Below are positions 1-64,000 of a DNA stretch of 64,000 nt, in pieces; positions within the stretch are counted from its first letter, which is position 1, and the number at the start of each line of letters is the position of its first letter. A program made the position numbers and the translations under genes. This stretch comes from Halarcobacter sp. (GTDB lineage Bacteria; Campylobacterota; Campylobacteria; Campylobacterales; Arcobacteraceae): contig CP182352.1 of NCBI GenBank assembly GCA_048571215.1, forward strand, positions 1,120,001-1,184,000, read 5' to 3'. The notes under the pieces were generated by a model. It was not told where the DNA came from and ran no database searches. It saw nothing but the letters and a program-made list of their open reading frames with translations.

Positions 1-765
1 GAGTTTTGGCACCTACCTTTAGAAAATGATAAAAACATTGAAATAGGAGTTGGTAAATTAAAGGGTGAAATAGAGTTTTCAAAGGTGAATTTCTTTTATA
101 AAAATAGTAAATACCCATCTTTACAAGAGTGTAACTTAAAAATAAATCCTGGTGAAAAAGTTGGTATTATTGGACAAACTGGGGCTGGTAAAACTACTTT
201 CTTAAGACTTTTAACCGGACTAGATAGTGTTAGTAGTGGAAGTATATATTTAGATGGACATGAGATATCAACTCTTCATCCTGTTGAGATAAGACAAAAT
301 ATTGGAGTTATGCCCCAAGAACCATTTTTATTTTCAGGATCTTTAAAAGAGAATATAGAGCTGTCAAACCCAATAAGTAAAGACAAGATGATGTCTTTGA
401 TTAAATTAACTGGTTTAGATGATTTAGTTAAAAAAACAGGGCAGGGTGATGCTTTACAAGTGGGGGAAAGAGGAAGTAATTTATCTGTAGGACAAAGGCA
501 TTTAGTAGCTTTAGCGAGGGCTATATTAAATGATCCATCAATTATTGTATTAGATGAACCTACAACAGGTCTTGATGTTGGATTAGAAAAAACACTTATA
601 ACACATCTTAAAAATCTATTAGAAGAAAAAACACTTCTAGTGATAACCCATAGGTTTGCAGCTTTGGAGTTAGTTGATAGGGTTATAGTATTAAACAATG
701 GGAAAATAGTTGCAGATGGACCAAAAGATAAAGTCTTAGCTGCATTGCAACAAAAGGGTAAGTAA
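1..765 (+). CDS. Type I secretion system ABC transporter/permease, C-terminal part (5' end outside window)
   Basis: Open frame from base 1; Walker A GQTGAGKT, signature LSVGQR, Walker B IIVLDEPT; directly upstream of an HlyD-family gene. Confidence 0.92.
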   Translation, partial: EFWHLPLENDKNIEIGVGKLKGEIEFSKVNFFYKNSKYPSLQECNLKINPGEKVGIIGQTGAGKTTFLRLLTGLDSVSSGSIYLDGHEISTLHPVEIRQNIGVMPQEPFLFSGSLKENIELSNPISKDKMMSLIKLTGLDDLVKKTGQGDALQVGERGSNLSVGQRHLVALARAILNDPSIIVLDEPTTGLDVGLEKTLITHLKNLLEEKTLLVITHRFAALELVDRVIVLNNGKIVADGPKDKVLAALQQKGK

Positions 766-769
766 AACA

Positions 770-2044
770 ATGAATAATCTATTATTTGAAGAGAAAAAAT
801 GGAACTATTATGTATCTGTAGTGCCAATCATGCTTTTTTTTATTGCTTTTATTACCTGGGCATCTTTTAGTCAAGTTGATGAAGTTGTAAGGGGTACTGG
901 TAAGATAGTACCTTCAGGACAAACAAAAATTTTACAAAATTTAGAGGGTGGAATTATCTCTGATATTAAAGTAAAAGAGGGTGATACTGTATCAAAAGGG
1001 CAGATTATTTATACCCTTTCAAATGAGTTTTTTAGAGCAGATTCTAGAACAAAAAAATTAGACTTATTGGCTTTCCAAGCAGCAGAACAGAGATTAGAAG
1101 CCTCAATTAATGAAAAAGAAACTATAGATTTTTCAAAAGATTTAGTTGAAAAAATTCCAGAGATTATAAATAATGAAAAAAGAATATTTTTTGAAGATTT
1201 AAAAAATAGAAATACACAAATTGCAATTGCACAAGATCAATTAAGACAAAAAAAATATAAACTAAAAGAAGCTGAAACAAAGTTTGAGAATTTAAGTTTA
1301 GAGTTAAACTTAGCTCAAACAAATATGAAGATATTGGAGTCTTTATATAAGAAAAAAGTTGTATCAAAAAAAGATTATATTACTGAACTTTCAAAAAAAC
1401 AAAACATTGTTACTAAATTATCTGAAACTCGTAATAGTATTCCTATTATAAAAGAAGAGATATCTGAAGCAAAAAAAAGAATAGATACTGTTAAATCTGA
1501 AATCAAATCAAAATATCTTCAAAAATACTCAAGTTTAAAAGCTGAAATAAATAAATTAATAGAGAGAAACAAAGCAGATACTGATAGGGAACTACGTAAA
1601 GATGTAGTATCTCCCGTAAAAGGGATAATAAACAAGTTATATTTTTACACTATTGGGGGTATTGTAAAATCAGGAGATAAATTAGCTGAGATTACACCTT
1701 TGGATGATTCTTTGACAATAGAGGCACGGGTTTCTACAAGTAATAGAGCACAAATTTGGGCTGGTCAAAATGTATCCGTAGAAATTACTGCTTATGATTT
1801 CTCAAAATATGGTCTTTTAAATGGTACTTTGATCTCTATTTCACCTGATTCTTTTGAAGATAGAACTGGAAATATCTATTATCTTGTAAAAGTAAAAGTT
1901 GATACAAATCAATTTGCTCCTGATTTACCTATTATGCCAGGGATGATAGCGAATATTAATATTTTAACTGGTAAAAAAACTATACTTCAATATATTATTA
2001 AACCATTAAAAGATATTAGTAGAAATGCATTAGGTGAACAATAA
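770..2044 (+). CDS. HlyD-family type I secretion membrane fusion protein
   Basis: N-terminal TM, DEVVRGTGKIVP, LEGGII, coiled coil, SPVKGII, PGMIA..I.TGKKTILQYIIKPL. Confidence 0.95.
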   Translation: MNNLLFEEKKWNYYVSVVPIMLFFIAFITWASFSQVDEVVRGTGKIVPSGQTKILQNLEGGIISDIKVKEGDTVSKGQIIYTLSNEFFRADSRTKKLDLLAFQAAEQRLEASINEKETIDFSKDLVEKIPEIINNEKRIFFEDLKNRNTQIAIAQDQLRQKKYKLKEAETKFENLSLELNLAQTNMKILESLYKKKVVSKKDYITELSKKQNIVTKLSETRNSIPIIKEEISEAKKRIDTVKSEIKSKYLQKYSSLKAEINKLIERNKADTDRELRKDVVSPVKGIINKLYFYTIGGIVKSGDKLAEITPLDDSLTIEARVSTSNRAQIWAGQNVSVEITAYDFSKYGLLNGTLISISPDSFEDRTGNIYYLVKVKVDTNQFAPDLPIMPGMIANINILTGKKTILQYIIKPLKDISRNALGEQ

Positions 2045-2156
2045 TATATCATCTAGTTATTATTTTTTAATATTTCCCTTTATTTTCATCTATTTAAAAG
2101 GTTATTTTAAATAATATAGTATTTACTTTTTAATAAAAATATTTAAGGGTTAATTA

Positions 2157-3110
2157 ATGTTTAGCTTCTTCAAGTTTCTACAAAAATTTATAAAAGATTT
2201 AAAGTCAAATAAGGGATTATGGTTTACAATTTTAGCAGTTGTTTCTGTGTTGGGTATATTCTTATCTCTTTACCTTTTAACACATATGACTAAAAGTGTA
2301 TCAAAAGATGTATATTATAATATGTCTTCAACATATGTAAAAAATTATAAGAATAGAGTTACTAAAAAAGAGCAAAATTTTAAAAAGATTTTGTTAACAG
2401 TAAAAGCTGATGATAATTTTATATCAAATATAGCAAATAGTAACTTAGTAGAGGTGGGAAATTATATCTCTAGGTTCAATGATGAGTACAAAACAAATGG
2501 ATTTAATAGTTATCAACTAAGTTTCTATCCTATTTTTAATCAAGTTAACCAATACAGAACAACTATTAATTCGGCAATAAACGCAAAGAATAAAATTTTT
2601 GGTGTAGAGGTTTTACAAGATGGTGTATATTATGTTTATATAGAACCACTTATAAGAGATGATAAATTAATTGGAGTTTTAGAACTAAAAGAAGAGTTAC
2701 ACGATTTCAAAGTTGAATATACAAAAGATGATTTAATTTTTCTATTCCTTATAGAAGAGAGAATGCTAAATAAACTTTCAATAAAAGCAAGAAATGGTAA
2801 ATATAGAGAAGTTGTTGAAACTTTATATGTAAATGAAGAGAGATACGATGGACAATTTTTTGCAAAAATCATAGATGGTGGAAGAGAAAACTATAAAATG
2901 ATGATGGACAATGGTTATTCTGTAGATGATACTTATTTTAGAGCTGTTCAAAAAGTTGCTGATATGGAGGGTAATATTATTGGTTTAGTTGTAATTGGAG
3001 AACCTGTTGAGGGAAGTGGAGCCTTTGTAAACATTGTTGATAATATGACAAAAACAGTTACAACTGTTGCTTTAGGTTTAGTTATTTCAATTTTACTATT
3101 TATGTTTTAA
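2157..3110 (+). CDS. Membrane protein with a periplasmic Cache-like domain and no cytoplasmic output domain
   Basis: TM at about aa 22-42 and at the extreme C-terminus; YIEPLIRDDKLIGVLEL and DMEGNIIGLVVIG resemble double-Cache strands. Confidence 0.6.
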   Translation: MFSFFKFLQKFIKDLKSNKGLWFTILAVVSVLGIFLSLYLLTHMTKSVSKDVYYNMSSTYVKNYKNRVTKKEQNFKKILLTVKADDNFISNIANSNLVEVGNYISRFNDEYKTNGFNSYQLSFYPIFNQVNQYRTTINSAINAKNKIFGVEVLQDGVYYVYIEPLIRDDKLIGVLELKEELHDFKVEYTKDDLIFLFLIEERMLNKLSIKARNGKYREVVETLYVNEERYDGQFFAKIIDGGRENYKMMMDNGYSVDDTYFRAVQKVADMEGNIIGLVVIGEPVEGSGAFVNIVDNMTKTVTTVALGLVISILLFMF

Positions 3111-3119
3111 GGCACTTAG

Positions 3120-4268
3120 ATGAGACGTATTAAGATATTAAAAATATATTTTATATTTATACTATTTGTAGTTTTTTTAATTTTTTCAAATATTCAAGTA
3201 ATAAAAAGCTTCTTTATGGCGACATTAACATTTAATGTTGCAATTTTAACAATATTTTCTATTGGATTATTGATACTTTATCAAGCAGCTATAAAACTTA
3301 CAATGCTTTCAGGTACATTTGGGATTTTGGCTTATAAAAAAGGTAAAGCCTTGGAGTTTTATCTTCAAGGGATTACAGGGGTTTTTCCTGCAACTATAGC
3401 CCATATGTTTAACAAAAGAGCAAAAAAAGGTGTTTTGTATTTTACTCAAGATGAAGCAAAAAATGTAAGTGAATGGTTAGGTGAACAGTTTTTTAATCAA
3501 AAGGGTTATACAAACTTTTTTGTTGGTACCTCACTTATGCTTGGGCTTTTTGGTACATTTACTGGTCTTTTGGTTGCTATTGATGAGATGGGTGCTATTA
3601 TTTTATCATTTGGTGGAGACGATATAGATATTGGTGAAGTTATGACTAAGTTCTCTGGACCATTAGGTGGTATGTCTATTGGATTTGCTTCATCTTTATT
3701 TGGGGTAGCTTCAGCAGTTATTTTAAATGTAATGCAATATATTCTTACTAGAAATCAAGCAGGATTTTTACAAGATGTAGAGGATTGGATGAAAGGTAAA
3801 ATCATCGACTCTCAATCATCTGAAACCTTAGAAGAAGCAAAAGAACAATTAGGATTAATAGTAAGTTCTCAAGGTTCAGGATCTGGTGGTGGAGGAAATA
3901 TGCAAGGTTTCCTAGATGTATTTATTGATACTATGGGAGATTTTACAGATAAGTTAGAAAAATCTAACAAATCAACAGAAAAAGTTTATGATCTGATAAT
4001 AGAAAGTTTCTCAAATGACAATAGTTTTAAAGAAAAAGAGTCTGTACTCTTGGAAAATATTGTAACAAGTTTAAGGGAATCAAATGTAAATCAATTTTCA
4101 AATGCTTCTATGATGGAGGAATCTTTACAAGAGATTTCAAATGTAATTTTATCTGAACATAGAAGTGTTAAAAAGAGTTTAGCATTGCAAGAGGAAAATA
4201 ATAAACTTTTATTACAGTTAGTAAACTCTTTAAATAGTAGACTAGATAAGTTAGAATCAAATAAGTGA
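3120..4268 (+). CDS. MotA/TolQ/ExbB-family channel subunit (SiiB-like)
   Basis: LMLGLFGTFTGL and GMSIGFASSLFGV match the two signature helices of the family; long helical C-terminal tail. Confidence 0.85.
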   Translation: MRRIKILKIYFIFILFVVFLIFSNIQVIKSFFMATLTFNVAILTIFSIGLLILYQAAIKLTMLSGTFGILAYKKGKALEFYLQGITGVFPATIAHMFNKRAKKGVLYFTQDEAKNVSEWLGEQFFNQKGYTNFFVGTSLMLGLFGTFTGLLVAIDEMGAIILSFGGDDIDIGEVMTKFSGPLGGMSIGFASSLFGVASAVILNVMQYILTRNQAGFLQDVEDWMKGKIIDSQSSETLEEAKEQLGLIVSSQGSGSGGGGNMQGFLDVFIDTMGDFTDKLEKSNKSTEKVYDLIIESFSNDNSFKEKESVLLENIVTSLRESNVNQFSNASMMEESLQEISNVILSEHRSVKKSLALQEENNKLLLQLVNSLNSRLDKLESNK

Positions 4269-4280
4269 TAGGTATCTTTA

Positions 4281-5045
4281 ATGGCAAATAGATGTGAAGA
4301 TGAGTTTAACCCTTGGCCTTCATTTGTTGATATCTTTTCATCGGTTATTCTTGTAATGCTTCTTTTCTTACTGGTTGTACTTGTAAATTTGGGGTTTTAT
4401 GCACAATTTAAATATAAAGTATCATATACAGGTTCAATAGCTACAGATGATTTGATAGTAAATGATAATCCTAGTGAGGGAACTGAAAAATTGTTTCAAA
4501 AACAGCAAGCACAACCAGTGACCCAAATAGAAACAAAAACAAAAGAACAATCACAAGCTGTATCTCAAATGCAAAGTGAGATTATTAGATTAAGAAAAAT
4601 GATTAAAGAGAGAACAGTAAAAGCAAAAGAGAAACACGAATCAGAAATTGAAGCTGGTGGGATTGATGTAAAAGATAGAAAAGATGATGACAATAAATCT
4701 AAACAAACTATTATTAATAGTGAAGATTACTTTATTATTACCTTTAAAGGAAATGAGATATTTTTTGATAATGAGATAACTAAAAAATTAAAAGGTTTTT
4801 TAAATGATGCAAAAGAAAAATATAAAAAATATAAAATCTCAATTACAGCTGCTGATGTTCAAGGGCAAGCTAGTGCAACAGTTGCAAAACAGATCTCGTT
4901 AGCTAGAACAATTGGTGCAAGAAATCTTATTCGAAAATTTGGTTATGAGAAAAAAGATGTAAGAGTTGATTTATTATCTAGCACAGACGTAAAAGAAAAT
5001 ATAAACAAAAAAAATGGATATTTAGTTATTAGGATAAAAAGATAG
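4281..5045 (+). CDS. MotB-family subunit (SiiA-like) with a C-terminal OmpA-like domain
   Basis: EDEFNPWPSFVD followed by one TM helix (MotB-type W-x4-D); C-terminal domain with ISLARTIGARNLI resembling OmpA-like LSxxRA. Confidence 0.85.
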   Translation: MANRCEDEFNPWPSFVDIFSSVILVMLLFLLVVLVNLGFYAQFKYKVSYTGSIATDDLIVNDNPSEGTEKLFQKQQAQPVTQIETKTKEQSQAVSQMQSEIIRLRKMIKERTVKAKEKHESEIEAGGIDVKDRKDDDNKSKQTIINSEDYFIITFKGNEIFFDNEITKKLKGFLNDAKEKYKKYKISITAADVQGQASATVAKQISLARTIGARNLIRKFGYEKKDVRVDLLSSTDVKENINKKNGYLVIRIKR

Positions 5046-8000
5046 TGATAAGCAGATTTATAAAATATATATTATTTACTTTTTTAATTGTTTCCTCAAC
5101 TATGGCATTAAATGATGAAAATAATCTTAATTTAATAGCGCCTAAAAAACTCAATCAGCTTGAAGGAGAAAAAGATTCTTTAAAAAAAATAGAAAGAACA
5201 TATGTATCAGAAACACCTTCTGTAAGAACTGCAAAAATAAAAAAAGCAAATCAAGACCAAGCTTTAAATACTAAACTTTATACAAAAGTAAAACTTATAG
5301 ATGTTGTACTAGAAACACTATCAAGAAGTGATACTTTAAAATCATCAAGAGAAAATGTAATTCAGTATGAATTAAAAGTTAAAAATGCAATTGCTGATTA
5401 TTATCCTACTGTAAATTTTAGTTATGAATATGGTCGAACTAAAACAAAACCTGATAGTAGTGGAAATAATCATTTTAGATTTTATACTGATGATAACTTT
5501 GAATTTATATTAAGACAAAACTTATATTCAGGTTTTGCAACTAATTATAATATTAAAAGTATTGGAAAAAAACTTGAAGTAGCTAGAAATCAATACAGAA
5601 TTACCCTTGATGAAGAGATTAAAAAAGCTGTAAAGGCTTATTTTGATGTTGTATTTGCAAATCGTTCAGTAAAAGTCAATGAACGAAATATGAAAAAACT
5701 TAATAGAATTTTGAAAATTGTTACAACAAAATATGATAATGGTGGTGCATCATTAGGGGATATGACCTCAATAAAAGCTAGCGTTGCAAATTCAATGACA
5801 AAATTAGTAAAAATCAAATCTAAATTTATTGAGTCATTGAGATATTATGAGTATATTGCAGGTGTTGATTTTCAAAAAACCTTACCATATGAGATGAATT
5901 TTGATATCTCTTTAAAAGAGTTTCAAGAGTTATATGAACATGCCTTAGAAAAAAATAGAAATTTGATTAATTATTATGAGAGTATAGAAGCTGAAAAGTA
6001 TGAACAAAAAAAGAGAAGAGCAGCTTTTGAACCGAAACTTGATTTTGAATTATCTTATGGGGAGATTTATCAAGGTGATGGTATAGCTAAAACTGAAACA
6101 GATGTAAGTGGAAAAGTAAAACTTACATATAATCTATTTAATGGTGGAAAAGATAAAAATAAAGTCCTAGAATCAAATAGTAAGGTTAGAAATCTAAACT
6201 ATAAACTTGAAGAAGAGAAGAAAAAAATCAAATGGAACCTTTCTAAGATACACACTTCTATGCAAAGTATTAATGAAGCCTTAAAAAGTACTATAGAAGA
6301 GATTAAAGCCTCTAGAAAGATGGTTTCAGCATATTGGGATGCTTTTAAGCTTGGAGAGCAAGATTTACAAACACTACTGCAAGGACAAAGACAATTAAAC
6401 TCAGCAGAAACAGAACTTGTTGGTTTTGAAAAAAGTCAAATTATCAACTTCTTTAATACTTTAGAGTTAACAGGAGAACTATCTTCATTTTTCAATGTTG
6501 ATCCAGGAAATCCTAAATTTATAGATTTTTCAAAAAGTGATTATAAAAAAACAGTTATAGCAAAAGATGGACAATTATTATCTTTAACTGGCGATATTGC
6601 AAAAGATAAACTTGAAAAAGAAAAAGAGATTAAAAAACAAGAAGAAAAACCAAAAGAGATTGTAGCTACAAAAATCCCTTTAGATGAAAAACTTAGTAAA
6701 TATGTAGAAGAGTTTAAGAGTTTTGATGATAATAGTTTTACAATAGAGATTGGTGACTTTGATTCGATTTTTGATGCCTTTGATTTCATGATAAAAAATA
6801 AAATAGATGATAACTCTTTTACCTATGAAGTTGTTGATAAATATAATATAAAAACAAAAATTGCCCACAATAATTTTAAAACAAAAGAGGAAGCAAATAA
6901 CTATATAAAACTTTTGGAAGAGAAAAAGTTAGGAAAAGAGTATAAGGTAAGGTTAGTAAAAGATATTAAAGCTTTATATGATAGTTATATGAAAGGTTTA
7001 GCAATAAAACCTCCTAAACCAAAAGTTAAAACTAAAATAAAAATTGTTGAAAAGCTAATTCAAGCACCAGTTAAAAAAGAGTTTCAACCTGATGAACAGT
7101 TTAAAAATAAGTTTTTATCTTCACCTGATGATTTTTATACTATAAATGTATCATCTTTTACAGATTTGAAAACTTTAGAGAAATTTGTTTTAAAAAATGA
7201 GATCAAAGATAATTCATTTTTCTTTAGATATGGCAATAATGGACAACTTATTAAGTTAGTATATGGGGTTTATGAAAATTATACTAATAATATAGAAGAT
7301 CAAATAAATAAGTTGATTTTAGAAAATAAAAATATTTTTCCACTAGTGGAAAAGCTTGGACCTGTAAAAGAGCTATATAATGAAAATATTCAATTTAATA
7401 AAAAAGATGAAAAAGAAGATAAAGAAGACAAAGCTATCCATGAGAACAAATCTAAAGAGATAAAAGAAAATAAAAAAGATGATGAAGTTTTAACTTTAAC
7501 AAAAAGAGTCTCATTAGATGATATAAATAAAGAGAAAAAAGAAAAAATAGAAAAAGCAAAAAAAGAGATTGTTAAAATCTTAGATAAGAATAAAGCTTCA
7601 AATGATAATCAAAAAAATAAAAAAGAGAATATAACAAAAGAAGAAGAGGCAAATTTAGATAGTGTAGTACAAAAAGAAGTATTACAAAAATCTGATGAAA
7701 AACTTGAAAAAGACAAACCTAAAGAGGATATTAAAAAAACTTTAGAAAAAGAAGTAAAAAAAGAGATTATTGATGCACCAAAAAAAGAAGTTAAAAAAGA
7801 GTTAAGCTTAGAAAAAAACTTTTTAAATAGCTTCATAGAGGCACCAAGAAGTTCATATACTATTAATTTAGCTTCATTTCCTACAAAAGAATTAGCAAAA
7901 GAGTATATATCAAATAACAATATTCAAGAAAACAGTTTATTTGTAAGAGCTGATAATGGTGTTATTAAAGTTTTAAATGGGATATATAATACAAGAGAAA

Positions 8001-9562
8001 AGGCAAATAAAGCGATAACTTCATTACCTGAATCAATACAAAGAAATAATCCTTATCTACAAAAAATATTTAGAGTTCAAGATTTGATTAAAGCTAATAG
8101 TTCAAACATTGAAGCACTTCAATTGACAAATAAAGTTGATTTAGAAGAGGAAAAACTTGCAAAAGTAGAAGTAGAAAAAAAAGCTAAACTTGAACTTGAA
8201 AGAAAAGCAAAACTTGATGCAGAAAAACTTGCAAAAGTAGAAGCACAGAAAGAAGCTGAAGATGAAGCTAAAGAAAAAGCAAAACTAGAGGCACAAAAGT
8301 TAGAAAAAGAAAGATTAGCAAAATTAGAAGCTAAAGAAAAAGAAAAAGAAGAAGCTCAAAGAAAAGCAAAACTTGAAGCAGAAAAATTTGCAAAATTGGA
8401 AGCACAGAAAAAAACTGAAGAGGAAGTTAAAGAAAAAGCAAAAGAAGAGGCTCAAAGAAAAGCTAAACTTGAAGCAGAAAAACTTGCAAAATTAGAAGCA
8501 CAGAAAAAAGCTGAAGAGGAAGCTAAAGAAAAAGAAAAATTAGAAGCACAAAAGTTAGAAAAAGAAAGACTTGCTAAAGAAGAAGCAGATAAAAAAGATA
8601 AATTAGCAAAAGAAGAAGCTGAAAGAAAAGCTAAACTTCTTGATGAAAAAGCAGCGCAAAAGGCTAAAGAAGAGGCTTATAAAAAAGCTCAACTTGAAGT
8701 TGAAAGATTAAGAAAAGAGCGACTTGAAAAAGAAGAGATACAAAGAAAAGCTCATGCAGAAGCTATAAAGCAAGCAAGATTAAAAGCACAAATGAAAGCA
8801 AAACTTGAAGCAAAAAAAGCAGAAATTGAAAGAATAGGAAAAGAAAAAGCAGCAAAAAAAGCAAAAGAGATTGCTGAAAGAAAAGCTAAACTCGAAGCTG
8901 AGCAAAAAGCAAAAGAGATTGCTGAAAGAAAAGCTAAACTTGAAGCTGAGCAAAAAGCAAAAGAAGAAGCAGAGAAAAAAGCTAAACTCGAAGCTGAGCA
9001 AAAAGCAAAAGAAGCAGCAGAAAAAAAAGCTAAAGAAGCACAAAAGTTAGAAAAAGAAAGATTGGCAAAACTTGAAGCTAAAAGAAAAGTAAAAAGCATA
9101 GAGAACAAAAAAGAGGATATAGAAAAAGATGCAAGTTTAGAGATAAGTGGATTAAAAAATGAAAAAACTAGCACTTTAAATCCTAATAAAACTACTGTAA
9201 ATAAGCTAAAATTATCATCTAGTCCAATTGAAGAGATAGATTTTGGAGCAAATGGAACAGAAAAAAAACAGAAGGTAATCCCTTATAACAAAAGACAAGA
9301 TAATTTTGCTAATAAATTTGCAAATACATCTAAAAATAAATATACATTAAAAATCATCACATTAAAACCTAGTGAAGTTAAATGGTTTGAAAATGTGCGT
9401 GGATTGTCTCCTACTCATGTTGTAGTTAAAAATAAAAAAAGAGCGACTATCTATTATGGTATCTATGATACTATTGAAGAAGCAAAAAAAGATATAGTAA
9501 ATCTTCATCCTTTAATCTATGAGTCAAATCCTCCTGTTGTAAAAATAGGAACTGTAAAATGA
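5045..9562 (+). CDS. TolC-family outer membrane protein fused to four SPOR-like domains and a TolA-like E/K/A-rich region
   Basis: Signal peptide; two OEP repeats (ADYYPTVNF..LRQNLYSGF; AAFEPKLDF..YNLFNGG); repeats of YTINLASF...GIYNTREKANKAITSLP..NP; KAKLEAE repeats. Confidence 0.85.
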   Translation: MISRFIKYILFTFLIVSSTMALNDENNLNLIAPKKLNQLEGEKDSLKKIERTYVSETPSVRTAKIKKANQDQALNTKLYTKVKLIDVVLETLSRSDTLKSSRENVIQYELKVKNAIADYYPTVNFSYEYGRTKTKPDSSGNNHFRFYTDDNFEFILRQNLYSGFATNYNIKSIGKKLEVARNQYRITLDEEIKKAVKAYFDVVFANRSVKVNERNMKKLNRILKIVTTKYDNGGASLGDMTSIKASVANSMTKLVKIKSKFIESLRYYEYIAGVDFQKTLPYEMNFDISLKEFQELYEHALEKNRNLINYYESIEAEKYEQKKRRAAFEPKLDFELSYGEIYQGDGIAKTETDVSGKVKLTYNLFNGGKDKNKVLESNSKVRNLNYKLEEEKKKIKWNLSKIHTSMQSINEALKSTIEEIKASRKMVSAYWDAFKLGEQDLQTLLQGQRQLNSAETELVGFEKSQIINFFNTLELTGELSSFFNVDPGNPKFIDFSKSDYKKTVIAKDGQLLSLTGDIAKDKLEKEKEIKKQEEKPKEIVATKIPLDEKLSKYVEEFKSFDDNSFTIEIGDFDSIFDAFDFMIKNKIDDNSFTYEVVDKYNIKTKIAHNNFKTKEEANNYIKLLEEKKLGKEYKVRLVKDIKALYDSYMKGLAIKPPKPKVKTKIKIVEKLIQAPVKKEFQPDEQFKNKFLSSPDDFYTINVSSFTDLKTLEKFVLKNEIKDNSFFFRYGNNGQLIKLVYGVYENYTNNIEDQINKLILENKNIFPLVEKLGPVKELYNENIQFNKKDEKEDKEDKAIHENKSKEIKENKKDDEVLTLTKRVSLDDINKEKKEKIEKAKKEIVKILDKNKASNDNQKNKKENITKEEEANLDSVVQKEVLQKSDEKLEKDKPKEDIKKTLEKEVKKEIIDAPKKEVKKELSLEKNFLNSFIEAPRSSYTINLASFPTKELAKEYISNNNIQENSLFVRADNGVIKVLNGIYNTREKANKAITSLPESIQRNNPYLQKIFRVQDLIKANSSNIEALQLTNKVDLEEEKLAKVEVEKKAKLELERKAKLDAEKLAKVEAQKEAEDEAKEKAKLEAQKLEKERLAKLEAKEKEKEEAQRKAKLEAEKFAKLEAQKKTEEEVKEKAKEEAQRKAKLEAEKLAKLEAQKKAEEEAKEKEKLEAQKLEKERLAKEEADKKDKLAKEEAERKAKLLDEKAAQKAKEEAYKKAQLEVERLRKERLEKEEIQRKAHAEAIKQARLKAQMKAKLEAKKAEIERIGKEKAAKKAKEIAERKAKLEAEQKAKEIAERKAKLEAEQKAKEEAEKKAKLEAEQKAKEAAEKKAKEAQKLEKERLAKLEAKRKVKSIENKKEDIEKDASLEISGLKNEKTSTLNPNKTTVNKLKLSSSPIEEIDFGANGTEKKQKVIPYNKRQDNFANKFANTSKNKYTLKIITLKPSEVKWFENVRGLSPTHVVVKNKKRATIYYGIYDTIEEAKKDIVNLHPLIYESNPPVVKIGTVK
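8856..9030 (+). repeat. Intragenic 48-bp tandem repeat (about 3.5 copies, KAKEIAERKAKLEAEQ)
   Basis: GCAAAAGA recurs at 8861, 8909, 8957 and 9005. Confidence 0.85.
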
Positions 9563-11751
9563 TAAAAAGATTTACTAAATTAAATAAATTTACTGACACA
9601 ACTTCTAGTACTACAACTATATTATTAGTTTTGTTTGGGATTGCTTTAATTTTTTTATCTTATATATTTTTTCAAGATTATAAAAAAAACCTTATCAAAC
9701 AAAAAATTGATAGTTATAATATAAATGTGGCGTATCTAAATACAAAACTTGATGAGATTATTTTAAACCACAATAAAGCACAAATAAAAAAAGAGATTGA
9801 AAAACTATCTAAAACTTCACTTTTTAGCCTAATAAAATTGGAAAACAATAGATTTATTTTCAATAAAAATAGTTTATTTGAAAACTCAAAAGAGTTTAAA
9901 GATAGAACTTGGAATATTGGTGAAGTTGTAGTTGATATTAGGTTTGGTTCAATAATAAAACTACCAAACAGTTCTTTATATGAGTTTATCCCATCAAATA
10001 ATTATAATATAGACCAAACTATAAAAGTAAGATATCAAGTATATAAAAACTCACAAATAAAAAACATAATCGCAGAGTTTGATTTCTCAAGTATTGATGA
10101 TAAGATAAGAGTAGAAAAAAGTGCAAATGAATTGTCATTGAGTGGTTTTTTAAATACTTTTGAATTAAATAAATCTTATGAGATAAAAAAACAAAAATAT
10201 ACAGTATCAACTGTCACATACAATATCAATTTATATTATATAAATAAGCAGATTCAGGATTTTATGTTTAAAATAATACTTTTTAGTATTTTAATGTATC
10301 TACCAATACTATTTGTTTTAGGTTTTTACCATAAATATCTATTTAATAAATATGTTACAAAATCAATAAATTACTTAAACACTTATATTGATAATATTTT
10401 AGATAATAAATTTTCAATTATGGATAAAACTAAATTTGAGGGTACTCCTGAGATAAAACAGCTTACAAAAAAAGTTTCTAAGCTTTCATCTAAAGTTGCT
10501 TCACTTAGAAATGAACTAAATATAAATAAAGAAACTCTAGAGTTAAAGGCCTCAATAGATACCTTAACAAACCTGCCAAATAAAAATGTATTTGATTTTG
10601 ATATTAAAAGTATGTATGTATCAACAATCTCTGGTTATGTATTTATACTAAAAATTGAAAAACTAACACAAATCAGTGAAAAATACGATTCGGGTTATAT
10701 AAATAGTTTTATTCAAAGTTATGTAAATGTTCTAAAAAATGTGATTTTTAAATACAATAAAGAGATAAAACTATATAGATTTTATGGTTCAAAATTTGCA
10801 ATCATAGCTAGAAACTTTGATATGGAACAAGCTCAAAAGATGTGTGAAGAGATTATCTCAAAGCTTTATGATAATTTAAGTGACATTTACTATCTTCCTG
10901 ACGATTATATCCAAATTGGTGGTACTTTTTTTGATGTTTATGGCTCATTGGATAGTTTATTAAAAAGTACAGATAAGGCATATGAAAGTGCAAGAGCTAA
11001 GGGTGTTAATTCATATCATATAATTGCAGAGGAAGATATCGACAGAAACTATACTAAGTTAGATAATAGTGTTGTAGAAGTTATTGAAAGAGCAGATTTT
11101 GAATTGAAGTTTGTTATGGACTCGTATTTATTTGATGATGAAAATAAATTGATAATGAGTGAAGCCTCACCACAATTATTTGATGAAAATCAAGAAAAAA
11201 TACAAATAGGTTCTTTTATATCAATTGCAGACAAGTTGCATATAGCAGACAAATTTGACAAGTTAGTTATTGTAAAAGTGATTGCTTATATTAGAGGAAA
11301 TGATATACAACATAAAATTGCAATAAATCTATCTATGACTTCTATAAAAAATAGAGACTTTATGGCATGGCTTACTACTGTATTAGAACAAAATCATGAT
11401 ATTATAGATAAAATAGTATTTAGTATAACTTCATATACAGCATATTTGAATAAAGATACTTTTATGAATTTTATTGAAGAGATACATAAAGTTGGTGCAC
11501 AGATTATTTTAAAACGTTATAAAACTACAGAATATCCTTTAGATGAGATACAAAAATTAAATTTAGATTTTATTAGAATGAGTAATGAATATACAGAGAA
11601 TTTTGTAAATGATGTGGTAAAAAAACATAAAGTTAAAAATATCATAATTTTTGCAGAGTTAAATAATATAAAAGTGATAACTGATAGTGTAAAAAATGAT
11701 GCAGATTATGATTTATTGGAAAGACTTGGAACATATGCAACAAGTAGATAG
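9559..11751 (+). CDS. Membrane GGDEF-EAL protein with both catalytic motifs degenerate (LapD-like c-di-GMP receptor candidate)
   Basis: Two TMs, HAMP-like linker, DTLTNLPN, RFYGSKF in place of RxGGDEF, EAS in place of EAL, KRY in place of DDF. Confidence 0.8.
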   Translation: MIKRFTKLNKFTDTTSSTTTILLVLFGIALIFLSYIFFQDYKKNLIKQKIDSYNINVAYLNTKLDEIILNHNKAQIKKEIEKLSKTSLFSLIKLENNRFIFNKNSLFENSKEFKDRTWNIGEVVVDIRFGSIIKLPNSSLYEFIPSNNYNIDQTIKVRYQVYKNSQIKNIIAEFDFSSIDDKIRVEKSANELSLSGFLNTFELNKSYEIKKQKYTVSTVTYNINLYYINKQIQDFMFKIILFSILMYLPILFVLGFYHKYLFNKYVTKSINYLNTYIDNILDNKFSIMDKTKFEGTPEIKQLTKKVSKLSSKVASLRNELNINKETLELKASIDTLTNLPNKNVFDFDIKSMYVSTISGYVFILKIEKLTQISEKYDSGYINSFIQSYVNVLKNVIFKYNKEIKLYRFYGSKFAIIARNFDMEQAQKMCEEIISKLYDNLSDIYYLPDDYIQIGGTFFDVYGSLDSLLKSTDKAYESARAKGVNSYHIIAEEDIDRNYTKLDNSVVEVIERADFELKFVMDSYLFDDENKLIMSEASPQLFDENQEKIQIGSFISIADKLHIADKFDKLVIVKVIAYIRGNDIQHKIAINLSMTSIKNRDFMAWLTTVLEQNHDIIDKIVFSITSYTAYLNKDTFMNFIEEIHKVGAQIILKRYKTTEYPLDEIQKLNLDFIRMSNEYTENFVNDVVKKHKVKNIIIFAELNNIKVITDSVKNDADYDLLERLGTYATSR

Positions 11752-11757
11752 GATAGG

Positions 11758-12555
11758 GTGATGTATAAAATTTTATATTTATTTATTTTAATATTTTTTA
11801 GTGGATGTAGTATTTCAAATAACAATCTAAAAGTTCCAGAAAAAGAAAAATATACCACAGTAAGAGAATATAAAGATATTTCGAAAGATGCAATATTTGA
11901 AGCTGCAAAAAAGGTTTTTATAATCTCAGGTGGTTCAGAGTTTAGAATTGATTCCTATAGAGATAATCTTCAAGTTTCAAAAACAAAACTTACCCATTAC
12001 CCTTTTTATGCTTATACAACAGATGATATTTGGAATATTTCTATAGATGAGAAAGAGAATGTTTCAACAGTAAAAGTAAGCCTAAAAAGAGTAAAAGATT
12101 TTGATAAACAAAATGCAAGCTATTTATCTAAAGATTTACATGAATTATTATTAGATAGAGTAGATTTTCTTTTAGGTTTAAAAGATAGTTGGCCTTGGTG
12201 TATTGGCTACTTTACCTTTGATGATGCCTTGTGTGATGTTATAGATTTGCATCTATATACAAGACCTACTAAAGAAGACAAAGTAAAAGATATTTTGATT
12301 TCACAAAGAAAACCAAGTCAATCTATACCTGATATAGATAAGGATATTTTAAATGATGATATAGTATTGTCTTTAGAAGATGGTGATACAGATATTCTTA
12401 ATGGCAATGTAGCAGATAAAAAAGAAGAAAAAAGTAAAGAACCAACGGCAGAAGATGATGCTTTAGATAAAAGAATTTTAGAATTAAATGATAAAGTTAA
12501 CTCAAATGTTAAAGAGATGTTAGATAAAAATGAGGAAAAGATAAAAGATGAGTAG
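11758..12555 (+). CDS. Putative lipoprotein, unknown function
   Basis: Lipobox FFSGC after a hydrophobic leader; acidic C-terminus. Confidence 0.7.
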   Translation: MMYKILYLFILIFFSGCSISNNNLKVPEKEKYTTVREYKDISKDAIFEAAKKVFIISGGSEFRIDSYRDNLQVSKTKLTHYPFYAYTTDDIWNISIDEKENVSTVKVSLKRVKDFDKQNASYLSKDLHELLLDRVDFLLGLKDSWPWCIGYFTFDDALCDVIDLHLYTRPTKEDKVKDILISQRKPSQSIPDIDKDILNDDIVLSLEDGDTDILNGNVADKKEEKSKEPTAEDDALDKRILELNDKVNSNVKEMLDKNEEKIKDE

Positions 12556-13486
12556 AGTATTTTTATTAGTATGTTTAATTTTTTTTTCACTTAATGCAAC
12601 ACAGCTTGATGAAGCAATAAAGAATATAAAAAATAAAAAATACTCTTTGGCATTAGAACAATTAAATACTCTTGCTTTAGATGAAAACCCTTTAGCTCAA
12701 TATAACCTTGGACTACTGAACTACAAAGGTTTAGGAACTGAACAAAATAAAAGCTTGGCTTTTTTTTGGTATGAATTAGCTGCAAAAAATGGAAATAAAC
12801 AAGCACAAAACAATTTAGCTCATATGTATTATATGGGGGAAGTTGTAGAAAAAGATTTAGCAAAAGCAAAATACTGGTATGAAAAATCTGCAAAACAAGG
12901 TTATGCTTTGGCACAACTAAATCTTGGGATGATTTATGAGCGTAATCCAACAAAAGAAAACTTAAAAAAAGCCTTTGATATGTATAAAAAAGCTTCATTG
13001 CAAGGGGTTATAATAGCTCAAAATAATCTAGCTTCTATGTATTATTATGGCAAAGGTGTAAAAAAAGATAAAGTAAAAGCTTTATATTGGTATAAAACTT
13101 CTGCAAATGCTGATGATAGTATTGCTCAATATAATCTAGGAATAATGCACCTAATAGGTGATACTGCTAAAAAAGACCCTGAAAAAGCTATCTCCTTACT
13201 TGAAAAATCTGCACAACAAGGTTATAAAAATGCTATGCTAAAATTGGCAGATTTATATAGAGAAGGTAATGTAGTATCACAAAACTATAAAAGAGCCTTA
13301 GAGTTATATGAAAAAACGGCAAAAAATTATAATAATACAAAAGCAATGTATTATGTAGGTCTTTTTAATTTTCATGGATATGGTACTGTAAAAAATATGT
13401 CACAAGCTAAATATTGGATAAAAAGGGCAGCATTACTAGGTCATGAAAGATCAAAAAACTTTTTATCAACACATAATTTTTACTAA
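12548..13486 (+). CDS. Sel1-like repeat protein, secreted
   Basis: Repeated AQYNLG..Y..G.G...D..KA..WY..SA..G units; signal peptide. Confidence 0.95.
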   Translation: MSRVFLLVCLIFFSLNATQLDEAIKNIKNKKYSLALEQLNTLALDENPLAQYNLGLLNYKGLGTEQNKSLAFFWYELAAKNGNKQAQNNLAHMYYMGEVVEKDLAKAKYWYEKSAKQGYALAQLNLGMIYERNPTKENLKKAFDMYKKASLQGVIIAQNNLASMYYYGKGVKKDKVKALYWYKTSANADDSIAQYNLGIMHLIGDTAKKDPEKAISLLEKSAQQGYKNAMLKLADLYREGNVVSQNYKRALELYEKTAKNYNNTKAMYYVGLFNFHGYGTVKNMSQAKYWIKRAALLGHERSKNFLSTHNFY

Positions 13487-13573
13487 AATCAGATTTATAT
13501 ACTATATATTGACAAAATTGTTAAATTTAAGAGTAAATCAATTAAGTTTTAATTATAATTTCAATCTCACAAT

Positions 13574-13649
13574 GACCCTATCGTCTAGTGGCCAAGGACG
13601 ACAGGATTTCCTCCTGTAAACGGATGTTCGAATCATCCTGGGGTCGCCA
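13574..13649 (+). tRNA. tRNA-Glu (TTC), atypical anticodon loop; island integration site
   Basis: Acceptor GACCCTA/TGGGGTC, D stem GTCT/GGAC, anticodon stem ACAGG/CCTGT with loop ATTTCCT, T loop TTCGAAT, encoded CCA. Confidence 0.85.
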
Positions 13650-13657
13650 TCTATTTT
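13604..13657 (+). repeat. attL direct repeat (54 bp)
   Basis: GGATTTCCTCCTGTAAACGGATGTTCGAATCATCCTGGGGTCGCCATCTATTTT is identical to 36950-37003. Confidence 0.95.
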
Positions 13658-13809
13658 ATGATATTTGTAGAAGTTTTTAAGGTTTGTTATTTTAAACTTT
13701 CCAACTGGAATATGAAATATGTTTTAATATTGATCCGGCTACAATAATTCATATTTAGAGTTTTTAAAAATCATAAGTTAAAATATAAAGTATGAAAGAA
13801 GTAGAGAAA

Positions 13810-14185
13810 ATGAGAAATAGTAAATATACTAAAGAATTCAGAGATGGGGCAGTTAAATTTGTTTTTGAGAGTGATAAAACAGCAGTATAAATTGCTAAAT
13901 ATCTTGGTTAAGTAAAAAAACTTTTTACAACTGGATTAAAGTTTAAAAAAAGAACATAATATCTAAGCCAGTATCAATGAATCAAAATTCAATAAACAAA
14001 CCACTCAAGAAGACATGACTTAAGAACTAAACGATTAAGAACAGAGAATAAGTTATTAAAGTAAGAGAGGGATATTTTAAAAAAGGCAACCACATATTTT
14101 GCGATAGAAACCCTGTAAGTATGCATGGATTAAAAAGCATAAAATGAGTTTCATATTACACACTCATGTGTAAAATATTTTGAGT
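13810..14185 (+). pseudogene. IS3-family transposase remnant (orfA and start of orfB)
   Basis: MRNSKYTKEFRDGAVKFVFESDK.. with stops and frameshifts; ..RDILKKATTYFA..; KYAWIKKH. Confidence 0.8.
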
Positions 14186-14675
14186 ATGATATAGGGTTGA
14201 CAGATTATTTTTAAATAGGCATAATTACTAGCTTAATCCTGCTCTAAATATTGAAGGTTACATACTGTATTACATGGATTAATAGTTCTGAAGTACTTAT
14301 TGAACAAAAACATATAAAAGATTATGAATATATGGTAAAATTATTTTGATTATTTACTACAGTTTTTTAAAGATGAAAGATATATAAGAATTGAAAACAA
14401 ACCGGTACTATGTATTTATCGAATATATGGATGAATATATTGATTTTTTTATTAACGAAGCTATAACAAATGGATTTGATGAAATTTAAAAATGATAAAT
14501 TAATTATGATATATAAGTTAAATGAATTAGAAGATAAACAATTAGATGTTACTTTAAAATTTGATAAATCTATCGTCAAAGCATTAGATATCAAAAATAA
14601 ACTCTTAAATAGAAAACTTGAATATTCATCTGTTTTAGTTTCTTGTGATATTTTTACTAAAGACGAAATGGAAAC

Positions 14676-15419
14676 ATGCTTGATAAACAAATAAAAATAT
14701 CAATTATTACAATAGTCTTAAATGATAAACAAAATATCGAAGAAACTATACAGTCAGTTGTATCTCAAAATATTGAAATAGAGTATATCGTCATAGATGG
14801 TGCTTCAACTGATGGCACTTTGGATGTGTTACAAAAGCACAAAGATAAAATAGACACTATAATTAGTGAAAAAGATAGCGGTATTTATAAGGCAATGAAT
14901 AAAGCTATTGATATGGCAAATGGTGAGTGGATTTGTTTTATGAATAGTGGAGATATGTTTTATGATTCAAAAGTTTTAAAAAATATATTGCCAAAAATTG
15001 ATGATAGTGTAGATATAGTCTATGGAGATCAAGAAGTAAGATATGCTTCAAAAAAAAAGATAGTTAAAGCTAATATGAGTATCCAAGATATATGGAAGGG
15101 AATGATATTTTCACACCAAAGCTGTTTTGTAAAAAAAGATATTTTACAACAATATAAATTTAATGAATCAAACCGTATAACAGCTGATTACGAGCTTTTT
15201 TATACTCTTTATATAGCAAAGAAAAAATTTAGCTATGAACCGATGATAATAGCAAGTGTAAGTACTGGTGGAGTTTCTGATATAAAAAGAATTGATAGCA
15301 TTGTAAGTAGATGGAAGATAGTCGATAAAAGTTTTGGTGCAAATATCTACTATCTAAAACTAATAATAGGTGAACTGGTAAAACTACCTATCAAGAAAAT
15401 TTTAGGAATAGGTAAATGA
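14676..15419 (+). CDS. Glycosyltransferase family 2 (WcaE-like)
   Basis: ISIITIVLN, YIVIDGASTDGT, SEKDSGIYKAMNKAI, FMNSGD, HQS. Confidence 0.9.
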   Translation: MLDKQIKISIITIVLNDKQNIEETIQSVVSQNIEIEYIVIDGASTDGTLDVLQKHKDKIDTIISEKDSGIYKAMNKAIDMANGEWICFMNSGDMFYDSKVLKNILPKIDDSVDIVYGDQEVRYASKKKIVKANMSIQDIWKGMIFSHQSCFVKKDILQQYKFNESNRITADYELFYTLYIAKKKFSYEPMIIASVSTGGVSDIKRIDSIVSRWKIVDKSFGANIYYLKLIIGELVKLPIKKILGIGK

Positions 15420-15420
15420 T

Positions 15421-16488
15421 ATGAAAATCGTTTATGACAATATTATATACTCTTTACAAAAAGCTGGTGGGATATCTGCTTATTGGAAAGGATTGAGTTC
15501 AAGACTTAAAAACTCTGGTATAGATATAATATTTTATGGCTACCCTAATGACAATATTTTTATGTCATATTTGGATGTTGATTTTAAAAAAGAGTCATCT
15601 ATAAACTATAAAATAAATCGATACCTAGACTTTCAACAAAAGCTTCCTAAAGGCTCTATTTTTCATAGTAGCTACTATCGTATTGCAAATCAAAAAGATG
15701 TTGTGAATATAACTACAGTACATGATTTTACTTATGAGTACTATAGAAGTGACTTAGCAAGACTTATTCATTCTTGGCAGAAATCTCGGGCTATCAATAA
15801 AAGTGATGGAATCATTTGTATATCTGAAAATACAAAAAAAGATCTTTTAAAGTTTTATCCAAATATAAAAGAAGAAAAAATAGAAGTGATTTACAATGGG
15901 GTAGATGATACATTTTGTCAACTTAAAGATCCATCTCAATATTTGAAAATTAGGTACCCTGTACTTTACAATAAAAAATATATCCTTTATGTTGGAAATA
16001 GAAATAGCTACAAAAATTTTGATATTGCGGTTAAAGTTGTAGAACAGATACATAACTGCGTTTTGGTTATTGTTGGAGGAGGAGATATATCTGATAAGGA
16101 AAAAAAGTTATTACAAAAAGAATATTTCCATTACCAAGGTATAAATGCAAAAGATTTAAATATTTTATATAACAATGCATTCTGTCTTTTATACCCATCT
16201 AGTTATGAAGGTTTTGGGATACCAATAGTAGAAGTTATGAGTGCAGGATGTCCTGTAATAAGTACTAATACTTCTTCCATACCAGAAGTTGCTGGTGATG
16301 CTGGATTATTGGTAGATAAAATAGAAGTTGAAGAGTTTATTCGACTCATATTAAAACTAGAAAATAAAAACTATAGAGATGAAATAATCAAAAAAGGGTT
16401 AAATCAAGCAAAAAAGTTTAGCTGGGATAAGTGTTTTGAAGAAACACTTGAATTTTATAAAAAAGTAGTAGGTAAAAAGTTTTCATGA
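15421..16488 (+). CDS. Glycosyltransferase family 4 (GT-B)
   Basis: AGGISAY, TVHD, YPSSYEGFGIPIVE, SSIPEVAG. Confidence 0.92.
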   Translation: MKIVYDNIIYSLQKAGGISAYWKGLSSRLKNSGIDIIFYGYPNDNIFMSYLDVDFKKESSINYKINRYLDFQQKLPKGSIFHSSYYRIANQKDVVNITTVHDFTYEYYRSDLARLIHSWQKSRAINKSDGIICISENTKKDLLKFYPNIKEEKIEVIYNGVDDTFCQLKDPSQYLKIRYPVLYNKKYILYVGNRNSYKNFDIAVKVVEQIHNCVLVIVGGGDISDKEKKLLQKEYFHYQGINAKDLNILYNNAFCLLYPSSYEGFGIPIVEVMSAGCPVISTNTSSIPEVAGDAGLLVDKIEVEEFIRLILKLENKNYRDEIIKKGLNQAKKFSWDKCFEETLEFYKKVVGKKFS

Positions 16489-16697
16489 AAATTCCAATAA
16501 TAACAGTTGTTTTAAATGGTGCCAAGACTATCAGAGGAACCATAGAATCTGTATTGAGCCAAACATATGACAATATTGAATATATTGTTATTGATGAAGA
16601 AAGTATAGATGATACCATGGATATAATTAATGAATATCAAAACAAGATTAGTAAGAGTTGGAAAGAGAAAAAATTGAATGGAGTATATTTTAGGTGA
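16485..16697 (+). pseudogene. Truncated GT2 (N-terminal 70 aa only)
   Basis: IITVVLNGAKTIRGTIESVLSQTYDNIEYIVID..SIDDT, then ends. Confidence 0.75.
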
Positions 16698-17725
16698 AAA
16701 ATATTGTAAAAGTGGTTTTAATAAATATGTGTATTTTTTTCTCAATAATTGGGTTTATTGTTTTATCTCCAATAATAATTTATAAAGGATATAAAAGTTT
16801 AAAAGATTTAATTATACAAGAGAAAACAAATGACAGTTTTTATAAAGAATATAAAAAAGTAAAACAAAAATATCATGATTTTGTAACTTATAAGGATGAA
16901 GAATTTCAAGGTAAAATTATAAATATTGATAAAAATGGGAATAGATTTACTCATGTATCTAAAAATTTTATTGATAATGATTCTAAGTACATATTTTTTG
17001 GAGGATCAATTATTTGGGGGTATGGAGAAAGTGATGAAAAAACTATTCCCTCAATTTATTCTCAAAAAAATAGAGTTTATACTGAAAATTTTGCAGTGAG
17101 TGGATATACTTCAAGACAATCACTAGCAAAATTAATTAACTATTATGTTAAAAACCCAATTTCAACAAAAAAAAGGATAATAATTTTTACTGATGGGGCC
17201 CTTGATTATTATATGAATTGTAGGGATGATGATATGACATTAAAAACAGGGTATAGTGAAAAAATAGTAAATATGTTAAATACAAAAAATCCATTGAGCT
17301 TTGAAATATTATCAAGTCCTAGTTTAGCTTTTTTTAAAGAATTAAAAAATAGATTAGAGAATAAAGAAGAAATATCTTTAAGAAAAGTTTGTTCTAAAGA
17401 AAAGATTAAATTTATTACAACATCTATATTAAGAGTTTGGAGTATTGCAAATCAACTTGCAAAAGCACATGGAGATGAGTTTATAGCAGTGCTTCCACCT
17501 TCAATATTAGATAAAGAAGATAATACTGAAGATTATAAAAAAGAGTATAAAGAATTAAGAAAAAATATTAAAAATTATACAGATATTAACTTTATTGATT
17601 TAAGTAAAATTTTTACAGATAATAAAAATGCATATTTAGATAGTATGCATTATTCATTTGAAGGAAAAAAGATATATGTTAAAGAATTAACAAAAGAAAT
17701 AAAAAAATTGGAAAAAAATAAATGA
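16694..17725 (+). CDS. Membrane-anchored SGNH/GDSL-fold protein
   Basis: N-terminal TM; block I FFGGS..WG, block II FAVSGY, block V DSMH. Confidence 0.8.
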   Translation: MKNIVKVVLINMCIFFSIIGFIVLSPIIIYKGYKSLKDLIIQEKTNDSFYKEYKKVKQKYHDFVTYKDEEFQGKIINIDKNGNRFTHVSKNFIDNDSKYIFFGGSIIWGYGESDEKTIPSIYSQKNRVYTENFAVSGYTSRQSLAKLINYYVKNPISTKKRIIIFTDGALDYYMNCRDDDMTLKTGYSEKIVNMLNTKNPLSFEILSSPSLAFFKELKNRLENKEEISLRKVCSKEKIKFITTSILRVWSIANQLAKAHGDEFIAVLPPSILDKEDNTEDYKKEYKELRKNIKNYTDINFIDLSKIFTDNKNAYLDSMHYSFEGKKIYVKELTKEIKKLEKNK

Positions 17726-18666
17726 AAAATATTTTTATAAATAGTATTATTTTTATTATATCTTTTATTATTATGTTATTTATAATAGAAGGTGTATTAA
17801 GAATTAAAAACTTAGATATGCGTAATTATAATATCGAAATGTGGAAATATACAAAAGAATTAAAAGTTAAAAGTGAGAATCCAAAACTTGGTTTTTATCA
17901 TAAACCATCAAGTGAAGCAATTCTTCAATCTGTAAAAATCCGTACAAATAGCTTTGGATTAAGAGGTAGAGAGATTTCAAAAGAAAGAAGTGTAAATAGA
18001 AGAGTTCTTTTTTTAGGTAGTTCTGCTACACTTGGATGGGGGGTTAAAGAAGAAAATACTATGATTTCACTTTTAAATAAGAGAATGGGTAGTGATGTAG
18101 AAGTTTTAAATGCAGGAGTTGGAAACTATAATAGTGTACGATATATTGAATTATTTTTCACAAAATTAAAAGAATTACATCCTACAGATATTGTTATACA
18201 TTTCTTTTTAAATGATGCAGAAGAACTCCATGTTCCTAAATCAAATTGGTTTTTACAAAATAGTCAATTAGCAGTTGTTACTTGGAACTTAATAAATAAG
18301 TTTGGTAATAATGGTACATTAATAGATTATTATAATAAAATATATGATGAAAATTATATAGGATATATCAATATGAATAATGCATTAGATAAATTAATTA
18401 AATATTGTGAAAAAAAAGATATTAGATTATATTTTACATTAATGCCAGATTTACATTATTTAAATAATACTGAGTTAGTACCATATTATAAAAAAGTAAC
18501 TAATTTAGTAAATAATAAAGGGATTAAATTTTTAGATTTAGGAGCTAAATTTAATAATAATGTAGAGGTAACAAAATATTGGGTTATGCCAAATGATGCA
18601 CATCCAAACGAATTAGCGCATAAAATTATGGCTGATCAAATTTATCCTTTTTTGCGCTTAAAATAA
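17722..18666 (+). CDS. Membrane-anchored SGNH/GDSL-fold protein
   Basis: N-terminal TM; FLGSSATLGWG, NAGVGNY, FLND, DAHPN. Confidence 0.88.
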   Translation: MKNIFINSIIFIISFIIMLFIIEGVLRIKNLDMRNYNIEMWKYTKELKVKSENPKLGFYHKPSSEAILQSVKIRTNSFGLRGREISKERSVNRRVLFLGSSATLGWGVKEENTMISLLNKRMGSDVEVLNAGVGNYNSVRYIELFFTKLKELHPTDIVIHFFLNDAEELHVPKSNWFLQNSQLAVVTWNLINKFGNNGTLIDYYNKIYDENYIGYINMNNALDKLIKYCEKKDIRLYFTLMPDLHYLNNTELVPYYKKVTNLVNNKGIKFLDLGAKFNNNVEVTKYWVMPNDAHPNELAHKIMADQIYPFLRLK

Positions 18667-18669
18667 AAA

Positions 18670-20010
18670 ATGATATTTAGTTCTTTAGACTTTTTAGTTT
18701 TTTTTATTGTTTATACTTTAATTTGGTTTTTAACGCCAAAAAAGTATAAGATAGCAACTATATTAATATTTAGTTTATTCTTTTATGGATATTGGAATTG
18801 GAATTATATTTTATTGCCAATTTTGTTAACATTAGTTGCTTTTATCTTTACTAAAATATTTCAAAATAATAAAAGTAAAACTAATTTAACAATTTCAATT
18901 ATTTTAATTCTCCTACCACTTATTTATTTTAAGTATTTTGATTTTATTTTAAATACAAAATTAATTGATATGCCAATACCTTTAGGTATTTCATTTATAA
19001 CTTTTACTTTAATTTCATATGTAGTTGATGTTTATAAAAATAAATCCCCATATGAAAATAGTTTTTCAATACTTTTATCTTATATTATGTATTTTCCTCA
19101 ATTAATTGCTGGACCTATTTTAAGACCAAATGAACTTATACCTCAATTAAAAGAGTTTATTGATGTAAAAATGAGACTTCGTTTTGTTGCATTTGTAATT
19201 TTTACGATTGGCTTGGCAAAAAAAACTGTTTTTGCTGATCAATTAGCCCATTATGTCGATCCAATATATTTAAATCCTATTGAGGCTAGTTTTGAAGAAT
19301 GGTTGATTACATTTTATGCATTTCCTGTTCAACTTTATTGCGATTTTAGTGGATATACTGATATGGCAATTGGATTAGCTTTATTTTTTGGGGTTAATTT
19401 GCCTTTAAACTTTAATAAACCTTATTTAGTTAAAACAATTCCTGATTTTTGGAGAAATTGGCATATTTCATTATCAACATGGATAAGAGATTATGCTTAT
19501 TTCCCTTTAGGTAAAATACTTAGTAACATGTATCTTAGAACATTGATTGTAATGACATTAGTTGGGTTGTGGCATGGTGCTTCATGGACAATGGTTATTT
19601 TTGGTTTTATACATGGAATACTTGTTGCTTTTTCTAATTTTTTAAGAATAAAGAAAATTAAAAATCCATTGCCTGTTTTTATGCAAATAATTTTAACTTT
19701 TCATATATTTAGTGCAACACTAATATTATTCCGGGCAACAGATTTAGATAATGCACTTGATATGATAAGTGTATTAATTAATTTTGAGAGTTTAAATATC
19801 CAAAGTTTTCAATATTTTTTATACCCTATACTTTTAATAAGTATATTTTTTATATCTCATCCTTTTGATAACATTGAACAGATTAAAGGTTATGCAAATA
19901 AATATAAAAATTTATATATAGGATTATTTTTAGTTTTTTTATGGATATTATCTATAAGTTTGAGTATATCTAACAGCGGAAGTGATAAATTTATATACTT
20001 TGATTTTTAG
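18670..20010 (+). CDS. MBOAT O-acyltransferase (AlgI/DltB/PatA-like)
   Basis: PLGISFITF, FPQLIAGPI, DFSGYTDMA, FWRNWHISLS, GLWHGA; C-terminus FIYFDF. Confidence 0.95.
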   Translation: MIFSSLDFLVFFIVYTLIWFLTPKKYKIATILIFSLFFYGYWNWNYILLPILLTLVAFIFTKIFQNNKSKTNLTISIILILLPLIYFKYFDFILNTKLIDMPIPLGISFITFTLISYVVDVYKNKSPYENSFSILLSYIMYFPQLIAGPILRPNELIPQLKEFIDVKMRLRFVAFVIFTIGLAKKTVFADQLAHYVDPIYLNPIEASFEEWLITFYAFPVQLYCDFSGYTDMAIGLALFFGVNLPLNFNKPYLVKTIPDFWRNWHISLSTWIRDYAYFPLGKILSNMYLRTLIVMTLVGLWHGASWTMVIFGFIHGILVAFSNFLRIKKIKNPLPVFMQIILTFHIFSATLILFRATDLDNALDMISVLINFESLNIQSFQYFLYPILLISIFFISHPFDNIEQIKGYANKYKNLYIGLFLVFLWILSISLSISNSGSDKFIYFDF

Positions 20011-20058
20011 TTTTTTGAAAAGTGTATATTATTAATATTTTGATATAATAAAAGAGGG

Positions 20059-20445
20059 ATGATAATGATTAAAAAAAATGATTTAAAGATTTTTGTATAT
20101 ATATGGGCAATAATTTTCTTAATGATTGGTGTTTATCCTATACTAAAAGAAGAACCCTTACGATATATTTTTATTATAATATCTATAAGTATGTTTATCA
20201 TATCTTTAGTAAATATAAATTTATATATAAAACCATATAATATTTGGATGAAATTTGGTAAAATTATGAATAAAATTTCAACTTTCATTATAATGTTTAT
20301 TTTATTTTATTTTTTATTTACTCCTATATCTTTAATATTGAAAGTGTTTTCAAAAGATTTATTAAATAAAAAAATAGACTCTACTGTATCATCTTATTGG
20401 ATAAAAAGAGAAGAACAACCTCAATCTATGAAAAAACAATTTTAG
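20059..20445 (+). CDS. SxtJ-family membrane protein
   Basis: KPYNIWMKFGKIM..I....ILFYFLFTP..LILK..SKDLL..K.D...SYWI.R....SMKKQF pattern; next to a carbamoyltransferase. Confidence 0.8.
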   Translation: MIMIKKNDLKIFVYIWAIIFLMIGVYPILKEEPLRYIFIIISISMFIISLVNINLYIKPYNIWMKFGKIMNKISTFIIMFILFYFLFTPISLILKVFSKDLLNKKIDSTVSSYWIKREEQPQSMKKQF

Positions 20446-20454
20446 GATAAATAA

Positions 20455-20598
20455 ATGTTAAAAGAACTTTGGGATTTTATTAAAGTAAGAAAAAAATATT
20501 GGTTAGCACCTATTATATTATTGATGTTATTATTAGGGACTATAATTGTATCTGCAACAGGATCTAGTGTTTCTCCATTTGTTTATGCTTTATTTTAA
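20455..20598 (+). CDS. 47-aa SxtK/DUF5989-family membrane peptide (not in the ORF track)
   Basis: MLKELWDFIKVRKKYWLAPIILLMLLLGTIIVSATGSSVSPFVYALF; AGGA RBS upstream; fills the gap between SxtJ and the carbamoyltransferase. Confidence 0.88.
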   Translation: MLKELWDFIKVRKKYWLAPIILLMLLLGTIIVSATGSSVSPFVYALF

Positions 20599-20607
20599 GA
20601 ATAAGCT

Positions 20608-22494
20608 ATGTATATTTTAGGAATTTCAGCATATTACCATGATAGTGCGGCAGTGCTAATAGATGATGAAAATATTATTGCAGCTGTACAAGAAGAAAGA
20701 TTTACGAGAATAAAGCAAGATGAATCTTTTCCTAAAGAATCTATTAAATATTGTTTAGAAGAAGCAAATATTTCTTTAGAAGATATTGATTATATAGCTT
20801 TTTATGATAAACCTTTTATAAAATTTGAGAGATTATTAGAAACCTATCTTAATGAAGCACCTAAAGGCTTCAAATCCTTTTTTAAATCTATGCCTATTTG
20901 GTTAAAAGATAAATTATTTTTAAAAGATACTTTGGCTAATGAATTTAAAGATTTATTAGAAAGTTTGAAACCACAGCTTAAAGATAAAGAATTAAAGTTA
21001 TTTAAAAAAAATATATTAACTAAAATAAGATTTAGTGAACACCATCAAAGTCATGCATCAAGTGCATTTTATCCAAGTAGTTTTGAAAATGCTGCAATAT
21101 TAACAATAGATGGAGTAGGTGAATGGACTACTACATCTTTAGCTTATGGAAATGGAAACAAAATTACATTTTTAAATGAAATTAATTTTCCCCATTCTTT
21201 AGGATTATTATATTCAGCGTTTACTTATTATTTAGGATTTAAAGTAAATAGTGGTGAATATAAAGTTATGGGATTAGCACCATATGGAAAACCAATTTAT
21301 GTAGATATCATAAAAAGTAAATTAATAGATATAAAAGAGGATGGATCCTTTAGACTTGATATGAGTTATTTTAATTATACAACTGGTTTGACAATGACAA
21401 ATAGTAAATTTCATAATCTTTTTGGAGGTAAACCTAGAGAAAAAGAAGGAACCTTAACTCAAAAAGAAATGGATTTGGCAGCTTCAATTCAAGCAATTAC
21501 AGAAGAAATAATGATAAAACTTGCAAAATATGCAAAAGAAATAACAGGTAGCAATAATTTGTGTTTAGCTGGGGGAGTAGCTTTAAACTGTGTTGGTAAT
21601 GGGAAAATATATAAGGAAAAGATTTTTGAAAATATATGGATACAACCAGCCTCTGGTGACGCAGGTGGAGCATTAGGGGCTGCATATTGTTTATATTTTC
21701 AAGAATTTGATAATTTAAGAAAAATAGAAAGTAATAAAATTGATAAAATGCAAGGTTCCTATCTTGGACCTAAATACTCAAATGAATATATAAAAAACTT
21801 TTTAGATAGTGAAGGTGCAAAATACGAATTTATAGAAAATGAAGAATCATTATTATCAATAGTTGCACAAGAACTTGTCAACGGAAAAGTTGTTGGTTGG
21901 CATCAAGGTAGAATGGAATATGGACCTAGATCTTTAGGAAATAGAAGTATTATAGGAGATCCTCAAAATATTGATATGCAAACTACAATGAATATGAAGA
22001 TTAAGTTTAGAGAAAGCTTTAGACCATTTGCACCATCGGTAATAAAAGAAAAAGTAGATAAATGGTTTGATATAAAAGATGAATCTCCATATATGTTATT
22101 GGTTAGTGATGTTAGAGATGATAAACGATTATCATTATGTGATACGGAAAAAAATTTAGAAGGTATAGAAAAACTAAAACAAAAACGAAGTGAAATACCT
22201 GCAGTAACACATATTGATTATTCTGCAAGAGTTCAAACAGTTGATAAAAATACCAATAAAAGATATTATCATTTATTAAGTAAGTTTGATAGTTTAACCT
22301 CTTGTCCTATTTTGGTTAATACATCATTTAATGTACGAGGTGAGCCTATTGTCTGTTCTCCTAAAGATAGTTATATATGTTTTATGCGTACTGGAATTGA
22401 TATATTAGTTTTGGAAGACTTTATATTATATAAAACTGAACAAAATGCCAATGATTATGATGATAACTGGAAAGAGACTTTTGAGCTTGATTAG
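20608..22494 (+). CDS. O-carbamoyltransferase (NodU/CmcH/SxtI family)
   Basis: ILGISAYYHDSAA, QEERFTRIK, EHHQSHA, GEYKVMGLAPYG, AGGVALNC, EYGPRSLGNRS, FRPFAP, NTSFNVRGEPIV. Confidence 0.97.
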   Translation: MYILGISAYYHDSAAVLIDDENIIAAVQEERFTRIKQDESFPKESIKYCLEEANISLEDIDYIAFYDKPFIKFERLLETYLNEAPKGFKSFFKSMPIWLKDKLFLKDTLANEFKDLLESLKPQLKDKELKLFKKNILTKIRFSEHHQSHASSAFYPSSFENAAILTIDGVGEWTTTSLAYGNGNKITFLNEINFPHSLGLLYSAFTYYLGFKVNSGEYKVMGLAPYGKPIYVDIIKSKLIDIKEDGSFRLDMSYFNYTTGLTMTNSKFHNLFGGKPREKEGTLTQKEMDLAASIQAITEEIMIKLAKYAKEITGSNNLCLAGGVALNCVGNGKIYKEKIFENIWIQPASGDAGGALGAAYCLYFQEFDNLRKIESNKIDKMQGSYLGPKYSNEYIKNFLDSEGAKYEFIENEESLLSIVAQELVNGKVVGWHQGRMEYGPRSLGNRSIIGDPQNIDMQTTMNMKIKFRESFRPFAPSVIKEKVDKWFDIKDESPYMLLVSDVRDDKRLSLCDTEKNLEGIEKLKQKRSEIPAVTHIDYSARVQTVDKNTNKRYYHLLSKFDSLTSCPILVNTSFNVRGEPIVCSPKDSYICFMRTGIDILVLEDFILYKTEQNANDYDDNWKETFELD

Positions 22495-22516
22495 ACTTAA
22501 ATTAAGAAAATAGATC

Positions 22517-23389
22517 ATGAAAATTATAATTACAGGAGCTAGCGGTTTTTTAGGAAGTTATCTTTTAAAATCATTTGTAAATAGTAGGCATGAAGTAATA
22601 GCTTTAAAAAGAATTACTTCAACTACTTACAGAATTGAAAGTTACTTAGAAAAAGTAACATTGTATGATATTGATAAAGTTAATTTAGAAGATATTTTTA
22701 AAAATCATAAAATAGATATAGTTATAAATACAGTTACAAACTATGGAAGAAAAGATTCAAAAGTATCTTCAATAGTAGACACAAATTTAATCTTTGGATT
22801 AAAGCTTTTAGAAGAGTGTGTAAACAATAATGTAAAAGCATTTATTAATACAGATACATCACTTGATAGAAATATCAATGCGTATGCTCTTTCTAAATCT
22901 CAATTAGTAGATTGGATGAAGTTTTTATCTAACAAAAATACTAAAATAATAAATATAAAAATAGAGTATATGTATGGACCTCTTGATGATGAAAATAAAT
23001 TTATTTATTGGTTAATTAATCAATTAAAACAAAATGTAAAAAAAATAGATTTAACATCGGGTATTCAAAAAAGAGATTTTATTTACATTGATGATATTGT
23101 AAGTGCATATGAAATTATTGTTAAAAACATAGATTCATTTCCAAATGATGAGGAGTTTGAACTTGGAAGTGGTAATTCAATAGAAGTTAAAAAATTTATA
23201 GAATTAATAGTTGAAGAATTACAAACAAAAATTAAAATAGATACGAATTTAAACTTTGGTGCAATTTCATATAGAAATAATGAGAATATGGAAATGAAAG
23301 CAAATATAAAAAAATTAAATGAACTTGGATGGAAATCTGAAGTTTCTTTAAGAAATGGAATAAAAAATATAATTGACAAGAAGAATTAA
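22517..23389 (+). CDS. NAD-dependent sugar reductase/epimerase, probable CDP-3,6-dideoxyhexose synthase (paratose/abequose synthase-like)
   Basis: TGASGFLG, YALSK, QKRDFIYIDD; next to rfbH. Confidence 0.75.
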   Translation: MKIIITGASGFLGSYLLKSFVNSRHEVIALKRITSTTYRIESYLEKVTLYDIDKVNLEDIFKNHKIDIVINTVTNYGRKDSKVSSIVDTNLIFGLKLLEECVNNNVKAFINTDTSLDRNINAYALSKSQLVDWMKFLSNKNTKIINIKIEYMYGPLDDENKFIYWLINQLKQNVKKIDLTSGIQKRDFIYIDDIVSAYEIIVKNIDSFPNDEEFELGSGNSIEVKKFIELIVEELQTKIKIDTNLNFGAISYRNNENMEMKANIKKLNELGWKSEVSLRNGIKNIIDKKN

Positions 23390-23390
23390 T

Positions 23391-24722
23391 ATGATAAAAC
23401 AAGAACAATTAAAGCAAGAGATATTACAAAAAACAAAAGAGTATTATGAATTAGTACATAAGCCACAACAAACAAAAAAGTTTGTCGAAGGTCAAAGTAG
23501 AGTTAATTATGCTGGTCGAGTATTTGATGAAACTGAGATGCAATATCTTGTGGATAGTTCATTGGATTTTTGGTTAACATTTGGAGACTATTCTAAAAAA
23601 TTTGAAAAAGGTTTAGCAAAATATTTAGGAGTTAGATATGTATTTTTAGTTAATTCTGGAAGTTCTGCTAATCTACTTGCTTTTTATGCTTTAACTTCAC
23701 CACTTCTAAAAGAGAGACAAATAAAAAGAGGTGATGAAGTAATAACTGTTGCAGCTGGTTTCCCTACTACTGTAGCTCCTATTGTTCAATATGGAGCAGT
23801 TCCTGTATTTTTAGATATGGAATTAGAGTGTGCAAATATAGATGTATCTAAATTAGAATCAGCACTTAGTCCTAAAACAAAAGCTATCATGATTGCACAT
23901 ACTTTAGGAAATCCATTTGATTTAAGAGCTGTGAAAGACTTCTGTGATAAACATAATCTTTGGCTTATTGAAGATAACTGTGATGCTTTAGGTTCTTTAT
24001 ATGAAGGGAAACCAACTGGAACTTGGGGAGATATTGGTACAAGTTCATTTTATCCTCCTCATCACATGACAATGGGTGAAGGTGGAGCTACATATACAAG
24101 TAATCCTCTACTTAAAAAAATCATGCTTTCAATGAGAGATTGGGGAAGAGATTGTTGGTGTGAAAGTGGAATAGATAATACTTGTGGATGTAGATTTTCG
24201 CAAACATTTGGAACTCTACCAAAAGGATATGACCATAAATATGTTTATTCTCACTTTGGTTTTAACTTAAAAGTATCAGATATGCAAGCAGCGGTAGGTG
24301 TAGCTCAACTTGAAAAGTTTCCTACATTTGTAGAAAAAAGAAAAGAAAACCAAAAGAAACTATATGATGGATTAAAAGATTTAGAACAACTTCAATTAGT
24401 TGAAACTCAACCAAACTCAGATCCAAGTTGGTTTGGATTTATGATGACATTAACAGATAAAGCAAAATTTACAAGAAATGAACTTGTAGAATTTTTAGAA
24501 GCGAATAAAATCCAAACAAGAAATTTATTTGCTGGAAATATGACAAGACATCCTATGTTTGATTCATTAGAACTAAATAAAAATTATAGAATAGTAGGTG
24601 ATTTAACTGTAACTGATAAGATTATGAATGATAGTTTTTGGATTGGATTATATCCAGGAATGGATGATGATGCTATTAATTATATGATTAAAAAAATTAG
24701 AGAGTTTGTAGAAAGTAAATAA
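23391..24722 (+). CDS. rfbH: CDP-4-keto-6-deoxy-D-glucose 3-dehydrase (RfbH/DdhC)
   Basis: VNSGSSANLLA, EDNCDALG, SFYPPHHMTMGEGG, RDWGRDCWC..DNTC, YDHKYVYSH; start taken at the ATG of MIKQEQ. Confidence 0.95.
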   Translation: MIKQEQLKQEILQKTKEYYELVHKPQQTKKFVEGQSRVNYAGRVFDETEMQYLVDSSLDFWLTFGDYSKKFEKGLAKYLGVRYVFLVNSGSSANLLAFYALTSPLLKERQIKRGDEVITVAAGFPTTVAPIVQYGAVPVFLDMELECANIDVSKLESALSPKTKAIMIAHTLGNPFDLRAVKDFCDKHNLWLIEDNCDALGSLYEGKPTGTWGDIGTSSFYPPHHMTMGEGGATYTSNPLLKKIMLSMRDWGRDCWCESGIDNTCGCRFSQTFGTLPKGYDHKYVYSHFGFNLKVSDMQAAVGVAQLEKFPTFVEKRKENQKKLYDGLKDLEQLQLVETQPNSDPSWFGFMMTLTDKAKFTRNELVEFLEANKIQTRNLFAGNMTRHPMFDSLELNKNYRIVGDLTVTDKIMNDSFWIGLYPGMDDDAINYMIKKIREFVESK

Positions 24723-24732
24723 GGGTAATAAA

Positions 24733-25641
24733 ATGGCTTTAAAAAATAAACCAAATTTTTTGATAGTCGGTGCTGCAAAATGCGGAACGACTTCTCTTTT
24801 TCACTATCTTAATAAACATCCTGATATTTATATACCTGAGGTGAAAGAGTGTAGATTTTTTTCTCAACTTCCAAAAAACTTCAATGGCTTAGGTGCAGAA
24901 TCTTTTGTAAATACTGGAATAACTGATGAAAAGGAATATTTCAGTTTATTTGATAATCAAAATCAGAATTGTGGAGATATTTCAAATGATTATTTATATT
25001 ATTACGAAGAATCAATAAAAAATATTAAAAAATACTTAGATGATGATGTGAAAATAATAATACTAAGAAATCCTGTAGATAGAGCATATTCTAATTATAT
25101 GCATGCTGTTCGTGATGGCTGGGAAAATCTTACTTTTGAAGATGCTATAATAGAAGAAGAAAAGAGAATTAATGATAATTGGGGATGGCCTTATTATTAT
25201 ATAAAAGTTGGATTTTATTTTGAACAAGTTAAAGCTTATCTTGATAGTTTTAAAAATGTAAAAGTTTATTTATTTGATGATTTAAAAAATAAAAATGAGT
25301 TTTTAAATGATTTGTATGAATTTTTAGAAGTTGAACAAATAGAAAGCTTAGAAGACGACAAAGAGTATAATGTATCTGGATACCCTAAGAATAAGTTTAT
25401 TCATAATTTTTTGAATAAAGATAGTAAATTAAAAAGTTTTATAAAGCCAATTGTGAAATTAATAATTTCTAAAGAAAAAAGGCAACAAGTAATTCAAAAT
25501 CTAAAAAATAACAATTTAGAAAAAAGAAAAATGTTAAAAAATTCTAGAATTAACTTAATAGATATTTATAAAGATGATATTAATAATTTAAGTGGTTTAA
25601 TTAATAAAGATTTAAGTCATTGGATAAAACATGAAGTGTAA
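24733..25641 (+). CDS. PAPS-dependent sulfotransferase
   Basis: 5'-PSB motif GAAKCGTTSL; 3'-PB motif LRNPVDRAYSNY. Confidence 0.92.
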   Translation: MALKNKPNFLIVGAAKCGTTSLFHYLNKHPDIYIPEVKECRFFSQLPKNFNGLGAESFVNTGITDEKEYFSLFDNQNQNCGDISNDYLYYYEESIKNIKKYLDDDVKIIILRNPVDRAYSNYMHAVRDGWENLTFEDAIIEEEKRINDNWGWPYYYIKVGFYFEQVKAYLDSFKNVKVYLFDDLKNKNEFLNDLYEFLEVEQIESLEDDKEYNVSGYPKNKFIHNFLNKDSKLKSFIKPIVKLIISKEKRQQVIQNLKNNNLEKRKMLKNSRINLIDIYKDDINNLSGLINKDLSHWIKHEV

Positions 25642-26395
25642 AGTTTGTGAAACAAATAATGATGTATTATTTACTGCAAAAGTTTTAAAAAAGTATGATG
25701 TTAAATATTACCATTGTAAAAGTTGTGGTTTTCTGCAAACAGAAGAACCTTATTGGTTAGAGGAAGCTTATAATGAATCAATAAATATTTCTGATACAGG
25801 TATAATGAATAGAAATTTATTTTTATCTCAAAGTGTAACTAATATTATAAATGTATTTTTTAACAAAAATGATAAATTTTTGGATTATGCAGGAGGATAT
25901 GGAATTTTTGTAAGACTTATGAGAGATATTGGTTTTGATTTTTATTGGAATGATAAATATAGTAAAAATTTAGTAGCTAGAAAATTTGAATTTAACGAAA
26001 AAGACAGTTATAGTCTACTTACTTCTTTTGAATCATTTGAACATTTCGATAAACCTATTCTTGAGATAGAGGATATGCTGAAGATATCTAAAAGTATATT
26101 ATTCTCAACTGAATTATGTGAAGATAACCCTCCTAAACCAGATGACTGGAGATACTATGGATTAAATCATGGTCAACATATTTCATTTTATAGTATAAAA
26201 ACACTAAAATATATTGCAAAAAAGTATAATTTAAATTTATACTCTTATAGAAGCTCATTACATTTATTAACTGATAAAAAAATCAACAATTACTTTTTTT
26301 CATTGATTTTAAAATTAAATAGATTAGGTTTATTTTATTTTTTAAGAAAATTGAATAATTCTAAAACAATAAAGGATTGGGAATTACTTAGATGA
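25631..26395 (+). CDS. Class I SAM-dependent methyltransferase with N-terminal Cys cluster
   Basis: CKVC..CKSCG; FLDYAGGYG; SFESFEH; GQHISFY. Confidence 0.88.
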   Translation: MKCKVCETNNDVLFTAKVLKKYDVKYYHCKSCGFLQTEEPYWLEEAYNESINISDTGIMNRNLFLSQSVTNIINVFFNKNDKFLDYAGGYGIFVRLMRDIGFDFYWNDKYSKNLVARKFEFNEKDSYSLLTSFESFEHFDKPILEIEDMLKISKSILFSTELCEDNPPKPDDWRYYGLNHGQHISFYSIKTLKYIAKKYNLNLYSYRSSLHLLTDKKINNYFFSLILKLNRLGLFYFLRKLNNSKTIKDWELLR

Positions 26396-27056
26396 TTTCA
26401 AAAATCAAAATACTTACAAGGTTTATTATTTATTTATAGATTTATTTATAAAACCATCAAAGAATATTAAGCCAAAATCTATTTTGATTGTACGTTTAGA
26501 TGCAATTGGAGATTATGTACTTTTTAGATACTATATAGAAATAGTTAAGAAAAGTGAAAAATATAAGGATTATTCAATTACACTTCTTGGGAATATATCT
26601 TGGAAAAGTATTAGCAACGAGCTAGATAAAGAAATTATAGATGAGTTTTTATGGTTAGATAGAAATAAATTTATAAAAGACTTTAAATATAGATATACTA
26701 AGCTTCAAGAAATCACGTCTAAAGAGTATGAAGTATTACTAAATCCAGTATATAGTAGAGAATTTTTTCTTGGCGATAGTATATCAAAATTAGTTTGTGC
26801 TAAAGAAAAAATTGCAAGTAAAGGAGATTTGTCAAATATAGAAAAGTGGCAAAAAGACTTAACTGATAATTATTTTACTAACTTAATAGAGGCAAAAAAT
26901 GATGTATTATTTGAGTTTGATAGAAATAAAGAATTTTTTGAAAATTTATTTGATATAAATTTAGATATAATAAAACCATATATTGAATTAAAAGATAAAA
27001 ATTTAGGATTTAGTCTTCCAAAAAACTATGTTGTATTTTTTATAGGAGCCAGTGCA
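26392..27056 (+). pseudogene. Glycosyltransferase family 9 pseudogene (5' frameshift, 3' truncated)
   Basis: MISKIKILTRFIIYL* then frameshift to IVRLDAIGDY; paralogue of 34499-35650; similarity ends at FIGAS. Confidence 0.85.
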
Positions 27057-27355
27057 TTTCAACTGTTTACTCCTTTGTATCTCCATATAGAGAATCTTGA
27101 AAAGCTATTAGAGAAATGGTTAAAAATAATATAGTTATTTACCTAAAAACTCATATAGAAACTTGTAAGAGTAGAGATTATAAAGGTGTATATGAAAAAG
27201 CACTAAAAGGTGAACTTCAAAACTTTACAGGTATAAATGATATATATGAAGAACCACAACATGCAGAAATAGTTATAGATACAACAAAAACATCAATTGA
27301 TGAAGCAGTTGAAAGAATAGTAAAATTTGTAAAAAAAGAGTTTGTAAGTAGATGA
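27057..27355 (+). pseudogene. cysC: Adenylylsulfate kinase 3' fragment
   Basis: SFVSPYRES*KAIREMVK...CKSRDYKGVYEKALKGELQNFTGINDIYEEP; P-loop half missing. Confidence 0.85.
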
Positions 27356-28656
27356 TAAATAAAATTAATACTTTTAAAAATAATGAAGGTGCCATGAAAT
27401 ACTTTAAAAATACAACATGGCTTATTATTGAAAAAATATTTCGTTTGGTTGTAGGTTTTTTAGTTGGAGTTTGGGTTGCAAGATATTTAGGACCTGAACA
27501 ATTTGGTCTATTTTCGTATGCGCAAAGTTTTGTAGGACTTTTTATTGCCATTTCTTCATTTGGACTTGATAATATTGTAGTACGAGAGTTATTAAAAGAT
27601 GGAGGTAATAAAGATGAAATTGTTACAACAGTCTTTATACTAAAACTTATTGGGGCCTTTTTTGTATTGATTTTTCTTGCTATTACTGTTAATTTTACAT
27701 CTAATGATGATTATACTAATGTATTAATATTTATAATTGCATCTGCAATTATATTTCAATCTTTTAATGTAATAGATTTTTATTTTCAAAGTAAAGTTTT
27801 AAGTAAATATATAGTTTTTGCAAATATAATTTCTCTTTTAATTAGTAGTCTTACAAAAATATTATTTATTTTCTATGAATTTCCCTTAATATATTTTGCA
27901 GGAGTAGTACTTTTTGATAGTATGATATTAGCTTTAGGATATATCTATTTTTATATTAAACATAATAAATTTATTAAAATTAATAATCTTAAATTTAATA
28001 AAAATACAGCTATTTTACTTCTTAAAGATAGTTGGCCTTTAATGCTTAGTGGTTTAATTATATCAATTTATATGAAAATAGATCAAGTAATGATAAAAGA
28101 AATACTAGGAAATGAGGCAGTTGGACAATATTCAGCAGCAGTAAGACTTAGCGAAACATGGTATTTTATACCTTCTGTAATAGCTGCCTCTTTATTTCCT
28201 GCTATCGTAAGTGCTAAAAAACAAAATGAAGAATTTTACATTGCAAGACTTCAAAAACTTTATAATTTTATGGTGTGGCTTGCTATTCCTATAACTTTAT
28301 TCATAACATTTTCAGCTGATTGGCTTATTACTATTCTTTATGGACATGTATATAGAGAAGCGGGAGGTGTTTTAGTAATTCATATTTGGACAAGTGTATT
28401 CGTATTTATAGGTGTAGTTTTTGCTAAATATTTAACTATAGAAAATTGGACAAAAAAATCATTTTACAGGACATTGTATGGTGCAATTATTAATATAATA
28501 CTAAATTATATATTAATCCCTATATATGGCATTTATGGTGCAGCTATTGCGACATTAATTGCCCAAATAGTCACTAATTATTTATATGATATTTTTGATA
28601 AAGACTTACACAAAAGTTTTTATATGAAAACTAAAAGTTTATTGTTAATAAGTTAA
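27352..28656 (+). CDS. wzx: Wzx-type polysaccharide flippase
   Basis: ARYLGPEQFG, FGLD.IVVREL, YMKIDQVMI, VGQYSAAVRL, LIP.YGIYGAAIAT; many TMs. Confidence 0.92.
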   Translation: MINKINTFKNNEGAMKYFKNTTWLIIEKIFRLVVGFLVGVWVARYLGPEQFGLFSYAQSFVGLFIAISSFGLDNIVVRELLKDGGNKDEIVTTVFILKLIGAFFVLIFLAITVNFTSNDDYTNVLIFIIASAIIFQSFNVIDFYFQSKVLSKYIVFANIISLLISSLTKILFIFYEFPLIYFAGVVLFDSMILALGYIYFYIKHNKFIKINNLKFNKNTAILLLKDSWPLMLSGLIISIYMKIDQVMIKEILGNEAVGQYSAAVRLSETWYFIPSVIAASLFPAIVSAKKQNEEFYIARLQKLYNFMVWLAIPITLFITFSADWLITILYGHVYREAGGVLVIHIWTSVFVFIGVVFAKYLTIENWTKKSFYRTLYGAIINIILNYILIPIYGIYGAAIATLIAQIVTNYLYDIFDKDLHKSFYMKTKSLLLIS

Positions 28657-28679
28657 ACATAGATAGAAAAAGGGTAATA

Positions 28680-29681
28680 ATGATTGTAAGTATATGTATA
28701 CCAACACTAAATAGATCTAAATATTTAGAAATAGCATTAAAATCAATATTTTCATTGAAACATAATCAAGATAATTTTCAAATATGTATATCAAATAATA
28801 ATTCAGATGAAGATTATACAAATATTGAAAATTTAATAACTAAGAATAGTAAAGAATGGAAAATAAAATATAAAAAACATGATAAAAGATTAGAGTTAGA
28901 TAATAATATACAATATGTAACTTCTATGGCAGAGGGGGAATATGTATACTATTTAGGAGATGATGATTTATTTATTACAGAAGATTTAATAAAATTATTG
29001 AATTTACTTCAAAAAGAAAAACCAGATTTATTAGTTTTTAATTCAAATGTTATAAATAAAGATGGAGAAATAATTTCTATTTGTAATAATTTTGAATTAA
29101 AAAAATATACCAATGCTTTTGACGCATTTAAAGATTTGCAAACAAAATGTACATTTGGTTCTATATTAGTAAAAAGAGTGCATTTAGATCTTGAAGAGTT
29201 TAAAAGATATTATGGTTCATCACATGCATATGGATATGTATATTGGATAAAGTTTTTGAATGAAGATAAAAAATACAATATAGTTGTACCAGACTTCCCA
29301 TGTTCATGCATAAGAGCTGCAGAGAAGAATTATAATTTTATTAAAGTTTGGTATAGAGATATACCATTTGGATTATCTATTTATTTTAGATATCTTGAAG
29401 CACCAGAAAATAAATTATATGTCTACAATGTATTAAAAAAAATCAAAAAGTATATTTTTAGTGTGAAGTTTATTGCACGAGAATTATATAATGGCGCTAA
29501 ACGAAATGATTTTTATGTTATAAATCCAGTTTTTACAAATTCTATTAGATTTAATTTAAATTATTTAATTGCATTTTTTATTGTAAAGGTTAAGATTTAT
29601 ACATTTTTAAAAAAGATTAAAATAAAGGTAAAAAATGAAAGTTGTATTACTAGCAGGTGGATTAGGAACAAGAATAAGTGA
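28680..29681 (+). CDS. Glycosyltransferase family 2 (possible dideoxyhexose transferase)
   Basis: SICIPTLNRSKYL, ISNNNS.ED, YLGDDD. Confidence 0.85.
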   Translation: MIVSICIPTLNRSKYLEIALKSIFSLKHNQDNFQICISNNNSDEDYTNIENLITKNSKEWKIKYKKHDKRLELDNNIQYVTSMAEGEYVYYLGDDDLFITEDLIKLLNLLQKEKPDLLVFNSNVINKDGEIISICNNFELKKYTNAFDAFKDLQTKCTFGSILVKRVHLDLEEFKRYYGSSHAYGYVYWIKFLNEDKKYNIVVPDFPCSCIRAAEKNYNFIKVWYRDIPFGLSIYFRYLEAPENKLYVYNVLKKIKKYIFSVKFIARELYNGAKRNDFYVINPVFTNSIRFNLNYLIAFFIVKVKIYTFLKKIKIKVKNESCITSRWIRNKNK

Positions 29682-30408
29682 AGAGACAGGTATTCGACCT
29701 AAACCAATGGTTGAAATAGGAGGGAAGCCTATATTATGGCATATAATGAAGATATATTCAAAATATGGTTTTAATGAATTTGTAATATTACTAGGGTATA
29801 AAGGGTATTATATAAAAGAATACTTTGCAAATTATTTTCTTCATCAAAGTGATGTTACAATTGATATGAAAAATGGTAAGATGGAAGTATTAAATAATAG
29901 TAGTGAACCATGGGAAGTGACACTTCTTGATACAGGATTTGATAGTATGACAGGTGGCAGAATAAAAAGGGCTCAATCATTTATTGGAAATGAACCTTTT
30001 ATGTTAACTTATGGAGATGGTGTAAGTGATATAAATATAAAAGAACTTATAGCTTTTCATAAAGCACATGGAAAAGCATTAACAATGACATCAGTACAAC
30101 CAGCAGGAAGATTTGGTGCGTTAAATATAGATGAAAAAAATAGAGTTCATGAGTTTAAAGAAAAACCAAAAGGTGATTGGGCATGGATTAATGCTGGTTT
30201 TTTTATATGTGAACCAAAAGTGTTTGATTATATACTAGAAGGGGATAGTACTGTATTTGAGCAAGAGCCATTACAAGGTTTAGCACGAGATGGGGAAATT
30301 TATACATATAAACATGAAGGTTTTTGGAAACCCATAGATACTTTAAAAGATAAGAATGATTTAAATAAAATGTGGAATGGAAACAATGCCCCATGGAAAG
30401 TATGGTAA
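29635..30408 (+). CDS. rfbF: Glucose-1-phosphate cytidylyltransferase
   Basis: LAGGLGTRISEET..RPKPMVEIGG.PILWHIMK, MTGGRIK, TYGDG, APWKVW. Confidence 0.96.
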   Translation: MKVVLLAGGLGTRISEETGIRPKPMVEIGGKPILWHIMKIYSKYGFNEFVILLGYKGYYIKEYFANYFLHQSDVTIDMKNGKMEVLNNSSEPWEVTLLDTGFDSMTGGRIKRAQSFIGNEPFMLTYGDGVSDINIKELIAFHKAHGKALTMTSVQPAGRFGALNIDEKNRVHEFKEKPKGDWAWINAGFFICEPKVFDYILEGDSTVFEQEPLQGLARDGEIYTYKHEGFWKPIDTLKDKNDLNKMWNGNNAPWKVW

Positions 30409-31508
30409 TAGAAAATTTATTTGGTGGAATATATAAAAATAAAACAGTATTAGTTACTGGACATACAGGATTTAAAGGTTCATGGCTTGTATATTGGCTT
30501 ACTCAAATGGGAGCAAATGTAATAGGGTATTCTCTTGAAGCAGCAACTAATCCTAATCATATTTCACTTTTAGATATTGATATAATATCTGTAATAGGTG
30601 ATATAAGAGATTTAGGTAAACTTGATGAAACTTTCAAACAATATAAACCAGATATTGTTTTTCATCTAGCAGCCCAACCTTTGGTGAGACTTTCTTATGA
30701 AAACCCTATAGAAACATATGAAACAAATGTTATAGGAACTCTCAAAGTTTTTGAAGCATGTAGAAAACACAATGTAAAAGCTATAGTAAATATTACAAGT
30801 GATAAAGCTTATGAAAATAAAGAATGGATTTGGGGATATAGAGAAGATGATCCAATGGGTGGATATGATCCATATAGCTCATCTAAAGGGTGCGCAGATC
30901 TTTTAGCAAGTTCTTATAGAAACTCTTATTTCAATTTAAATGACTACAGATCTAAACACAATACACTATTAGCTACTTGTAGAGCAGGAAATGTTATAGG
31001 TGGTGGTGATTGGGCAAAAGACAGACTTATAACTGACATTATGGTTTCCGTTTCACAAAATAAAAAAGTAAATATACGAAATCCAAAAGCTACAAGACCT
31101 TGGGAACATGTACTTGAACCACTTAGTGGATATTTACATATTGGACAAAAACTACTAGAAGAAAAAAAAGAGTTTGCAGAAGCTTGGAACTTTGGACCAA
31201 GTGATGAAGGAAGTATTACAGTTGAAGAAGTAGTTCAAAATGTTAAAAAACATTGGGATAAAATAGATTATGAAATAAATCGTGACCCAAATCAACTTCA
31301 TGAAGCAAATCTTTTAAAGCTAGACTGTTCTAAAGTACATATTCAATTAAAATGGAAAGATGTTTGGGACAGTGATAAGACATTTGAAAAAACTGTAAAG
31401 TGGTATAAAACTTATTATGAAGAAAACAAAAAAGTTTTAACTGAGAGTGATTTGGAGTCTTATATACAAGATGCAAAGGCAAAAAAAATAGAATGGGCGA
31501 TTGTCTGA
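30372..31508 (+). CDS. rfbG: CDP-glucose 4,6-dehydratase
   Basis: TGHTGFKGSWL, HLAAQPLVR, TSDKAYEN, DPYSSSK, RAGNVIGGGDW, RPWEHVLEPL. Confidence 0.96.
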   Translation: MEWKQCPMESMVIENLFGGIYKNKTVLVTGHTGFKGSWLVYWLTQMGANVIGYSLEAATNPNHISLLDIDIISVIGDIRDLGKLDETFKQYKPDIVFHLAAQPLVRLSYENPIETYETNVIGTLKVFEACRKHNVKAIVNITSDKAYENKEWIWGYREDDPMGGYDPYSSSKGCADLLASSYRNSYFNLNDYRSKHNTLLATCRAGNVIGGGDWAKDRLITDIMVSVSQNKKVNIRNPKATRPWEHVLEPLSGYLHIGQKLLEEKKEFAEAWNFGPSDEGSITVEEVVQNVKKHWDKIDYEINRDPNQLHEANLLKLDCSKVHIQLKWKDVWDSDKTFEKTVKWYKTYYEENKKVLTESDLESYIQDAKAKKIEWAIV

Positions 31509-32581
31509 TGAGTAAAAAATTTAAAAGTTTAACTATAATAATTACAAATCTTGCGATTTTCTTTTTATTAATTGGGATAATTATTAGTTTTCCTATTTTT
31601 ACATATAATTTTTATAAATTATTTACTAGCGAAGATAAAAAGTCTAAAAACTATAATTATCAAAACCCTAAAATAATAAAAGAAACAGATGGTTTAAAAC
31701 AAAAATTTTCAGATACTGAAGGTCTTATATATGTAAAATATACTGGAAAATATGTGAATATAGATAAAATTGGAAATCGTAAGACTGATTTATCTGAGGA
31801 AATTTTGTTAGACCAAGCAGAATATTTTTTCTTTGGTCCATCAGTGATTTGGGGGTATGGAGAGGAAGATAAAAAAACTATTCCATCAATTTTTTCTCAA
31901 ACAAATAATGTTTTTGTTAAAAACTTTTCTTCAAATGGATACACTAGTCATTATTCATTGAGTAAATTAATTAATTTTTATATAGATAATCCTAAATCAG
32001 ATAAAAAAAGAGTTATAATATTTAATGATGGTCCCCTAGATTATTTTAGTAATTGTAAAAATAATGATTTTATATTAAAATCAAACATATCAGATGATAT
32101 AAATAGTTTGATAACATCAAAGACTAATACTAAAAACTTTGAATTTAGTTTTAAATATATTATATATCCATTTAAAAGTCTAATTAATAAAATGATAAAT
32201 AAAGTTGAAATGTTTTTGTAGTAAAGAAAAAATTAATTTCATAACTGATGGTATTATTAAAAACTGGCAGTTTGCAAAAAGATTGTTGAGTCTCACAATG
32301 ATATTTTCATATCAGTTTTAATACCTGTGTCATATCTTGATGGAAATAGTTCCGATATAAAAATTGATAAATTTACATTTGATGAAAAAACTCAAAATGC
32401 AATTAAAATTGGATATGGACAAATAAAAACAAAAATGAAAACTATGAATATGAATTTTGTTAATCTTGATGAGATATTTATTGATAGACCAAATTCTTAC
32501 TTAGATAAATTACATTATTCATATAATGGTAAAATTATTTTTGTCAATGAATTAAATAAAAAAATAAAAAATATTAAGTAA
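31508..32581 (+). pseudogene. SGNH-fold protein pseudogene, diverged paralogue of 16694-17725
   Basis: FFGPSVIWGYGEED.KTIPSIFSQ and YLDKLHYS lie in different frames; frameshifts near 32210-32290. Confidence 0.8.
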
Positions 32582-32590
32582 AGGTAAAAT

Positions 32591-33349
32591 ATGAGAAACT
32601 TATTAGATAACGTACTAGTATCTTTATTGTCTGTTACAATTATGTTATTTATAATAGAAGGTGTATAAAGAATTAAAAACTCAGATATGCGTAATTACAA
32701 TATCGAAATGTGGAAATATACAAAAGAATTAAAAGTTAAAAGTGAGAATCCAAAACTTGGTTTTTATCATAAACCATCAAGTGAATCAATTCTTCAATCT
32801 GTAAAAATTCGTACAAATAGCTTTGGATTAAGAGGTAAAGAGATTTTAAAAGAAAAAAGTGTAAATAGAAGAGTTCTTTTTTTAGGTAGTTCTGCTACAC
32901 TTGGATGGGGTGTTAAAGAAGAAAATACTATGATTTCACTTTTAAATAAGAGAATGGTTAGTGATGTTAGAGATGATAAACGATTATCATTATGTGATAC
33001 GGAAAAAAATTTAGAAGGTATAGAAAAACTAAAACAAAAACGAAGTGAAATACCTGCAGTAACACATATTGATTATTCTGCAAGAGTTCAAACAGTTGAT
33101 AAAAATACCAATAAAAGATATTATCATTTATTAAGTAAGTTTGATAGTTTAACCTCTTGTCCTATTTTGGTTAATACATCATTTAATGTACGAGGTGAGC
33201 CTATTGTCTGTTCTCCTAAAGATAGTTATATATGTTTTATGCGTACTGGAATTGATATATTAGTTTTGGAAGATTTTATATTATATAAAACTGAACAAGA
33301 TGCCAATGATTATGATGATAACTGGAAAGAGACTTTTGAGCTTGATTAG
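32591..33349 (+). pseudogene. Chimeric pseudogene: SGNH 5' part fused in frame to carbamoyltransferase 3' part
   Basis: Premature TAA near 32666; 32639-32957 copies 17770-18088 and 32955-33413 copies 22100-22558. Confidence 0.9.
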
Positions 33350-33413
33350 ACTTAAATTAAGAAAATAGATCATGAAAATTATAATTACAGGAGCTAGCGG
33401 TTTTTTAGGAAGT
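32639..33413 (+). repeat. Near-identical, internally deleted duplicate of 17770-22558
   Basis: Direct sequence comparison; only scattered substitutions; includes the first codons of the epimerase gene. Confidence 0.92.
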
Positions 33414-33469
33414 CACTTATATAAAATATTTTATAGAAAAAATTTGCTCTTATAGTGATTATTTAATTA

Positions 33470-33617
33470 CCCATTTTTTTATTAAGAATGAATGACTAGA
33501 AACACCATAGACCTCATGAAGAACTTAATAATTTAAGTCCTATACAATTTCTAAATAGGCATAATTCTAACATGAAATTACTTGCTTAAATCTGGTCCAC
33601 ATATTGGGGAGGGGACA
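33470..33617 (+). mobile_element. IS3-family right-end remnant
   Basis: HRPHEELNNLSPIQFLNRH (IS3 OrfB C-terminus) and terminal GTCCACATATTGGGGAGGGGACA, similar in inverted form to the left end at 36394. Confidence 0.7.
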
Positions 33618-33783
33618 ATCTTTTTTATAAAAACTTAAATAATTTACACCTATTGAGTAAAAAGAATGTTTCAAATATAAAGCTTAACATTTAAAAGTTT
33701 AGTAAATAGGGATTTCATAAAATTATAGAAAAGAAGATTGTAAGTAAAATTTATAAGGATTATCTGAAATTAAAAGGATAAAA

Positions 33784-34497
33784 ATGCAAGATAAAGACAT
33801 ACAAAAAAACAATTATTTTAAATATAGGAACATAGGCTCATCTACATATGAAAATACTTCTTTACCATTTTGGATTAAGAGTGAAATAGAAAATAATGAC
33901 TTAAAAATTTTAGATTATGGTTGTGGGTTTGGACAAAATATTCAATCTTTAACTAATGAAAGATTCAAAAATGTTTATGGTGTAGATATTGAAAAACAAG
34001 CAATTGCATCATGTATTAGTAAAGGTTTTAATGTAAAAGAGTTAGACTTGGAAAACTTGAAAAATCCGTTTGATATAAAATTTGATGTCATTATACTTTC
34101 TCATATTATTGAGCATATTCAAAAAAATGAAATTATCAACACATTAGTATTCATAAAAAATGAATTTTTAACGGATGGTGGAAAATTATTAATAGCCGTT
34201 CCAAATGCTCAGTCAAATACTGATAGTTATTGGGCTTATGAAGATTGGACACATACCACACTATTTACAAGTGGTTCTATATACTATGTTTTAAAAGCAG
34301 CGGGTTTTAAAACAATTGAGTTTTTGGATATTGACTGTACATTAGATAGTAAATTAAAAATCAAAGTTTATATTAGAAAGTTTTTTTTAAGACTATATAA
34401 GTTAAATAAAAATTTTTGGAATAAAGTTACATGCAGCTCATATCATCAACCCTCACCACAAATATTTAGTTATGAAATAAAAGTTAGAGCACAATAA
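33784..34497 (+). CDS. Class I SAM-dependent methyltransferase
   Basis: ILDYGCGFG, GVDI, FDVIILSHIIEH, VPNA, DWTH. Confidence 0.9.
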   Translation: MQDKDIQKNNYFKYRNIGSSTYENTSLPFWIKSEIENNDLKILDYGCGFGQNIQSLTNERFKNVYGVDIEKQAIASCISKGFNVKELDLENLKNPFDIKFDVIILSHIIEHIQKNEIINTLVFIKNEFLTDGGKLLIAVPNAQSNTDSYWAYEDWTHTTLFTSGSIYYVLKAAGFKTIEFLDIDCTLDSKLKIKVYIRKFFLRLYKLNKNFWNKVTCSSYHQPSPQIFSYEIKVRAQ

Positions 34498-34498
34498 A

Positions 34499-35650
34499 AT
34501 GTTATCCAAACTAAAAAATCTGATAAGATTTATAATCTATTATTTTATAAATCTTATCATCAAGCCAGCAGAAGATATAAAACAAAAATCTCTTTTACTT
34601 GTTCGCTTGGATGCTATAGGAGATTATATACTTTTTAGAAACTATATAGAAGTGTTGAAAAAAAGTGAAAAATATAAAGACTATTCTATTACACTTCTTG
34701 GAAATAATGACTGGAAAAATATAAGTGAAGAATTTGATAGTGATTTTATAGATAATTTTATTTGGCTTGATAAAAATAAATTTTTAAAAGATTTTTTATA
34801 TAGATATAAAAAGTTTAAAGAGATTGTATCAAATGGTTATGAAATAGTTTTGAGTTCTGTATATAGTCGAGAGTTTTTTTATGATGACAATATTGTTAAA
34901 CATATATTTGCAAATGAAAAAATAGGACATATAGGAGACTTGTCAAATATAAAAAAATGGCAAAAAAATATAAGTGATAAATATTATGATAAATTGATAC
35001 CTGCAAAAGACGAAATAATATTTGAATTTTATAGAAATAAAGATTTTTTTGAAATTTTACTTGAAGCTAAGCTTGATATGATTAAACCACATATAGATTT
35101 AATGCCAAAGAAATTAGATTATGATTTACCACAAAATTATGCAATACTTTTTATTGGAGCAAGTGTAAGTTTTAGAAAATGGAGTATTGAAAAGTTTTCT
35201 AAAGTGGGAATGCATTTAAAAGAAAAGTATAATTATGAAATAGTTCTTTGCGGAGGACCTAGTGATAATGATAGTGCAAAAGAGTTTTCCTATCATTATA
35301 AAGGCAAATATTTAGATTTAGTTGGAAAGACTACTTTAGTAGAATTACTTACTGTTATTTATAATGGAAATCTTATATTATCAAATGAAACTTCAGCACC
35401 TCATTTTGCAGTTGCACTTGATGTTGAGAATATATTTGTTATATCAAATGGTAATCATTATGGACGATTTACTCCTTATCCCAAAGAAGTAGTAGCAAAT
35501 TATCATGTGATATACCATCCTGAAATAGAAAAAGATTTGGGTAATTATAAAAAGTTGATCAATAGTTATGGGTATAGAAGTTATTTGGATATAAATGAGA
35601 TAAGTGTAGAAACTGTAAAAAATAAAATTGAAAAGGTTTTAAATGGGTAG
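34499..35650 (+). CDS. Glycosyltransferase family 9 (heptosyltransferase-like)
   Basis: VRLDAIGD, GAS..FRKW, DLVGKTTL.EL, SNETSAPHFAVAL. Confidence 0.9.
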   Translation: MLSKLKNLIRFIIYYFINLIIKPAEDIKQKSLLLVRLDAIGDYILFRNYIEVLKKSEKYKDYSITLLGNNDWKNISEEFDSDFIDNFIWLDKNKFLKDFLYRYKKFKEIVSNGYEIVLSSVYSREFFYDDNIVKHIFANEKIGHIGDLSNIKKWQKNISDKYYDKLIPAKDEIIFEFYRNKDFFEILLEAKLDMIKPHIDLMPKKLDYDLPQNYAILFIGASVSFRKWSIEKFSKVGMHLKEKYNYEIVLCGGPSDNDSAKEFSYHYKGKYLDLVGKTTLVELLTVIYNGNLILSNETSAPHFAVALDVENIFVISNGNHYGRFTPYPKEVVANYHVIYHPEIEKDLGNYKKLINSYGYRSYLDINEISVETVKNKIEKVLNG

Positions 35651-35651
35651 C

Positions 35652-36393
35652 GGAGACCGTTCAAAAATCTGTGTCAAGTCACCTAAAGTAACAAATCCAT
35701 ACTTGTTACAACTCTAAATAATTATCCAATCTCCCTTCGAAAAATATAGCAAGTTGGGAGATTGTTAAACTCCAATTATGCACTGGCTGAGTCCATTTTA
35801 CTTTTGCATTTAATATTCCCATATACAACAATTTTAAAAGTGAATTCTCATTAGGGAAAGCTCCTTTTGTTTTGGTTAATTTTCTAAATTGCCTATGTAC
35901 AGATTCAATAATATTTGTAGTGTACATAATCTTTCTTATCTCTTTTGGATATTTAAAATAATAAGATAAATTCTCCATTTATTTTGCCAAGATTGAAGTA
36001 CTATGGGATATCTTTTCCCCCATTTTTAATCTAGTTTTAAAAGCTCATCTTCTGCAAGTTCTTTTGTTGTTGCTTGATAAACAAGTTTTAAATCTCTCAT
36101 AAACTCTTTTTGGTCTTTAGAGGCTACATACTTCAATGAATTACGAATTTGATGTACAACACAAAGTTGTACTTCGGTATTTGGATATATTGTTTTAATA
36201 GCTTCAGGAAAGCCTTTAAGACCATCTACTGATGCAATTAGTATATCTTCTAATCCTCTATTATTTAAATCAGTAAGAACACTAAGCCAGAAGTTTGCTC
36301 CTTCACTTTGGGATAAATATAATCCTAATATATCTTTTTTACCATCAATTCCCATCCCTAAAACTGTGTAAACTGCTTTACTCACATACTTCC
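35652..36393 (-). mobile_element. IS256-family element, 5'-truncated, transposase interrupted
   Basis: Fragments KAVYTVLG..DG.KDILG, VDGLKGF, QLCVVHQIRNS, YTTNIIES..RK.TKTKGAFP; IS256-like end GGAGACCGTTCAAAAATCTGTGTCA. Confidence 0.9.
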
Positions 36394-36503
36394 TGTAAGC
36401 CTCCCCAAATAATGGACTAAATAAAACAGAATAATTCTGCTAAAATTTATTTAGGAGAATTGTGAATGAGAAATAGTAAATATGCAAAAGAATTTAGAGA
36501 TGA
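36394..36503 (+). mobile_element. IS3-family left-end remnant
   Basis: TGTAAGCCTCCCCAAATAATGGAC end, AGGAG RBS, MRNSKYAKEFRDE (same family as 13810). Confidence 0.75.
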
Positions 36504-36505
36504 AG

Positions 36506-36803
36506 GATCAATTGCTTTTGATCTAGTTTCTTTCCTACATTGAAAATATTGTTTAGCTACTTAGAATTTGTTTCTTTTTTTTGTTATTGCTAGAGGCTCT
36601 TCTCTGATTCTTTGTTTTGTAATAATTTCATTTTTAATTTAATTACAATATTTTTCTCTAAATCCCTCAAAATATTAACCAATTTTTTTTACAGTATTAT
36701 TGTATTCATTTTTATATGTTATATAATATGTTTTGTCAGGTTTACCATTTGTAACAGACTTCCTATAATAAATACCTGTAAGCTTAGTCTTTATTTTTGA
36801 TAT
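36506..36803 (-). pseudogene. Tyrosine integrase N-terminal relic
   Basis: Minus strand reads ISKIKTKLTGIYYRKSVTNGKPDKTYYITYKNEYNNTVKKIG*YFEGFREKYCN*IKNEIITKQRIREEPLAITKKR, resembling integrase arm-binding N-termini; about 150 bp from attR. Confidence 0.7.
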
Positions 36804-36949
36804 CTTCCAACCTATTTTCAACTAAATTTAAGACTTATTGGATTAAATTAATTTTATTGGAAGAAGTCAATCTTTCCTAGAATAAGGTTTTATGATGGTT
36901 TTAATACTTATTTTATTAATTAAGGCTTATTGGAATTTAATGCTAATCG

Positions 36950-37003
36950 GGATTTCCTCCTGTAAACGGATGTTCGAATCATCCTGGGGTCGCCATCTAT
37001 TTT
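36950..37003 (+). repeat. attR direct repeat (tRNA-Glu 3' half)
   Basis: Identical to 13604-13657. Confidence 0.95.
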
Positions 37004-37127
37004 TTACAAATTTCTAAAAAGATTAAGAGAGTTAAATTTTAATTGATATATAAATACTACTATTAAAATAACTGAAATTTACAATTTACATTTTTAGGTA
37101 ATGTTATTATAATCTTGTTTTACTATA

Positions 37128-38150
37128 GTGGGAAATACTATGATTTATTTGGAGAAAAATATGAATAAAAATGTACCATTATCTGTATTAGATTTAATCC
37201 CAGTAGGTGAGGGCTTTACAATAACACAAGCTATTGAAAACAGTACAAAACTTGCCCAAGGGGTAGAAGAGTTTGGATTTACTCGTTATTGGGTTGCTGA
37301 GCATCATAATTTCTCAGGGATAGCTAGTGCTGCTACTTCTGTAGTATTGAGTTATATTGGATCACAAACTAAAAACATAAGAATAGGTTCGGGTGGGATT
37401 ATGTTGCCCAATCACTCTCCCTTAGTTATTGCAGAGCAATTTGGTACTTTAGAGTCTTTATATCCAAATAGAATAGATTTAGGACTAGGTAGAGCTCCTG
37501 GTACAGATAGACAAACAATGATGGCATTAAGACGAGATATTAATAATGACGATTTTCCTTCGATGCTTCAATATTTACAATACTATTTATCTGATGAAGC
37601 AGGGAAAAAAGCAATAAAAGCAATACCTGGATTCGGATTAGATATTCCTATTTGGTTACTTGGTTCTAGCACCTTTAGTGCACAATTAGCTGCTCAAAAG
37701 GGTTTACCTTTTGTTTTTGCTTCACACTTTGCACCTGATTTGATGGATGATGCTCTAAGAATATATAAACAAAACTTTAAACCATCTGCCCAACTAAAAG
37801 AGCCTTATGTAATGGTTTGTATCAATATTGTATGTACCAATACAAATGAAGAAGCTCAATATTTAGCCACAACAGAACTTCAAAAATTCCTTTATCTTCA
37901 AAGGGGAGATAGTAAACAATTACCAAAACCAACAGAAGATATGAATAGCTTATGGGAACAGTGGGAAGAAAATAGTATAAGACACAAAACAAGAGAATCT
38001 ATTTGGGGAACACCTGATTATGTTAAAGAAAGACTTGAACATCTTATTGAAAGAACTGGTGCAAATGAAATTATGGTAAACTCAATGATACATGACCCAG
38101 ACAAAAGAATAAAATCTTATGAACTTATCTCAAAAGTTTGGTTTAATTAA
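37128..38150 (+). CDS. LLM-class flavin-dependent oxidoreductase (luciferase-like; true start probably 37161)
   Basis: LSVLDL, RYWVAEHHN, RIGSGGIMLPNHSPL..AEQFGTL, DLGLGRAPG. Confidence 0.93.
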   Translation: MGNTMIYLEKNMNKNVPLSVLDLIPVGEGFTITQAIENSTKLAQGVEEFGFTRYWVAEHHNFSGIASAATSVVLSYIGSQTKNIRIGSGGIMLPNHSPLVIAEQFGTLESLYPNRIDLGLGRAPGTDRQTMMALRRDINNDDFPSMLQYLQYYLSDEAGKKAIKAIPGFGLDIPIWLLGSSTFSAQLAAQKGLPFVFASHFAPDLMDDALRIYKQNFKPSAQLKEPYVMVCINIVCTNTNEEAQYLATTELQKFLYLQRGDSKQLPKPTEDMNSLWEQWEENSIRHKTRESIWGTPDYVKERLEHLIERTGANEIMVNSMIHDPDKRIKSYELISKVWFN

Positions 38151-38287
38151 TACCTTAAATTGTACAAAAAATTAATATATTTTAACAATGATATTAAAGG
38201 CTATACTCTTTTGGTTTATTGAAGTAAAAGTACGAAATTTAAGATAATAAAAATACAAATTTAAATTAAATTTAGTTACTATTTTAT

Positions 38288-39715
38288 ATGGACAATAAAC
38301 AAATTGATTTAAAATTTAGAAAATCTATATTGCTTACATTGATATTATTTGCATTTATTATTTTTGTATCATTTATTATAATTGAAAAATATATTTTAGA
38401 AAACGAATTTAAAAAGCAGATATTAAATAGTACAAGTACAAATATTGAAAAAAAAGAGATTCATTTAAATAAATTAATAAATAATGCAAAAAATACTTTA
38501 ATATATATTAGTAAATCAAAAGATTTCAATAGAGTTATAGATAATAAAAATTATAAAAAACTAGAAAACTTTTTTTTAACAATATCTCAATCAAATACTT
38601 ATTTTATGCAATTGAGATTTTTAGATAAAGAGGGTATAGAACGTATTAGAATTGATAGAAGAAATGGGTCTTCATCACCTAAAATTATAACGTTAAACAA
38701 GCTACAAGATAAATCAATTAGGGATTATTTTATTGAATCAAAAAAATCAAAAGGTATCTATATTTCAGATTTAGATTTAAATATTGAAAATAATAAAATA
38801 GAATACCCTTTTAAATCCACACTTAGAATTATATATCCAATTATTAGAAATAATAATTTTGTTGGAGAATTGATTATAAATTTAGAAATCAATATATTTA
38901 TAGAATCATCACTATTTGATACTATGATTTGTAATTCAAATGGAAAAATTATTTTACCATTTGATAGAAAAGAAAAGAATTTTAATGATAATCTAAATAA
39001 TTATTTACCAGAAATATATAATGATATATTAAACAATAAAAAATATATACATAAAAATTATATTTCATATAAATTGGAAATAGGGGATAATAAGAGTATA
39101 ATTATTATCTCAAAATTAAAAGAAAAGTATTTTAAAAAATTTCAATATGATCAATTTAAAATAAGAGTTTTGATATTTAGTGCCCTATTGATTTTTATTA
39201 TAATTGTTATATTTATAGTTTTTAAAAGATTCAATGAAATACTTTATTTACATTATAAATCTAAACTTAATGATAAAGTTAACTTTAGTAATAAAGAGTT
39301 TAAAGCTGCAAATAATTTTTTATCAAAAAATATAGAACCTCAATTAATACTTTCCCAAGTATCTACAAGTATGATACTAACTGATGATAAAATTAAAATT
39401 TTATATGTAAATAAAGCCTTTGAAGAGCTTTATGGATATAAAGAAAATGAAGTTTTAGGAAAAAATCCAGGTTTTTTAAGAAATGAAGATTCAAAGCAGC
39501 GGGGTTTAAAAAGCTTGAAAGATGCAATTACAAATCAAAAAAGTACTACTGTGATTTTGAGAAATTATACAAAAGATAATCAATTAAAGTATGTGGAACT
39601 ATCAATTTCCCCTATAATTGATGAAAAAACTGCTAAAATAATATACTATTTGGGGATACATAAAGATGTTACTAAAGAACAAAAAATATTAAAACAATTG
39701 AAGAGAATATTTTAA
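38288..39715 (+). CDS. Membrane sensor: TM-Cache-TM-PAS, no output domain
   Basis: QLRFLD..G.E..R..R, LQDKS.RDYF, ISDLDLNIE; PAS YVNKAFEELYGY..EVLGKNPGFL..DVT at the C-terminus. Confidence 0.8.
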   Translation: MDNKQIDLKFRKSILLTLILFAFIIFVSFIIIEKYILENEFKKQILNSTSTNIEKKEIHLNKLINNAKNTLIYISKSKDFNRVIDNKNYKKLENFFLTISQSNTYFMQLRFLDKEGIERIRIDRRNGSSSPKIITLNKLQDKSIRDYFIESKKSKGIYISDLDLNIENNKIEYPFKSTLRIIYPIIRNNNFVGELIINLEINIFIESSLFDTMICNSNGKIILPFDRKEKNFNDNLNNYLPEIYNDILNNKKYIHKNYISYKLEIGDNKSIIIISKLKEKYFKKFQYDQFKIRVLIFSALLIFIIIVIFIVFKRFNEILYLHYKSKLNDKVNFSNKEFKAANNFLSKNIEPQLILSQVSTSMILTDDKIKILYVNKAFEELYGYKENEVLGKNPGFLRNEDSKQRGLKSLKDAITNQKSTTVILRNYTKDNQLKYVELSISPIIDEKTAKIIYYLGIHKDVTKEQKILKQLKRIF

Positions 39716-39723
39716 GGCTAAAG

Positions 39724-42700
39724 ATGAATTATAAAGAATTATATATTGTTGGTATAGGTGCAAGTGCAGGGGGATTTGAAGCTTTACAAAAGTTTTTATC
39801 AAAAATTCAAATGGATGATAATATATCTTATGTTATAACTCAACATTTAGATGCTAAAAGACCTACTTTATTGGGAGAACTTCTTAGTAAGTTTTCTGGC
39901 TTTCAAATTTCAGCTATTAAAGATGGTCAAAATATAGAGGGAAACCATATTTATTATTGTCCCGAAAATAAAAATCTAGAGATAAAAGATGGCAAATTTT
40001 TATTTTCAAATATTGAAAACAAACATTTTCCTAAACCCTCAATTAATAATTTTTTTGAATCTTTAGCTCAAGAAAAAAAAGAAAAAGCAATTGGTATTAT
40101 TTTGAGTGGTACCGGTACTGATGGCACTGAAGGTATTGTTGCCATTGCTAATGCTGGTGGTATTACTTTAACAGAAGATGAAGGAGCAAAATATTATTCT
40201 ATGCCAAAATCTTCTATAGATTCAGGAAAGGTTATAGCCTCACTTCCTCCTGAGATGTTAGCAGATGGAATTTTAAATATAATAAAAGATAGAAAATATT
40301 TCGAAAAACATTTTGAAATAGAGGATCACATAGAAAAAATATTTAATATATTAAAAGAAGAGACCTCTATAGATTTTAGTTCTTATAAGCATGCTACTGT
40401 GGAAAGAAGAATTAAAAAAAGGATAATTGAAAAAAAAGCTGATGGTGTTGATGAATATATTAAAATACTTTTAAGTGATGATGAAGAAGTTTCTAAACTT
40501 AAAGATGAACTTCTTATTGTTGTTACATCTTTCTTTAGGGATGAGGAGGCTTTTTTAGAACTAAAAATACACTTAACAGAACTAATCAGAAAAAAGCTTG
40601 ATAATCATATTAGAATTTGGATTACTGCATGTGCAACTGGTGAAGAGGCATATTCAATGGCAATATTAATTAGTGAGATATTTGAAGAATTAAATATTAC
40701 AAAAAAAGTAACTATTTTTGCAACAGATATTAGTGATAAGGTTATAACTGAATCTAGAAATAGAATCTTTAGAATTGAAGAGTTAGATGGGGTCCCTCCT
40801 GCTTTATTAAATAAATATTTTGAAAATACAAACAAACAATATAAGATAGTCAAAAAAATTAGAGATATGATAGTATTTTCTAAACATGATATTATAAAAG
40901 ACCCACCATTTTTAAACTTAGATATGATTAGTTGTAGAAATCTATTGATATATTTTAATACTGAACTACAAAAAAGAATTTTGAGTATTTTTTATTATTC
41001 ATTGAGATATGAGAGTATATTATTTCTTGGAAAAAGTGAAACTATAGGTACCTTGACTTCTTTATTTTCAATTGTTGATAATAAGTCTAAGATTTATAAA
41101 AAATTAAATGATTTAACTAAAATTGATATTGAAACATTAGCTTATGATAAGAGAAATTCAACATTTGTAAAAAATAAATATCAAAATAATCAAAATCAAA
41201 ACCTGATGGATATTGAATTTACAATTAATAAGGCAATAAGTGAAAGATATATCCAAAATGGAATAGTTGTTGATAATAACTATAATATATTGTTTTATAA
41301 AGGGAATTGTAAAGAGTTTTTACAACATCCTCAAGGTGTTCACACCAATGATTTATTTAGATTAATTGTAGATTTTTTACGACTTGATGTAAGAGCAACG
41401 ATAAATGAATCAAAAAAATCAAATATATTTGTATCCTCAAAAAAAATAAGAGTATTACCAATTTCAGAACCCAAAGAATATGTGATTATCAATGTATATC
41501 CTTTGGAAAAAAATAAATTAGGGGAAAATACATATTTTGTTTCATTTGATAAAATAACAGATATTGAATCAAGTATAAATAATGATAGTTTTGACCCAAT
41601 TGACCTTAATGATTCAGATTTAGGTGTACTTGAAGATGAATTACTAACATTAAAAGAGAGACTTCAAATCACCATTGAAGAGTTAGAAACATCAAATGAG
41701 GAGTTGCAAAGTACTAATGAAGAACTTCAAAGTACGAATGAAGAGTTGCAAAGTACTAACGAAGAACTTGAAACAAGTAATGAAGAACTTCAAAGTACAA
41801 ATGAAGAGTTACAAGCTGTTAATGATGAACTTAATAGTTCAAATTTAAAATTAGATTTTGCAAATAATGCCTTTAATAATGTATTGTCAAATCTTGGAGC
41901 ATATGTTGTAATACTTGATAATAGTTTAAATATTATTAAGTATACAGAGGGGATTGTTAAATTCTTTGATTTATCTAAAAATAAAGATAATAATTTTTCT
42001 ACAGCATTATTAAACTCTAATATTGAACTACCAAATCTTCTTGAAAATATAAAAGACTGTTTACGGTTAGGTACGGAAACAGCTTATGAAATTGAGTATG
42101 AAAATAGAAATTATTATTTTAGTATAAAAAGAATCAATTTATCTATGCTTCATGATAAAGATAATAACAAGGCAATTATTCTTAGTTTTATTGATAAAAC
42201 AGAATATATTGAACAAGATCGTTTGATTTTTCAGCAAGCAAAACTTGTTTCTATGGGAGAGATGATAAGTAATATATCTCATCAATGGAGACAACCTTTA
42301 AGTATGATTACAACCGTAGCAAGTGGATTGAAATTAAAATCAGAACTTGAAAATATTGATATAGATTTTATAACTGAAAATATGGATATTATTTTGAGTC
42401 AAGCCAAATACTTATCTGAAACAATTGATAATTTTAGAAATTTTATAAAAGAGAAAAGAGAGTTTAGTAATACAACAATAACAAAAGTGATTGATGAAAC
42501 TCTTAACTTGGTCGAAGCTTCATTAAAAAACAATTTTATTAGTATTGTTATAGATGCAAAAAAAGATATAGAAATTGATGCATCAACAAATGAACTTGTG
42601 GAAGCATTAATAAATTTGATAAATAATAGTAAAGATGCGCTTATTGAAAATGTAAAAGATGATAGTGATAGGTTTATTTTTATTACTACAAATTTAATTT

Positions 42701-42954
42701 CAAATGATTCCATTGAATTAAAAATCACAGATACAGCTGGTGGAATAAATGAAAAGATAATAAATAGAGTACTTGAACCTTATTTTACTACAAAACATGA
42801 ATCATTAGGAACAGGTCTTGGTCTAGCAATGGTTGATAAAATTGTTAGAGAAAGACATAATGGAAAAATAGAGATTTTTAATGAGGAGTTTGAGTATAAT
42901 AGCAAAACTTATAAGGGGGTTTCTTTTTCTTTAATATTTAAAGCTAAAAGCTGA
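39724..42954 (+). CDS. CheB methylesterase / CheR methyltransferase / PAS / histidine kinase hybrid
   Basis: GIGASAGG, ILSGTGTDG, VTSFFRD, CATGEEAYS, SCRNLLIY, EELQSTNEE repeats, HQWRQPL, PYFTTK..GTGLGL. Confidence 0.93.
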   Translation: MNYKELYIVGIGASAGGFEALQKFLSKIQMDDNISYVITQHLDAKRPTLLGELLSKFSGFQISAIKDGQNIEGNHIYYCPENKNLEIKDGKFLFSNIENKHFPKPSINNFFESLAQEKKEKAIGIILSGTGTDGTEGIVAIANAGGITLTEDEGAKYYSMPKSSIDSGKVIASLPPEMLADGILNIIKDRKYFEKHFEIEDHIEKIFNILKEETSIDFSSYKHATVERRIKKRIIEKKADGVDEYIKILLSDDEEVSKLKDELLIVVTSFFRDEEAFLELKIHLTELIRKKLDNHIRIWITACATGEEAYSMAILISEIFEELNITKKVTIFATDISDKVITESRNRIFRIEELDGVPPALLNKYFENTNKQYKIVKKIRDMIVFSKHDIIKDPPFLNLDMISCRNLLIYFNTELQKRILSIFYYSLRYESILFLGKSETIGTLTSLFSIVDNKSKIYKKLNDLTKIDIETLAYDKRNSTFVKNKYQNNQNQNLMDIEFTINKAISERYIQNGIVVDNNYNILFYKGNCKEFLQHPQGVHTNDLFRLIVDFLRLDVRATINESKKSNIFVSSKKIRVLPISEPKEYVIINVYPLEKNKLGENTYFVSFDKITDIESSINNDSFDPIDLNDSDLGVLEDELLTLKERLQITIEELETSNEELQSTNEELQSTNEELQSTNEELETSNEELQSTNEELQAVNDELNSSNLKLDFANNAFNNVLSNLGAYVVILDNSLNIIKYTEGIVKFFDLSKNKDNNFSTALLNSNIELPNLLENIKDCLRLGTETAYEIEYENRNYYFSIKRINLSMLHDKDNNKAIILSFIDKTEYIEQDRLIFQQAKLVSMGEMISNISHQWRQPLSMITTVASGLKLKSELENIDIDFITENMDIILSQAKYLSETIDNFRNFIKEKREFSNTTITKVIDETLNLVEASLKNNFISIVIDAKKDIEIDASTNELVEALINLINNSKDALIENVKDDSDRFIFITTNLISNDSIELKITDTAGGINEKIINRVLEPYFTTKHESLGTGLGLAMVDKIVRERHNGKIEIFNEEFEYNSKTYKGVSFSLIFKAKS

Positions 42955-43130
42955 TTTTCTAAAATATTAGAATAAAAAATTAAATAAAATAATAATTACT
43001 ATCTAAAAGTATAATATTAAATAATATTTAATATAAAATAAATATTCTATAAAATAGGAAGTTTATATACAATATTTATATACTTTAAGAAATTAATAAT
43101 TAAAATAGTACTAGAAAAGTATCATTTTTA

Positions 43131-43159
43131 TTGCAATAATAATTTTTTAGTGCTATAAT
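43131..43159 (+). promoter_or_regulatory. Sigma70 promoter upstream of the riboswitch
   Basis: TTGCAA-17 bp-TATAAT with an extended -10 TG. Confidence 0.7.
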
Positions 43160-43160
43160 T

Positions 43161-43250
43161 ATCTTGTAGAAATACATTTTGCCAAACCTAAAGCGATTTA
43201 GGGACGGAAAGCCACGAGTCTCACGAAGATAGTCGGGTTGCCAAGACAAT
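43161..43250 (+). ncRNA. c-di-GMP-I (GEMM-I) riboswitch
   Basis: GCCAAACCTAAA-GCGA-TTTAGGGACGGAAAGCCACGAGTCT...AGATAGTCGGGTTGCC: P2 with GNRA loop, AAAG junction, P3. Confidence 0.9.
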
Positions 43251-43313
43251 TATTATGTTTTGACTACATTGATCTTCATGGGCTTCTTAATTTTATAAAT
43301 AAAAGGAGAAGTC

Positions 43314-43547
43314 ATGTTTAGAATAACTTCAAAAATTAAGTTTTTAGGGAATACCTTTTTTATTTGGTCAATTCCATTTACAATATTTATATTAAATATT
43401 ATCAATCAAAGAGAAGTATTAAATATAAACTTATTGTTAGGGATAGTATTGGGTATATTTATAAATATCATATGGAAAATGATGTTTTTATTTTTAGAGA
43501 GCAATAAAATAAAAATGCACCATAGAAAATTTTATAAAATGATTTGA
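43314..43547 (+). CDS. Small two-TM membrane protein downstream of the riboswitch
   Basis: AAGGAG RBS; two hydrophobic segments; followed by a terminator. Confidence 0.65.
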   Translation: MFRITSKIKFLGNTFFIWSIPFTIFILNIINQREVLNINLLLGIVLGIFINIIWKMMFLFLESNKIKMHHRKFYKMI

Positions 43548-43552
43548 TTTTT

Positions 43553-43588
43553 AAAGGTAGGTTTATTGCAAATTGAGCCTACTTTTTT
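43553..43588 (+). terminator. Intrinsic terminator
   Basis: GTAGGTTTA..TGAGCCTAC hairpin followed by a T-run. Confidence 0.7.
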
Positions 43589-43677
43589 CTATATCCTTAA
43601 TTTCTATAATTAGTTGATACAAAATAAATTTTGTTTAGATTTAAAGAGTAAAATATTTTTATCTAAAAGGATAAATT

Positions 43678-43881
43678 ATGAATGTATCAGTTATAAACTC
43701 AAAAGACCAAGCTATACTTTCAGAGCATTTAGGCAATGATGCTAAAATTGTGAATATAGAGTATAGAGAAAATTTACACCTTGTAGAAATATTCTCCAAT
43801 GGGAATATATACAGAGCTTTTGGTACTAATAATAAAAAAGCTTTAGGTCATGCCATAAAGGCATATGTTAGATTTAATTAA
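43678..43881 (+). CDS. Hypothetical protein (67 aa)
   Basis: AAGGA RBS, ATG, protein-like composition. Confidence 0.55.
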   Translation: MNVSVINSKDQAILSEHLGNDAKIVNIEYRENLHLVEIFSNGNIYRAFGTNNKKALGHAIKAYVRFN

Positions 43882-44178
43882 TAAAACTATTTTTTTAAAT
43901 ACTGTTTAACTATATGCTTAACTAGAGAAACATTACTTTTATCTTTGCTATTTACTAGTATTGAAATTTTGTCTAATATTGTAGGTTCTAATGTTTTTGT
44001 TTCCATTTACTTTCCATTTTATTTAGATAAGGTTGTAGATGCAAAAATAGTTCCATAGATAAGCTTGTTTTGATTTTGTTATGAAATTTAAAATAGGGGA
44101 GTTTAAAATAAAGTAATCCCAGGGGGACTTAATCAAAATTTGATTTCATTACCAACTTGACGATTTCAAGTTTTTAAA

Positions 44179-44255
44179 TGGTGTCAAGAGAGAGACTTGA
44201 ACTCTCGACCTCCGGCTTATGAGACCAGCGCTCTAGCCAGCTGAGCTACCTTGAC
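44179..44255 (-). tRNA. tRNA with CAT anticodon (elongator Met; Ile2 not excluded)
   Basis: GTCAAGGTAGCTCAGCTGGCTAGAGCGCTGGTCTCATAAGCCGGAGGTCGAGAGTTCAAGTCTCTCTCTTGACACCA. Confidence 0.92.
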
Positions 44256-44277
44256 ATTTTGAGATCATAATTTTGAT

Positions 44278-44354
<77 letters not shown>

Positions 44355-44372
44355 TCTTGAAATCTTAAAAAG

Positions 44373-44447
44373 TGGATGGGGTAGCAGGATTCGAACCTGC
44401 GAATGACGGCACCAAAAGCCGTTGCCTTACCGCTTGGCGATACCCCA
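44373..44447 (-). tRNA. tRNA-Gln (TTG)
   Basis: TGGGGTATCGCCAAGCGGTAAGGCAACGGCTTTTGGTGCCGTC...TACCCCATCCA; U1-A72 pair. Confidence 0.95.
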
Positions 44448-44464
44448 ACTTTTTAAGTGCCGAA

Positions 44465-44493
44465 ATTATAGTAAAAAATCCAAAAGTTGTCAA
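44465..44493 (-). promoter_or_regulatory. Consensus sigma70 promoter of the tRNA operon
   Basis: Minus strand TTGACA-17 bp-TATAAT. Confidence 0.85.
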
Positions 44494-44562
44494 GGGTTTT
44501 TAGAATAAATTTTGAAAGTTTTGATATAATAAAATAAATATAATATAGAGAAAAGTGATACA

Positions 44563-45594
44563 ATGAATGCAATAGAAAGAGTAAAAAAAGCGATAGAAGA
44601 GATACAAAAAGGTAATATGGTTATTATGTTAGATGATGAGGATAGAGAAAATGAAGGTGATTTAGTCTATTCAGCAGCTTTAAGCACACCACAAAAAGTT
44701 AATTTTATGGCAACACATGCTAAAGGGTTGATTTGTGTATCTGTTACTAGTAAAACTGCACATAGATTGGGTTTAAACCCTATGGTTTCTTCAAATACTT
44801 CATCTTATGAGACTGCCTTTACTGTTTCAGTTGATGCCACTAGTGCTGCGACGGGGATTAGTGCAGGGGAAAGAGATGATACAATTAAAATCTTAGCAAA
44901 TCCTATCTCAAATGAGCAAGAATTAGTAAAACCAGGACATATCTTTCCTTTGATAGCAAAAGATGGGGGAGTTTTAGTTAGAACGGGTCATACAGAGGGT
45001 TCTGTTGATTTATGTAAACTTGCTGGTCTAAATGGGGAAGCTGTTATTTGTGAAATTATGAAAGAAGATGGAACAATGGCAAGGCGAGATGATTTAGATA
45101 TATTTGCTCAAAAACATAATTTAAAACAAATATATATATCTGATTTGGTAGAATATAGGTTATCTCATGAAAATCTTGTTGATGAAATAGATGCTGCAGA
45201 AACAACATTTTTTAATACCCCTACAATTAAAAGAGAGTTTAAAGATCATTTAGGACATATTCATACTATAATTCAATTTGGAGAGCTAAAAGAGATTACC
45301 CATGTTAAATTCCATACAATCATTCCTGATTTAAACCTATTTTTAAATGATGAAAAACTTCACTCTATGCTTAAAACAATAAATTTTTTACAAGCAAAAG
45401 GTGGAGTATTGATTTTCTTAAGTGATGATATGTCTCATAAAGAATCTAAAAAAGATTATGGAATTGGTGCACAAATTTTAAATTGTCTAGATATTAAAAA
45501 AATAAAACTAATGACAAGTGGAGGAAAACACTCTTTTGTTGGTTTAAATGGTTTTGGTTTAGAAATAGTAGAAGAGATACAAATAGAGTGCTGA
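44563..45594 (+). CDS. ribB: 3,4-dihydroxy-2-butanone 4-phosphate synthase fused to a degenerate GTP cyclohydrolase II-like domain
   Basis: DDEDRENEGD, FTVSVDA..TGISA, PGHIFPL, RTGHTEG; C-terminal domain has DYGIGAQIL but lacks the Zn-binding Cys residues. Confidence 0.93.
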   Translation: MNAIERVKKAIEEIQKGNMVIMLDDEDRENEGDLVYSAALSTPQKVNFMATHAKGLICVSVTSKTAHRLGLNPMVSSNTSSYETAFTVSVDATSAATGISAGERDDTIKILANPISNEQELVKPGHIFPLIAKDGGVLVRTGHTEGSVDLCKLAGLNGEAVICEIMKEDGTMARRDDLDIFAQKHNLKQIYISDLVEYRLSHENLVDEIDAAETTFFNTPTIKREFKDHLGHIHTIIQFGELKEITHVKFHTIIPDLNLFLNDEKLHSMLKTINFLQAKGGVLIFLSDDMSHKESKKDYGIGAQILNCLDIKKIKLMTSGGKHSFVGLNGFGLEIVEEIQIEC

Positions 45595-45611
45595 TATAAA
45601 GTAGGGTAGTG

Positions 45612-46106
45612 TTAAACTATCCCTACAGCTTTTTTAACTAAATCTATAGATTTTTCTAGTTTTTGTATATATTCATTTACAATTTGTTCATTTTGTTTGT
45701 AATATTTTGATTCTTTAATAGTTTCAATTTTTTCTTCAAGCCTATATATAGCTGCATTTCTCATCTCAGTATCTTCAATACTTAAATATTTTGTTGGGTC
45801 TTGATTTATAAGCCTTTTAAGTCTATATTCAAATAGATATTTATTGTCACTATCTTCATCAAAATATTTACACAAAGCCTCATATATCTCATCATTTGAT
45901 GACATAAATTGATTATAAATTACATTTGCATAATCATTTAGATATTTATCATAGTTATTATAATCTATAAAAAACTCTTTTAATTTATCTTCATTTATAG
46001 AATCTTCTTTTATATTATAAACTTTTTCAAGCATATGTATGGCGCTAAAGTGTACTATTTTAGACTCTCTTTTCTCTAAATTTGTTAAAAATTGTGATAA
46101 TTTCAT
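45612..46106 (-). CDS. Hypothetical protein
   Basis: 164-aa ORF with AAAGG RBS. Confidence 0.7.
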   Translation of the reverse strand: MKLSQFLTNLEKRESKIVHFSAIHMLEKVYNIKEDSINEDKLKEFFIDYNNYDKYLNDYANVIYNQFMSSNDEIYEALCKYFDEDSDNKYLFEYRLKRLINQDPTKYLSIEDTEMRNAAIYRLEEKIETIKESKYYKQNEQIVNEYIQKLEKSIDLVKKAVGIV

Positions 46107-46123
46107 TTATACCTTTCTAAAAT

Positions 46124-46159
46124 AAAAAAAGGAGTGAAATTAAATTCCACTCCTTTTTT
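46124..46159 (-). terminator. Intrinsic terminator after pckA (possibly bidirectional)
   Basis: AAAAAAAGGAGTG...CACTCCTTTTTT inverted repeat. Confidence 0.8.
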
Positions 46160-46184
46160 GTAAACTTAAATTAAATAAAATTTA

Positions 46185-47762
46185 TTATAATTTTGGACCT
46201 GCTGCTGTGAAATCATAGTCACTTTCCAAAGTAAGATACTTTTTGAAATTATCTATGTACATTCCTGCAAGTTTTATAGCAGTCTCATCATAAGACTCTT
46301 TATCTTCCCACGTATTTCTAGGGTTTAATACTTCCGTATCAACACCTTTTAATGTTTTTGGAATTTGTAAATTAAATATAGGCAATGTTTCAAATCTTGA
46401 TTCATTTATAGAACCATCTAAAATACCATTGATACAAGCCCTTGTATTTTTAATACTCATTCTTGAACCAATTCCATATGGACCACCAGTCCATCCAGTA
46501 TTTACTAGATATACATTTACATTGTGTTCGTCAATTTTTTCCCCTAATAGTTCTGCATAAACTGTAGGGTTTAGTGGTAAAAATGCTTCACCAAAGCATG
46601 AACTAAAGGTTGCAACTGGTTCAGTGATACCCCTTTCAGTTCCTGCAACTTTTGCAGTATAACCACTTAAAAAGTAATACATCGCTTGTCTTTTATCAAG
46701 TTTTGATACAGGAGGTAAAACACCAAAGGCATCAGCACATAAAAAGATAATATTTTTTGGATGACCACCTCTCATACTTGGAGTATGATTAGGGATATGA
46801 TCAATTGGGTAAGAAACTCTTGTATTCTCAGTTTTCGAATTATCATCATAATCAACAACACCATTCTCATCAGCTACAACATTTTCTAAAATTGCACCTT
46901 TTTTAATAGCATTGAAGATATCTGGTTCTGAGTTAGCATCTAAGTTGATAACTTTTGCGTAACATCCACCTTCAAAGTTGAAAATCCCTTTATCATCCCA
47001 ACCATGTTCATCATCACCAATTAAAGCTCTATTTGGATCTGTAGATAGTGTAGTTTTTCCTGTTCCTGATAGTCCAAAGAATAGTGCAGTATCACCATCT
47101 TTTCCTATATTAGCAGAGCAGTGCATAGATAATTTACCCTCTATTGGAAGCCAGTAGTTCATCATAGAAAAAACACCTTTTTTCATCTCACCAGCATACC
47201 AAGTACCACCAATAAGTGCTAAGTTGTCTTCCACATTAAACACTACATAAACTTCTGAATGTAATCCATGACTAGCATATGCCATATCTACAGTTTTACA
47301 AGCATTATAGATTGTAAATTCAGGTTCAAAATTTTCTAAATCTTCTTCAGGTGGAACAATAAACATATTTTTAATAAAGTGTGCCTGCCAAGCAATCTCA
47401 GTAATAAATCTAACTGATTTTCTACTATCTAAAGATGATCCACAGTATACATCTGTAACATATAAATCTTTATTACTTAACTGTTTTTTTGAAGTTACAA
47501 ATAAATCTTCAAAAACTTGTTTAGATACTTTTCTGTTTATATCTCCCCATGCAATGAACTTATTTGATGGATCTTGATTTACAAAAAATTTATCCTTTGG
47601 ACTTCTTCCTGTAAATATTCCAGTATCAATCATTAATGCACCAGTAGAAGAGACTTTTGCCCCTTCATTTTTAACTGCATGATCTATTAATGTATCTACA
47701 TCAAGATTTCTATATACTGTACCTACGTTTTGTAAACCTAGTTCGTCTTTAATTTCAGACAT
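46185..47762 (-). CDS. pckA: Phosphoenolpyruvate carboxykinase (ATP)
   Basis: [40 protein letters not shown]. Confidence 0.98.
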
Positions 47763-47782
47763 TTCTTTCCCTATATTGCAAA

Positions 47783-49111
47783 TTATTTAAAAATTGATAA
47801 AAGTACACCAGCAGCAACGGCAGAACCGATAACTCCAGCAACATTTGGACCCATCGCATGCATTAATAATACATTTGATTTATCATACTCTTGTCCAACT
47901 TTACTAACAACTCTTGCTGCCATTGGAACAGCTGATACTCCAGCTGCACCAATAAGTGGATTAACTTTACTCTCTTCTGAAGAGAATTTATTCATAAGTT
48001 TTGCCATAAGTACACCAGCTGCAGTACCTGCAGAAAATGCAATTAAACCAATAACCATGATTCCTAAACTCTCTAATACTAAAAACTTATCAGCTGCCAA
48101 TTTAGAACCAACTCCTAATCCTAGGAAAATTGTTACTACATTGATCAATGAATTTTGCATTGTATCAGAAAGTCTCTCAACAACTCCTGATTGTTTTAAG
48201 AAATTTCCAAATGCAAATGCTCCAATAAGTGGTGTAGACTCTGGTAAGAACATTACTGCTAAAAATAAAATTAAGATTGGTAAGAAAAGATTTTCAAGTT
48301 TATGAACTTTTCTTAGTTTTGGCATTTTAATTTTTCTCTCTGCTTCTGTTGTTAAAGCTTTCATAATTGGAGGTTGAATTACTGGTACTAGTGCCATATA
48401 AGAGTATGCCGCAACAGCAATTGCTCCTAGCATTTCAGGTGCTAATCTATTTGCAATAAAAATAGATGTGGGACCATCTGCTCCACCAATAATAGATATA
48501 GCAGATGCACTTTGTAAATCAAAGCCAATAGCAACAGCTCCAACAAGTGAACCAAAAATTCCAAATTGTGCTGCACCACCTAAGATTGCTGATTTAGGAT
48601 TTGCTAAAAGTGGAGAGAAGTCGGTCATAGCTCCCACCCCCATAAATATTAGAAGTGGAAAAAATTCATTTGCAATCCCCATATTGTAAATAATACCAAG
48701 CATACCATGAGGTCCACCCATATTTGCTAGAGGGATATTTGCCAATAAACCTCCAAATGCAATTGGGAGTAGTAGTAATGGTTCAAAGCCTTTAGCAATA
48801 GCAAGATAAAATAGTATTAATACTATACCAAACATAATTATTCTTCCCCAGCTTTGTTCAAAATGACTCATTGGTCTTGAATGTTCTGGGTTTGGTTCTG
48901 CTGTCATTACATCATCACTTGGATTTATTATGGCATTTATACCAGTGGTTTCATAAAACGAAACCATTAGTTGTGAAATTGATTTTGGTTTATACTCATG
49001 TTTAACTTCAGTTGTTGCCTCTGTTGATTCATGTGCATCATTAGCAAATAAATTTGTACTAAAAAATGCAAAAAATAGAATCAATATAGAGGCTATAATT
49101 TTTTTGTTCAT
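47783..49111 (-). CDS. oadB: Na+-translocating decarboxylase subunit beta
   Basis: [55 protein letters not shown]. Confidence 0.96.
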
Positions 49112-49134
49112 TAAATTACTCCAAATTTTTTAGA

Positions 49135-50952
49135 TTAGCTAATTGTAGCTATTGCTTGACCCTCTTCAACAGCATCACTAGGATTTGCTAGTATTGCTGA
49201 AATAGTACCACTACATGGAGCCTCTACATCAATTTCCATTTTCATTGCTTCTAAAATAGCAATAACTTGACCCTCTTCAACTTTATCACCAACTTTTACA
49301 AGTACTTTCCAAATATTTCCACTAACTGTTGCACCAACTTCTGCTCCACCTGTAGATGCTGATGGTGTTGGGCTTGCAGGTGCTGTATTATCAGCTACTG
49401 GTGTTACTTGAATATCAGCATTTCCCTCTGCTACTGTTACATTAAATTTTTGACCATCTACAACTACTGTGTAGTTTCCTGTTGCGTTACTCATAACTTT
49501 ATCTTCTCCTATTACACATTCTTTATCGTTTTCACAAGCTTTATCTTCTACTTTTCTAACATTTAAAGGGCTTTCACCTTTTAAGAAAGAAATACCTTTT
49601 TCATCACAAGCAGCAGCTATAAAAATATTTTCTTCAGTTGCTTCAATATTCTCTTCTTTTAATCTATTTTCCCAATAAACAAAAGTCTTTTTCTCATCTC
49701 TATCAGCAATATCAAGAGGATTTTCTTTTGTTGGTTCTAATTTTAGTTTTTCAGAAGCTAGTTTTACAATCTCTGCATCTGGTTCAACTGGTGTTTTACC
49801 AAAATAACCAAGTACCATTTTTCCATAACCTGGAGCTATTTGTTTCCATGGACCAAACATTACATTTGCATAAGCTTGTTGCCAATAAAATTGTGAAACA
49901 GGAGTTACAGAAGTTCCATAACCACCTCTTTCAACAACTTCTCTCATAGCTTTTATAACTTCTGGAAATTTATCTAATGTACCATTATCTCTCATCATTT
50001 GAGTATTAGCTGTTAAAGCTCCACCTGGCATAGGTGAAAAAGGTATCAATGGTGAAACCTGTGTTGCTTCAGGTGGCATAAAATAGTCTTTTAATTGGTC
50101 ATTTAATACCTCTTGATATTTTAAGATTTTTTCAATCTCTAATCCACCTAAGTCATAATTCATACCTTTAACTGCATGCATCATAGTTAGGATATCAGGT
50201 TGTGATGTACCACCTGATACTGGTGAAGCTGCTAGGTCAATACCATCTGCTCCTGCATCTAATGCTGCTAAATAACAAGCAATAGAAACACCAGCAGTTT
50301 CATGGGTATGAAGTCTTATATGAGTATCATTACCAACTAATTTTCTCGCCATTTTAATAGTATCAAATACTTTTTGTGGTGAAGAAGTTCCTGAAGCATC
50401 TTTAAAGGCAATAGAATCAAATGGAAGTCCACTATCTAAAATATTTCTTAATGTTTTTTCATAAAAAGGAACATCATGTGCACCTTCACAACCTGGAGGT
50501 AAATCCATTAAAGTTACAACAACTTCATGGTTTAATCCATATTTTTTAATACATTCAGCAGAATATTCTAAATTTTGAACATCATTTAGTGCATCAAAGT
50601 TTCTAATTGTAGAAACTCCGTGTTTAGCAAACATCTTTGCATGCATCTCTACAAGTTCTCTTGAACCTGTATCAAGCATAACAGTATTGATACCTCTAGC
50701 TAAAGTTTGTAGATTAGCATCTGGTCCAACAATCTCTCTAAACTTATCCATCATCTCAAAAGCATTTTCTTGTAGATAGAAGAATAGTGATTGAAATCTT
50801 GCTCCTCCACCAAACTCAAAATGTGTGATACCAGCATCTTTCGCAGCTTCTACAGCTGGAAAGAAATCTTCCATTAAAACTCTACCTCCAAAGACAGATT
50901 GAAATCCATCTCTAAATGTAGTATCCATGACGTCAATATATTTTTTAGCCAT
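49135..50952 (-). CDS. oadA: Oxaloacetate decarboxylase alpha / carboxyltransferase with biotinyl domain
   Basis: DTTFRDGFQS, LHTHET, MPGG, VTPVSQ, EAMKM; lies between gamma and beta subunit genes. Confidence 0.9.
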   Translation of the reverse strand: MAKKYIDVMDTTFRDGFQSVFGGRVLMEDFFPAVEAAKDAGITHFEFGGGARFQSLFFYLQENAFEMMDKFREIVGPDANLQTLARGINTVMLDTGSRELVEMHAKMFAKHGVSTIRNFDALNDVQNLEYSAECIKKYGLNHEVVVTLMDLPPGCEGAHDVPFYEKTLRNILDSGLPFDSIAFKDASGTSSPQKVFDTIKMARKLVGNDTHIRLHTHETAGVSIACYLAALDAGADGIDLAASPVSGGTSQPDILTMMHAVKGMNYDLGGLEIEKILKYQEVLNDQLKDYFMPPEATQVSPLIPFSPMPGGALTANTQMMRDNGTLDKFPEVIKAMREVVERGGYGTSVTPVSQFYWQQAYANVMFGPWKQIAPGYGKMVLGYFGKTPVEPDAEIVKLASEKLKLEPTKENPLDIADRDEKKTFVYWENRLKEENIEATEENIFIAAACDEKGISFLKGESPLNVRKVEDKACENDKECVIGEDKVMSNATGNYTVVVDGQKFNVTVAEGNADIQVTPVADNTAPASPTPSASTGGAEVGATVSGNIWKVLVKVGDKVEEGQVIAILEAMKMEIDVEAPCSGTISAILANPSDAVEEGQAIATIS

Positions 50953-50957
50953 TAAAA

Positions 50958-51200
50958 TTAACCTTTTAGATTTTTGTGATGTTGAACTGCCGCGATAATT
51001 GCAGCTATTTTTGTGTTGTTTGAAGTTGAAGTAGGTGCAGTGGGTTTTTTAGGTATAGGTGTTTCCTTTATTGGAAAATACTTACCTATAATCTTGGCTT
51101 GCAGTTTTAATGCATAAACCATGACTATTAAGAATGAAAATACAATTCCCATTCCCATGACCATAAACTTTGCTGCTTCAACAATTAAGTTTGTTTCCAT
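50958..51200 (-). CDS. oadG: Na+-translocating decarboxylase subunit gamma
   Basis: GMGIVFSFL TM, Pro-rich linker, IAAIIAAVQHH; ATG at 51200 with GGGAG RBS. Confidence 0.9.
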   Translation of the reverse strand: METNLIVEAAKFMVMGMGIVFSFLIVMVYALKLQAKIIGKYFPIKETPIPKKPTAPTSTSNNTKIAAIIAAVQHHKNLKG

Positions 51201-51474
51201 ATTACTCCCTGTGGTAACCATCTGTGTAATTTGTGATACAATTTTATATAAAGTTTGCTTTAGTAAAATTTATTTTTATGTCAAATTTGTGTAAATTTTG
51301 GAATTTGGCTAAATTATGTATAATTATAATATTTTAGTCCCAAATTGTAACAAAAAGTCATCAACTTTTAAAAATAATCTAGTGATATTATTTCTTGCTT
51401 TTACTATTTTTTGTGCCATTTTTTAACCTTTATTTAATAAATATTTCAAATTCTATAAAAAAAATTAAAAATAC

Positions 51475-51503
51475 TTGAAAAATATTGCAATTTGTAATAT
51501 AAT
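51475..51503 (+). promoter_or_regulatory. Sigma70 promoter with an overlapping imperfect palindrome
   Basis: TTGAAA-17 bp-TATAAT; ATATTGCAATTTGTAATAT at 51482-51500. Confidence 0.55.
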
Positions 51504-51521
51504 TTTGAAAAAGGAGTCAAA

Positions 51522-52178
51522 ATGTTAATTGTTAATGAAATAGTTGAGAGATTAAAAGATATTTTGAGTAAAGATGGAATGCTTGGAAAAGTTTTTGATA
51601 AAGATGTTGCAACTGCTTTGGATTTGAGTCAAGTAAATTTTGCAACAATGAAAAATAGAGGAAAAATTCCATATTCTAATATTCTTGATTTTTGTGCAAA
51701 GAAAAAGATCTCAATCAACTGGTTACTTTACAATCAAAACCCTGGTTCTTTAGTAGATTCTACTGATAAATATTGGATTAGGTATTATCCAGAAGTAAAT
51801 GTAAGTGCGGGTGGTGGAGCTTTTGAAAGTAATGATGAGTATGAAAGCTTAGAAGTACCTCCTTATTTTATAAATATGTTGGGTGGAAAAGAGAACTTAA
51901 AAAATATTGATGCAATTAATGTAGTAGGAGATTCTATGGAGCCTACCCTAAATAGTGATAATATTATATTTATAGATAAGAGTAAAATAGATGTTGCAAG
52001 GGATGGAATATATGCTTTTACAACAAATCATGGACTTTTTGTAAAAAGAGTACAAAGAAGAGTAGATGGTAAACTTGATGTTATTTCTGATAATAAAGAC
52101 TATCCTATTCAAGTTTTGGCTAAAGATGAATTACAAATAGTTGGTAAAGTTATAAGTACTTTTGGAATGATATATTAA
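51522..52178 (+). CDS. CI/LexA-like repressor with peptidase S24 domain
   Basis: HTH-like N-terminus ending INWLL; VSAGGG cleavage site; GDSMEP Ser; VKR Lys; SDN..YP. Confidence 0.9.
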   Translation: MLIVNEIVERLKDILSKDGMLGKVFDKDVATALDLSQVNFATMKNRGKIPYSNILDFCAKKKISINWLLYNQNPGSLVDSTDKYWIRYYPEVNVSAGGGAFESNDEYESLEVPPYFINMLGGKENLKNIDAINVVGDSMEPTLNSDNIIFIDKSKIDVARDGIYAFTTNHGLFVKRVQRRVDGKLDVISDNKDYPIQVLAKDELQIVGKVISTFGMIY

Positions 52179-53170
52179 AGTAGGGTTGGTTCGTTTAACT
52201 CTTTTGAAATCTCTTCATGAAGTTGTTCGTAACTTGCCCCAATAAAATAAACTGCATTGAATTTTATTTTTTTTAAAAAACTCTTTAGTTCATCTAATGA
52301 GTTAATAAAAGTATAATCAATATCTCTATTGTCATCTATCTCTTGAGTTGTTAGATATAGTATTTGAGCATATTTATATTTATATTTTAAGTATGAGATC
52401 TCTTTTTCTATTAGCTCATCATTCTCTTGTGCAATTAAAAACTTGTCAGTTTTTCCAAAGTCTGTATGATTGATTAATTTATCAACAAAAATAGGCTTTA
52501 GATTATTGAATTTTTTTAGTTTATTTAAATCTGAATCAAAACCTAAATAGCTATATACATCTAAAAATTCTGTTATATATAAACTTGAAATTTTTATTTT
52601 AGAAAAAAATCTCTCTTCATAACTAAAAGTTGTTTCAAATATTGAGTGTTCAATTAGGTTATCAATTTTGTATGTTTTAGTATTAAAGTTAAAGTTTACA
52701 GGATATATGGCGTCTAACGTTGATTGTTCAGAGCAAATTATAGTATCATTTTCTTCTAAATCATCAATAAGTTTGAAAAACCTAGATAGATTTTTTGGTA
52801 TTAGTTTTATATTTGTATGTACATTGTTTTTTTTCAAAATCTTAAAAAGAGAATATGAAGCATCATTACAATAAAAAGCTGTAAGTCTTTTATTTGATAA
52901 AAGATATCTGATAAGTTTTTTAATAGCTTCTTGAACATCATTAACTTTTATCCAAGCTATCTCTTTATCACTTATTTCTACATCCTCATCAACAATTAAT
53001 GCAAATGCTCCATTTTCTAAAGCTAATGAAATATCTTCTTTATTTTGAACTACAAATAAATCAGATTCTTTTATTTTATTAGGGTTGGTTTTGATGGTGT
53101 ATATAAATGATATTGATGGAGAGTTTAATAACTTTCCATCAACAATATCTAAAATAGATGTTATTTGCAC
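52175..53170 (-). CDS. Conserved hypothetical protein (N-terminus resembles a Mur-ligase N-domain)
   Basis: DG.LLNSPSISFI, DLFV, ALENGAFALI; coupled to metG. Confidence 0.65.
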   Translation of the reverse strand: MQITSILDIVDGKLLNSPSISFIYTIKTNPNKIKESDLFVVQNKEDISLALENGAFALIVDEDVEISDKEIAWIKVNDVQEAIKKLIRYLLSNKRLTAFYCNDASYSLFKILKKNNVHTNIKLIPKNLSRFFKLIDDLEENDTIICSEQSTLDAIYPVNFNFNTKTYKIDNLIEHSIFETTFSYEERFFSKIKISSLYITEFLDVYSYLGFDSDLNKLKKFNNLKPIFVDKLINHTDFGKTDKFLIAQENDELIEKEISYLKYKYKYAQILYLTTQEIDDNRDIDYTFINSLDELKSFLKKIKFNAVYFIGASYEQLHEEISKELNEPTLL

Positions 53171-55146
53171 TAGCTTATTTTTGTTCCAATTTTTTTAGGA
53201 GATTCTGGTCTTATTAAACATAAGCCATCTTCATCCTTTGCTGCCATAAGCATACCTTCACTTAGCATACCCATAAGCTTTGCAGGTTTTAGGTTTGCTA
53301 CTACACAAGCTTGAGTTCCAACTAAAGACTCAGGAGTATAAAACTCTTTTATACCTGCAAGGATTTGTCTATTTCTTCCTTCACCTAAATCAACTTGTAG
53401 TTTTAAAAGCTTTTTAGATTTTGGTACCTCTTGGGCTTCTACAATAGTTCCAACTTTTAGTGTAGTTTCAAAAAATTTATCAATAGTAATAAGGTTATCT
53501 TCTTCCTCTTCAACTATTTCCTCTTTTTTATTTTTTTTATTTTTTTTAGATGATTTTTCTTCTATCTCTGTTTTTGTAACCTCAGATACTTTTGCCTGTT
53601 CCAATAAAATCTCTTCAATTCTTGGGAAAAGTTGTTCAACTTTTGTAATTGTAGTTTCACTTAGTAACTCTTTATTTACAATAAGTTTATTGTATGTATC
53701 TGTGTTGATTTGAATCCCTAAAGAGCTTGCAATTTTAGAGATTTTTTCAGGCATAACAGCATCTAAAAGTAGGGCAACTTTTGCCATAATATTTGTAATA
53801 AGTGCAACCAATGCCATAGCTTCATCAGTTTTTCCCTCTTTCATTTTTGCCCAAGGTTCATAATCTCCAATTGCTTTATTTGCAATTGTTAAAACCTTCC
53901 AAATATCTTCAAGGTATCTATTTAGTTGCATTTTAAAAATATAATCTTCTACATTGTCTAAAATAGAATTAACTTCGTCTAACTCTTTTTGATGGTATTT
54001 TTCAACATCTTTTGAATCAATTTTAAAATCAAAATATTTACCACTCATTCCAGAGATTCTATTAAGTAAGTTCCCTAAATCATTTCCTAAATCAGAATTG
54101 ATTCTATCTATTAATGCTTTTTGTGAAAAGTCTCCATCTTGTCCAAAAGGTACTTCTCTTAACATAAAATATCTAAAAGCATCTAAACCATAGGCATCTG
54201 CTACTTCTTTTGGATTTACTACGTTCCCTTTTGATTTAGACATCTTTTCCCCATCTCTTGTCCACCAACCATGTGCAGCTATGTGATCAGGAAGTGGTAA
54301 GTCTAAAGACATTAAAAATGCAGGCCAATAAATAGAGTGAAATCTTAAAATATCTTTTCCCACAAGATGAACTTTACATGGCCAAAAGTCCATATTTTCT
54401 TCTGTTGTTCCATATCCTAAAGCTGTGATATAGTTCATTAGGGCATCTAGCCAAACATACATTACATGATTTGGCTCATTAATAGAATCAGGAAGTTTTA
54501 CACCCCAATCAAAAGAGGTTCTAGAAATAGATAGATCTTTTAATCCACCCTTTACAAAATTTACAATCTCATTTTTTTTAGATCTTGGTAAAATACAATC
54601 TTCATTCTCTTCATACCATTTTAAAAGTTTATCTTCATATTTTGATAATTTAAAAAAGAAACTCTCTTCTTTTACTATATTTGTTGGTTTCCCACAATCT
54701 GGACAAAATTGTTCATCAACTAGTTGTTTTTCGGTAAAAAAAGTCTCACAAGATACACAGTAAAAACCTTCATATTCACCCTTATAAATATCACCTTTTT
54801 CATACATTCTTTCAAAGGCTTTTTGAACCCCAAGTTTATGTTCTTCATCTGTTGTTCGAATAAACTTATCGTATGAGATATCAAAATCATCCCAAAGTTG
54901 TCTAAACTTCCCAGATACTTCATCTGCATACTCTTTTGCAGTTTTACCTCTAGCTTCAGCACTTTGAGCGATTTTTTGACCATGCTCATCAGTTCCAGTT
55001 AAAAGATATGTGTTGTATCCAGTAAGTCTTGAATATCTAGCTAACATATCTGCAATAATTGTTGTATACGCATGCCCAATATGAGCCACATCATTTACAT
55101 AATAAATTGGTGTAGTGATATAAACATTTTTACAACTATTTTCCAT
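53170..55146 (-). CDS. metG: Methionine--tRNA ligase
   Basis: TTPIYYVN..HIGH, GTDEHG, Zn knuckle, KMSKS, C-terminal tRNA-binding domain. Confidence 0.98.
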   Translation of the reverse strand: MENSCKNVYITTPIYYVNDVAHIGHAYTTIIADMLARYSRLTGYNTYLLTGTDEHGQKIAQSAEARGKTAKEYADEVSGKFRQLWDDFDISYDKFIRTTDEEHKLGVQKAFERMYEKGDIYKGEYEGFYCVSCETFFTEKQLVDEQFCPDCGKPTNIVKEESFFFKLSKYEDKLLKWYEENEDCILPRSKKNEIVNFVKGGLKDLSISRTSFDWGVKLPDSINEPNHVMYVWLDALMNYITALGYGTTEENMDFWPCKVHLVGKDILRFHSIYWPAFLMSLDLPLPDHIAAHGWWTRDGEKMSKSKGNVVNPKEVADAYGLDAFRYFMLREVPFGQDGDFSQKALIDRINSDLGNDLGNLLNRISGMSGKYFDFKIDSKDVEKYHQKELDEVNSILDNVEDYIFKMQLNRYLEDIWKVLTIANKAIGDYEPWAKMKEGKTDEAMALVALITNIMAKVALLLDAVMPEKISKIASSLGIQINTDTYNKLIVNKELLSETTITKVEQLFPRIEEILLEQAKVSEVTKTEIEEKSSKKNKKNKKEEIVEEEEDNLITIDKFFETTLKVGTIVEAQEVPKSKKLLKLQVDLGEGRNRQILAGIKEFYTPESLVGTQACVVANLKPAKLMGMLSEGMLMAAKDEDGLCLIRPESPKKIGTKIS

Positions 55147-55169
55147 TAATATTCCTCTTTTTATATTTA

Positions 55170-55391
55170 TTAAAATTCAAATCCACCACCAGCACCTTTA
55201 CTCATAGATTCATAAACGGCTAGTACATATTTTTTTCTTAATTCACAATCAAAAAAATTTTCACAAAAATTCTCTTGTGATTTACATGATTGAACACCAA
55301 ACTTTTCCTCTTGGCACTTTTTTAATTCTAAAAGTACTTCTTCAAGGCTCTCTTCCCATTTATCTAAAGTTTGATTATCTTGCATTATCAC
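55170..55391 (-). CDS. Small conserved Cys-containing hypothetical protein
   Basis: CQ..SC..C...[19 protein letters not shown]; in operon between fbp and metG. Confidence 0.75.
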
Positions 55392-56223
55392 TATAAACTT
55401 TTAATACTCGATTAATTTCACTTAAAGAGCCAAAAAAACATGGTGTTGTATCATGAATATGTGTAGTTTCTACTTCAAATACAGATTTTTCTCCATCAAT
55501 AGCATCTCCACCTGCACATTTGTAAGTAAAAGCAAAAGGGAAAACCTCAAAAAGTTGTCTAAGTTTGCCTTTTGGTTTATCAGAAGTACCAGGATAAGAG
55601 AACAAGCCACCACCTTTTAGTAAAATTTGGTGTAAATCAGGAACCATTCCTCCTGAATATCTTAAATAGTAACCATCTTTAAACATCTCATTTACTAAAG
55701 TTTTATGTGTTTGAGTCCAATTCATTTGAGTTGAACCTGTAGCATTTAAACTACCTGAGTCATTAAGTTTAATATCTTTTATATATTTGAACTCTTCATT
55801 AGAAAGTCTAAATAGTTGCACTTTGTTATCTTTTGCAATCACCATTTCAACCCTTGGTCCAAATACTACATATACAGAAGCAATAATATTTTTTGCATTG
55901 AATTCATTTTTATAGATACCATAAATTGAACCAACTGATAGGTTAACATCTACAAGAGATGAACCATCAAGAGGGTCATAGGCTATTAGGTATTCTCCGT
56001 TTTCATTTAAAGAAACAATACTCTCTTGCTCTTCACTAACTATGGCTTTAATACTAGGAATTGTTTTAAAAATCTTTTCAATTATAATATCACTTGCAAT
56101 ATCAAGTTTTAATTGAGTATCTCCTGTTGAGTTTTCATTTTCACTTTTTGCAGTATCACCTAATAAAATTACCTCTTTTATCTCTTTACTTGCTATTTTT
56201 ATAGCTTGAAAAATCTCTTCCAT
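55375..56223 (-). CDS. fbp: Class 1 fructose-1,6-bisphosphatase
   Basis: [34 protein letters not shown]. Confidence 0.96.
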
Positions 56224-56726
56224 TAAACTCTCTTTGCATTTTTTTCTATCCAGAGTATTATATTTTCTGGATCATTTAAATCTAGTTTATCAATACTATT
56301 TGGTATCTCATGTGAAGATATAGTCTCATCATGGGTAATAGCATTGGTAACTTGAAAATAACTCTCATCAAGTCTATTTCTAAAAATTGAAATTCTTGGT
56401 AAATCAAGAGTTTTTAAGCCTTCAACTAATAGATAATCAAAATCACCAAATAGTGAAATTAATTCATCAATACTTGAAGTGTTTTGTTTAAAAATAGTTG
56501 TTCTTTTTGAACTAACAACAGCTACATCAGCTTTTGTTTCACTAAATTTAAAACTATCTTTTCCTGGTTTGTCAAAGATTGCTTTGTCTTTTGGGTCATG
56601 TTTTATAATACAAACTTTAAAACCTTTATCTTGTAATATATTTGAAATTTTTACAATAAGGGTTGTTTTGCCACTATTTGAAGGACCACTAAAAGCAACT
56701 ACTAATTTTTTATACTCTTTTTTCAT
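56223..56726 (-). CDS. mobB: Molybdopterin-guanine dinucleotide biosynthesis protein B
   Basis: [26 protein letters not shown]. Confidence 0.93.
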
Positions 56727-56886
56727 AGTTAATATTCTATCCAAAGCATAGTTAAATTATCTTTACAACGAATCATAATCTTGTTTTTTGTAGACTATAT
56801 TAAAAGTTTAATTTTTATCTATATTTTTCAGATGAAATTATTATTTTTTTAGTATAATAAAATTTATATACCGTAAAGTAAGAGAA

Positions 56887-58812
56887 TTGGGAATGATTTC
56901 AGAATTATTTAAAAAAACAGACATGGATGATGCTATAAAAGTTTTAGAGACTAAGGTCTTTAATGAATCAAAGGCAAATTCTATGTTTAAAAAACTAGAA
57001 GATATAACTATAACAGATAATAAAAATCAAAATCTTATTCATAAAATGGCAGAAAAAAATAAAATCGATGCGATAATTTGGTTAAAAGAAAAAGGTGTTG
57101 ATTTTTCATTAGAGGATAATGAAGGACAAACCCCTTTAATGATTGCTGCTAAAAAAGGTTATATAGAACTAATCAAAATCTTAATAAATTTTGGAGCTGA
57201 TCCAGAATATAGAAATAAAGAGAGAAGAATAGCCTTACAAGAGGCGGCAAAAAGTGCAAATATTGATGCTTATTGTACTTTAAGTAGAATAACACAAAAT
57301 AAAAATAATGTAGATTCTGAAGGGAAAAATGCTTTTTTTGATGCCATAACAAGTATGAGTGAAAATATGATAAAAGAGACTCTTTTAGATGAAAATATAG
57401 ATAAAGAGATTACTGATACTGATGGGAATAGGGCTATTTTTTTAGAACCTTCATATATGAATCCAGAGATTACGACATTACTTATAAAATATGGAATAGA
57501 TTTAACCCATAAAGATTTTGATGGTAGAACAATACTTTTTTATATTTTAGACAATCCAAAAGAAAAAATAGATATTTTTAAAAAGATTGTTATACGATAT
57601 GAGGGGATTTTAAATCAAACAGATATCCATGGTGACTCTTTGTTACATTATGCTGTTAAAAATTTATTAGAAAAACAGACTATAAATCCACAAGACCCTG
57701 TTTGTCAATTAATCAAAATTATGTTTGATTATGAAATAGAATCTACAATTATAAATACAGAAGGTTATAGTGCCTTTGAATTAGCATTAGAATCAGAACG
57801 TGTTGAAATAATAGAACTATTTTTGAAAAATTTTTATGATCCAAATATTGTAAATAAAGATGGGGAAACTCCACTTAGTTTGATGGCATTAAAAGGGAAA
57901 AAATATAAAGATATAATCACTTTACTTTTATCTTATGGAGCAAATCCAAATATTAAGAACAAAGATGGTGAGACAGTTATAGAAAAGTTAATTAGTATAG
58001 AACTATATTTTTCTGATAATAAAAAAATATCTTCAAAATTAAGACAAATAATTCCAGAAAAAAATGAAGGTTATCTTTCTATCATTGAACAAATAATCTA
58101 TAATTCGGAAGCAAATCTACGTCAATTAAATTCAAAAGGTGAACCATATTTTTTTGATGCGGTACTCCATGGAAATATGGAGATTGTAAAAATACTTACC
58201 TATTTTGGTGCAGATATAAATCAAGTTGGTGCAACGGGATTAAATATAATATATGTCTTGATGGAAAAATATAAGGATGTTACAATTAAAAACAATGTTT
58301 TAAAGTTTCATGATACTCTTAGAAATATTATTTTTTTAGGTGCCAATGTTAATGCAAGAGATAATTATGGAGGTATTACCTTACATAAGGCTATTTTAGA
58401 CCATGACATAAGTATTGTGAAAATACTTTTATCTTCAGGAGCTGATATTAGAGCTATTGATAATAGAGGTAGAAATATGATTCATAATTGTATCTGGAAG
58501 GCAAAAGTTAAGACTCTTAGATTTATATACTCACAAAATAATAAACTTTTAAATCTAGAAGATAAGTTTGGAGTTTTACCTATACATTATGCTGCTTTTT
58601 TAGGTTATACTGATTTGGTTTTAGAGTTAATAAATTTAGGCTCTCATGTTAGTTCTTATACTGTAAAAACAGAGTATATTAAACGATTTTTATTAAGATT
58701 TAACAAAAACATATCTTCTTTAGAAGAAAATGCCAAAAATATTGCAGAGAAGAATAAAATTGCAACTTTGGTTGGTAATATGAAAGAGGAGTTTTCTTTA
58801 GAGAATATATAA
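56887..58812 (+). CDS. Ankyrin repeat protein
   Basis: Many G.TPL..A...G....L...GAD.N repeats. Confidence 0.92.
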   Translation: MGMISELFKKTDMDDAIKVLETKVFNESKANSMFKKLEDITITDNKNQNLIHKMAEKNKIDAIIWLKEKGVDFSLEDNEGQTPLMIAAKKGYIELIKILINFGADPEYRNKERRIALQEAAKSANIDAYCTLSRITQNKNNVDSEGKNAFFDAITSMSENMIKETLLDENIDKEITDTDGNRAIFLEPSYMNPEITTLLIKYGIDLTHKDFDGRTILFYILDNPKEKIDIFKKIVIRYEGILNQTDIHGDSLLHYAVKNLLEKQTINPQDPVCQLIKIMFDYEIESTIINTEGYSAFELALESERVEIIELFLKNFYDPNIVNKDGETPLSLMALKGKKYKDIITLLLSYGANPNIKNKDGETVIEKLISIELYFSDNKKISSKLRQIIPEKNEGYLSIIEQIIYNSEANLRQLNSKGEPYFFDAVLHGNMEIVKILTYFGADINQVGATGLNIIYVLMEKYKDVTIKNNVLKFHDTLRNIIFLGANVNARDNYGGITLHKAILDHDISIVKILLSSGADIRAIDNRGRNMIHNCIWKAKVKTLRFIYSQNNKLLNLEDKFGVLPIHYAAFLGYTDLVLELINLGSHVSSYTVKTEYIKRFLLRFNKNISSLEENAKNIAEKNKIATLVGNMKEEFSLENI

Positions 58813-58829
58813 TTATCAAAGTATTTTTA

Positions 58830-59369
58830 ATGTACAATTTTGTTCAACAAAATTTAGGATTTTTAATGAAAATAATTAATATATTACCTCTTACTCTTTT
58901 TATCTCTTTATTTTTTACTGCTTGTTCTGAAAAAACAAATGCGATGAGATATTTTAATGATAGCACAAGACAGAGTATAAACTCTATTCAGTTTACTCAA
59001 AAAGTTGACCTTCTTTTAAATAATCAAAATGAAGTAACAATAATAGCTTCCTATTTAAATGAAATTGATAAAGAGTTTAAGAGTGATAATTATGATACTT
59101 TTTTAGTAGCTATTCAAATATTTAATAATGTAAATCTTTTTAAAGATAGATTTAAGATTTTATTAGATGGTAAAAGACCAGTATCTTATGAAAAGATTGA
59201 TAATAGTAGTGATCTAATAAAAAAGATATCATTAAAAAATCATTGGGCAAAGTATTATTTAGTAAAATTTAAAAAAGAAGTTAAAAAGAATAATATTTTA
59301 AATTTGACAATATCTCATAGTAGACTTGGAGAAACAACTATAGCATTTGGAAAAGAGAAGAGGCTTTAA
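58830..59369 (+). CDS. Putative lipoprotein
   Basis: Lipobox FFTAC. Confidence 0.7.
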   Translation: MYNFVQQNLGFLMKIINILPLTLFISLFFTACSEKTNAMRYFNDSTRQSINSIQFTQKVDLLLNNQNEVTIIASYLNEIDKEFKSDNYDTFLVAIQIFNNVNLFKDRFKILLDGKRPVSYEKIDNSSDLIKKISLKNHWAKYYLVKFKKEVKKNNILNLTISHSRLGETTIAFGKEKRL

Positions 59370-60732
59370 TTTTCTCTTTATCCTCTTGTAAACTATTATA
59401 GTATAAATAGTAGTTTACAAAATACTTATCAAAATCCTCAAACAAAAAAGATAAAAATTCAAATTTTATTATCTTGTCTAAATTCTCATCAAAATCTTGT
59501 GGTGATTTATTGTAATTATATTTGATAAAGGTATTAAAAGGGTTTATTTTTTCTTGTTTTAAACTATCTAAATAACTTAAAAAATACTCTATATTTGTTT
59601 GAGCTTCAAACTGTTTTATTAAAGATTGAGATTTATTTAAATATTTCTCAATCTTTTTTATATTATTTAGACTCAATTGTGTTAAACCTAGTCTAAAATC
59701 ACTTGAGATTTTATCCTCACTGAAATCTGAATTTACTTTTATAGTAGAGTAAAGTAGGGCTTTGTTTTCCTTTGATAAGTTTTCATATTTATCTATATAC
59801 TCTAAGGTATTTAATGTTGGTTGGATAATACTATTTTCTAAAATTTCATTGGCATAAAATGAGTATATATTTAGTTTTTGCATAGAAGTTATATTTTCTA
59901 AAATAGAACTGTCTTTAGTGATAAAATATTTAAAAAATTCAAGTTTCTCTTTATAAAGATAAGCGTAATTTGCTTCTAAATTTTCTAAAAGTTCATAAGC
60001 TTTATTTAAATCATTTTTTTTAATATTGTATAAACATAATAAAAATTTAGTATTTGCATCTAACTCTTCTAAGTTAATATCCTCAAGGTGTTGTTGTAAA
60101 TTTGTAAGTTTTTCATCAGTAATAATTGTTTGAATAAGTTTATTATACATAGCTTTATTAGATTTTATTCTATTTAGAGTTTTTGAGGGGATTTTATAAT
60201 TAAAATAATCTCTTCTAAATTCTGTTGTAACATTAAAAAAAATATCATAAAAGGTATCCACATCACTTATTATAAGTTTTGTAAAAGGGATTGCAGATGA
60301 TAAAATCTTAACTTTTTTTATAAGCTTTGGATATCTATTATCTAAATTTTGTAGTACTAGTTTCAAATCATAAGTAGAGAGTGTTGATATCTCTTTTATA
60401 TCTAAACCTACTGCGATGCAGTCAGCATAAGAGTAAACCAATTCTTTTGTTGGAGCTTCTAGACACTGTGAAACTGCTAGTGTTTCATCATTTTTAAACT
60501 TTTTTGCAAAGTTATGAAATAGGGGCATATTCATATTATCTATAAGTGAAAGTGTTTCAAAAGCTTGCTTTGGTGTAGTATAATCAAGTTTTAAAAACTC
60601 ATTAATATAAAAGTCTCTTTTTAAGCCCTTTGGTAAGTTTTTTATTTGTTCAAAAATTAAAGTTTTTTCTTCTAAAATTTCAGCTTTTAAAAAGCATGAA
60701 AAGGTTAATAAAAATAGAAGAAAAAACCTCAT
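59338..60732 (-). CDS. Soluble lytic transglycosylase-like protein with degenerate catalytic motif
   Basis: Signal peptide; PKGLKRDFYI N-terminus; LLYSTIKVNSDF...LGLTQL aligns with SLT motifs (R.ES.F...GLMQ); adjacent to yggT and gltX. Confidence 0.65.
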   Translation of the reverse strand: MRFFLLFLLTFSCFLKAEILEEKTLIFEQIKNLPKGLKRDFYINEFLKLDYTTPKQAFETLSLIDNMNMPLFHNFAKKFKNDETLAVSQCLEAPTKELVYSYADCIAVGLDIKEISTLSTYDLKLVLQNLDNRYPKLIKKVKILSSAIPFTKLIISDVDTFYDIFFNVTTEFRRDYFNYKIPSKTLNRIKSNKAMYNKLIQTIITDEKLTNLQQHLEDINLEELDANTKFLLCLYNIKKNDLNKAYELLENLEANYAYLYKEKLEFFKYFITKDSSILENITSMQKLNIYSFYANEILENSIIQPTLNTLEYIDKYENLSKENKALLYSTIKVNSDFSEDKISSDFRLGLTQLSLNNIKKIEKYLNKSQSLIKQFEAQTNIEYFLSYLDSLKQEKINPFNTFIKYNYNKSPQDFDENLDKIIKFEFLSFLFEDFDKYFVNYYLYYNSLQEDKEKIKASSLFQML

Positions 60733-60733
60733 A

Positions 60734-61012
60734 TTACATACTCATAAATAGTTTCCCTAAAAATGTTTCTAGGAAAATTAGTGCAAAAATAATAATTATT
60801 GGAGCAAAATCCATTCCCCCAATAACTGTAGGTATAAATCTTCTAACTAGGGCATAAGCAGGCTCAGTTAGTCTATATAACATCTGTACAATAGGGTTAT
60901 AAGGATCTGGTCTAACCCAAGATAGAATTGCAGAAATAATAATAACCCACTTGTATAAAAATATAATACCTAATATAACAGTAAATAATGAACTTAACAA
61001 TGCATCAATCAT
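60734..61012 (-). CDS. yggT: YggT-family membrane protein
   Basis: [21 protein letters not shown]...R..IP...G.DFAP. Confidence 0.95.
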
Positions 61013-62274
61013 TTTATAATCTCTCCTAAATAGTTTTTAATATATGGATAAATATCAGAAATATTTGCTCCATTATTACGACCTGTTAAAATATATTTTA
61101 GTGGTTCCAATAGTTTTTCTCCACTTAATGCAGTTTTTTGAGAAATATATTTTTCAAGTTCGTCAAAATCGTTAAAAAATGGCGCATCTTGCATACAAAG
61201 TTTTAACTCCACAAACTCATCTTCAAATCCGATACAAGTAGATTTAGGAGAAAAAATTAAGTCTATTTTCTCTTTTATCTCTTTTATTGTACTAGCTTCT
61301 TGTAAAAAAAGTTTTCCAAGTTTTCCTATATCAGCATCTGCAAAACCTAAGATTTTTGATAATCTCATCTCATCAATTGTTTCAAGATGTTTTTTATTTA
61401 TAAATTTTAGTTTTTCAATATCAAATTTTGTAGCTTCTTTTGAGATGTTTTTTATATCAAACCATTCTATAGCTTCTTCCAAAGAGAAAATTTCATTTGG
61501 AGTTTTATTTCCTAAGAGAACTAAATAGTTTGCAATGGCACTTGGTAAAAAACCCTCATCTATAAGTGATTTAACTGAGATTTTATCTGAAATAGTTGGT
61601 AAATGAATATAATTAATTTTTTTATCATATCCTAAAAGCTTTCTAAGATATATCTGTTTTGCAGTATTTGCTATATTCTTTTCATCTTTTATAACAATTG
61701 AGATATCGTATAACATATCATCAACTCCACAAGCATAATTATATGTAGGAGTTTTATCATGATTTAATATGATAAATGAGTCTATATCTAAAGGTGTATA
61801 TTCAAAATCTCTATTTAATAAATCAGTAAACTTTATATTTTCATTAGCTTTTGTAACTCTTACTGTAAATGGTGAATTTACATTTAAAACTGTTTCATCT
61901 GAAAGTTTTTCACAAAAACCATCATATACAAAAGGTTTTCCCTCTTTTTTTGCTTCTTCTTTTAGTTCATCTAGTTTCTCATCACTACAAAAACATGCAA
62001 AGGCTTTTTTCTTTGCCATAAGTTGCATCGCAAGTTTTTGGTGGTATTTTAGATTTTCACTTTGATAAGCAACTTGTTCAAAGTCAATAGAAAAAAGATT
62101 TAATAAATCTAAAATCTCTTTATCTTTCCCCTCAATATTTTTTTCTTTTTGTGTATCTTTTACTCGAATAAGCAGTTTTTCGTTTTTTTGTTTAGATATA
62201 ATATGATTAAATACTGCTTTTCTTAGATCTTCTATGTGCATATCAGCAGTTGGACTTAAGGCAAATCTTAACAA
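61009..62274 (-). CDS. gltX2: Glutamate--tRNA ligase 2 paralogue with degenerate HIGH and missing KMSKS motifs
   Basis: [46 protein letters not shown]; anticodon-binding domain present. Confidence 0.8.
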
Positions 62275-62275
62275 T

Positions 62276-63571
62276 TTATTTCCTTACTATAGAATATGAT
62301 AAATTTATAATCTCTTTATGAGATTCAATATAATTATTTAAATCTTCTAATTTAAGATTTTCTATATTTTCTAACTCTTTTTGAGTGTAATCTTGCTCTA
62401 ATCCCTTATAAAATAGAGTAAAAGCTTGATTTAATCTTTGATTTAAAGTTTCAGTTCTAAGTGGTTCACTACCTAGTAGGAAATCTCTTGCAGAATCTAG
62501 CTCTTCTTGTGTAACCCCTTTTTTTACAAATTTATTTACTATTTTACTAACTAATTCTTTTGCTTCATCTGCACTTTCTAATTTAGTTTGTAAGTAACCT
62601 GTAAAATAAGAGTATGATTTATTTATAGAGATATATCCATAGGCTGAATATGCTAAACCTCTTTTTACTCTAATCTCTTCCATAAGTCTTGAACCAAAAC
62701 CACTTCCACCTAAAATAAAAGAAGCAACTTTAGCTTTATATACATTTTCATCTTTAGGGTTTATCTTAAATGGGCTACCAAAATAGACATATGCTTGCTG
62801 TGTATCTTTTAAAATAGTATCAACTGTAGCTGAGTCGTTTGCTGTATACTTTTCAAATGAATTAGCACCCTTAGCCTTAATCACTTTTACAACTTTTTTG
62901 ATTTTTTTGATTAACTCATCATAATCAAAATCTCCACCTGCTACAATGATTAGATTATTTAAATCAATCGCTTTAGAGATAAACTTTTTTACATCTTCTA
63001 ACTTTATAGAAGAGATTGATTCAATTGTTCCTGAACTTGGATTTTCCAAAGGGGTACCTTTGAAAAGTATTTTTTTTAGATTATTACTTGCCATATAGTC
63101 ATAATCATTCTCTTTTCTTTTTAAAGAACCAATACTAATAGTTTTGACTTTTTCTAAAGTTTGCTTATCATAATTTGGGTCTTCTAATAACTCTTTTAAA
63201 AATTTTAAAGCCTCTTCATGTACATCTTTTAAAGATGAAAGTTCAATTACAAAGGTTTCAAAACCATTTGAGGTATGTAATGAAATCGCTTTATTTTCTA
63301 ATTTTGCAGCAAATTTTGTTGAACCTAGTTTTTTAGTCCCTTCATTTAAAAGTTTTGCTGATATTGAAGCAAGTCCACTTGTTTTTTTATCTTTCATATA
63401 ACCTGAGTTTTTAAATACCAATTGAAGGTTTAATATTGGTAAACTTTTGTCCTCTTCAAAAACTACAGGTATTTTTAAATTATCTATCTCTACATACTTT
63501 ATAGTTGCAGCCATTAAAAATCCTTGTAAAATTAGTGTTAATATAATATATTTTAATAATGATACTTTCAT
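62276..63571 (-). CDS. M16-family peptidase-like protein (non-catalytic type)
   Basis: [23 protein letters not shown]; no HxxEH. Confidence 0.88.
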
Positions 63572-63579
63572 TATAAAGT

Positions 63580-64000
63580 TTAAAACCTTTCTAAAGTTTC
63601 ATAGGCAGTATTACGTTTTGCAGGATTCTCACCAACATCACGAATTAGTTGAATCATCTCATCTTGGTTCATGCAGTTTGAAGCACCTGCTGCTGCAACT
63701 ACATTTTCTTCCATCATGGTACTACCTAAATCATTTGCACCAAATTTTAGTGCCATTTGACCTATATAACTACCTTGGGTTACCCAAGAACTTTGGATAT
63801 TTTTAAAATTATCTAAATACAATCTTGAAACAGCAAGAAGTCTTAAGTATCTATTTGATGATTGAGGTTTTAAATCAGGTATCTCTTCTTTAAGTTTTGT
63901 ATTAGCACTTTGAAAAGACCACATAATAAATGCTCTAAAACCACCAGTTTCATCTTGTAGTTTTCTAATTCTTTCCCAGTGTTCAATTATCTCTTCATTT
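63580..64000 (-). CDS. mqnC: Dehypoxanthine futalosine cyclase, 3' part (5' end outside window)
   Basis: GGFRAFI.WSFQ, NIQSSWVTQG, GANDLGSTMMEENVV.AAGA. Confidence 0.92.
   Translation of the reverse strand, partial: NEEIIEHWERIRKLQDETGGFRAFIMWSFQSANTKLKEEIPDLKPQSSNRYLRLLAVSRLYLDNFKNIQSSWVTQGSYIGQMALKFGANDLGSTMMEENVVAAAGASNCMNQDEMIQLIRDVGENPAKRNTAYETLERF

Follow-up and report, generated by a model that had tools for sequence, protein, structure and literature searches.

Six genes in the window (the whole 64,000-nt stretch of DNA analyzed, within which all positions are given) probably specify two parallel tyrosine-shuttle relays that would decorate one extracytoplasmic acceptor. On balance, we favor a reading in which SxtK is a carbamoyl-tyrosine carrier feeding the SGNH protein SGNH1, alongside an ordinary acyl arm. 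The preliminary description of this DNA had reported six tightly packed, co-oriented genes, which the ORFs, gaps, and Pfam families confirmed: all six ORFs are intact at 16694..22494, with intergenic gaps of -4, 3, 48, 9, and 9 bp (Table 1). SGNH1 matched PF13472 at 1e-7, SGNH2 the same family at 6e-7 (under the curated cut-off), the MBOAT PF03062 at 4.5e-24, SxtJ PF19588 at 8e-7, SxtK DUF5989 (PF19451) at 3.6e-22, and the carbamoyltransferase Carbam_trans_N at 1e-106 and Carbam_trans_C at 4e-71. Membrane anchoring of both SGNH proteins, also described earlier, was borne out by one predicted N-terminal hydrophobic helix in each. A contig from a second study covers 16662-30662 with 66 differences to the window. 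Chance grouping of the six genes is excluded because the same set recurs, in permuted order at L170/L171 and in identical order at L078. A promoter scan returned 46 sites versus 52.8 expected. Two features go beyond the earlier account: SxtK and the MBOAT have a tyrosine tail in common, and positions 31493-33413 contain a second copy that has decayed.

Table 1. Features of the six-gene unit and of its decayed second copy (window positions).
Feature	Position	Strand	Basis
SGNH1, N-terminally anchored SGNH protein, S105/D316/H319, without block III Asn; putative final carbamoyltransferase	16694..17725	+	Pfam, helix and block inspection, fold search
SGNH2, N-terminally anchored SGNH protein, MBOAT partner, S101/N164/D292/H294	17722..18666	+	Pfam, motifs, linkage
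AlgI/PatA-type MBOAT, His302, own C-terminal FIYFDF shuttle motif (19990-20007)	18670..20010	+	Pfam, alignment
SxtJ, membrane protein, helices 6-30, 36-51, 53-96, basic C-tail; putative carbamoyltransferase anchor and SxtK-tail conduit	20059..20445	+	Pfam, sequence; L130 fusion
SxtK/DUF5989, 47-aa single-pass microprotein, basic N terminus, C-terminal FVYALF (20578-20595), near-invariant Tyr44	20455..20598	+	Pfam, homologue profile
NodU/CmcH/TobZ-family O-carbamoyltransferase, SxtJ/K-linked clade, aromatic amphipathic segment (residues 66-109)	20608..22494	+	Pfam, conserved motifs
Diverged SGNH1 paralogue, 41% identity, in pieces (decayed second copy)	31493..32581	+	Sequence comparison
Deletion scar, SGNH2 5' part (with stop) joined to carbamoyltransferase 3' end	32592..33413	+	Sequence comparison

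The SxtK C terminus reads F-x-Y-x-x-F, fitting the published acyl-shuttle motif of DltX and PatA (FXYXXF; accessible text of PMC12148441). Among homologues gathered with a tail-blind profile (last 8 columns removed), the Tyr at -4 was kept in 142 of 144 unique sequences, and in 82/84 of those held out; of the two exceptions, one is a fragment at a contig edge, and the other has a tail shortened by one residue. The entire SxtK tail is conserved, so the Tyr could be structural. Across the genome, the terminal shuttle motif occurred in only 8 of 10,552 six-frame ORFs, three of which are MBOATs and one SxtK. SxtK has a single hydrophobic helix with a charge bias around it (median of 5 K/R before and 0 after; 61 sequences), hinting that its C terminus may lie outside. 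Compared to DltX, SxtK shares the terminal motif with its invariant Tyr but not charging by a tail-less MBOAT from a DltC thioester: an MBOAT is absent from 15/35 K-positive genomes, and the local one carries its own tail. No title or accessible passage in the literature searched described SxtK/DUF5989 as a tyrosine shuttle. Suspected J-K fusions among matches of 141 to 207 aa were rejected, as 150 had no SxtJ match and the 7 inspected resembled mis-called starts.

The carbamoyltransferase retains both domains and the conserved NodU/CmcH/TobZ motifs. Among 80 Pseudomonadota loci examined (from 251 genomes, 89 of them with any carbamoyltransferase), SxtK-clade enzymes made up the top 40. J or K adjoined 39/40 of these high-score enzymes versus 0/40 of the low-score ones, and an SGNH adjoined 14/40 versus 0/40. 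Segment 66-109 held a median of 9 aromatics in the SxtJ/K-linked clade, compared to 3 in other carbamoyltransferases. One locus (L130) encodes a carbamoyltransferase-SxtJ fusion, and two genomes (G492 and G540) carry a clade carbamoyltransferase with K absent. In 3 of the 4 f18 loci examined, G9-G11 tracts break the carbamoyltransferase 5' end, like those of phase-variable surface genes; a 76-base run in L085 was located at a contig end and left out. The SxtJ fold search gave a best Z of 5.8, to generic helical hairpins, and none of its solved relatives offers a channel.

SGNH1 and SGNH2 are related (hhalign 99.1%), and both have the Ser/Asp/His blocks; the oxyanion (block III) Asn is absent from SGNH1. 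An N-terminal hydrophobic helix was present in 82/84 cassette SGNHs. We adopted a local SGNH profile because PF13472 alone recovered an SGNH in only 2/5 small genomes. An SGNH lay ≤1.5 kb from the carbamoyltransferase in 42/57 close relatives, with none in the scored distance in the remaining 15/57 or at 26/40 Pseudomonadota loci. Elsewhere in the genome, a cassette-type SGNH was found in 22/24 K-positive versus 1/40 other genomes (E<=1e-14), the genomes being mutually related and the profile trained on K-linked proteins. G491 has K without a cassette SGNH, and G352 a cassette SGNH without K. The closest solved fold to SGNH1 in a wide VIA-align search was CgnD (PDB 8a2n; Z 27.0, rmsd 3.4, 255 aligned; next Z 17.5), and the known transferases OatA (Z 12.6) and PatB (Z 12.4) scored level with many esterases.

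Could the carbamoyltransferase instead act directly, at the inner face of the membrane, on an acceptor that is lipid-linked or soluble, like WapO or NodU, with SxtJ/K tethering or regulating the enzyme and the SGNH removing or editing carbamoyl outside? We consider this unlikely. Membrane crossing would be unnecessary, and this account agrees with the roles published for SxtI/J/K and for SxtL, with the membrane-docking segment of the carbamoyltransferase, and with CgnD being a hydrolase; however, it leaves the terminal FXYXXF of nearly all SxtK homologues unexplained. Moreover, the 40 other carbamoyltransferases, many near LPS or Nod-type genes, manage without J/K nearby, and SGNH2, the relative of SGNH1, is paired with a Tyr-tailed MBOAT.

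The acceptor of both arms at the window locus is probably a surface glycan, as read from the neighbor genes. Family scans of window proteins identified GT2, GT4, CDP-dideoxyhexose genes, a sulfotransferase, Wzx, and GT9 in the flanks, and both cassette copies stand among glycan genes. Among the 31 and 26 window proteins scanned, no sxt genes beyond I/J/K/L were named. The glycan acceptor proposed in the preliminary description would fit the neighborhood of this locus; the same unit also occurs without nearby glycan genes, at L170/L171, and in small-molecule clusters. At Pseudomonadota loci, a glycosyltransferase or UDP-sugar dehydrogenase was directly adjacent in only 5/40, a rough count, as the ORF picker took shadow frames in GC-rich loci. 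We regard as quite improbable a variant in which SxtK carries carbamoyl-tyrosine and an SGNH makes the final transfer, but to a lipid, a protein, or a small molecule for export rather than to a glycan, or in which the relay involves no true crossing. The same genes in the suomilide (ORF16-20) and saxitoxin clusters, and the position of L170/L171 and many SAR11 loci amid housekeeping genes, are consistent with this variant, as is L097, where K is absent and an SGNH lacking an anchor is fused to a carbamoyltransferase that has degenerated. Against it stand the glycan surroundings of both window copies and the anchoring of nearly all cassette SGNHs. The L097 fusion was rejected as a trans-membrane protein, its apparent helix being the carbamoyltransferase's first strand.

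The MBOAT, judging from its own Tyr tail, its pairing with SGNH2, and its absence from 15/35 SxtK genomes, does not serve as the conduit for carbamoyl. Like PatA/AlgI-type enzymes, it has the catalytic His (His302, invariant with Tyr443 in 5/5 aligned) and a fused tail of the FXYXXF type, and the SGNH linked to it is anchored and carries Ser-Asp-His together with the oxyanion Asn. SGNH2 relatives have an MBOAT in 55/60 loci having downstream sequence. An MBOAT adjoins only 2/57 and 1/40 carbamoyltransferase-J-K loci, and the 15 SxtK genomes lacking it among those searched include G730, G732, and G541 (single closed or near-whole contigs). Where SGNH2 loci had 2.5 kb of sequence on either side, J, K, or a carbamoyltransferase was present in 16/21 and a second SGNH in 21/21; the six-gene unit recurs, with the MBOAT/SGNH2 pair usually beside the carbamoyl arm. 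A role for the MBOAT as carbamoyl channel, like DltB for D-alanine, with all six genes in one line, is very hard to credit, since the Tyr tail (unlike DltB), the MBOAT-free K-positive genomes, and the retention of J where an MBOAT is present outweigh the company that this subtype keeps with SxtK in 3/3 family genomes and most SGNH2 loci. Of the trans-membrane carbamoyl relay first described, the part ending in an SGNH is supported, on comparative grounds, by the Tyr-shuttle motif, co-distribution, and membrane anchors; the MBOAT drops out of the carbamoyl route, and the acyl branch then mentioned as a possibility becomes its separate arm with SGNH2.

TobZ-type carbamoyltransferases make carbamoyl-AMP. 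In the twin relay that we favor, the carbamoyl arm would begin likewise, with the cytoplasmic enzyme forming carbamoyl-AMP, docking to the membrane via its amphipathic segment and SxtJ, and loading carbamoyl onto Tyr44 of SxtK. The uncharged tail would then reach the outer face, probably via SxtJ (the weakest step), where Ser105 of SGNH1, by analogy to DltD/PatB, may accept the carbamoyl and pass it to an acceptor hydroxyl. A point against the relay is that the SxtK Tyr is predicted to lie outside, with the carbamoyltransferase inside. In the acyl arm, the MBOAT would acylate itself at Tyr443 of its own tail for transfer by SGNH2, as shown for PatAB.

The second cassette has lost MBOAT, J, and K. 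Its scar junction, at 32955, has a 13-base microhomology (12/13 alike) and was unbridged by second-study contig pieces among the matches listed.

More tentatively, SxtI-J-K-L-type cassettes could be a widespread MBOAT-free carbamoyl exporter acting via carbamoyl-tyrosine on a 47-aa peptide. The acceptor would be set by interchangeable SGNHs, in many cases encoded elsewhere, and this target would receive a second acyl group from a dedicated MBOAT-SGNH2 subfamily; under this reading, the hydrolase label of SxtL-like proteins and CgnD would give way to that of carbamoyltransferase. If so, the tyrosine-shuttle principle would cover not only thioester-fed MBOATs but also a cytoplasmic enzyme that forms adenylates and works without an MBOAT; SxtJ, SxtK (DUF5989), and SxtL would gain a testable role; and SAR11, Prochlorococcus, rhizobia, and Campylobacterota would be predicted to bear overlooked O-carbamoyl groups on their surfaces. 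The model organism Sinorhizobium meliloti 1021 has an MBOAT-free set (SM_b20469-20472), whose four cassette genes have Tn-seq scores of 0.007-0.10, similar to an unrelated neighbor (0.017), and these scores were set aside.

Stand-alone O-carbamoyltransferases (WapO, a putative enzyme for LPS-core carbamoyl; NodU/NolO; TobZ; NovN; GdmN) share the fold and conserved motifs of the window enzyme but belong to other clades, with no J/K/SGNH neighbors (0/40) and fewer segment 66-109 aromatics. CgnD of crocagin biosynthesis, the closest solved fold of SGNH1, is a soluble, slow leader-peptide hydrolase from the sole crocagin-like cluster with a carbamoyltransferase; in contrast to the window, the published gene table has no J/K. 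The saxitoxin genes sxtI-sxtJ-sxtK-sxtL have the same families and linkage, with J and K listed as unknown and SxtL as a decarbamoylase (PMC2679770). The SxtL label, the CgnD hydrolase role, and the missing oxyanion Asn of SGNH1 were counted against the relay, and the loss of sxtL together with intact sxtI in L. wollei (accessible text of PMC3037375) in its favor. In the suomilide cluster, MBOAT, carbamoyltransferase, SxtJ, SxtK, and GDSL genes are consecutive (ORF16-20; accessible part of the supplement). Unlike both of these cassettes, the window genes lie in a glycan island and include two SGNHs. The window MBOAT, with its catalytic His and fused FIYFDF tail beside SGNH2, resembles PatA-PatB and AlgI-AlgJX O-acylation, except for the usual link of this MBOAT-SGNH2 subfamily to a carbamoyl arm. 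Finally, DltB-DltX-DltD teichoic-acid D-alanylation likewise combines a single-pass microprotein ending in FXYXXF with an anchored SGNH, and its DltB has no Tyr tail (both from the accessible text of PMC12148441). In contrast to Dlt, the carbamoyl arm would need no MBOAT or DltC carrier, includes SxtJ, a protein without an equivalent in Dlt, is found in Gram-negative bacteria, and would take its donor group from a carbamoyltransferase.

Six co-oriented open reading frames, spaced −4 to 48 bp apart, were found where the preliminary description had placed its cassette, and its family names for all six matched the Pfam assignments. The cassette has a GC content of 24.3%, versus 28.5% for the genome, and its neighbors are GT2, GT4, CDP-dideoxyhexose, sulfotransferase, Wzx, and GT9 genes. 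The closest named relatives of its MBOAT come from Arcobacteraceae. SxtK was rare among kin (1/41 relatives, 5/184 genomes of the family, and, over the cutoff, 11/301 genomes of the phylum, this genome included in each case). The island is a patchwork, marked by a truncated GT2 together with transposase pieces and fragments that resemble GT9 and adenylyl-sulfate kinase. A step in the summed contig depth of run X1 possibly reflects a strain with a different left flank. In the decayed second cassette, an SGNH1 paralogue broken into pieces is followed by an SGNH2 start fused to a carbamoyltransferase end at a short microhomology. Direct repeats bracket the CDP-dideoxyhexose/wzx block, and pieces of the decayed cassette, with additional indels, were present in a second study.

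Coordinates of features in the window and, where a locus (L) is named, in fetched loci
Feature	Position	Content
Cassette	16694-22494 (+)	SGNH1, SGNH2, MBOAT, SxtJ, SxtK, carbamoyltransferase
Decayed second cassette	31493-33413	About 10 kb downstream of the intact cassette
Direct repeats	22100-22558 and 32955-33413	459 bp, 99.6% identity
Patchwork pieces	16485-16697, 26484-27355, 35706-36821	Truncated GT2 among them
X1 depth step	14500-17750	Depth about 50 from 17755 onward, ≤8 before
L087, own genome	4523-10108	Lone SGNH1 paralogue (28% identity) adjoining PqqD and asparagine-synthase-like genes
L088, own genome	6804-11637	Two tandem MBOAT-plus-partner pairs with FLYFNF tails
L089, own genome	7788-9533	Second carbamoyltransferase, of another clade, without SxtJ/SxtK
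L097	8345-11548	Fusion of an unanchored SGNH with a degenerate carbamoyltransferase, adjoining an intact carbamoyltransferase and SxtJ
L170	4286-14400	Permuted unit SxtJ-SxtK-carbamoyltransferase-SGNH1-SGNH2-MBOAT
L171		Same permuted unit
L182	20001-21830	SM_b20472

A tyrosine-shuttle motif occurs twice in the window: the MBOAT ends in FIYFDF, and SxtK in FVYALF. The PatAB paper gives the acyl-shuttle hexapeptide as FXYXXF, which is found either unattached, on the DltX microprotein, or as a fused ending of other MBOATs (PMC12148441). Neither Tyr(−4) nor Phe(−1) varied in the SxtK genes of the fetched loci (77/77, the window's counted) or in the SxtK representatives terminating at the motif (117/117, after exclusion of 33 of 150 with extended tails). 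With the last eight columns removed from the search profile to avoid circularity, 142 of the 144 unique homologues had tyrosine as residue −4 (held out, 82/84 with this tail-blind profile). As a chance rate, 8 of 10,552 genome ORFs had the motif ending, four of these being three MBOATs and SxtK. Because a median of five Lys/Arg precede the helix and none fall in the last 14 residues, the SxtK sequence suggests an N-in, C-out orientation. Divergent SxtK-like peptides (20 to 38 bits; L210, L218, L221, L230, L232, and L253) still end in F-x-Y-x-x-F, with a short SxtJ in some of these loci, and loci of SAR11-type genomes (L038, L041, L051, and L079) carry two SxtK copies each.

Among the loci of the 80 closest carbamoyltransferases, we scored the 60 with 1.5 kb on both sides. 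SxtJ and SxtK occurred together in 57/60; of these, 42 had an SGNH gene within 1.5 kb and 2 had an MBOAT gene. As a contrast, 40 high-scoring and 40 lower-scoring loci were drawn from about 130 matches in 251 Pseudomonadota genomes, 89 of which have a carbamoyltransferase. The high-scoring loci contained SxtK (38), SxtJ (34), SGNH (14), and MBOAT (1); by local profiles all four were absent from the low-scoring loci, where Pfam found one opposite-strand GDSL among 66 neighbors. Save for one outlier (L248), the SxtK-linked carbamoyltransferases form a single clade, in which residues 66-109 make up an aromatic amphipathic segment. A cassette-SGNH profile match at E ≤ 1e-14 was found elsewhere in 22 of 24 SxtK-positive genomes without an adjacent SGNH and in 1 of 40 genomes without this clade, a cut chosen after the list was seen, among related genomes and with SxtK searched in 1 of the 40. 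An N-terminal hydrophobic helix was present in 82 of 84 cassette SGNHs. Four genomes run counter to the co-distribution: G491 (SxtK without cassette SGNH), G352 (SGNH without SxtK), and G492 and G540 (clade carbamoyltransferase without SxtK).

In the plasmid collection, 182 records matched the carbamoyltransferase at E ≤ 1e-150 (130 Ralstonia, 29 Sinorhizobium; one context read). SM_b20472, labeled arcB2 and placed under arginine catabolism in PMC7268258, is by its sequence a NodU-family enzyme of the SxtJ/SxtK-linked clade. Family f18 (10 genomes over the cutoff) has a four-gene operon without MBOAT (L082, L083, and L086), in which a G9-G11 tract breaks the carbamoyltransferase 5′ end; these tracts fit a switchable surface trait. 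SxtK was not found in the searched genome of L097. The lone SGNH1 paralogue of L087 could use the cassette's SxtK carrier.

Since a PF03062 match was absent from 15 of 35 hand-picked SxtK-positive genomes (G730, G732, and G541 among them), the MBOAT is dispensable for the carbamoyl arm (carbamoyltransferase, SxtJ, SxtK, and SGNH1); G730, whose record is titled a complete genome, has a locus with SxtJ, two SxtK, and SGNHs. Of the metagenomic SGNH2 loci, 60 had 600 bp of downstream sequence, and MBOAT was present in 55 of these. Where SGNH2 loci had 2.5 kb on both sides, a second SGNH was found in 21/21 and SxtJ, SxtK, or carbamoyltransferase in 16, and all three family genomes with the window's MBOAT subtype had the full six genes. 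The tie of MBOAT and SGNH2 to the carbamoyl arm is one-sided. The unit therefore reads as a core carbamoyl arm plus an optional acyl arm. SGNH1 and SGNH2 are homologous, and SGNH1 falls to the carbamoyl arm by elimination.

The predicted SxtJ fold has three helices, the third of 44 residues (pLDDT 89.5); this helix may be kinked or re-entrant, because its preceding loop is basic, as is the SxtJ C-tail. A natural carbamoyltransferase-SxtJ fusion (L130) places the SxtJ N terminus inside. The top fold match of the SGNH1 model (pLDDT 86.5) was CgnD (Z 27.0; next, 17.5), which has been described as a very slow leader-peptide hydrolase with undetectable peptide binding, its cluster being the sole crocagin-like one with a carbamoyltransferase (PMC10070186). 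This likeness ties the SGNH1 subfamily to carbamoylation, whereas CgnD is soluble and hydrolytic and its listed genes lack SxtJ and SxtK; the match cuts both ways.

We lean slightly toward SxtK acting as a carbamoyl-tyrosine carrier, with Tyr44 feeding SGNH1. Aryl carbamates transfer their carbamoyl group to the active serine in serine hydrolases, giving an adduct that hydrolyzes slowly; carbamoyl-tyrosine would therefore be a plausible donor to the SGNH serine. The hardest step would be membrane crossing, for which only SxtJ and the uncharged SxtK tail are available here. Direct cytoplasmic transfer, with SxtJ and SxtK as a tether and the outer SGNH as a decarbamoylase, would make this crossing unnecessary but leaves the invariant shuttle motif of SxtK unexplained, and we consider it rather unlikely.

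For the carbamoyl-tyrosine relay at the window locus, context points to a glycan acceptor. The L170 and L171 units, however, follow directly on carB, which encodes carbamoyl-phosphate synthase, and on a YrdC-like gene, and glycan genes were not found near them. In the neighbor scan, LPS loci also housed stand-alone carbamoyltransferases, of which WapO is a published example (PMC8005017). Cassette-type genes likewise appear in the suomilide (PMC8609519, PMC10157211, PMC13122637) and sxt (PMC2684587, PMC2679770, PMC3037375) clusters.

The gene families and their linkage are already in print, with SxtJ and SxtK listed without assigned function. A search of mostly open papers did not find a link between SxtK and a tyrosine shuttle, an idea that may be in print elsewhere. 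A carbamoyl relay would work like the Dlt and Pat systems. In Dlt, however, crossing uses the MBOAT tunnel, in place of which the carbamoyl arm would have SxtJ and an uncharged tail; Dlt membership requires an MBOAT, and the carbamoyl arm, which does without one, hence lies outside it.

What the first reader, a model, noticed from the sequence alone, without database searches (positions are those of the whole stretch)
20455..20598. Unannotated 47-aa peptide ends in a DltX-like FxYxxF motif, mirrored at the MBOAT C-terminus
Seen: a small ORF missing from the ORF track, with a basic RKK patch, one TM helix, a Ser/Gly linker and C-terminal FVYALF. The MBOAT two genes upstream ends in FIYFDF. Established: DltX is a roughly 50-aa single-TM peptide whose C-terminal F-I/L-Y-x-x-F tyrosine carries the acyl intermediate between DltB and DltD, and the same hexapeptide is fused to the C-terminus of AlgI/PatA-type MBOATs. 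Inference: SxtK/DUF5989 is a free-standing tyrosine shuttle (N-in, C-out by the positive-inside rule), here for a carbamoyl group. Two shuttle motifs and two SGNH proteins in one operon suggest two parallel relays.
Basis: partly seen in the sequence, partly recalled or inferred. Interest (0 to 1): 0.85.

Follow-up and report, generated by a model that had tools for sequence, protein, structure and literature searches.

The report
Tyrosine-tailed carbamoyl shuttle microprotein (SxtK)
This 47-residue membrane protein ends in a highly conserved tyrosine and travels with one branch of carbamoyl-adding enzymes, and because relatives fuse that enzyme, an esterase-like domain and the same tyrosine tail into one chain, it likely hands a carbamoyl group across the membrane to decorate cell-surface sugars.

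Summary
The ORF is real: DUF5989/SxtK, between sxtJ and an SxtI-type carbamoyltransferase. The tail Tyr is kept in 113 of 116 homologs picked by their N-terminus alone, with no Phe or Trp swap. SxtK follows the carbamoyltransferase, not the MBOAT. Within 4 kb of 63 loci: SxtI 58, SxtJ 59, SGNH 29, MBOAT 1. All 65 SxtK-positive genomes among 402 sampled carry SxtI-branch enzymes.

Key new evidence: a family of soluble SGNH-carbamoyltransferase fusions inside the SxtI branch. 64 of 65 with intact catalytic motifs end in Y-x-[ML]-[FY]; 1 of 30 degenerate ones has the Tyr. Five of six assessable SxtK-less loci pair an anchorless SGNH with a soluble Tyr-tailed protein.

Best reading (about 0.6): carbamoyltransferase to tail Tyr to membrane-anchored SGNH to surface glycan, without an MBOAT. 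The chemistry and the membrane crossing are untested, no complex model was obtained, and which SGNH serves which relay is unresolved. This scan reached the same idea earlier on other genomes (e1-7861802, e1-9798430).

The parts
20455..20598 (+). SxtK/DUF5989 microprotein, 47 aa: amphipathic N-terminal helix, RKK, one membrane helix, C-terminal PFVYALF
20584..20586 (+). Tyr44 codon, the proposed carbamoyl carrier (fourth residue from the C-terminus)
20059..20445 (+). SxtJ-family membrane protein, 128 aa, three hydrophobic segments, no conserved His
20608..22494 (+). SxtI-branch O-carbamoyltransferase, 628 aa, HHQSH (145) and GPRSLG (439) intact, aromatic amphipathic insert at about residues 73-105
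16694..17725 (+). SGNH-1, N-terminally anchored, Ser105 and DSMH; block II Gly kept, block III Asn absent
17722..18666 (+). SGNH-2, N-terminally anchored, Ser101 and DAH; Asn at the block II position as in C. jejuni PatB
   Evidence: PMC12148441 passage
18670..20010 (+). MBOAT acyltransferase with His302 and its own fused tail FIYFDF (Tyr443)
31493..33349 (+). Broken second copy of the cassette: frameshifted SGNH-1 paralog, and an SGNH-2 copy with an internal stop joined to the last 131 codons of the carbamoyltransferase; no MBOAT, sxtJ or sxtK
   Evidence: 99.6% nucleotide identity over 459 bases to the sxtI end; 86% over 523 bases to the SGNH-1/2 junction

Best explanation
SxtK is likely a tyrosine shuttle: the cytoplasmic SxtI carbamoyltransferase would load a carbamoyl group onto Tyr44, the tail would pass it, probably with SxtJ's help across the inner membrane, to the serine of a membrane-anchored SGNH protein, and that protein would place it on the surface glycan this operon is predicted to build. 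Shown: the gene, the invariant Tyr, the co-occurrence with SxtI, SxtJ and anchored SGNHs, independence from MBOATs, and soluble relatives that join or pair carbamoyltransferase, SGNH and a Tyr tail. Inferred: carbamoyl-Tyr and carbamoyl-Ser intermediates, the topology, the route by which the tail reaches SxtI (most likely the hydrophobic tail folds back into the membrane beside SxtJ and SxtI's aromatic insert), and the glycan acceptor. The MBOAT with its own tail likely runs a separate acetyl relay in the same operon.
For: (1) Unbiased Tyr test: 120 metagenome loci found with a DNA pattern for the N-terminus only. 116 reach a stop within 80 codons and 113 of them have Tyr at -4; of the other three, one keeps the tail with a read-through extension and two break off before it. 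No Tyr-to-Phe/Trp change, while the aromatic after RKK is F 47, W 36, Y 35, L 2 of 120. Divergent members change the flanking residues but keep the Tyr. (2) Neighbours within 4 kb of SxtK in the 63 of 200 loci with that much flank: SxtI 58, SxtJ 59, SGNH 29, MBOAT 1. Nine loci of other carbamoyltransferases have none of J, K or SGNH. (3) Genome profiles: SxtK in 26 of 151 genomes of a cyanobacterial sample, the same 26 that hold the SxtI branch; 39 of 251 in a Pseudomonadota sample, all 39 with the SxtI branch, none among 42 genomes holding only other carbamoyltransferases. The SGNH profile hits 34 of 39 SxtK-positive and 9 of 212 negative genomes; in the cyanobacterial sample 26 of 26 against 48 of 125. 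Ten cyanobacterial SxtK genomes have no MBOAT hit. All 10 genomes tested whose SxtIJK locus lacks an adjacent SGNH have 3-15 matches elsewhere. (4) 68 of 70 SxtK-adjacent SGNHs have an N-terminal hydrophobic anchor. (5) Fusions: 98 of 99 hits are anchorless SGNH plus carbamoyltransferase in one chain; the 13 sampled fall inside the SxtI branch. 64 of 65 with intact HHxxH and GPRxLG end in Y-x-[ML]-[FY]; 1 of 30 degenerate ones has Tyr at -4; background 25 of 1,285 ORFs. The Tyr is an invariant column in the 64. (6) Split soluble versions: L293 and L301 encode the tail domain separately, ending PFIYVMF and QFVYVMY; L288, L302 and L305 encode 31-39-aa basic peptides ending SIYPMH, SIYPLR and SIYPMF beside anchorless SGNHs. 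(7) Position -2 is aliphatic in carbamoyltransferase-linked tails and polar in 17 of 17 MBOAT tails. (8) Precedent: acyl-Tyr relay to SGNH serine in DltX and PatA (PMC12148441). In L. wollei sxtL is missing where sxtI is truncated and no carbamoylated product is made (PMC3037375).
Against: No biochemical or structural test. SxtJ has no conserved His or other catalytic residue and no fold relative in the Atlas search, so nothing shown explains how the tail meets a cytoplasmic enzyme. Six other residues (W6, R12, W16, P19, P41, F47) are as invariant as Tyr44 in alignment A4, which a binding epitope would also give; A4 was filtered to rows ending in Phe. About half of the loci have no adjacent SGNH, and 5 of 39 SxtK-positive Pseudomonadota genomes gave no hit at 1e-20. 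SxtK-adjacent SGNHs mostly keep the block II Gly of ordinary hydrolases (32 of 62 parsed by a rough pattern), SGNH-1 lacks the block III Asn, and the best full-length solved match is CgnD, a slow hydrolase (PMC10070186). G511 has SxtI and SxtJ but no SxtK and no tail protein that I could find. One SxtK-less enzyme (L305) still has the aromatic insert. Kin are not independent, the SGNH profile was built from SxtK neighbours, and the micro-ORF pattern was written after seeing the three peptides.
Confidence: 0.62

Rival explanations
1. SxtK and SxtJ are structural subunits that hold SxtI at the inner membrane, where it carbamoylates a lipid-linked sugar directly. The tail Tyr is a binding epitope or activator, and the SGNH is a hydrolase that removes or edits carbamoyl groups, as proposed for SxtL.
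For: SxtI carries a branch-specific aromatic amphipathic insert (108 of 122 against 0 of 9). Two SxtI-SxtJ fusions were seen (L084, L258). Block II Gly is common in the adjacent SGNHs. Reviews assign carbamoylation to SxtI with SxtJ and SxtK, and decarbamoylation to SxtL, as proposals (PMC2679770, PMC12300590).
Against: Soluble fusions have no membrane segment yet keep the same Tyr tail, and lose it when the carbamoyltransferase motifs decay. A hydrolase fused to the enzyme whose product it destroys would be a futile pairing (inference). No Tyr-to-Phe change in 113 tails.
Confidence: 0.15
2. The Tyr relay is real but stays on the cytoplasmic side or inside the membrane. The hydrophobic tail folds back, is loaded by SxtI and gives the group to a membrane-embedded or cytoplasmic acceptor; the anchored SGNHs are not periplasmic partners of this step.
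For: The last 12 residues are hydrophobic with an invariant Pro, unlike the polar MBOAT tails. This removes the crossing problem. About half of the loci lack an adjacent SGNH.
Against: In the loci examined, a membrane helix in the tail protein goes with anchored SGNHs plus SxtJ, and a soluble tail goes with anchorless SGNHs. SxtK separated from SxtI stays beside an SGNH in G248 and G342, and extra copies sit among SGNH genes.
Confidence: 0.13
3. The Tyr-tailed peptide is itself the final substrate: a carbamoylated peptide product or signal, processed afterwards by the SGNH, as CgnD releases the crocagin core.
For: CgnD is the best full-length solved match of the SGNH profile and lies in a cluster with a carbamoyltransferase. 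The soluble peptides are precursor-sized.
Against: The tail is fused to an 1,100-residue enzyme in 64 proteins, which suits a reusable arm rather than a consumed precursor. SxtK loci often sit among glycosyltransferase and other envelope genes.
Confidence: 0.06
4. SxtK is a DltX-type partner of the MBOAT in this operon and carries acyl groups.
For: Same motif register as DltX, and the MBOAT lies two genes upstream. Composite MBOAT plus SxtIJK loci recur (L021, L066, L275).
Against: MBOAT within 4 kb in 1 of 63 loci. No genome-level link: 16 of 26 against 56 of 125, p 0.14. This MBOAT already has its own tail.
Confidence: 0.04

Closest known systems
DltX with DltB (MBOAT) and DltD (SGNH); PatA tail with PatB (PMC12148441, passages and Discussion read)
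   Same: Single-pass microprotein ending in F-x-Y-x-x-F with an invariant Tyr; membrane-anchored SGNH partners with Ser and Asp-His motifs.
   Different: No MBOAT partner. The linked donor enzyme is a soluble carbamoyltransferase; the group would be carbamoyl. Position -2 is aliphatic rather than polar, a Pro precedes the motif, and SxtJ is an extra subunit. No sequence relationship to DltX was shown (no PDB or Atlas relative).
SxtI-SxtJ-SxtK-SxtL of cyanobacterial saxitoxin clusters (PMC2679770, PMC3037375, PMC12300590, passages read)
   Same: Same Pfam families (PF19588 SxtJ, PF19451) and the same four-gene set of carbamoyltransferase, membrane protein, microprotein and GDSL/SGNH protein.
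   Different: Here the cassette lies in a glycan operon with glycosyltransferases, a Wzx-type flippase and nucleotide-sugar enzymes, and no toxin genes were seen. The passages read give SxtJ and SxtK no mechanism and call SxtL a decarbamoylase; this reading makes the SGNH the last transferase.
NodU/TobZ/NovN/GdmN O-carbamoyltransferases (PDB matches)
   Same: Both Pfam domains and the HHxxH and GPRxLG motifs.
   Different: Those enzymes transfer directly to a small-molecule acceptor (recalled). The SxtI branch has an aromatic insert and comes with a Tyr tail and an SGNH.
CgnD / CgnI of crocagin biosynthesis (PMC10070186, passages read)
   Same: An SGNH of this type in a cluster with a carbamoyltransferase; best full-length solved match (8a2n).
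   Different: CgnD was shown to act as a slow leader-releasing hydrolase in vitro. The passages mention no SxtJ- or SxtK-like gene.

Membership tests
DUF5989 / SxtK (PF19451) | Score above the Pfam gathering cut-off over the whole model | tested here: met
   78.6 bits against 27, residues 1-47
DUF5989 / SxtK (PF19451) | Encoded with SxtJ and an SxtI-type carbamoyltransferase | tested here: met
   That PF19451 is the family of SxtK proper rests on gene order and recall; I did not align the named SxtK record.
DltX-type acyl shuttle (MBOAT-SGNH system) | C-terminal F-x-Y-x-x-F with invariant Tyr | tested here: met
DltX-type acyl shuttle (MBOAT-SGNH system) | Single membrane helix with the C-terminus outside | tested here: inconclusive
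   Hydropathy and charge bias fit N-in; the hydrophobic tail could fold back; no model was obtained
DltX-type acyl shuttle (MBOAT-SGNH system) | Obligate partner is an MBOAT that lacks its own tail | tested here: not met
   MBOAT near 1 of 63 loci; 10 of 26 SxtK genomes have no MBOAT hit; the local MBOAT has its own tail
DltX-type acyl shuttle (MBOAT-SGNH system) | Membrane-anchored SGNH acceptor with catalytic Ser and His | tested here: met
   Ser invariant and His in at least 90% of 59 rows; anchors in 68 of 70. Physical partnership not shown.
DltX-type acyl shuttle (MBOAT-SGNH system) | Covalent intermediate on the Tyr hydroxyl | not testable with these tools
   needs mass spectrometry or radiolabel
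PatB/OatA-type SGNH transferases | Ser or Asn in place of the block II Gly | tested here: inconclusive
   SGNH-2 has Asn, SGNH-1 has Gly; SxtK-adjacent set G 32, S 7, A 7, N 5 of 62 parsed by a rough pattern
MBOAT with fused tail (PatA/AlgI type), for the gene at 18670 | MBOAT domain, conserved His, C-terminal FxYxxF | tested here: met

The most novel reading that the evidence does not exclude
SxtI-J-K plus an SGNH is a third class of tyrosine relay beside MBOAT-SGNH and AT3-SGNH. A soluble carbamoyltransferase, not a membrane acyltransferase, loads a carbamoyl group on a terminal Tyr that crosses the inner membrane with SxtJ and feeds one or many outer SGNH transferases. The same chemistry runs in the cytoplasm as one-chain fusions and as overlooked 31-39-residue peptides. 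This would give DUF5989 and SxtJ a function in thousands of genomes and would recast SxtL-type proteins as the final carbamoyl transferases.
Probability: 0.5. Interest if true: 0.87.

Novelty: new variant of a known kind. Interest (0 to 1): 0.78.

Why it matters
It would explain how bacteria carbamoylate molecules outside the cytoplasm, where the ATP and carbamoyl phosphate the enzyme needs are absent. It would also assign a mechanism to two families (DUF5989, SxtJ) found in 26 of 151 and 39 of 251 genomes of the two phyla sampled. O-carbamoyl-tyrosine as a pathway intermediate was not found in my paper searches. The soluble one-chain fusions make the idea directly testable with a single purified protein, and Sinorhizobium meliloti pSymB carries the membrane version for genetics.

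Tried and rejected
Complex prediction of SxtI + SxtJ + SxtK was not available, so nothing was folded. Two single-chain folding jobs for a fusion protein were queued and had not finished, so there is no model. No RNA holder was listed for the operon; this says nothing on expression. Atlas searches gave only SxtJ's own family and nothing for SxtK outside PF19451; no solved relative of SxtK.

In-frame SxtJ-SxtK, SxtK-SxtI and SxtK-SGNH joins from the 'longer' search are mostly singletons with variable junctions; I treat them as read-through or frameshift errors and draw nothing from them.

I first assigned SGNH-2 to the MBOAT because its three nearest relatives (99 support) each precede an FIYFDF MBOAT. 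I withdrew this when G362 proved to have J-K-I about 12 kb away and all 7 SGNH-2 hits lay in SxtK-positive genomes. My recollection that the crocagin cluster has SxtJ/K homologs found no mention in the paper's main text and is dropped. Viral contigs: 33 stretches matched, 3 confirmed, 1 full-length SxtK without I or J nearby. A search for Leptospira locus tags named by NCBIfam gave no paper.

Full report
Observation. Window 20455-20598 (+) encodes a 47-residue peptide with an amphipathic start, RKK, one hydrophobic helix, a Ser/Gly linker and PFVYALF at the stop. It matches Pfam DUF5989 at 78.6 bits and is the only copy in the 3.6-Mb genome. The gene order is two glycosyltransferases and a fragment, SGNH-1, SGNH-2, MBOAT, SxtJ, this ORF, a carbamoyltransferase, then nucleotide-sugar enzymes, a sulfotransferase, a methyltransferase and a Wzx-type flippase. 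The MBOAT ends FIYFDF and has His302. The motif by itself is weak here: 20 of 22,483 open stretches end in FxYxxF. The family is patchy among kin: 2 of 100 family members and 0 of 7 of the same genus scored over the cut-off.

Is the Tyr special? The first locus search used a tail pattern and is biased. Of 120 loci, 4 ran open and 116 reached a stop; 113 have Tyr at -4. One of the other three keeps the tail with an extension and two break off before it. Phe at -6 changed three times and Phe at -1 once; the Tyr never became Phe or Trp, whereas the aromatic after RKK varies freely. More divergent members end in PLIYTMF, PFIYTLY, PFLYAIF and VFVYPFF. Against a special role, six other columns are equally invariant in alignment A4, whose 137 rows were filtered to those ending in Phe.

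Who is the partner? In the 63 of 200 loci with 4 kb on both sides, SxtI lay within 4 kb in 58, SxtJ in 59, an SGNH in 29 and an MBOAT in 1. Five genomes where SxtK stands apart all had an SxtI-type enzyme elsewhere and four had SxtJ. In 151 genomes from the phylum of a cyanobacterial record, SxtK occurred in 26, the same 26 that hold the top-scoring carbamoyltransferases (49% identity or more); four genomes with only 42-43% enzymes had none. In 251 genomes from the phylum of a Pseudomonadota record, all 39 SxtK genomes had the branch, 3 more had it without SxtK, and 42 with only other carbamoyltransferases had no SxtK. The branch boundary near 49% identity is soft. SxtK-adjacent enzymes form one clade (support 96, FastTree, 46 of 131 rows) with an aromatic amphipathic insert in 108 of 122 against 0 of 9 others. 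MBOATs show no link: 16 of 26 against 56 of 125. Carbamoyl-phosphate synthase genes lie next to the cassette in L028, L077 and L080.

The SGNH link. A profile built from 59 SxtK-neighbouring SGNHs hit 34 of 39 SxtK-positive and 9 of 212 negative Pseudomonadota genomes at 1e-20, with at most 9 candidates scored per genome. At 1e-8 it hit 26 of 26 and 48 of 125 in the cyanobacterial sample. All 10 genomes tested whose cassette lacks an adjacent SGNH had 3-15 matches elsewhere. Nine loci of other carbamoyltransferases had none nearby. 68 of 70 adjacent SGNHs have an N-terminal hydrophobic anchor. SxtK stays beside an SGNH when separated from SxtI (G248, G342). Extra or divergent copies sit among SGNH genes (L099, L167, L291). 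Against: about half of the loci lack an adjacent SGNH; most keep the hydrolase-type block II Gly; SGNH-1 lacks the block III Asn; and the best full-length solved match is the slow hydrolase CgnD. Kin are not independent, so these counts overstate significance.

Fusions and soluble versions. One SxtK-less genome (G511) held an SGNH fused to a degenerate carbamoyltransferase. Searching with it returned 99 proteins (only the 7,993 best word-sharing candidates were scored). 98 have an anchorless SGNH followed by a carbamoyltransferase, none has the aromatic insert, and the 13 sampled fall inside the SxtI branch (output partly cut). Of the 65 with both catalytic motifs, 64 end in an acidic stretch and then [STFA]-[VIM]-Y-x-[ML]-[FY]. 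Of the 30 lacking both motifs, 1 has Tyr at -4 (22 of them are 850 aa or longer). Four fragments were set aside. Background is 25 of 1,285 long ORFs. The terminal Tyr is invariant in the alignment of the 64. In L293 the same parts are three genes, and the small third one matches the fusion's tail domain (E 1.3e-6) and ends PFIYVMF, which bridges to SxtK's PFIYTLF. I opened 5 of 394 plasmid hits. Two have J, K and an anchored SGNH. Three lack K and have an anchorless SGNH plus a soluble Tyr tail: a tail-domain ORF in L301, and basic 35-39-residue peptides in L302 and L305. L288 has a 31-residue one. L287 has none that I found, and G429 is too fragmented to judge. A pattern written afterwards for such peptides hit 0 of 9 control loci, 2 places in 1.3 Mb of other loci and 1 in the own genome. 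These peptides are an amphipathic helix, a basic patch and the tail, that is, SxtK without its membrane helix. I could not see the neighbours of the 99 fusion proteins, so whether their genomes also hold SxtK is open.

Mechanism. In DltX and PatA a terminal FXYXXF Tyr takes an acyl group from an MBOAT and gives it to an SGNH serine (PMC12148441; passages and the Discussion read). The simplest reading of the three architectures is the same relay with a different donor: carbamoyltransferase to tail Tyr to SGNH Ser to acceptor. The tail is kept only with a catalytically intact enzyme, and its -2 residue is aliphatic in these systems but polar in 17 of 17 MBOAT tails, which suggests that the carbamoyltransferase reads it. 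A membrane helix in the tail protein goes with SxtJ and anchored SGNHs, which suggests delivery to the outer face; basic residues lie almost only before the helix. That aryl carbamates can carbamoylate serine enzymes, and that the enzyme uses ATP and carbamoyl phosphate through an adenylate, is recalled knowledge. The weak step is loading. SxtJ has no conserved His and no known fold relative. I infer that the hydrophobic tail folds back into the membrane beside SxtJ to reach SxtI, but no model could be obtained. In this operon the MBOAT likely runs a second, acetyl relay. SGNH-2's nearest relatives each precede such an MBOAT and it has the PatB-type Asn, while SGNH-1 groups weakly (95, long branches) with an SxtK-adjacent SGNH. 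All SGNH-2 relatives found in the genome search are in SxtK-positive genomes, so the assignment is open.

What is in print. DUF5989 gave 0 papers. sxtK + sxtJ + carbamoyltransferase gave 7, all on saxitoxin. The passages read (PMC2679770, PMC2684587, PMC3037375, PMC12300590, bioRxiv 10.64898/2026.06.11.731795) list SxtJ and SxtK as unknown or as working with SxtI, and SxtL as a proposed decarbamoylase. L. wollei lacks sxtL where sxtI is truncated, which fits either reading of SxtL. Searches showed no carbamoyl-tyrosine relay; I saw only their listings. PMC10070186 was read as passages. The original Dlt paper was not seen, subscription journals are mostly missing, and I opened no supplements; a supplementary survey of FXYXXF proteins could already list this family. 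Earlier notes of this scan reached the same idea on other genomes and describe soluble PFIY peptides in phages. They are not independent support, and I did not check their loci.

Verdict. A real, known but unexplained gene family. It fails membership of the DltX system on the MBOAT criterion but most likely works like it. Relay across the membrane 0.62; structural anchor with hydrolase 0.15; relay confined to the inner side 0.13; peptide as product 0.06; MBOAT partner 0.04. Interest 0.78.

Noticed in passing
window 31493-33349: Broken duplicate of the cassette: frameshifted SGNH-1 paralog, then an SGNH-2 copy with a stop codon joined to the last 131 codons of the carbamoyltransferase and the start of the epimerase.
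   Followed up: partly
G000:C1:3488778-3490532; 699800-703686; 606612-607706: The genome has a second carbamoyltransferase outside the SxtI branch with no J, K or SGNH nearby, a tandem pair of MBOATs ending FLYFNF each followed by an SGNH-like gene, and a lone SGNH-1 relative.
   Followed up: partly
L302:9303-9422 (CP049792.1): Unannotated 39-codon ORF with a ribosome-binding site, a basic patch and a Tyr at -4, between an SGNH and a second carbamoyltransferase-like gene in a cluster with an iron redox enzyme and an ATP-grasp ligase; similar in L288 and L305.
   Followed up: partly
L291:17929-18069: Divergent 46-aa single-helix peptide ending PFRYALF, below the Pfam cut-off, directly before an SGNH-SGNH-MBOAT group about 12 kb from J-K-I.
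   Followed up: partly
L084:243-2486; L258:2344-4587: Two SxtI-SxtJ fusions of 747 aa in unrelated genomes.
   Followed up: no
L292:6426-6867; G207, G208, G390, G422: Tandem or multiple SxtK copies in one genome.
   Followed up: no
L287:6231-11805: SxtI and SxtJ with a catalytically degenerate SGNH-carbamoyltransferase fusion and no SxtK or tail found; unexplained. About 30 such degenerate fusions exist.
   Followed up: partly
P0203: 390-aa protein with two membrane helices and a large domain between them, ending in a full SxtK; single record, may be chimeric.
   Followed up: no
L265:4989-5141: A full-length SxtK on a viral contig with no SxtI, SxtJ or SGNH within 5 kb.
   Followed up: no
window 16485-16697, 26484-27355: Gene fragments in the glycan operon: a 70-aa glycosyltransferase piece, a 216-aa protein that by eye resembles part of the GT9 at 34499, and a 79-aa APS kinase piece.
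   Followed up: no
window 5045-9562: 1,505-aa protein with outer-membrane efflux (TolC-like) and SPOR domains, upstream of a GGDEF-EAL gene.
   Followed up: no
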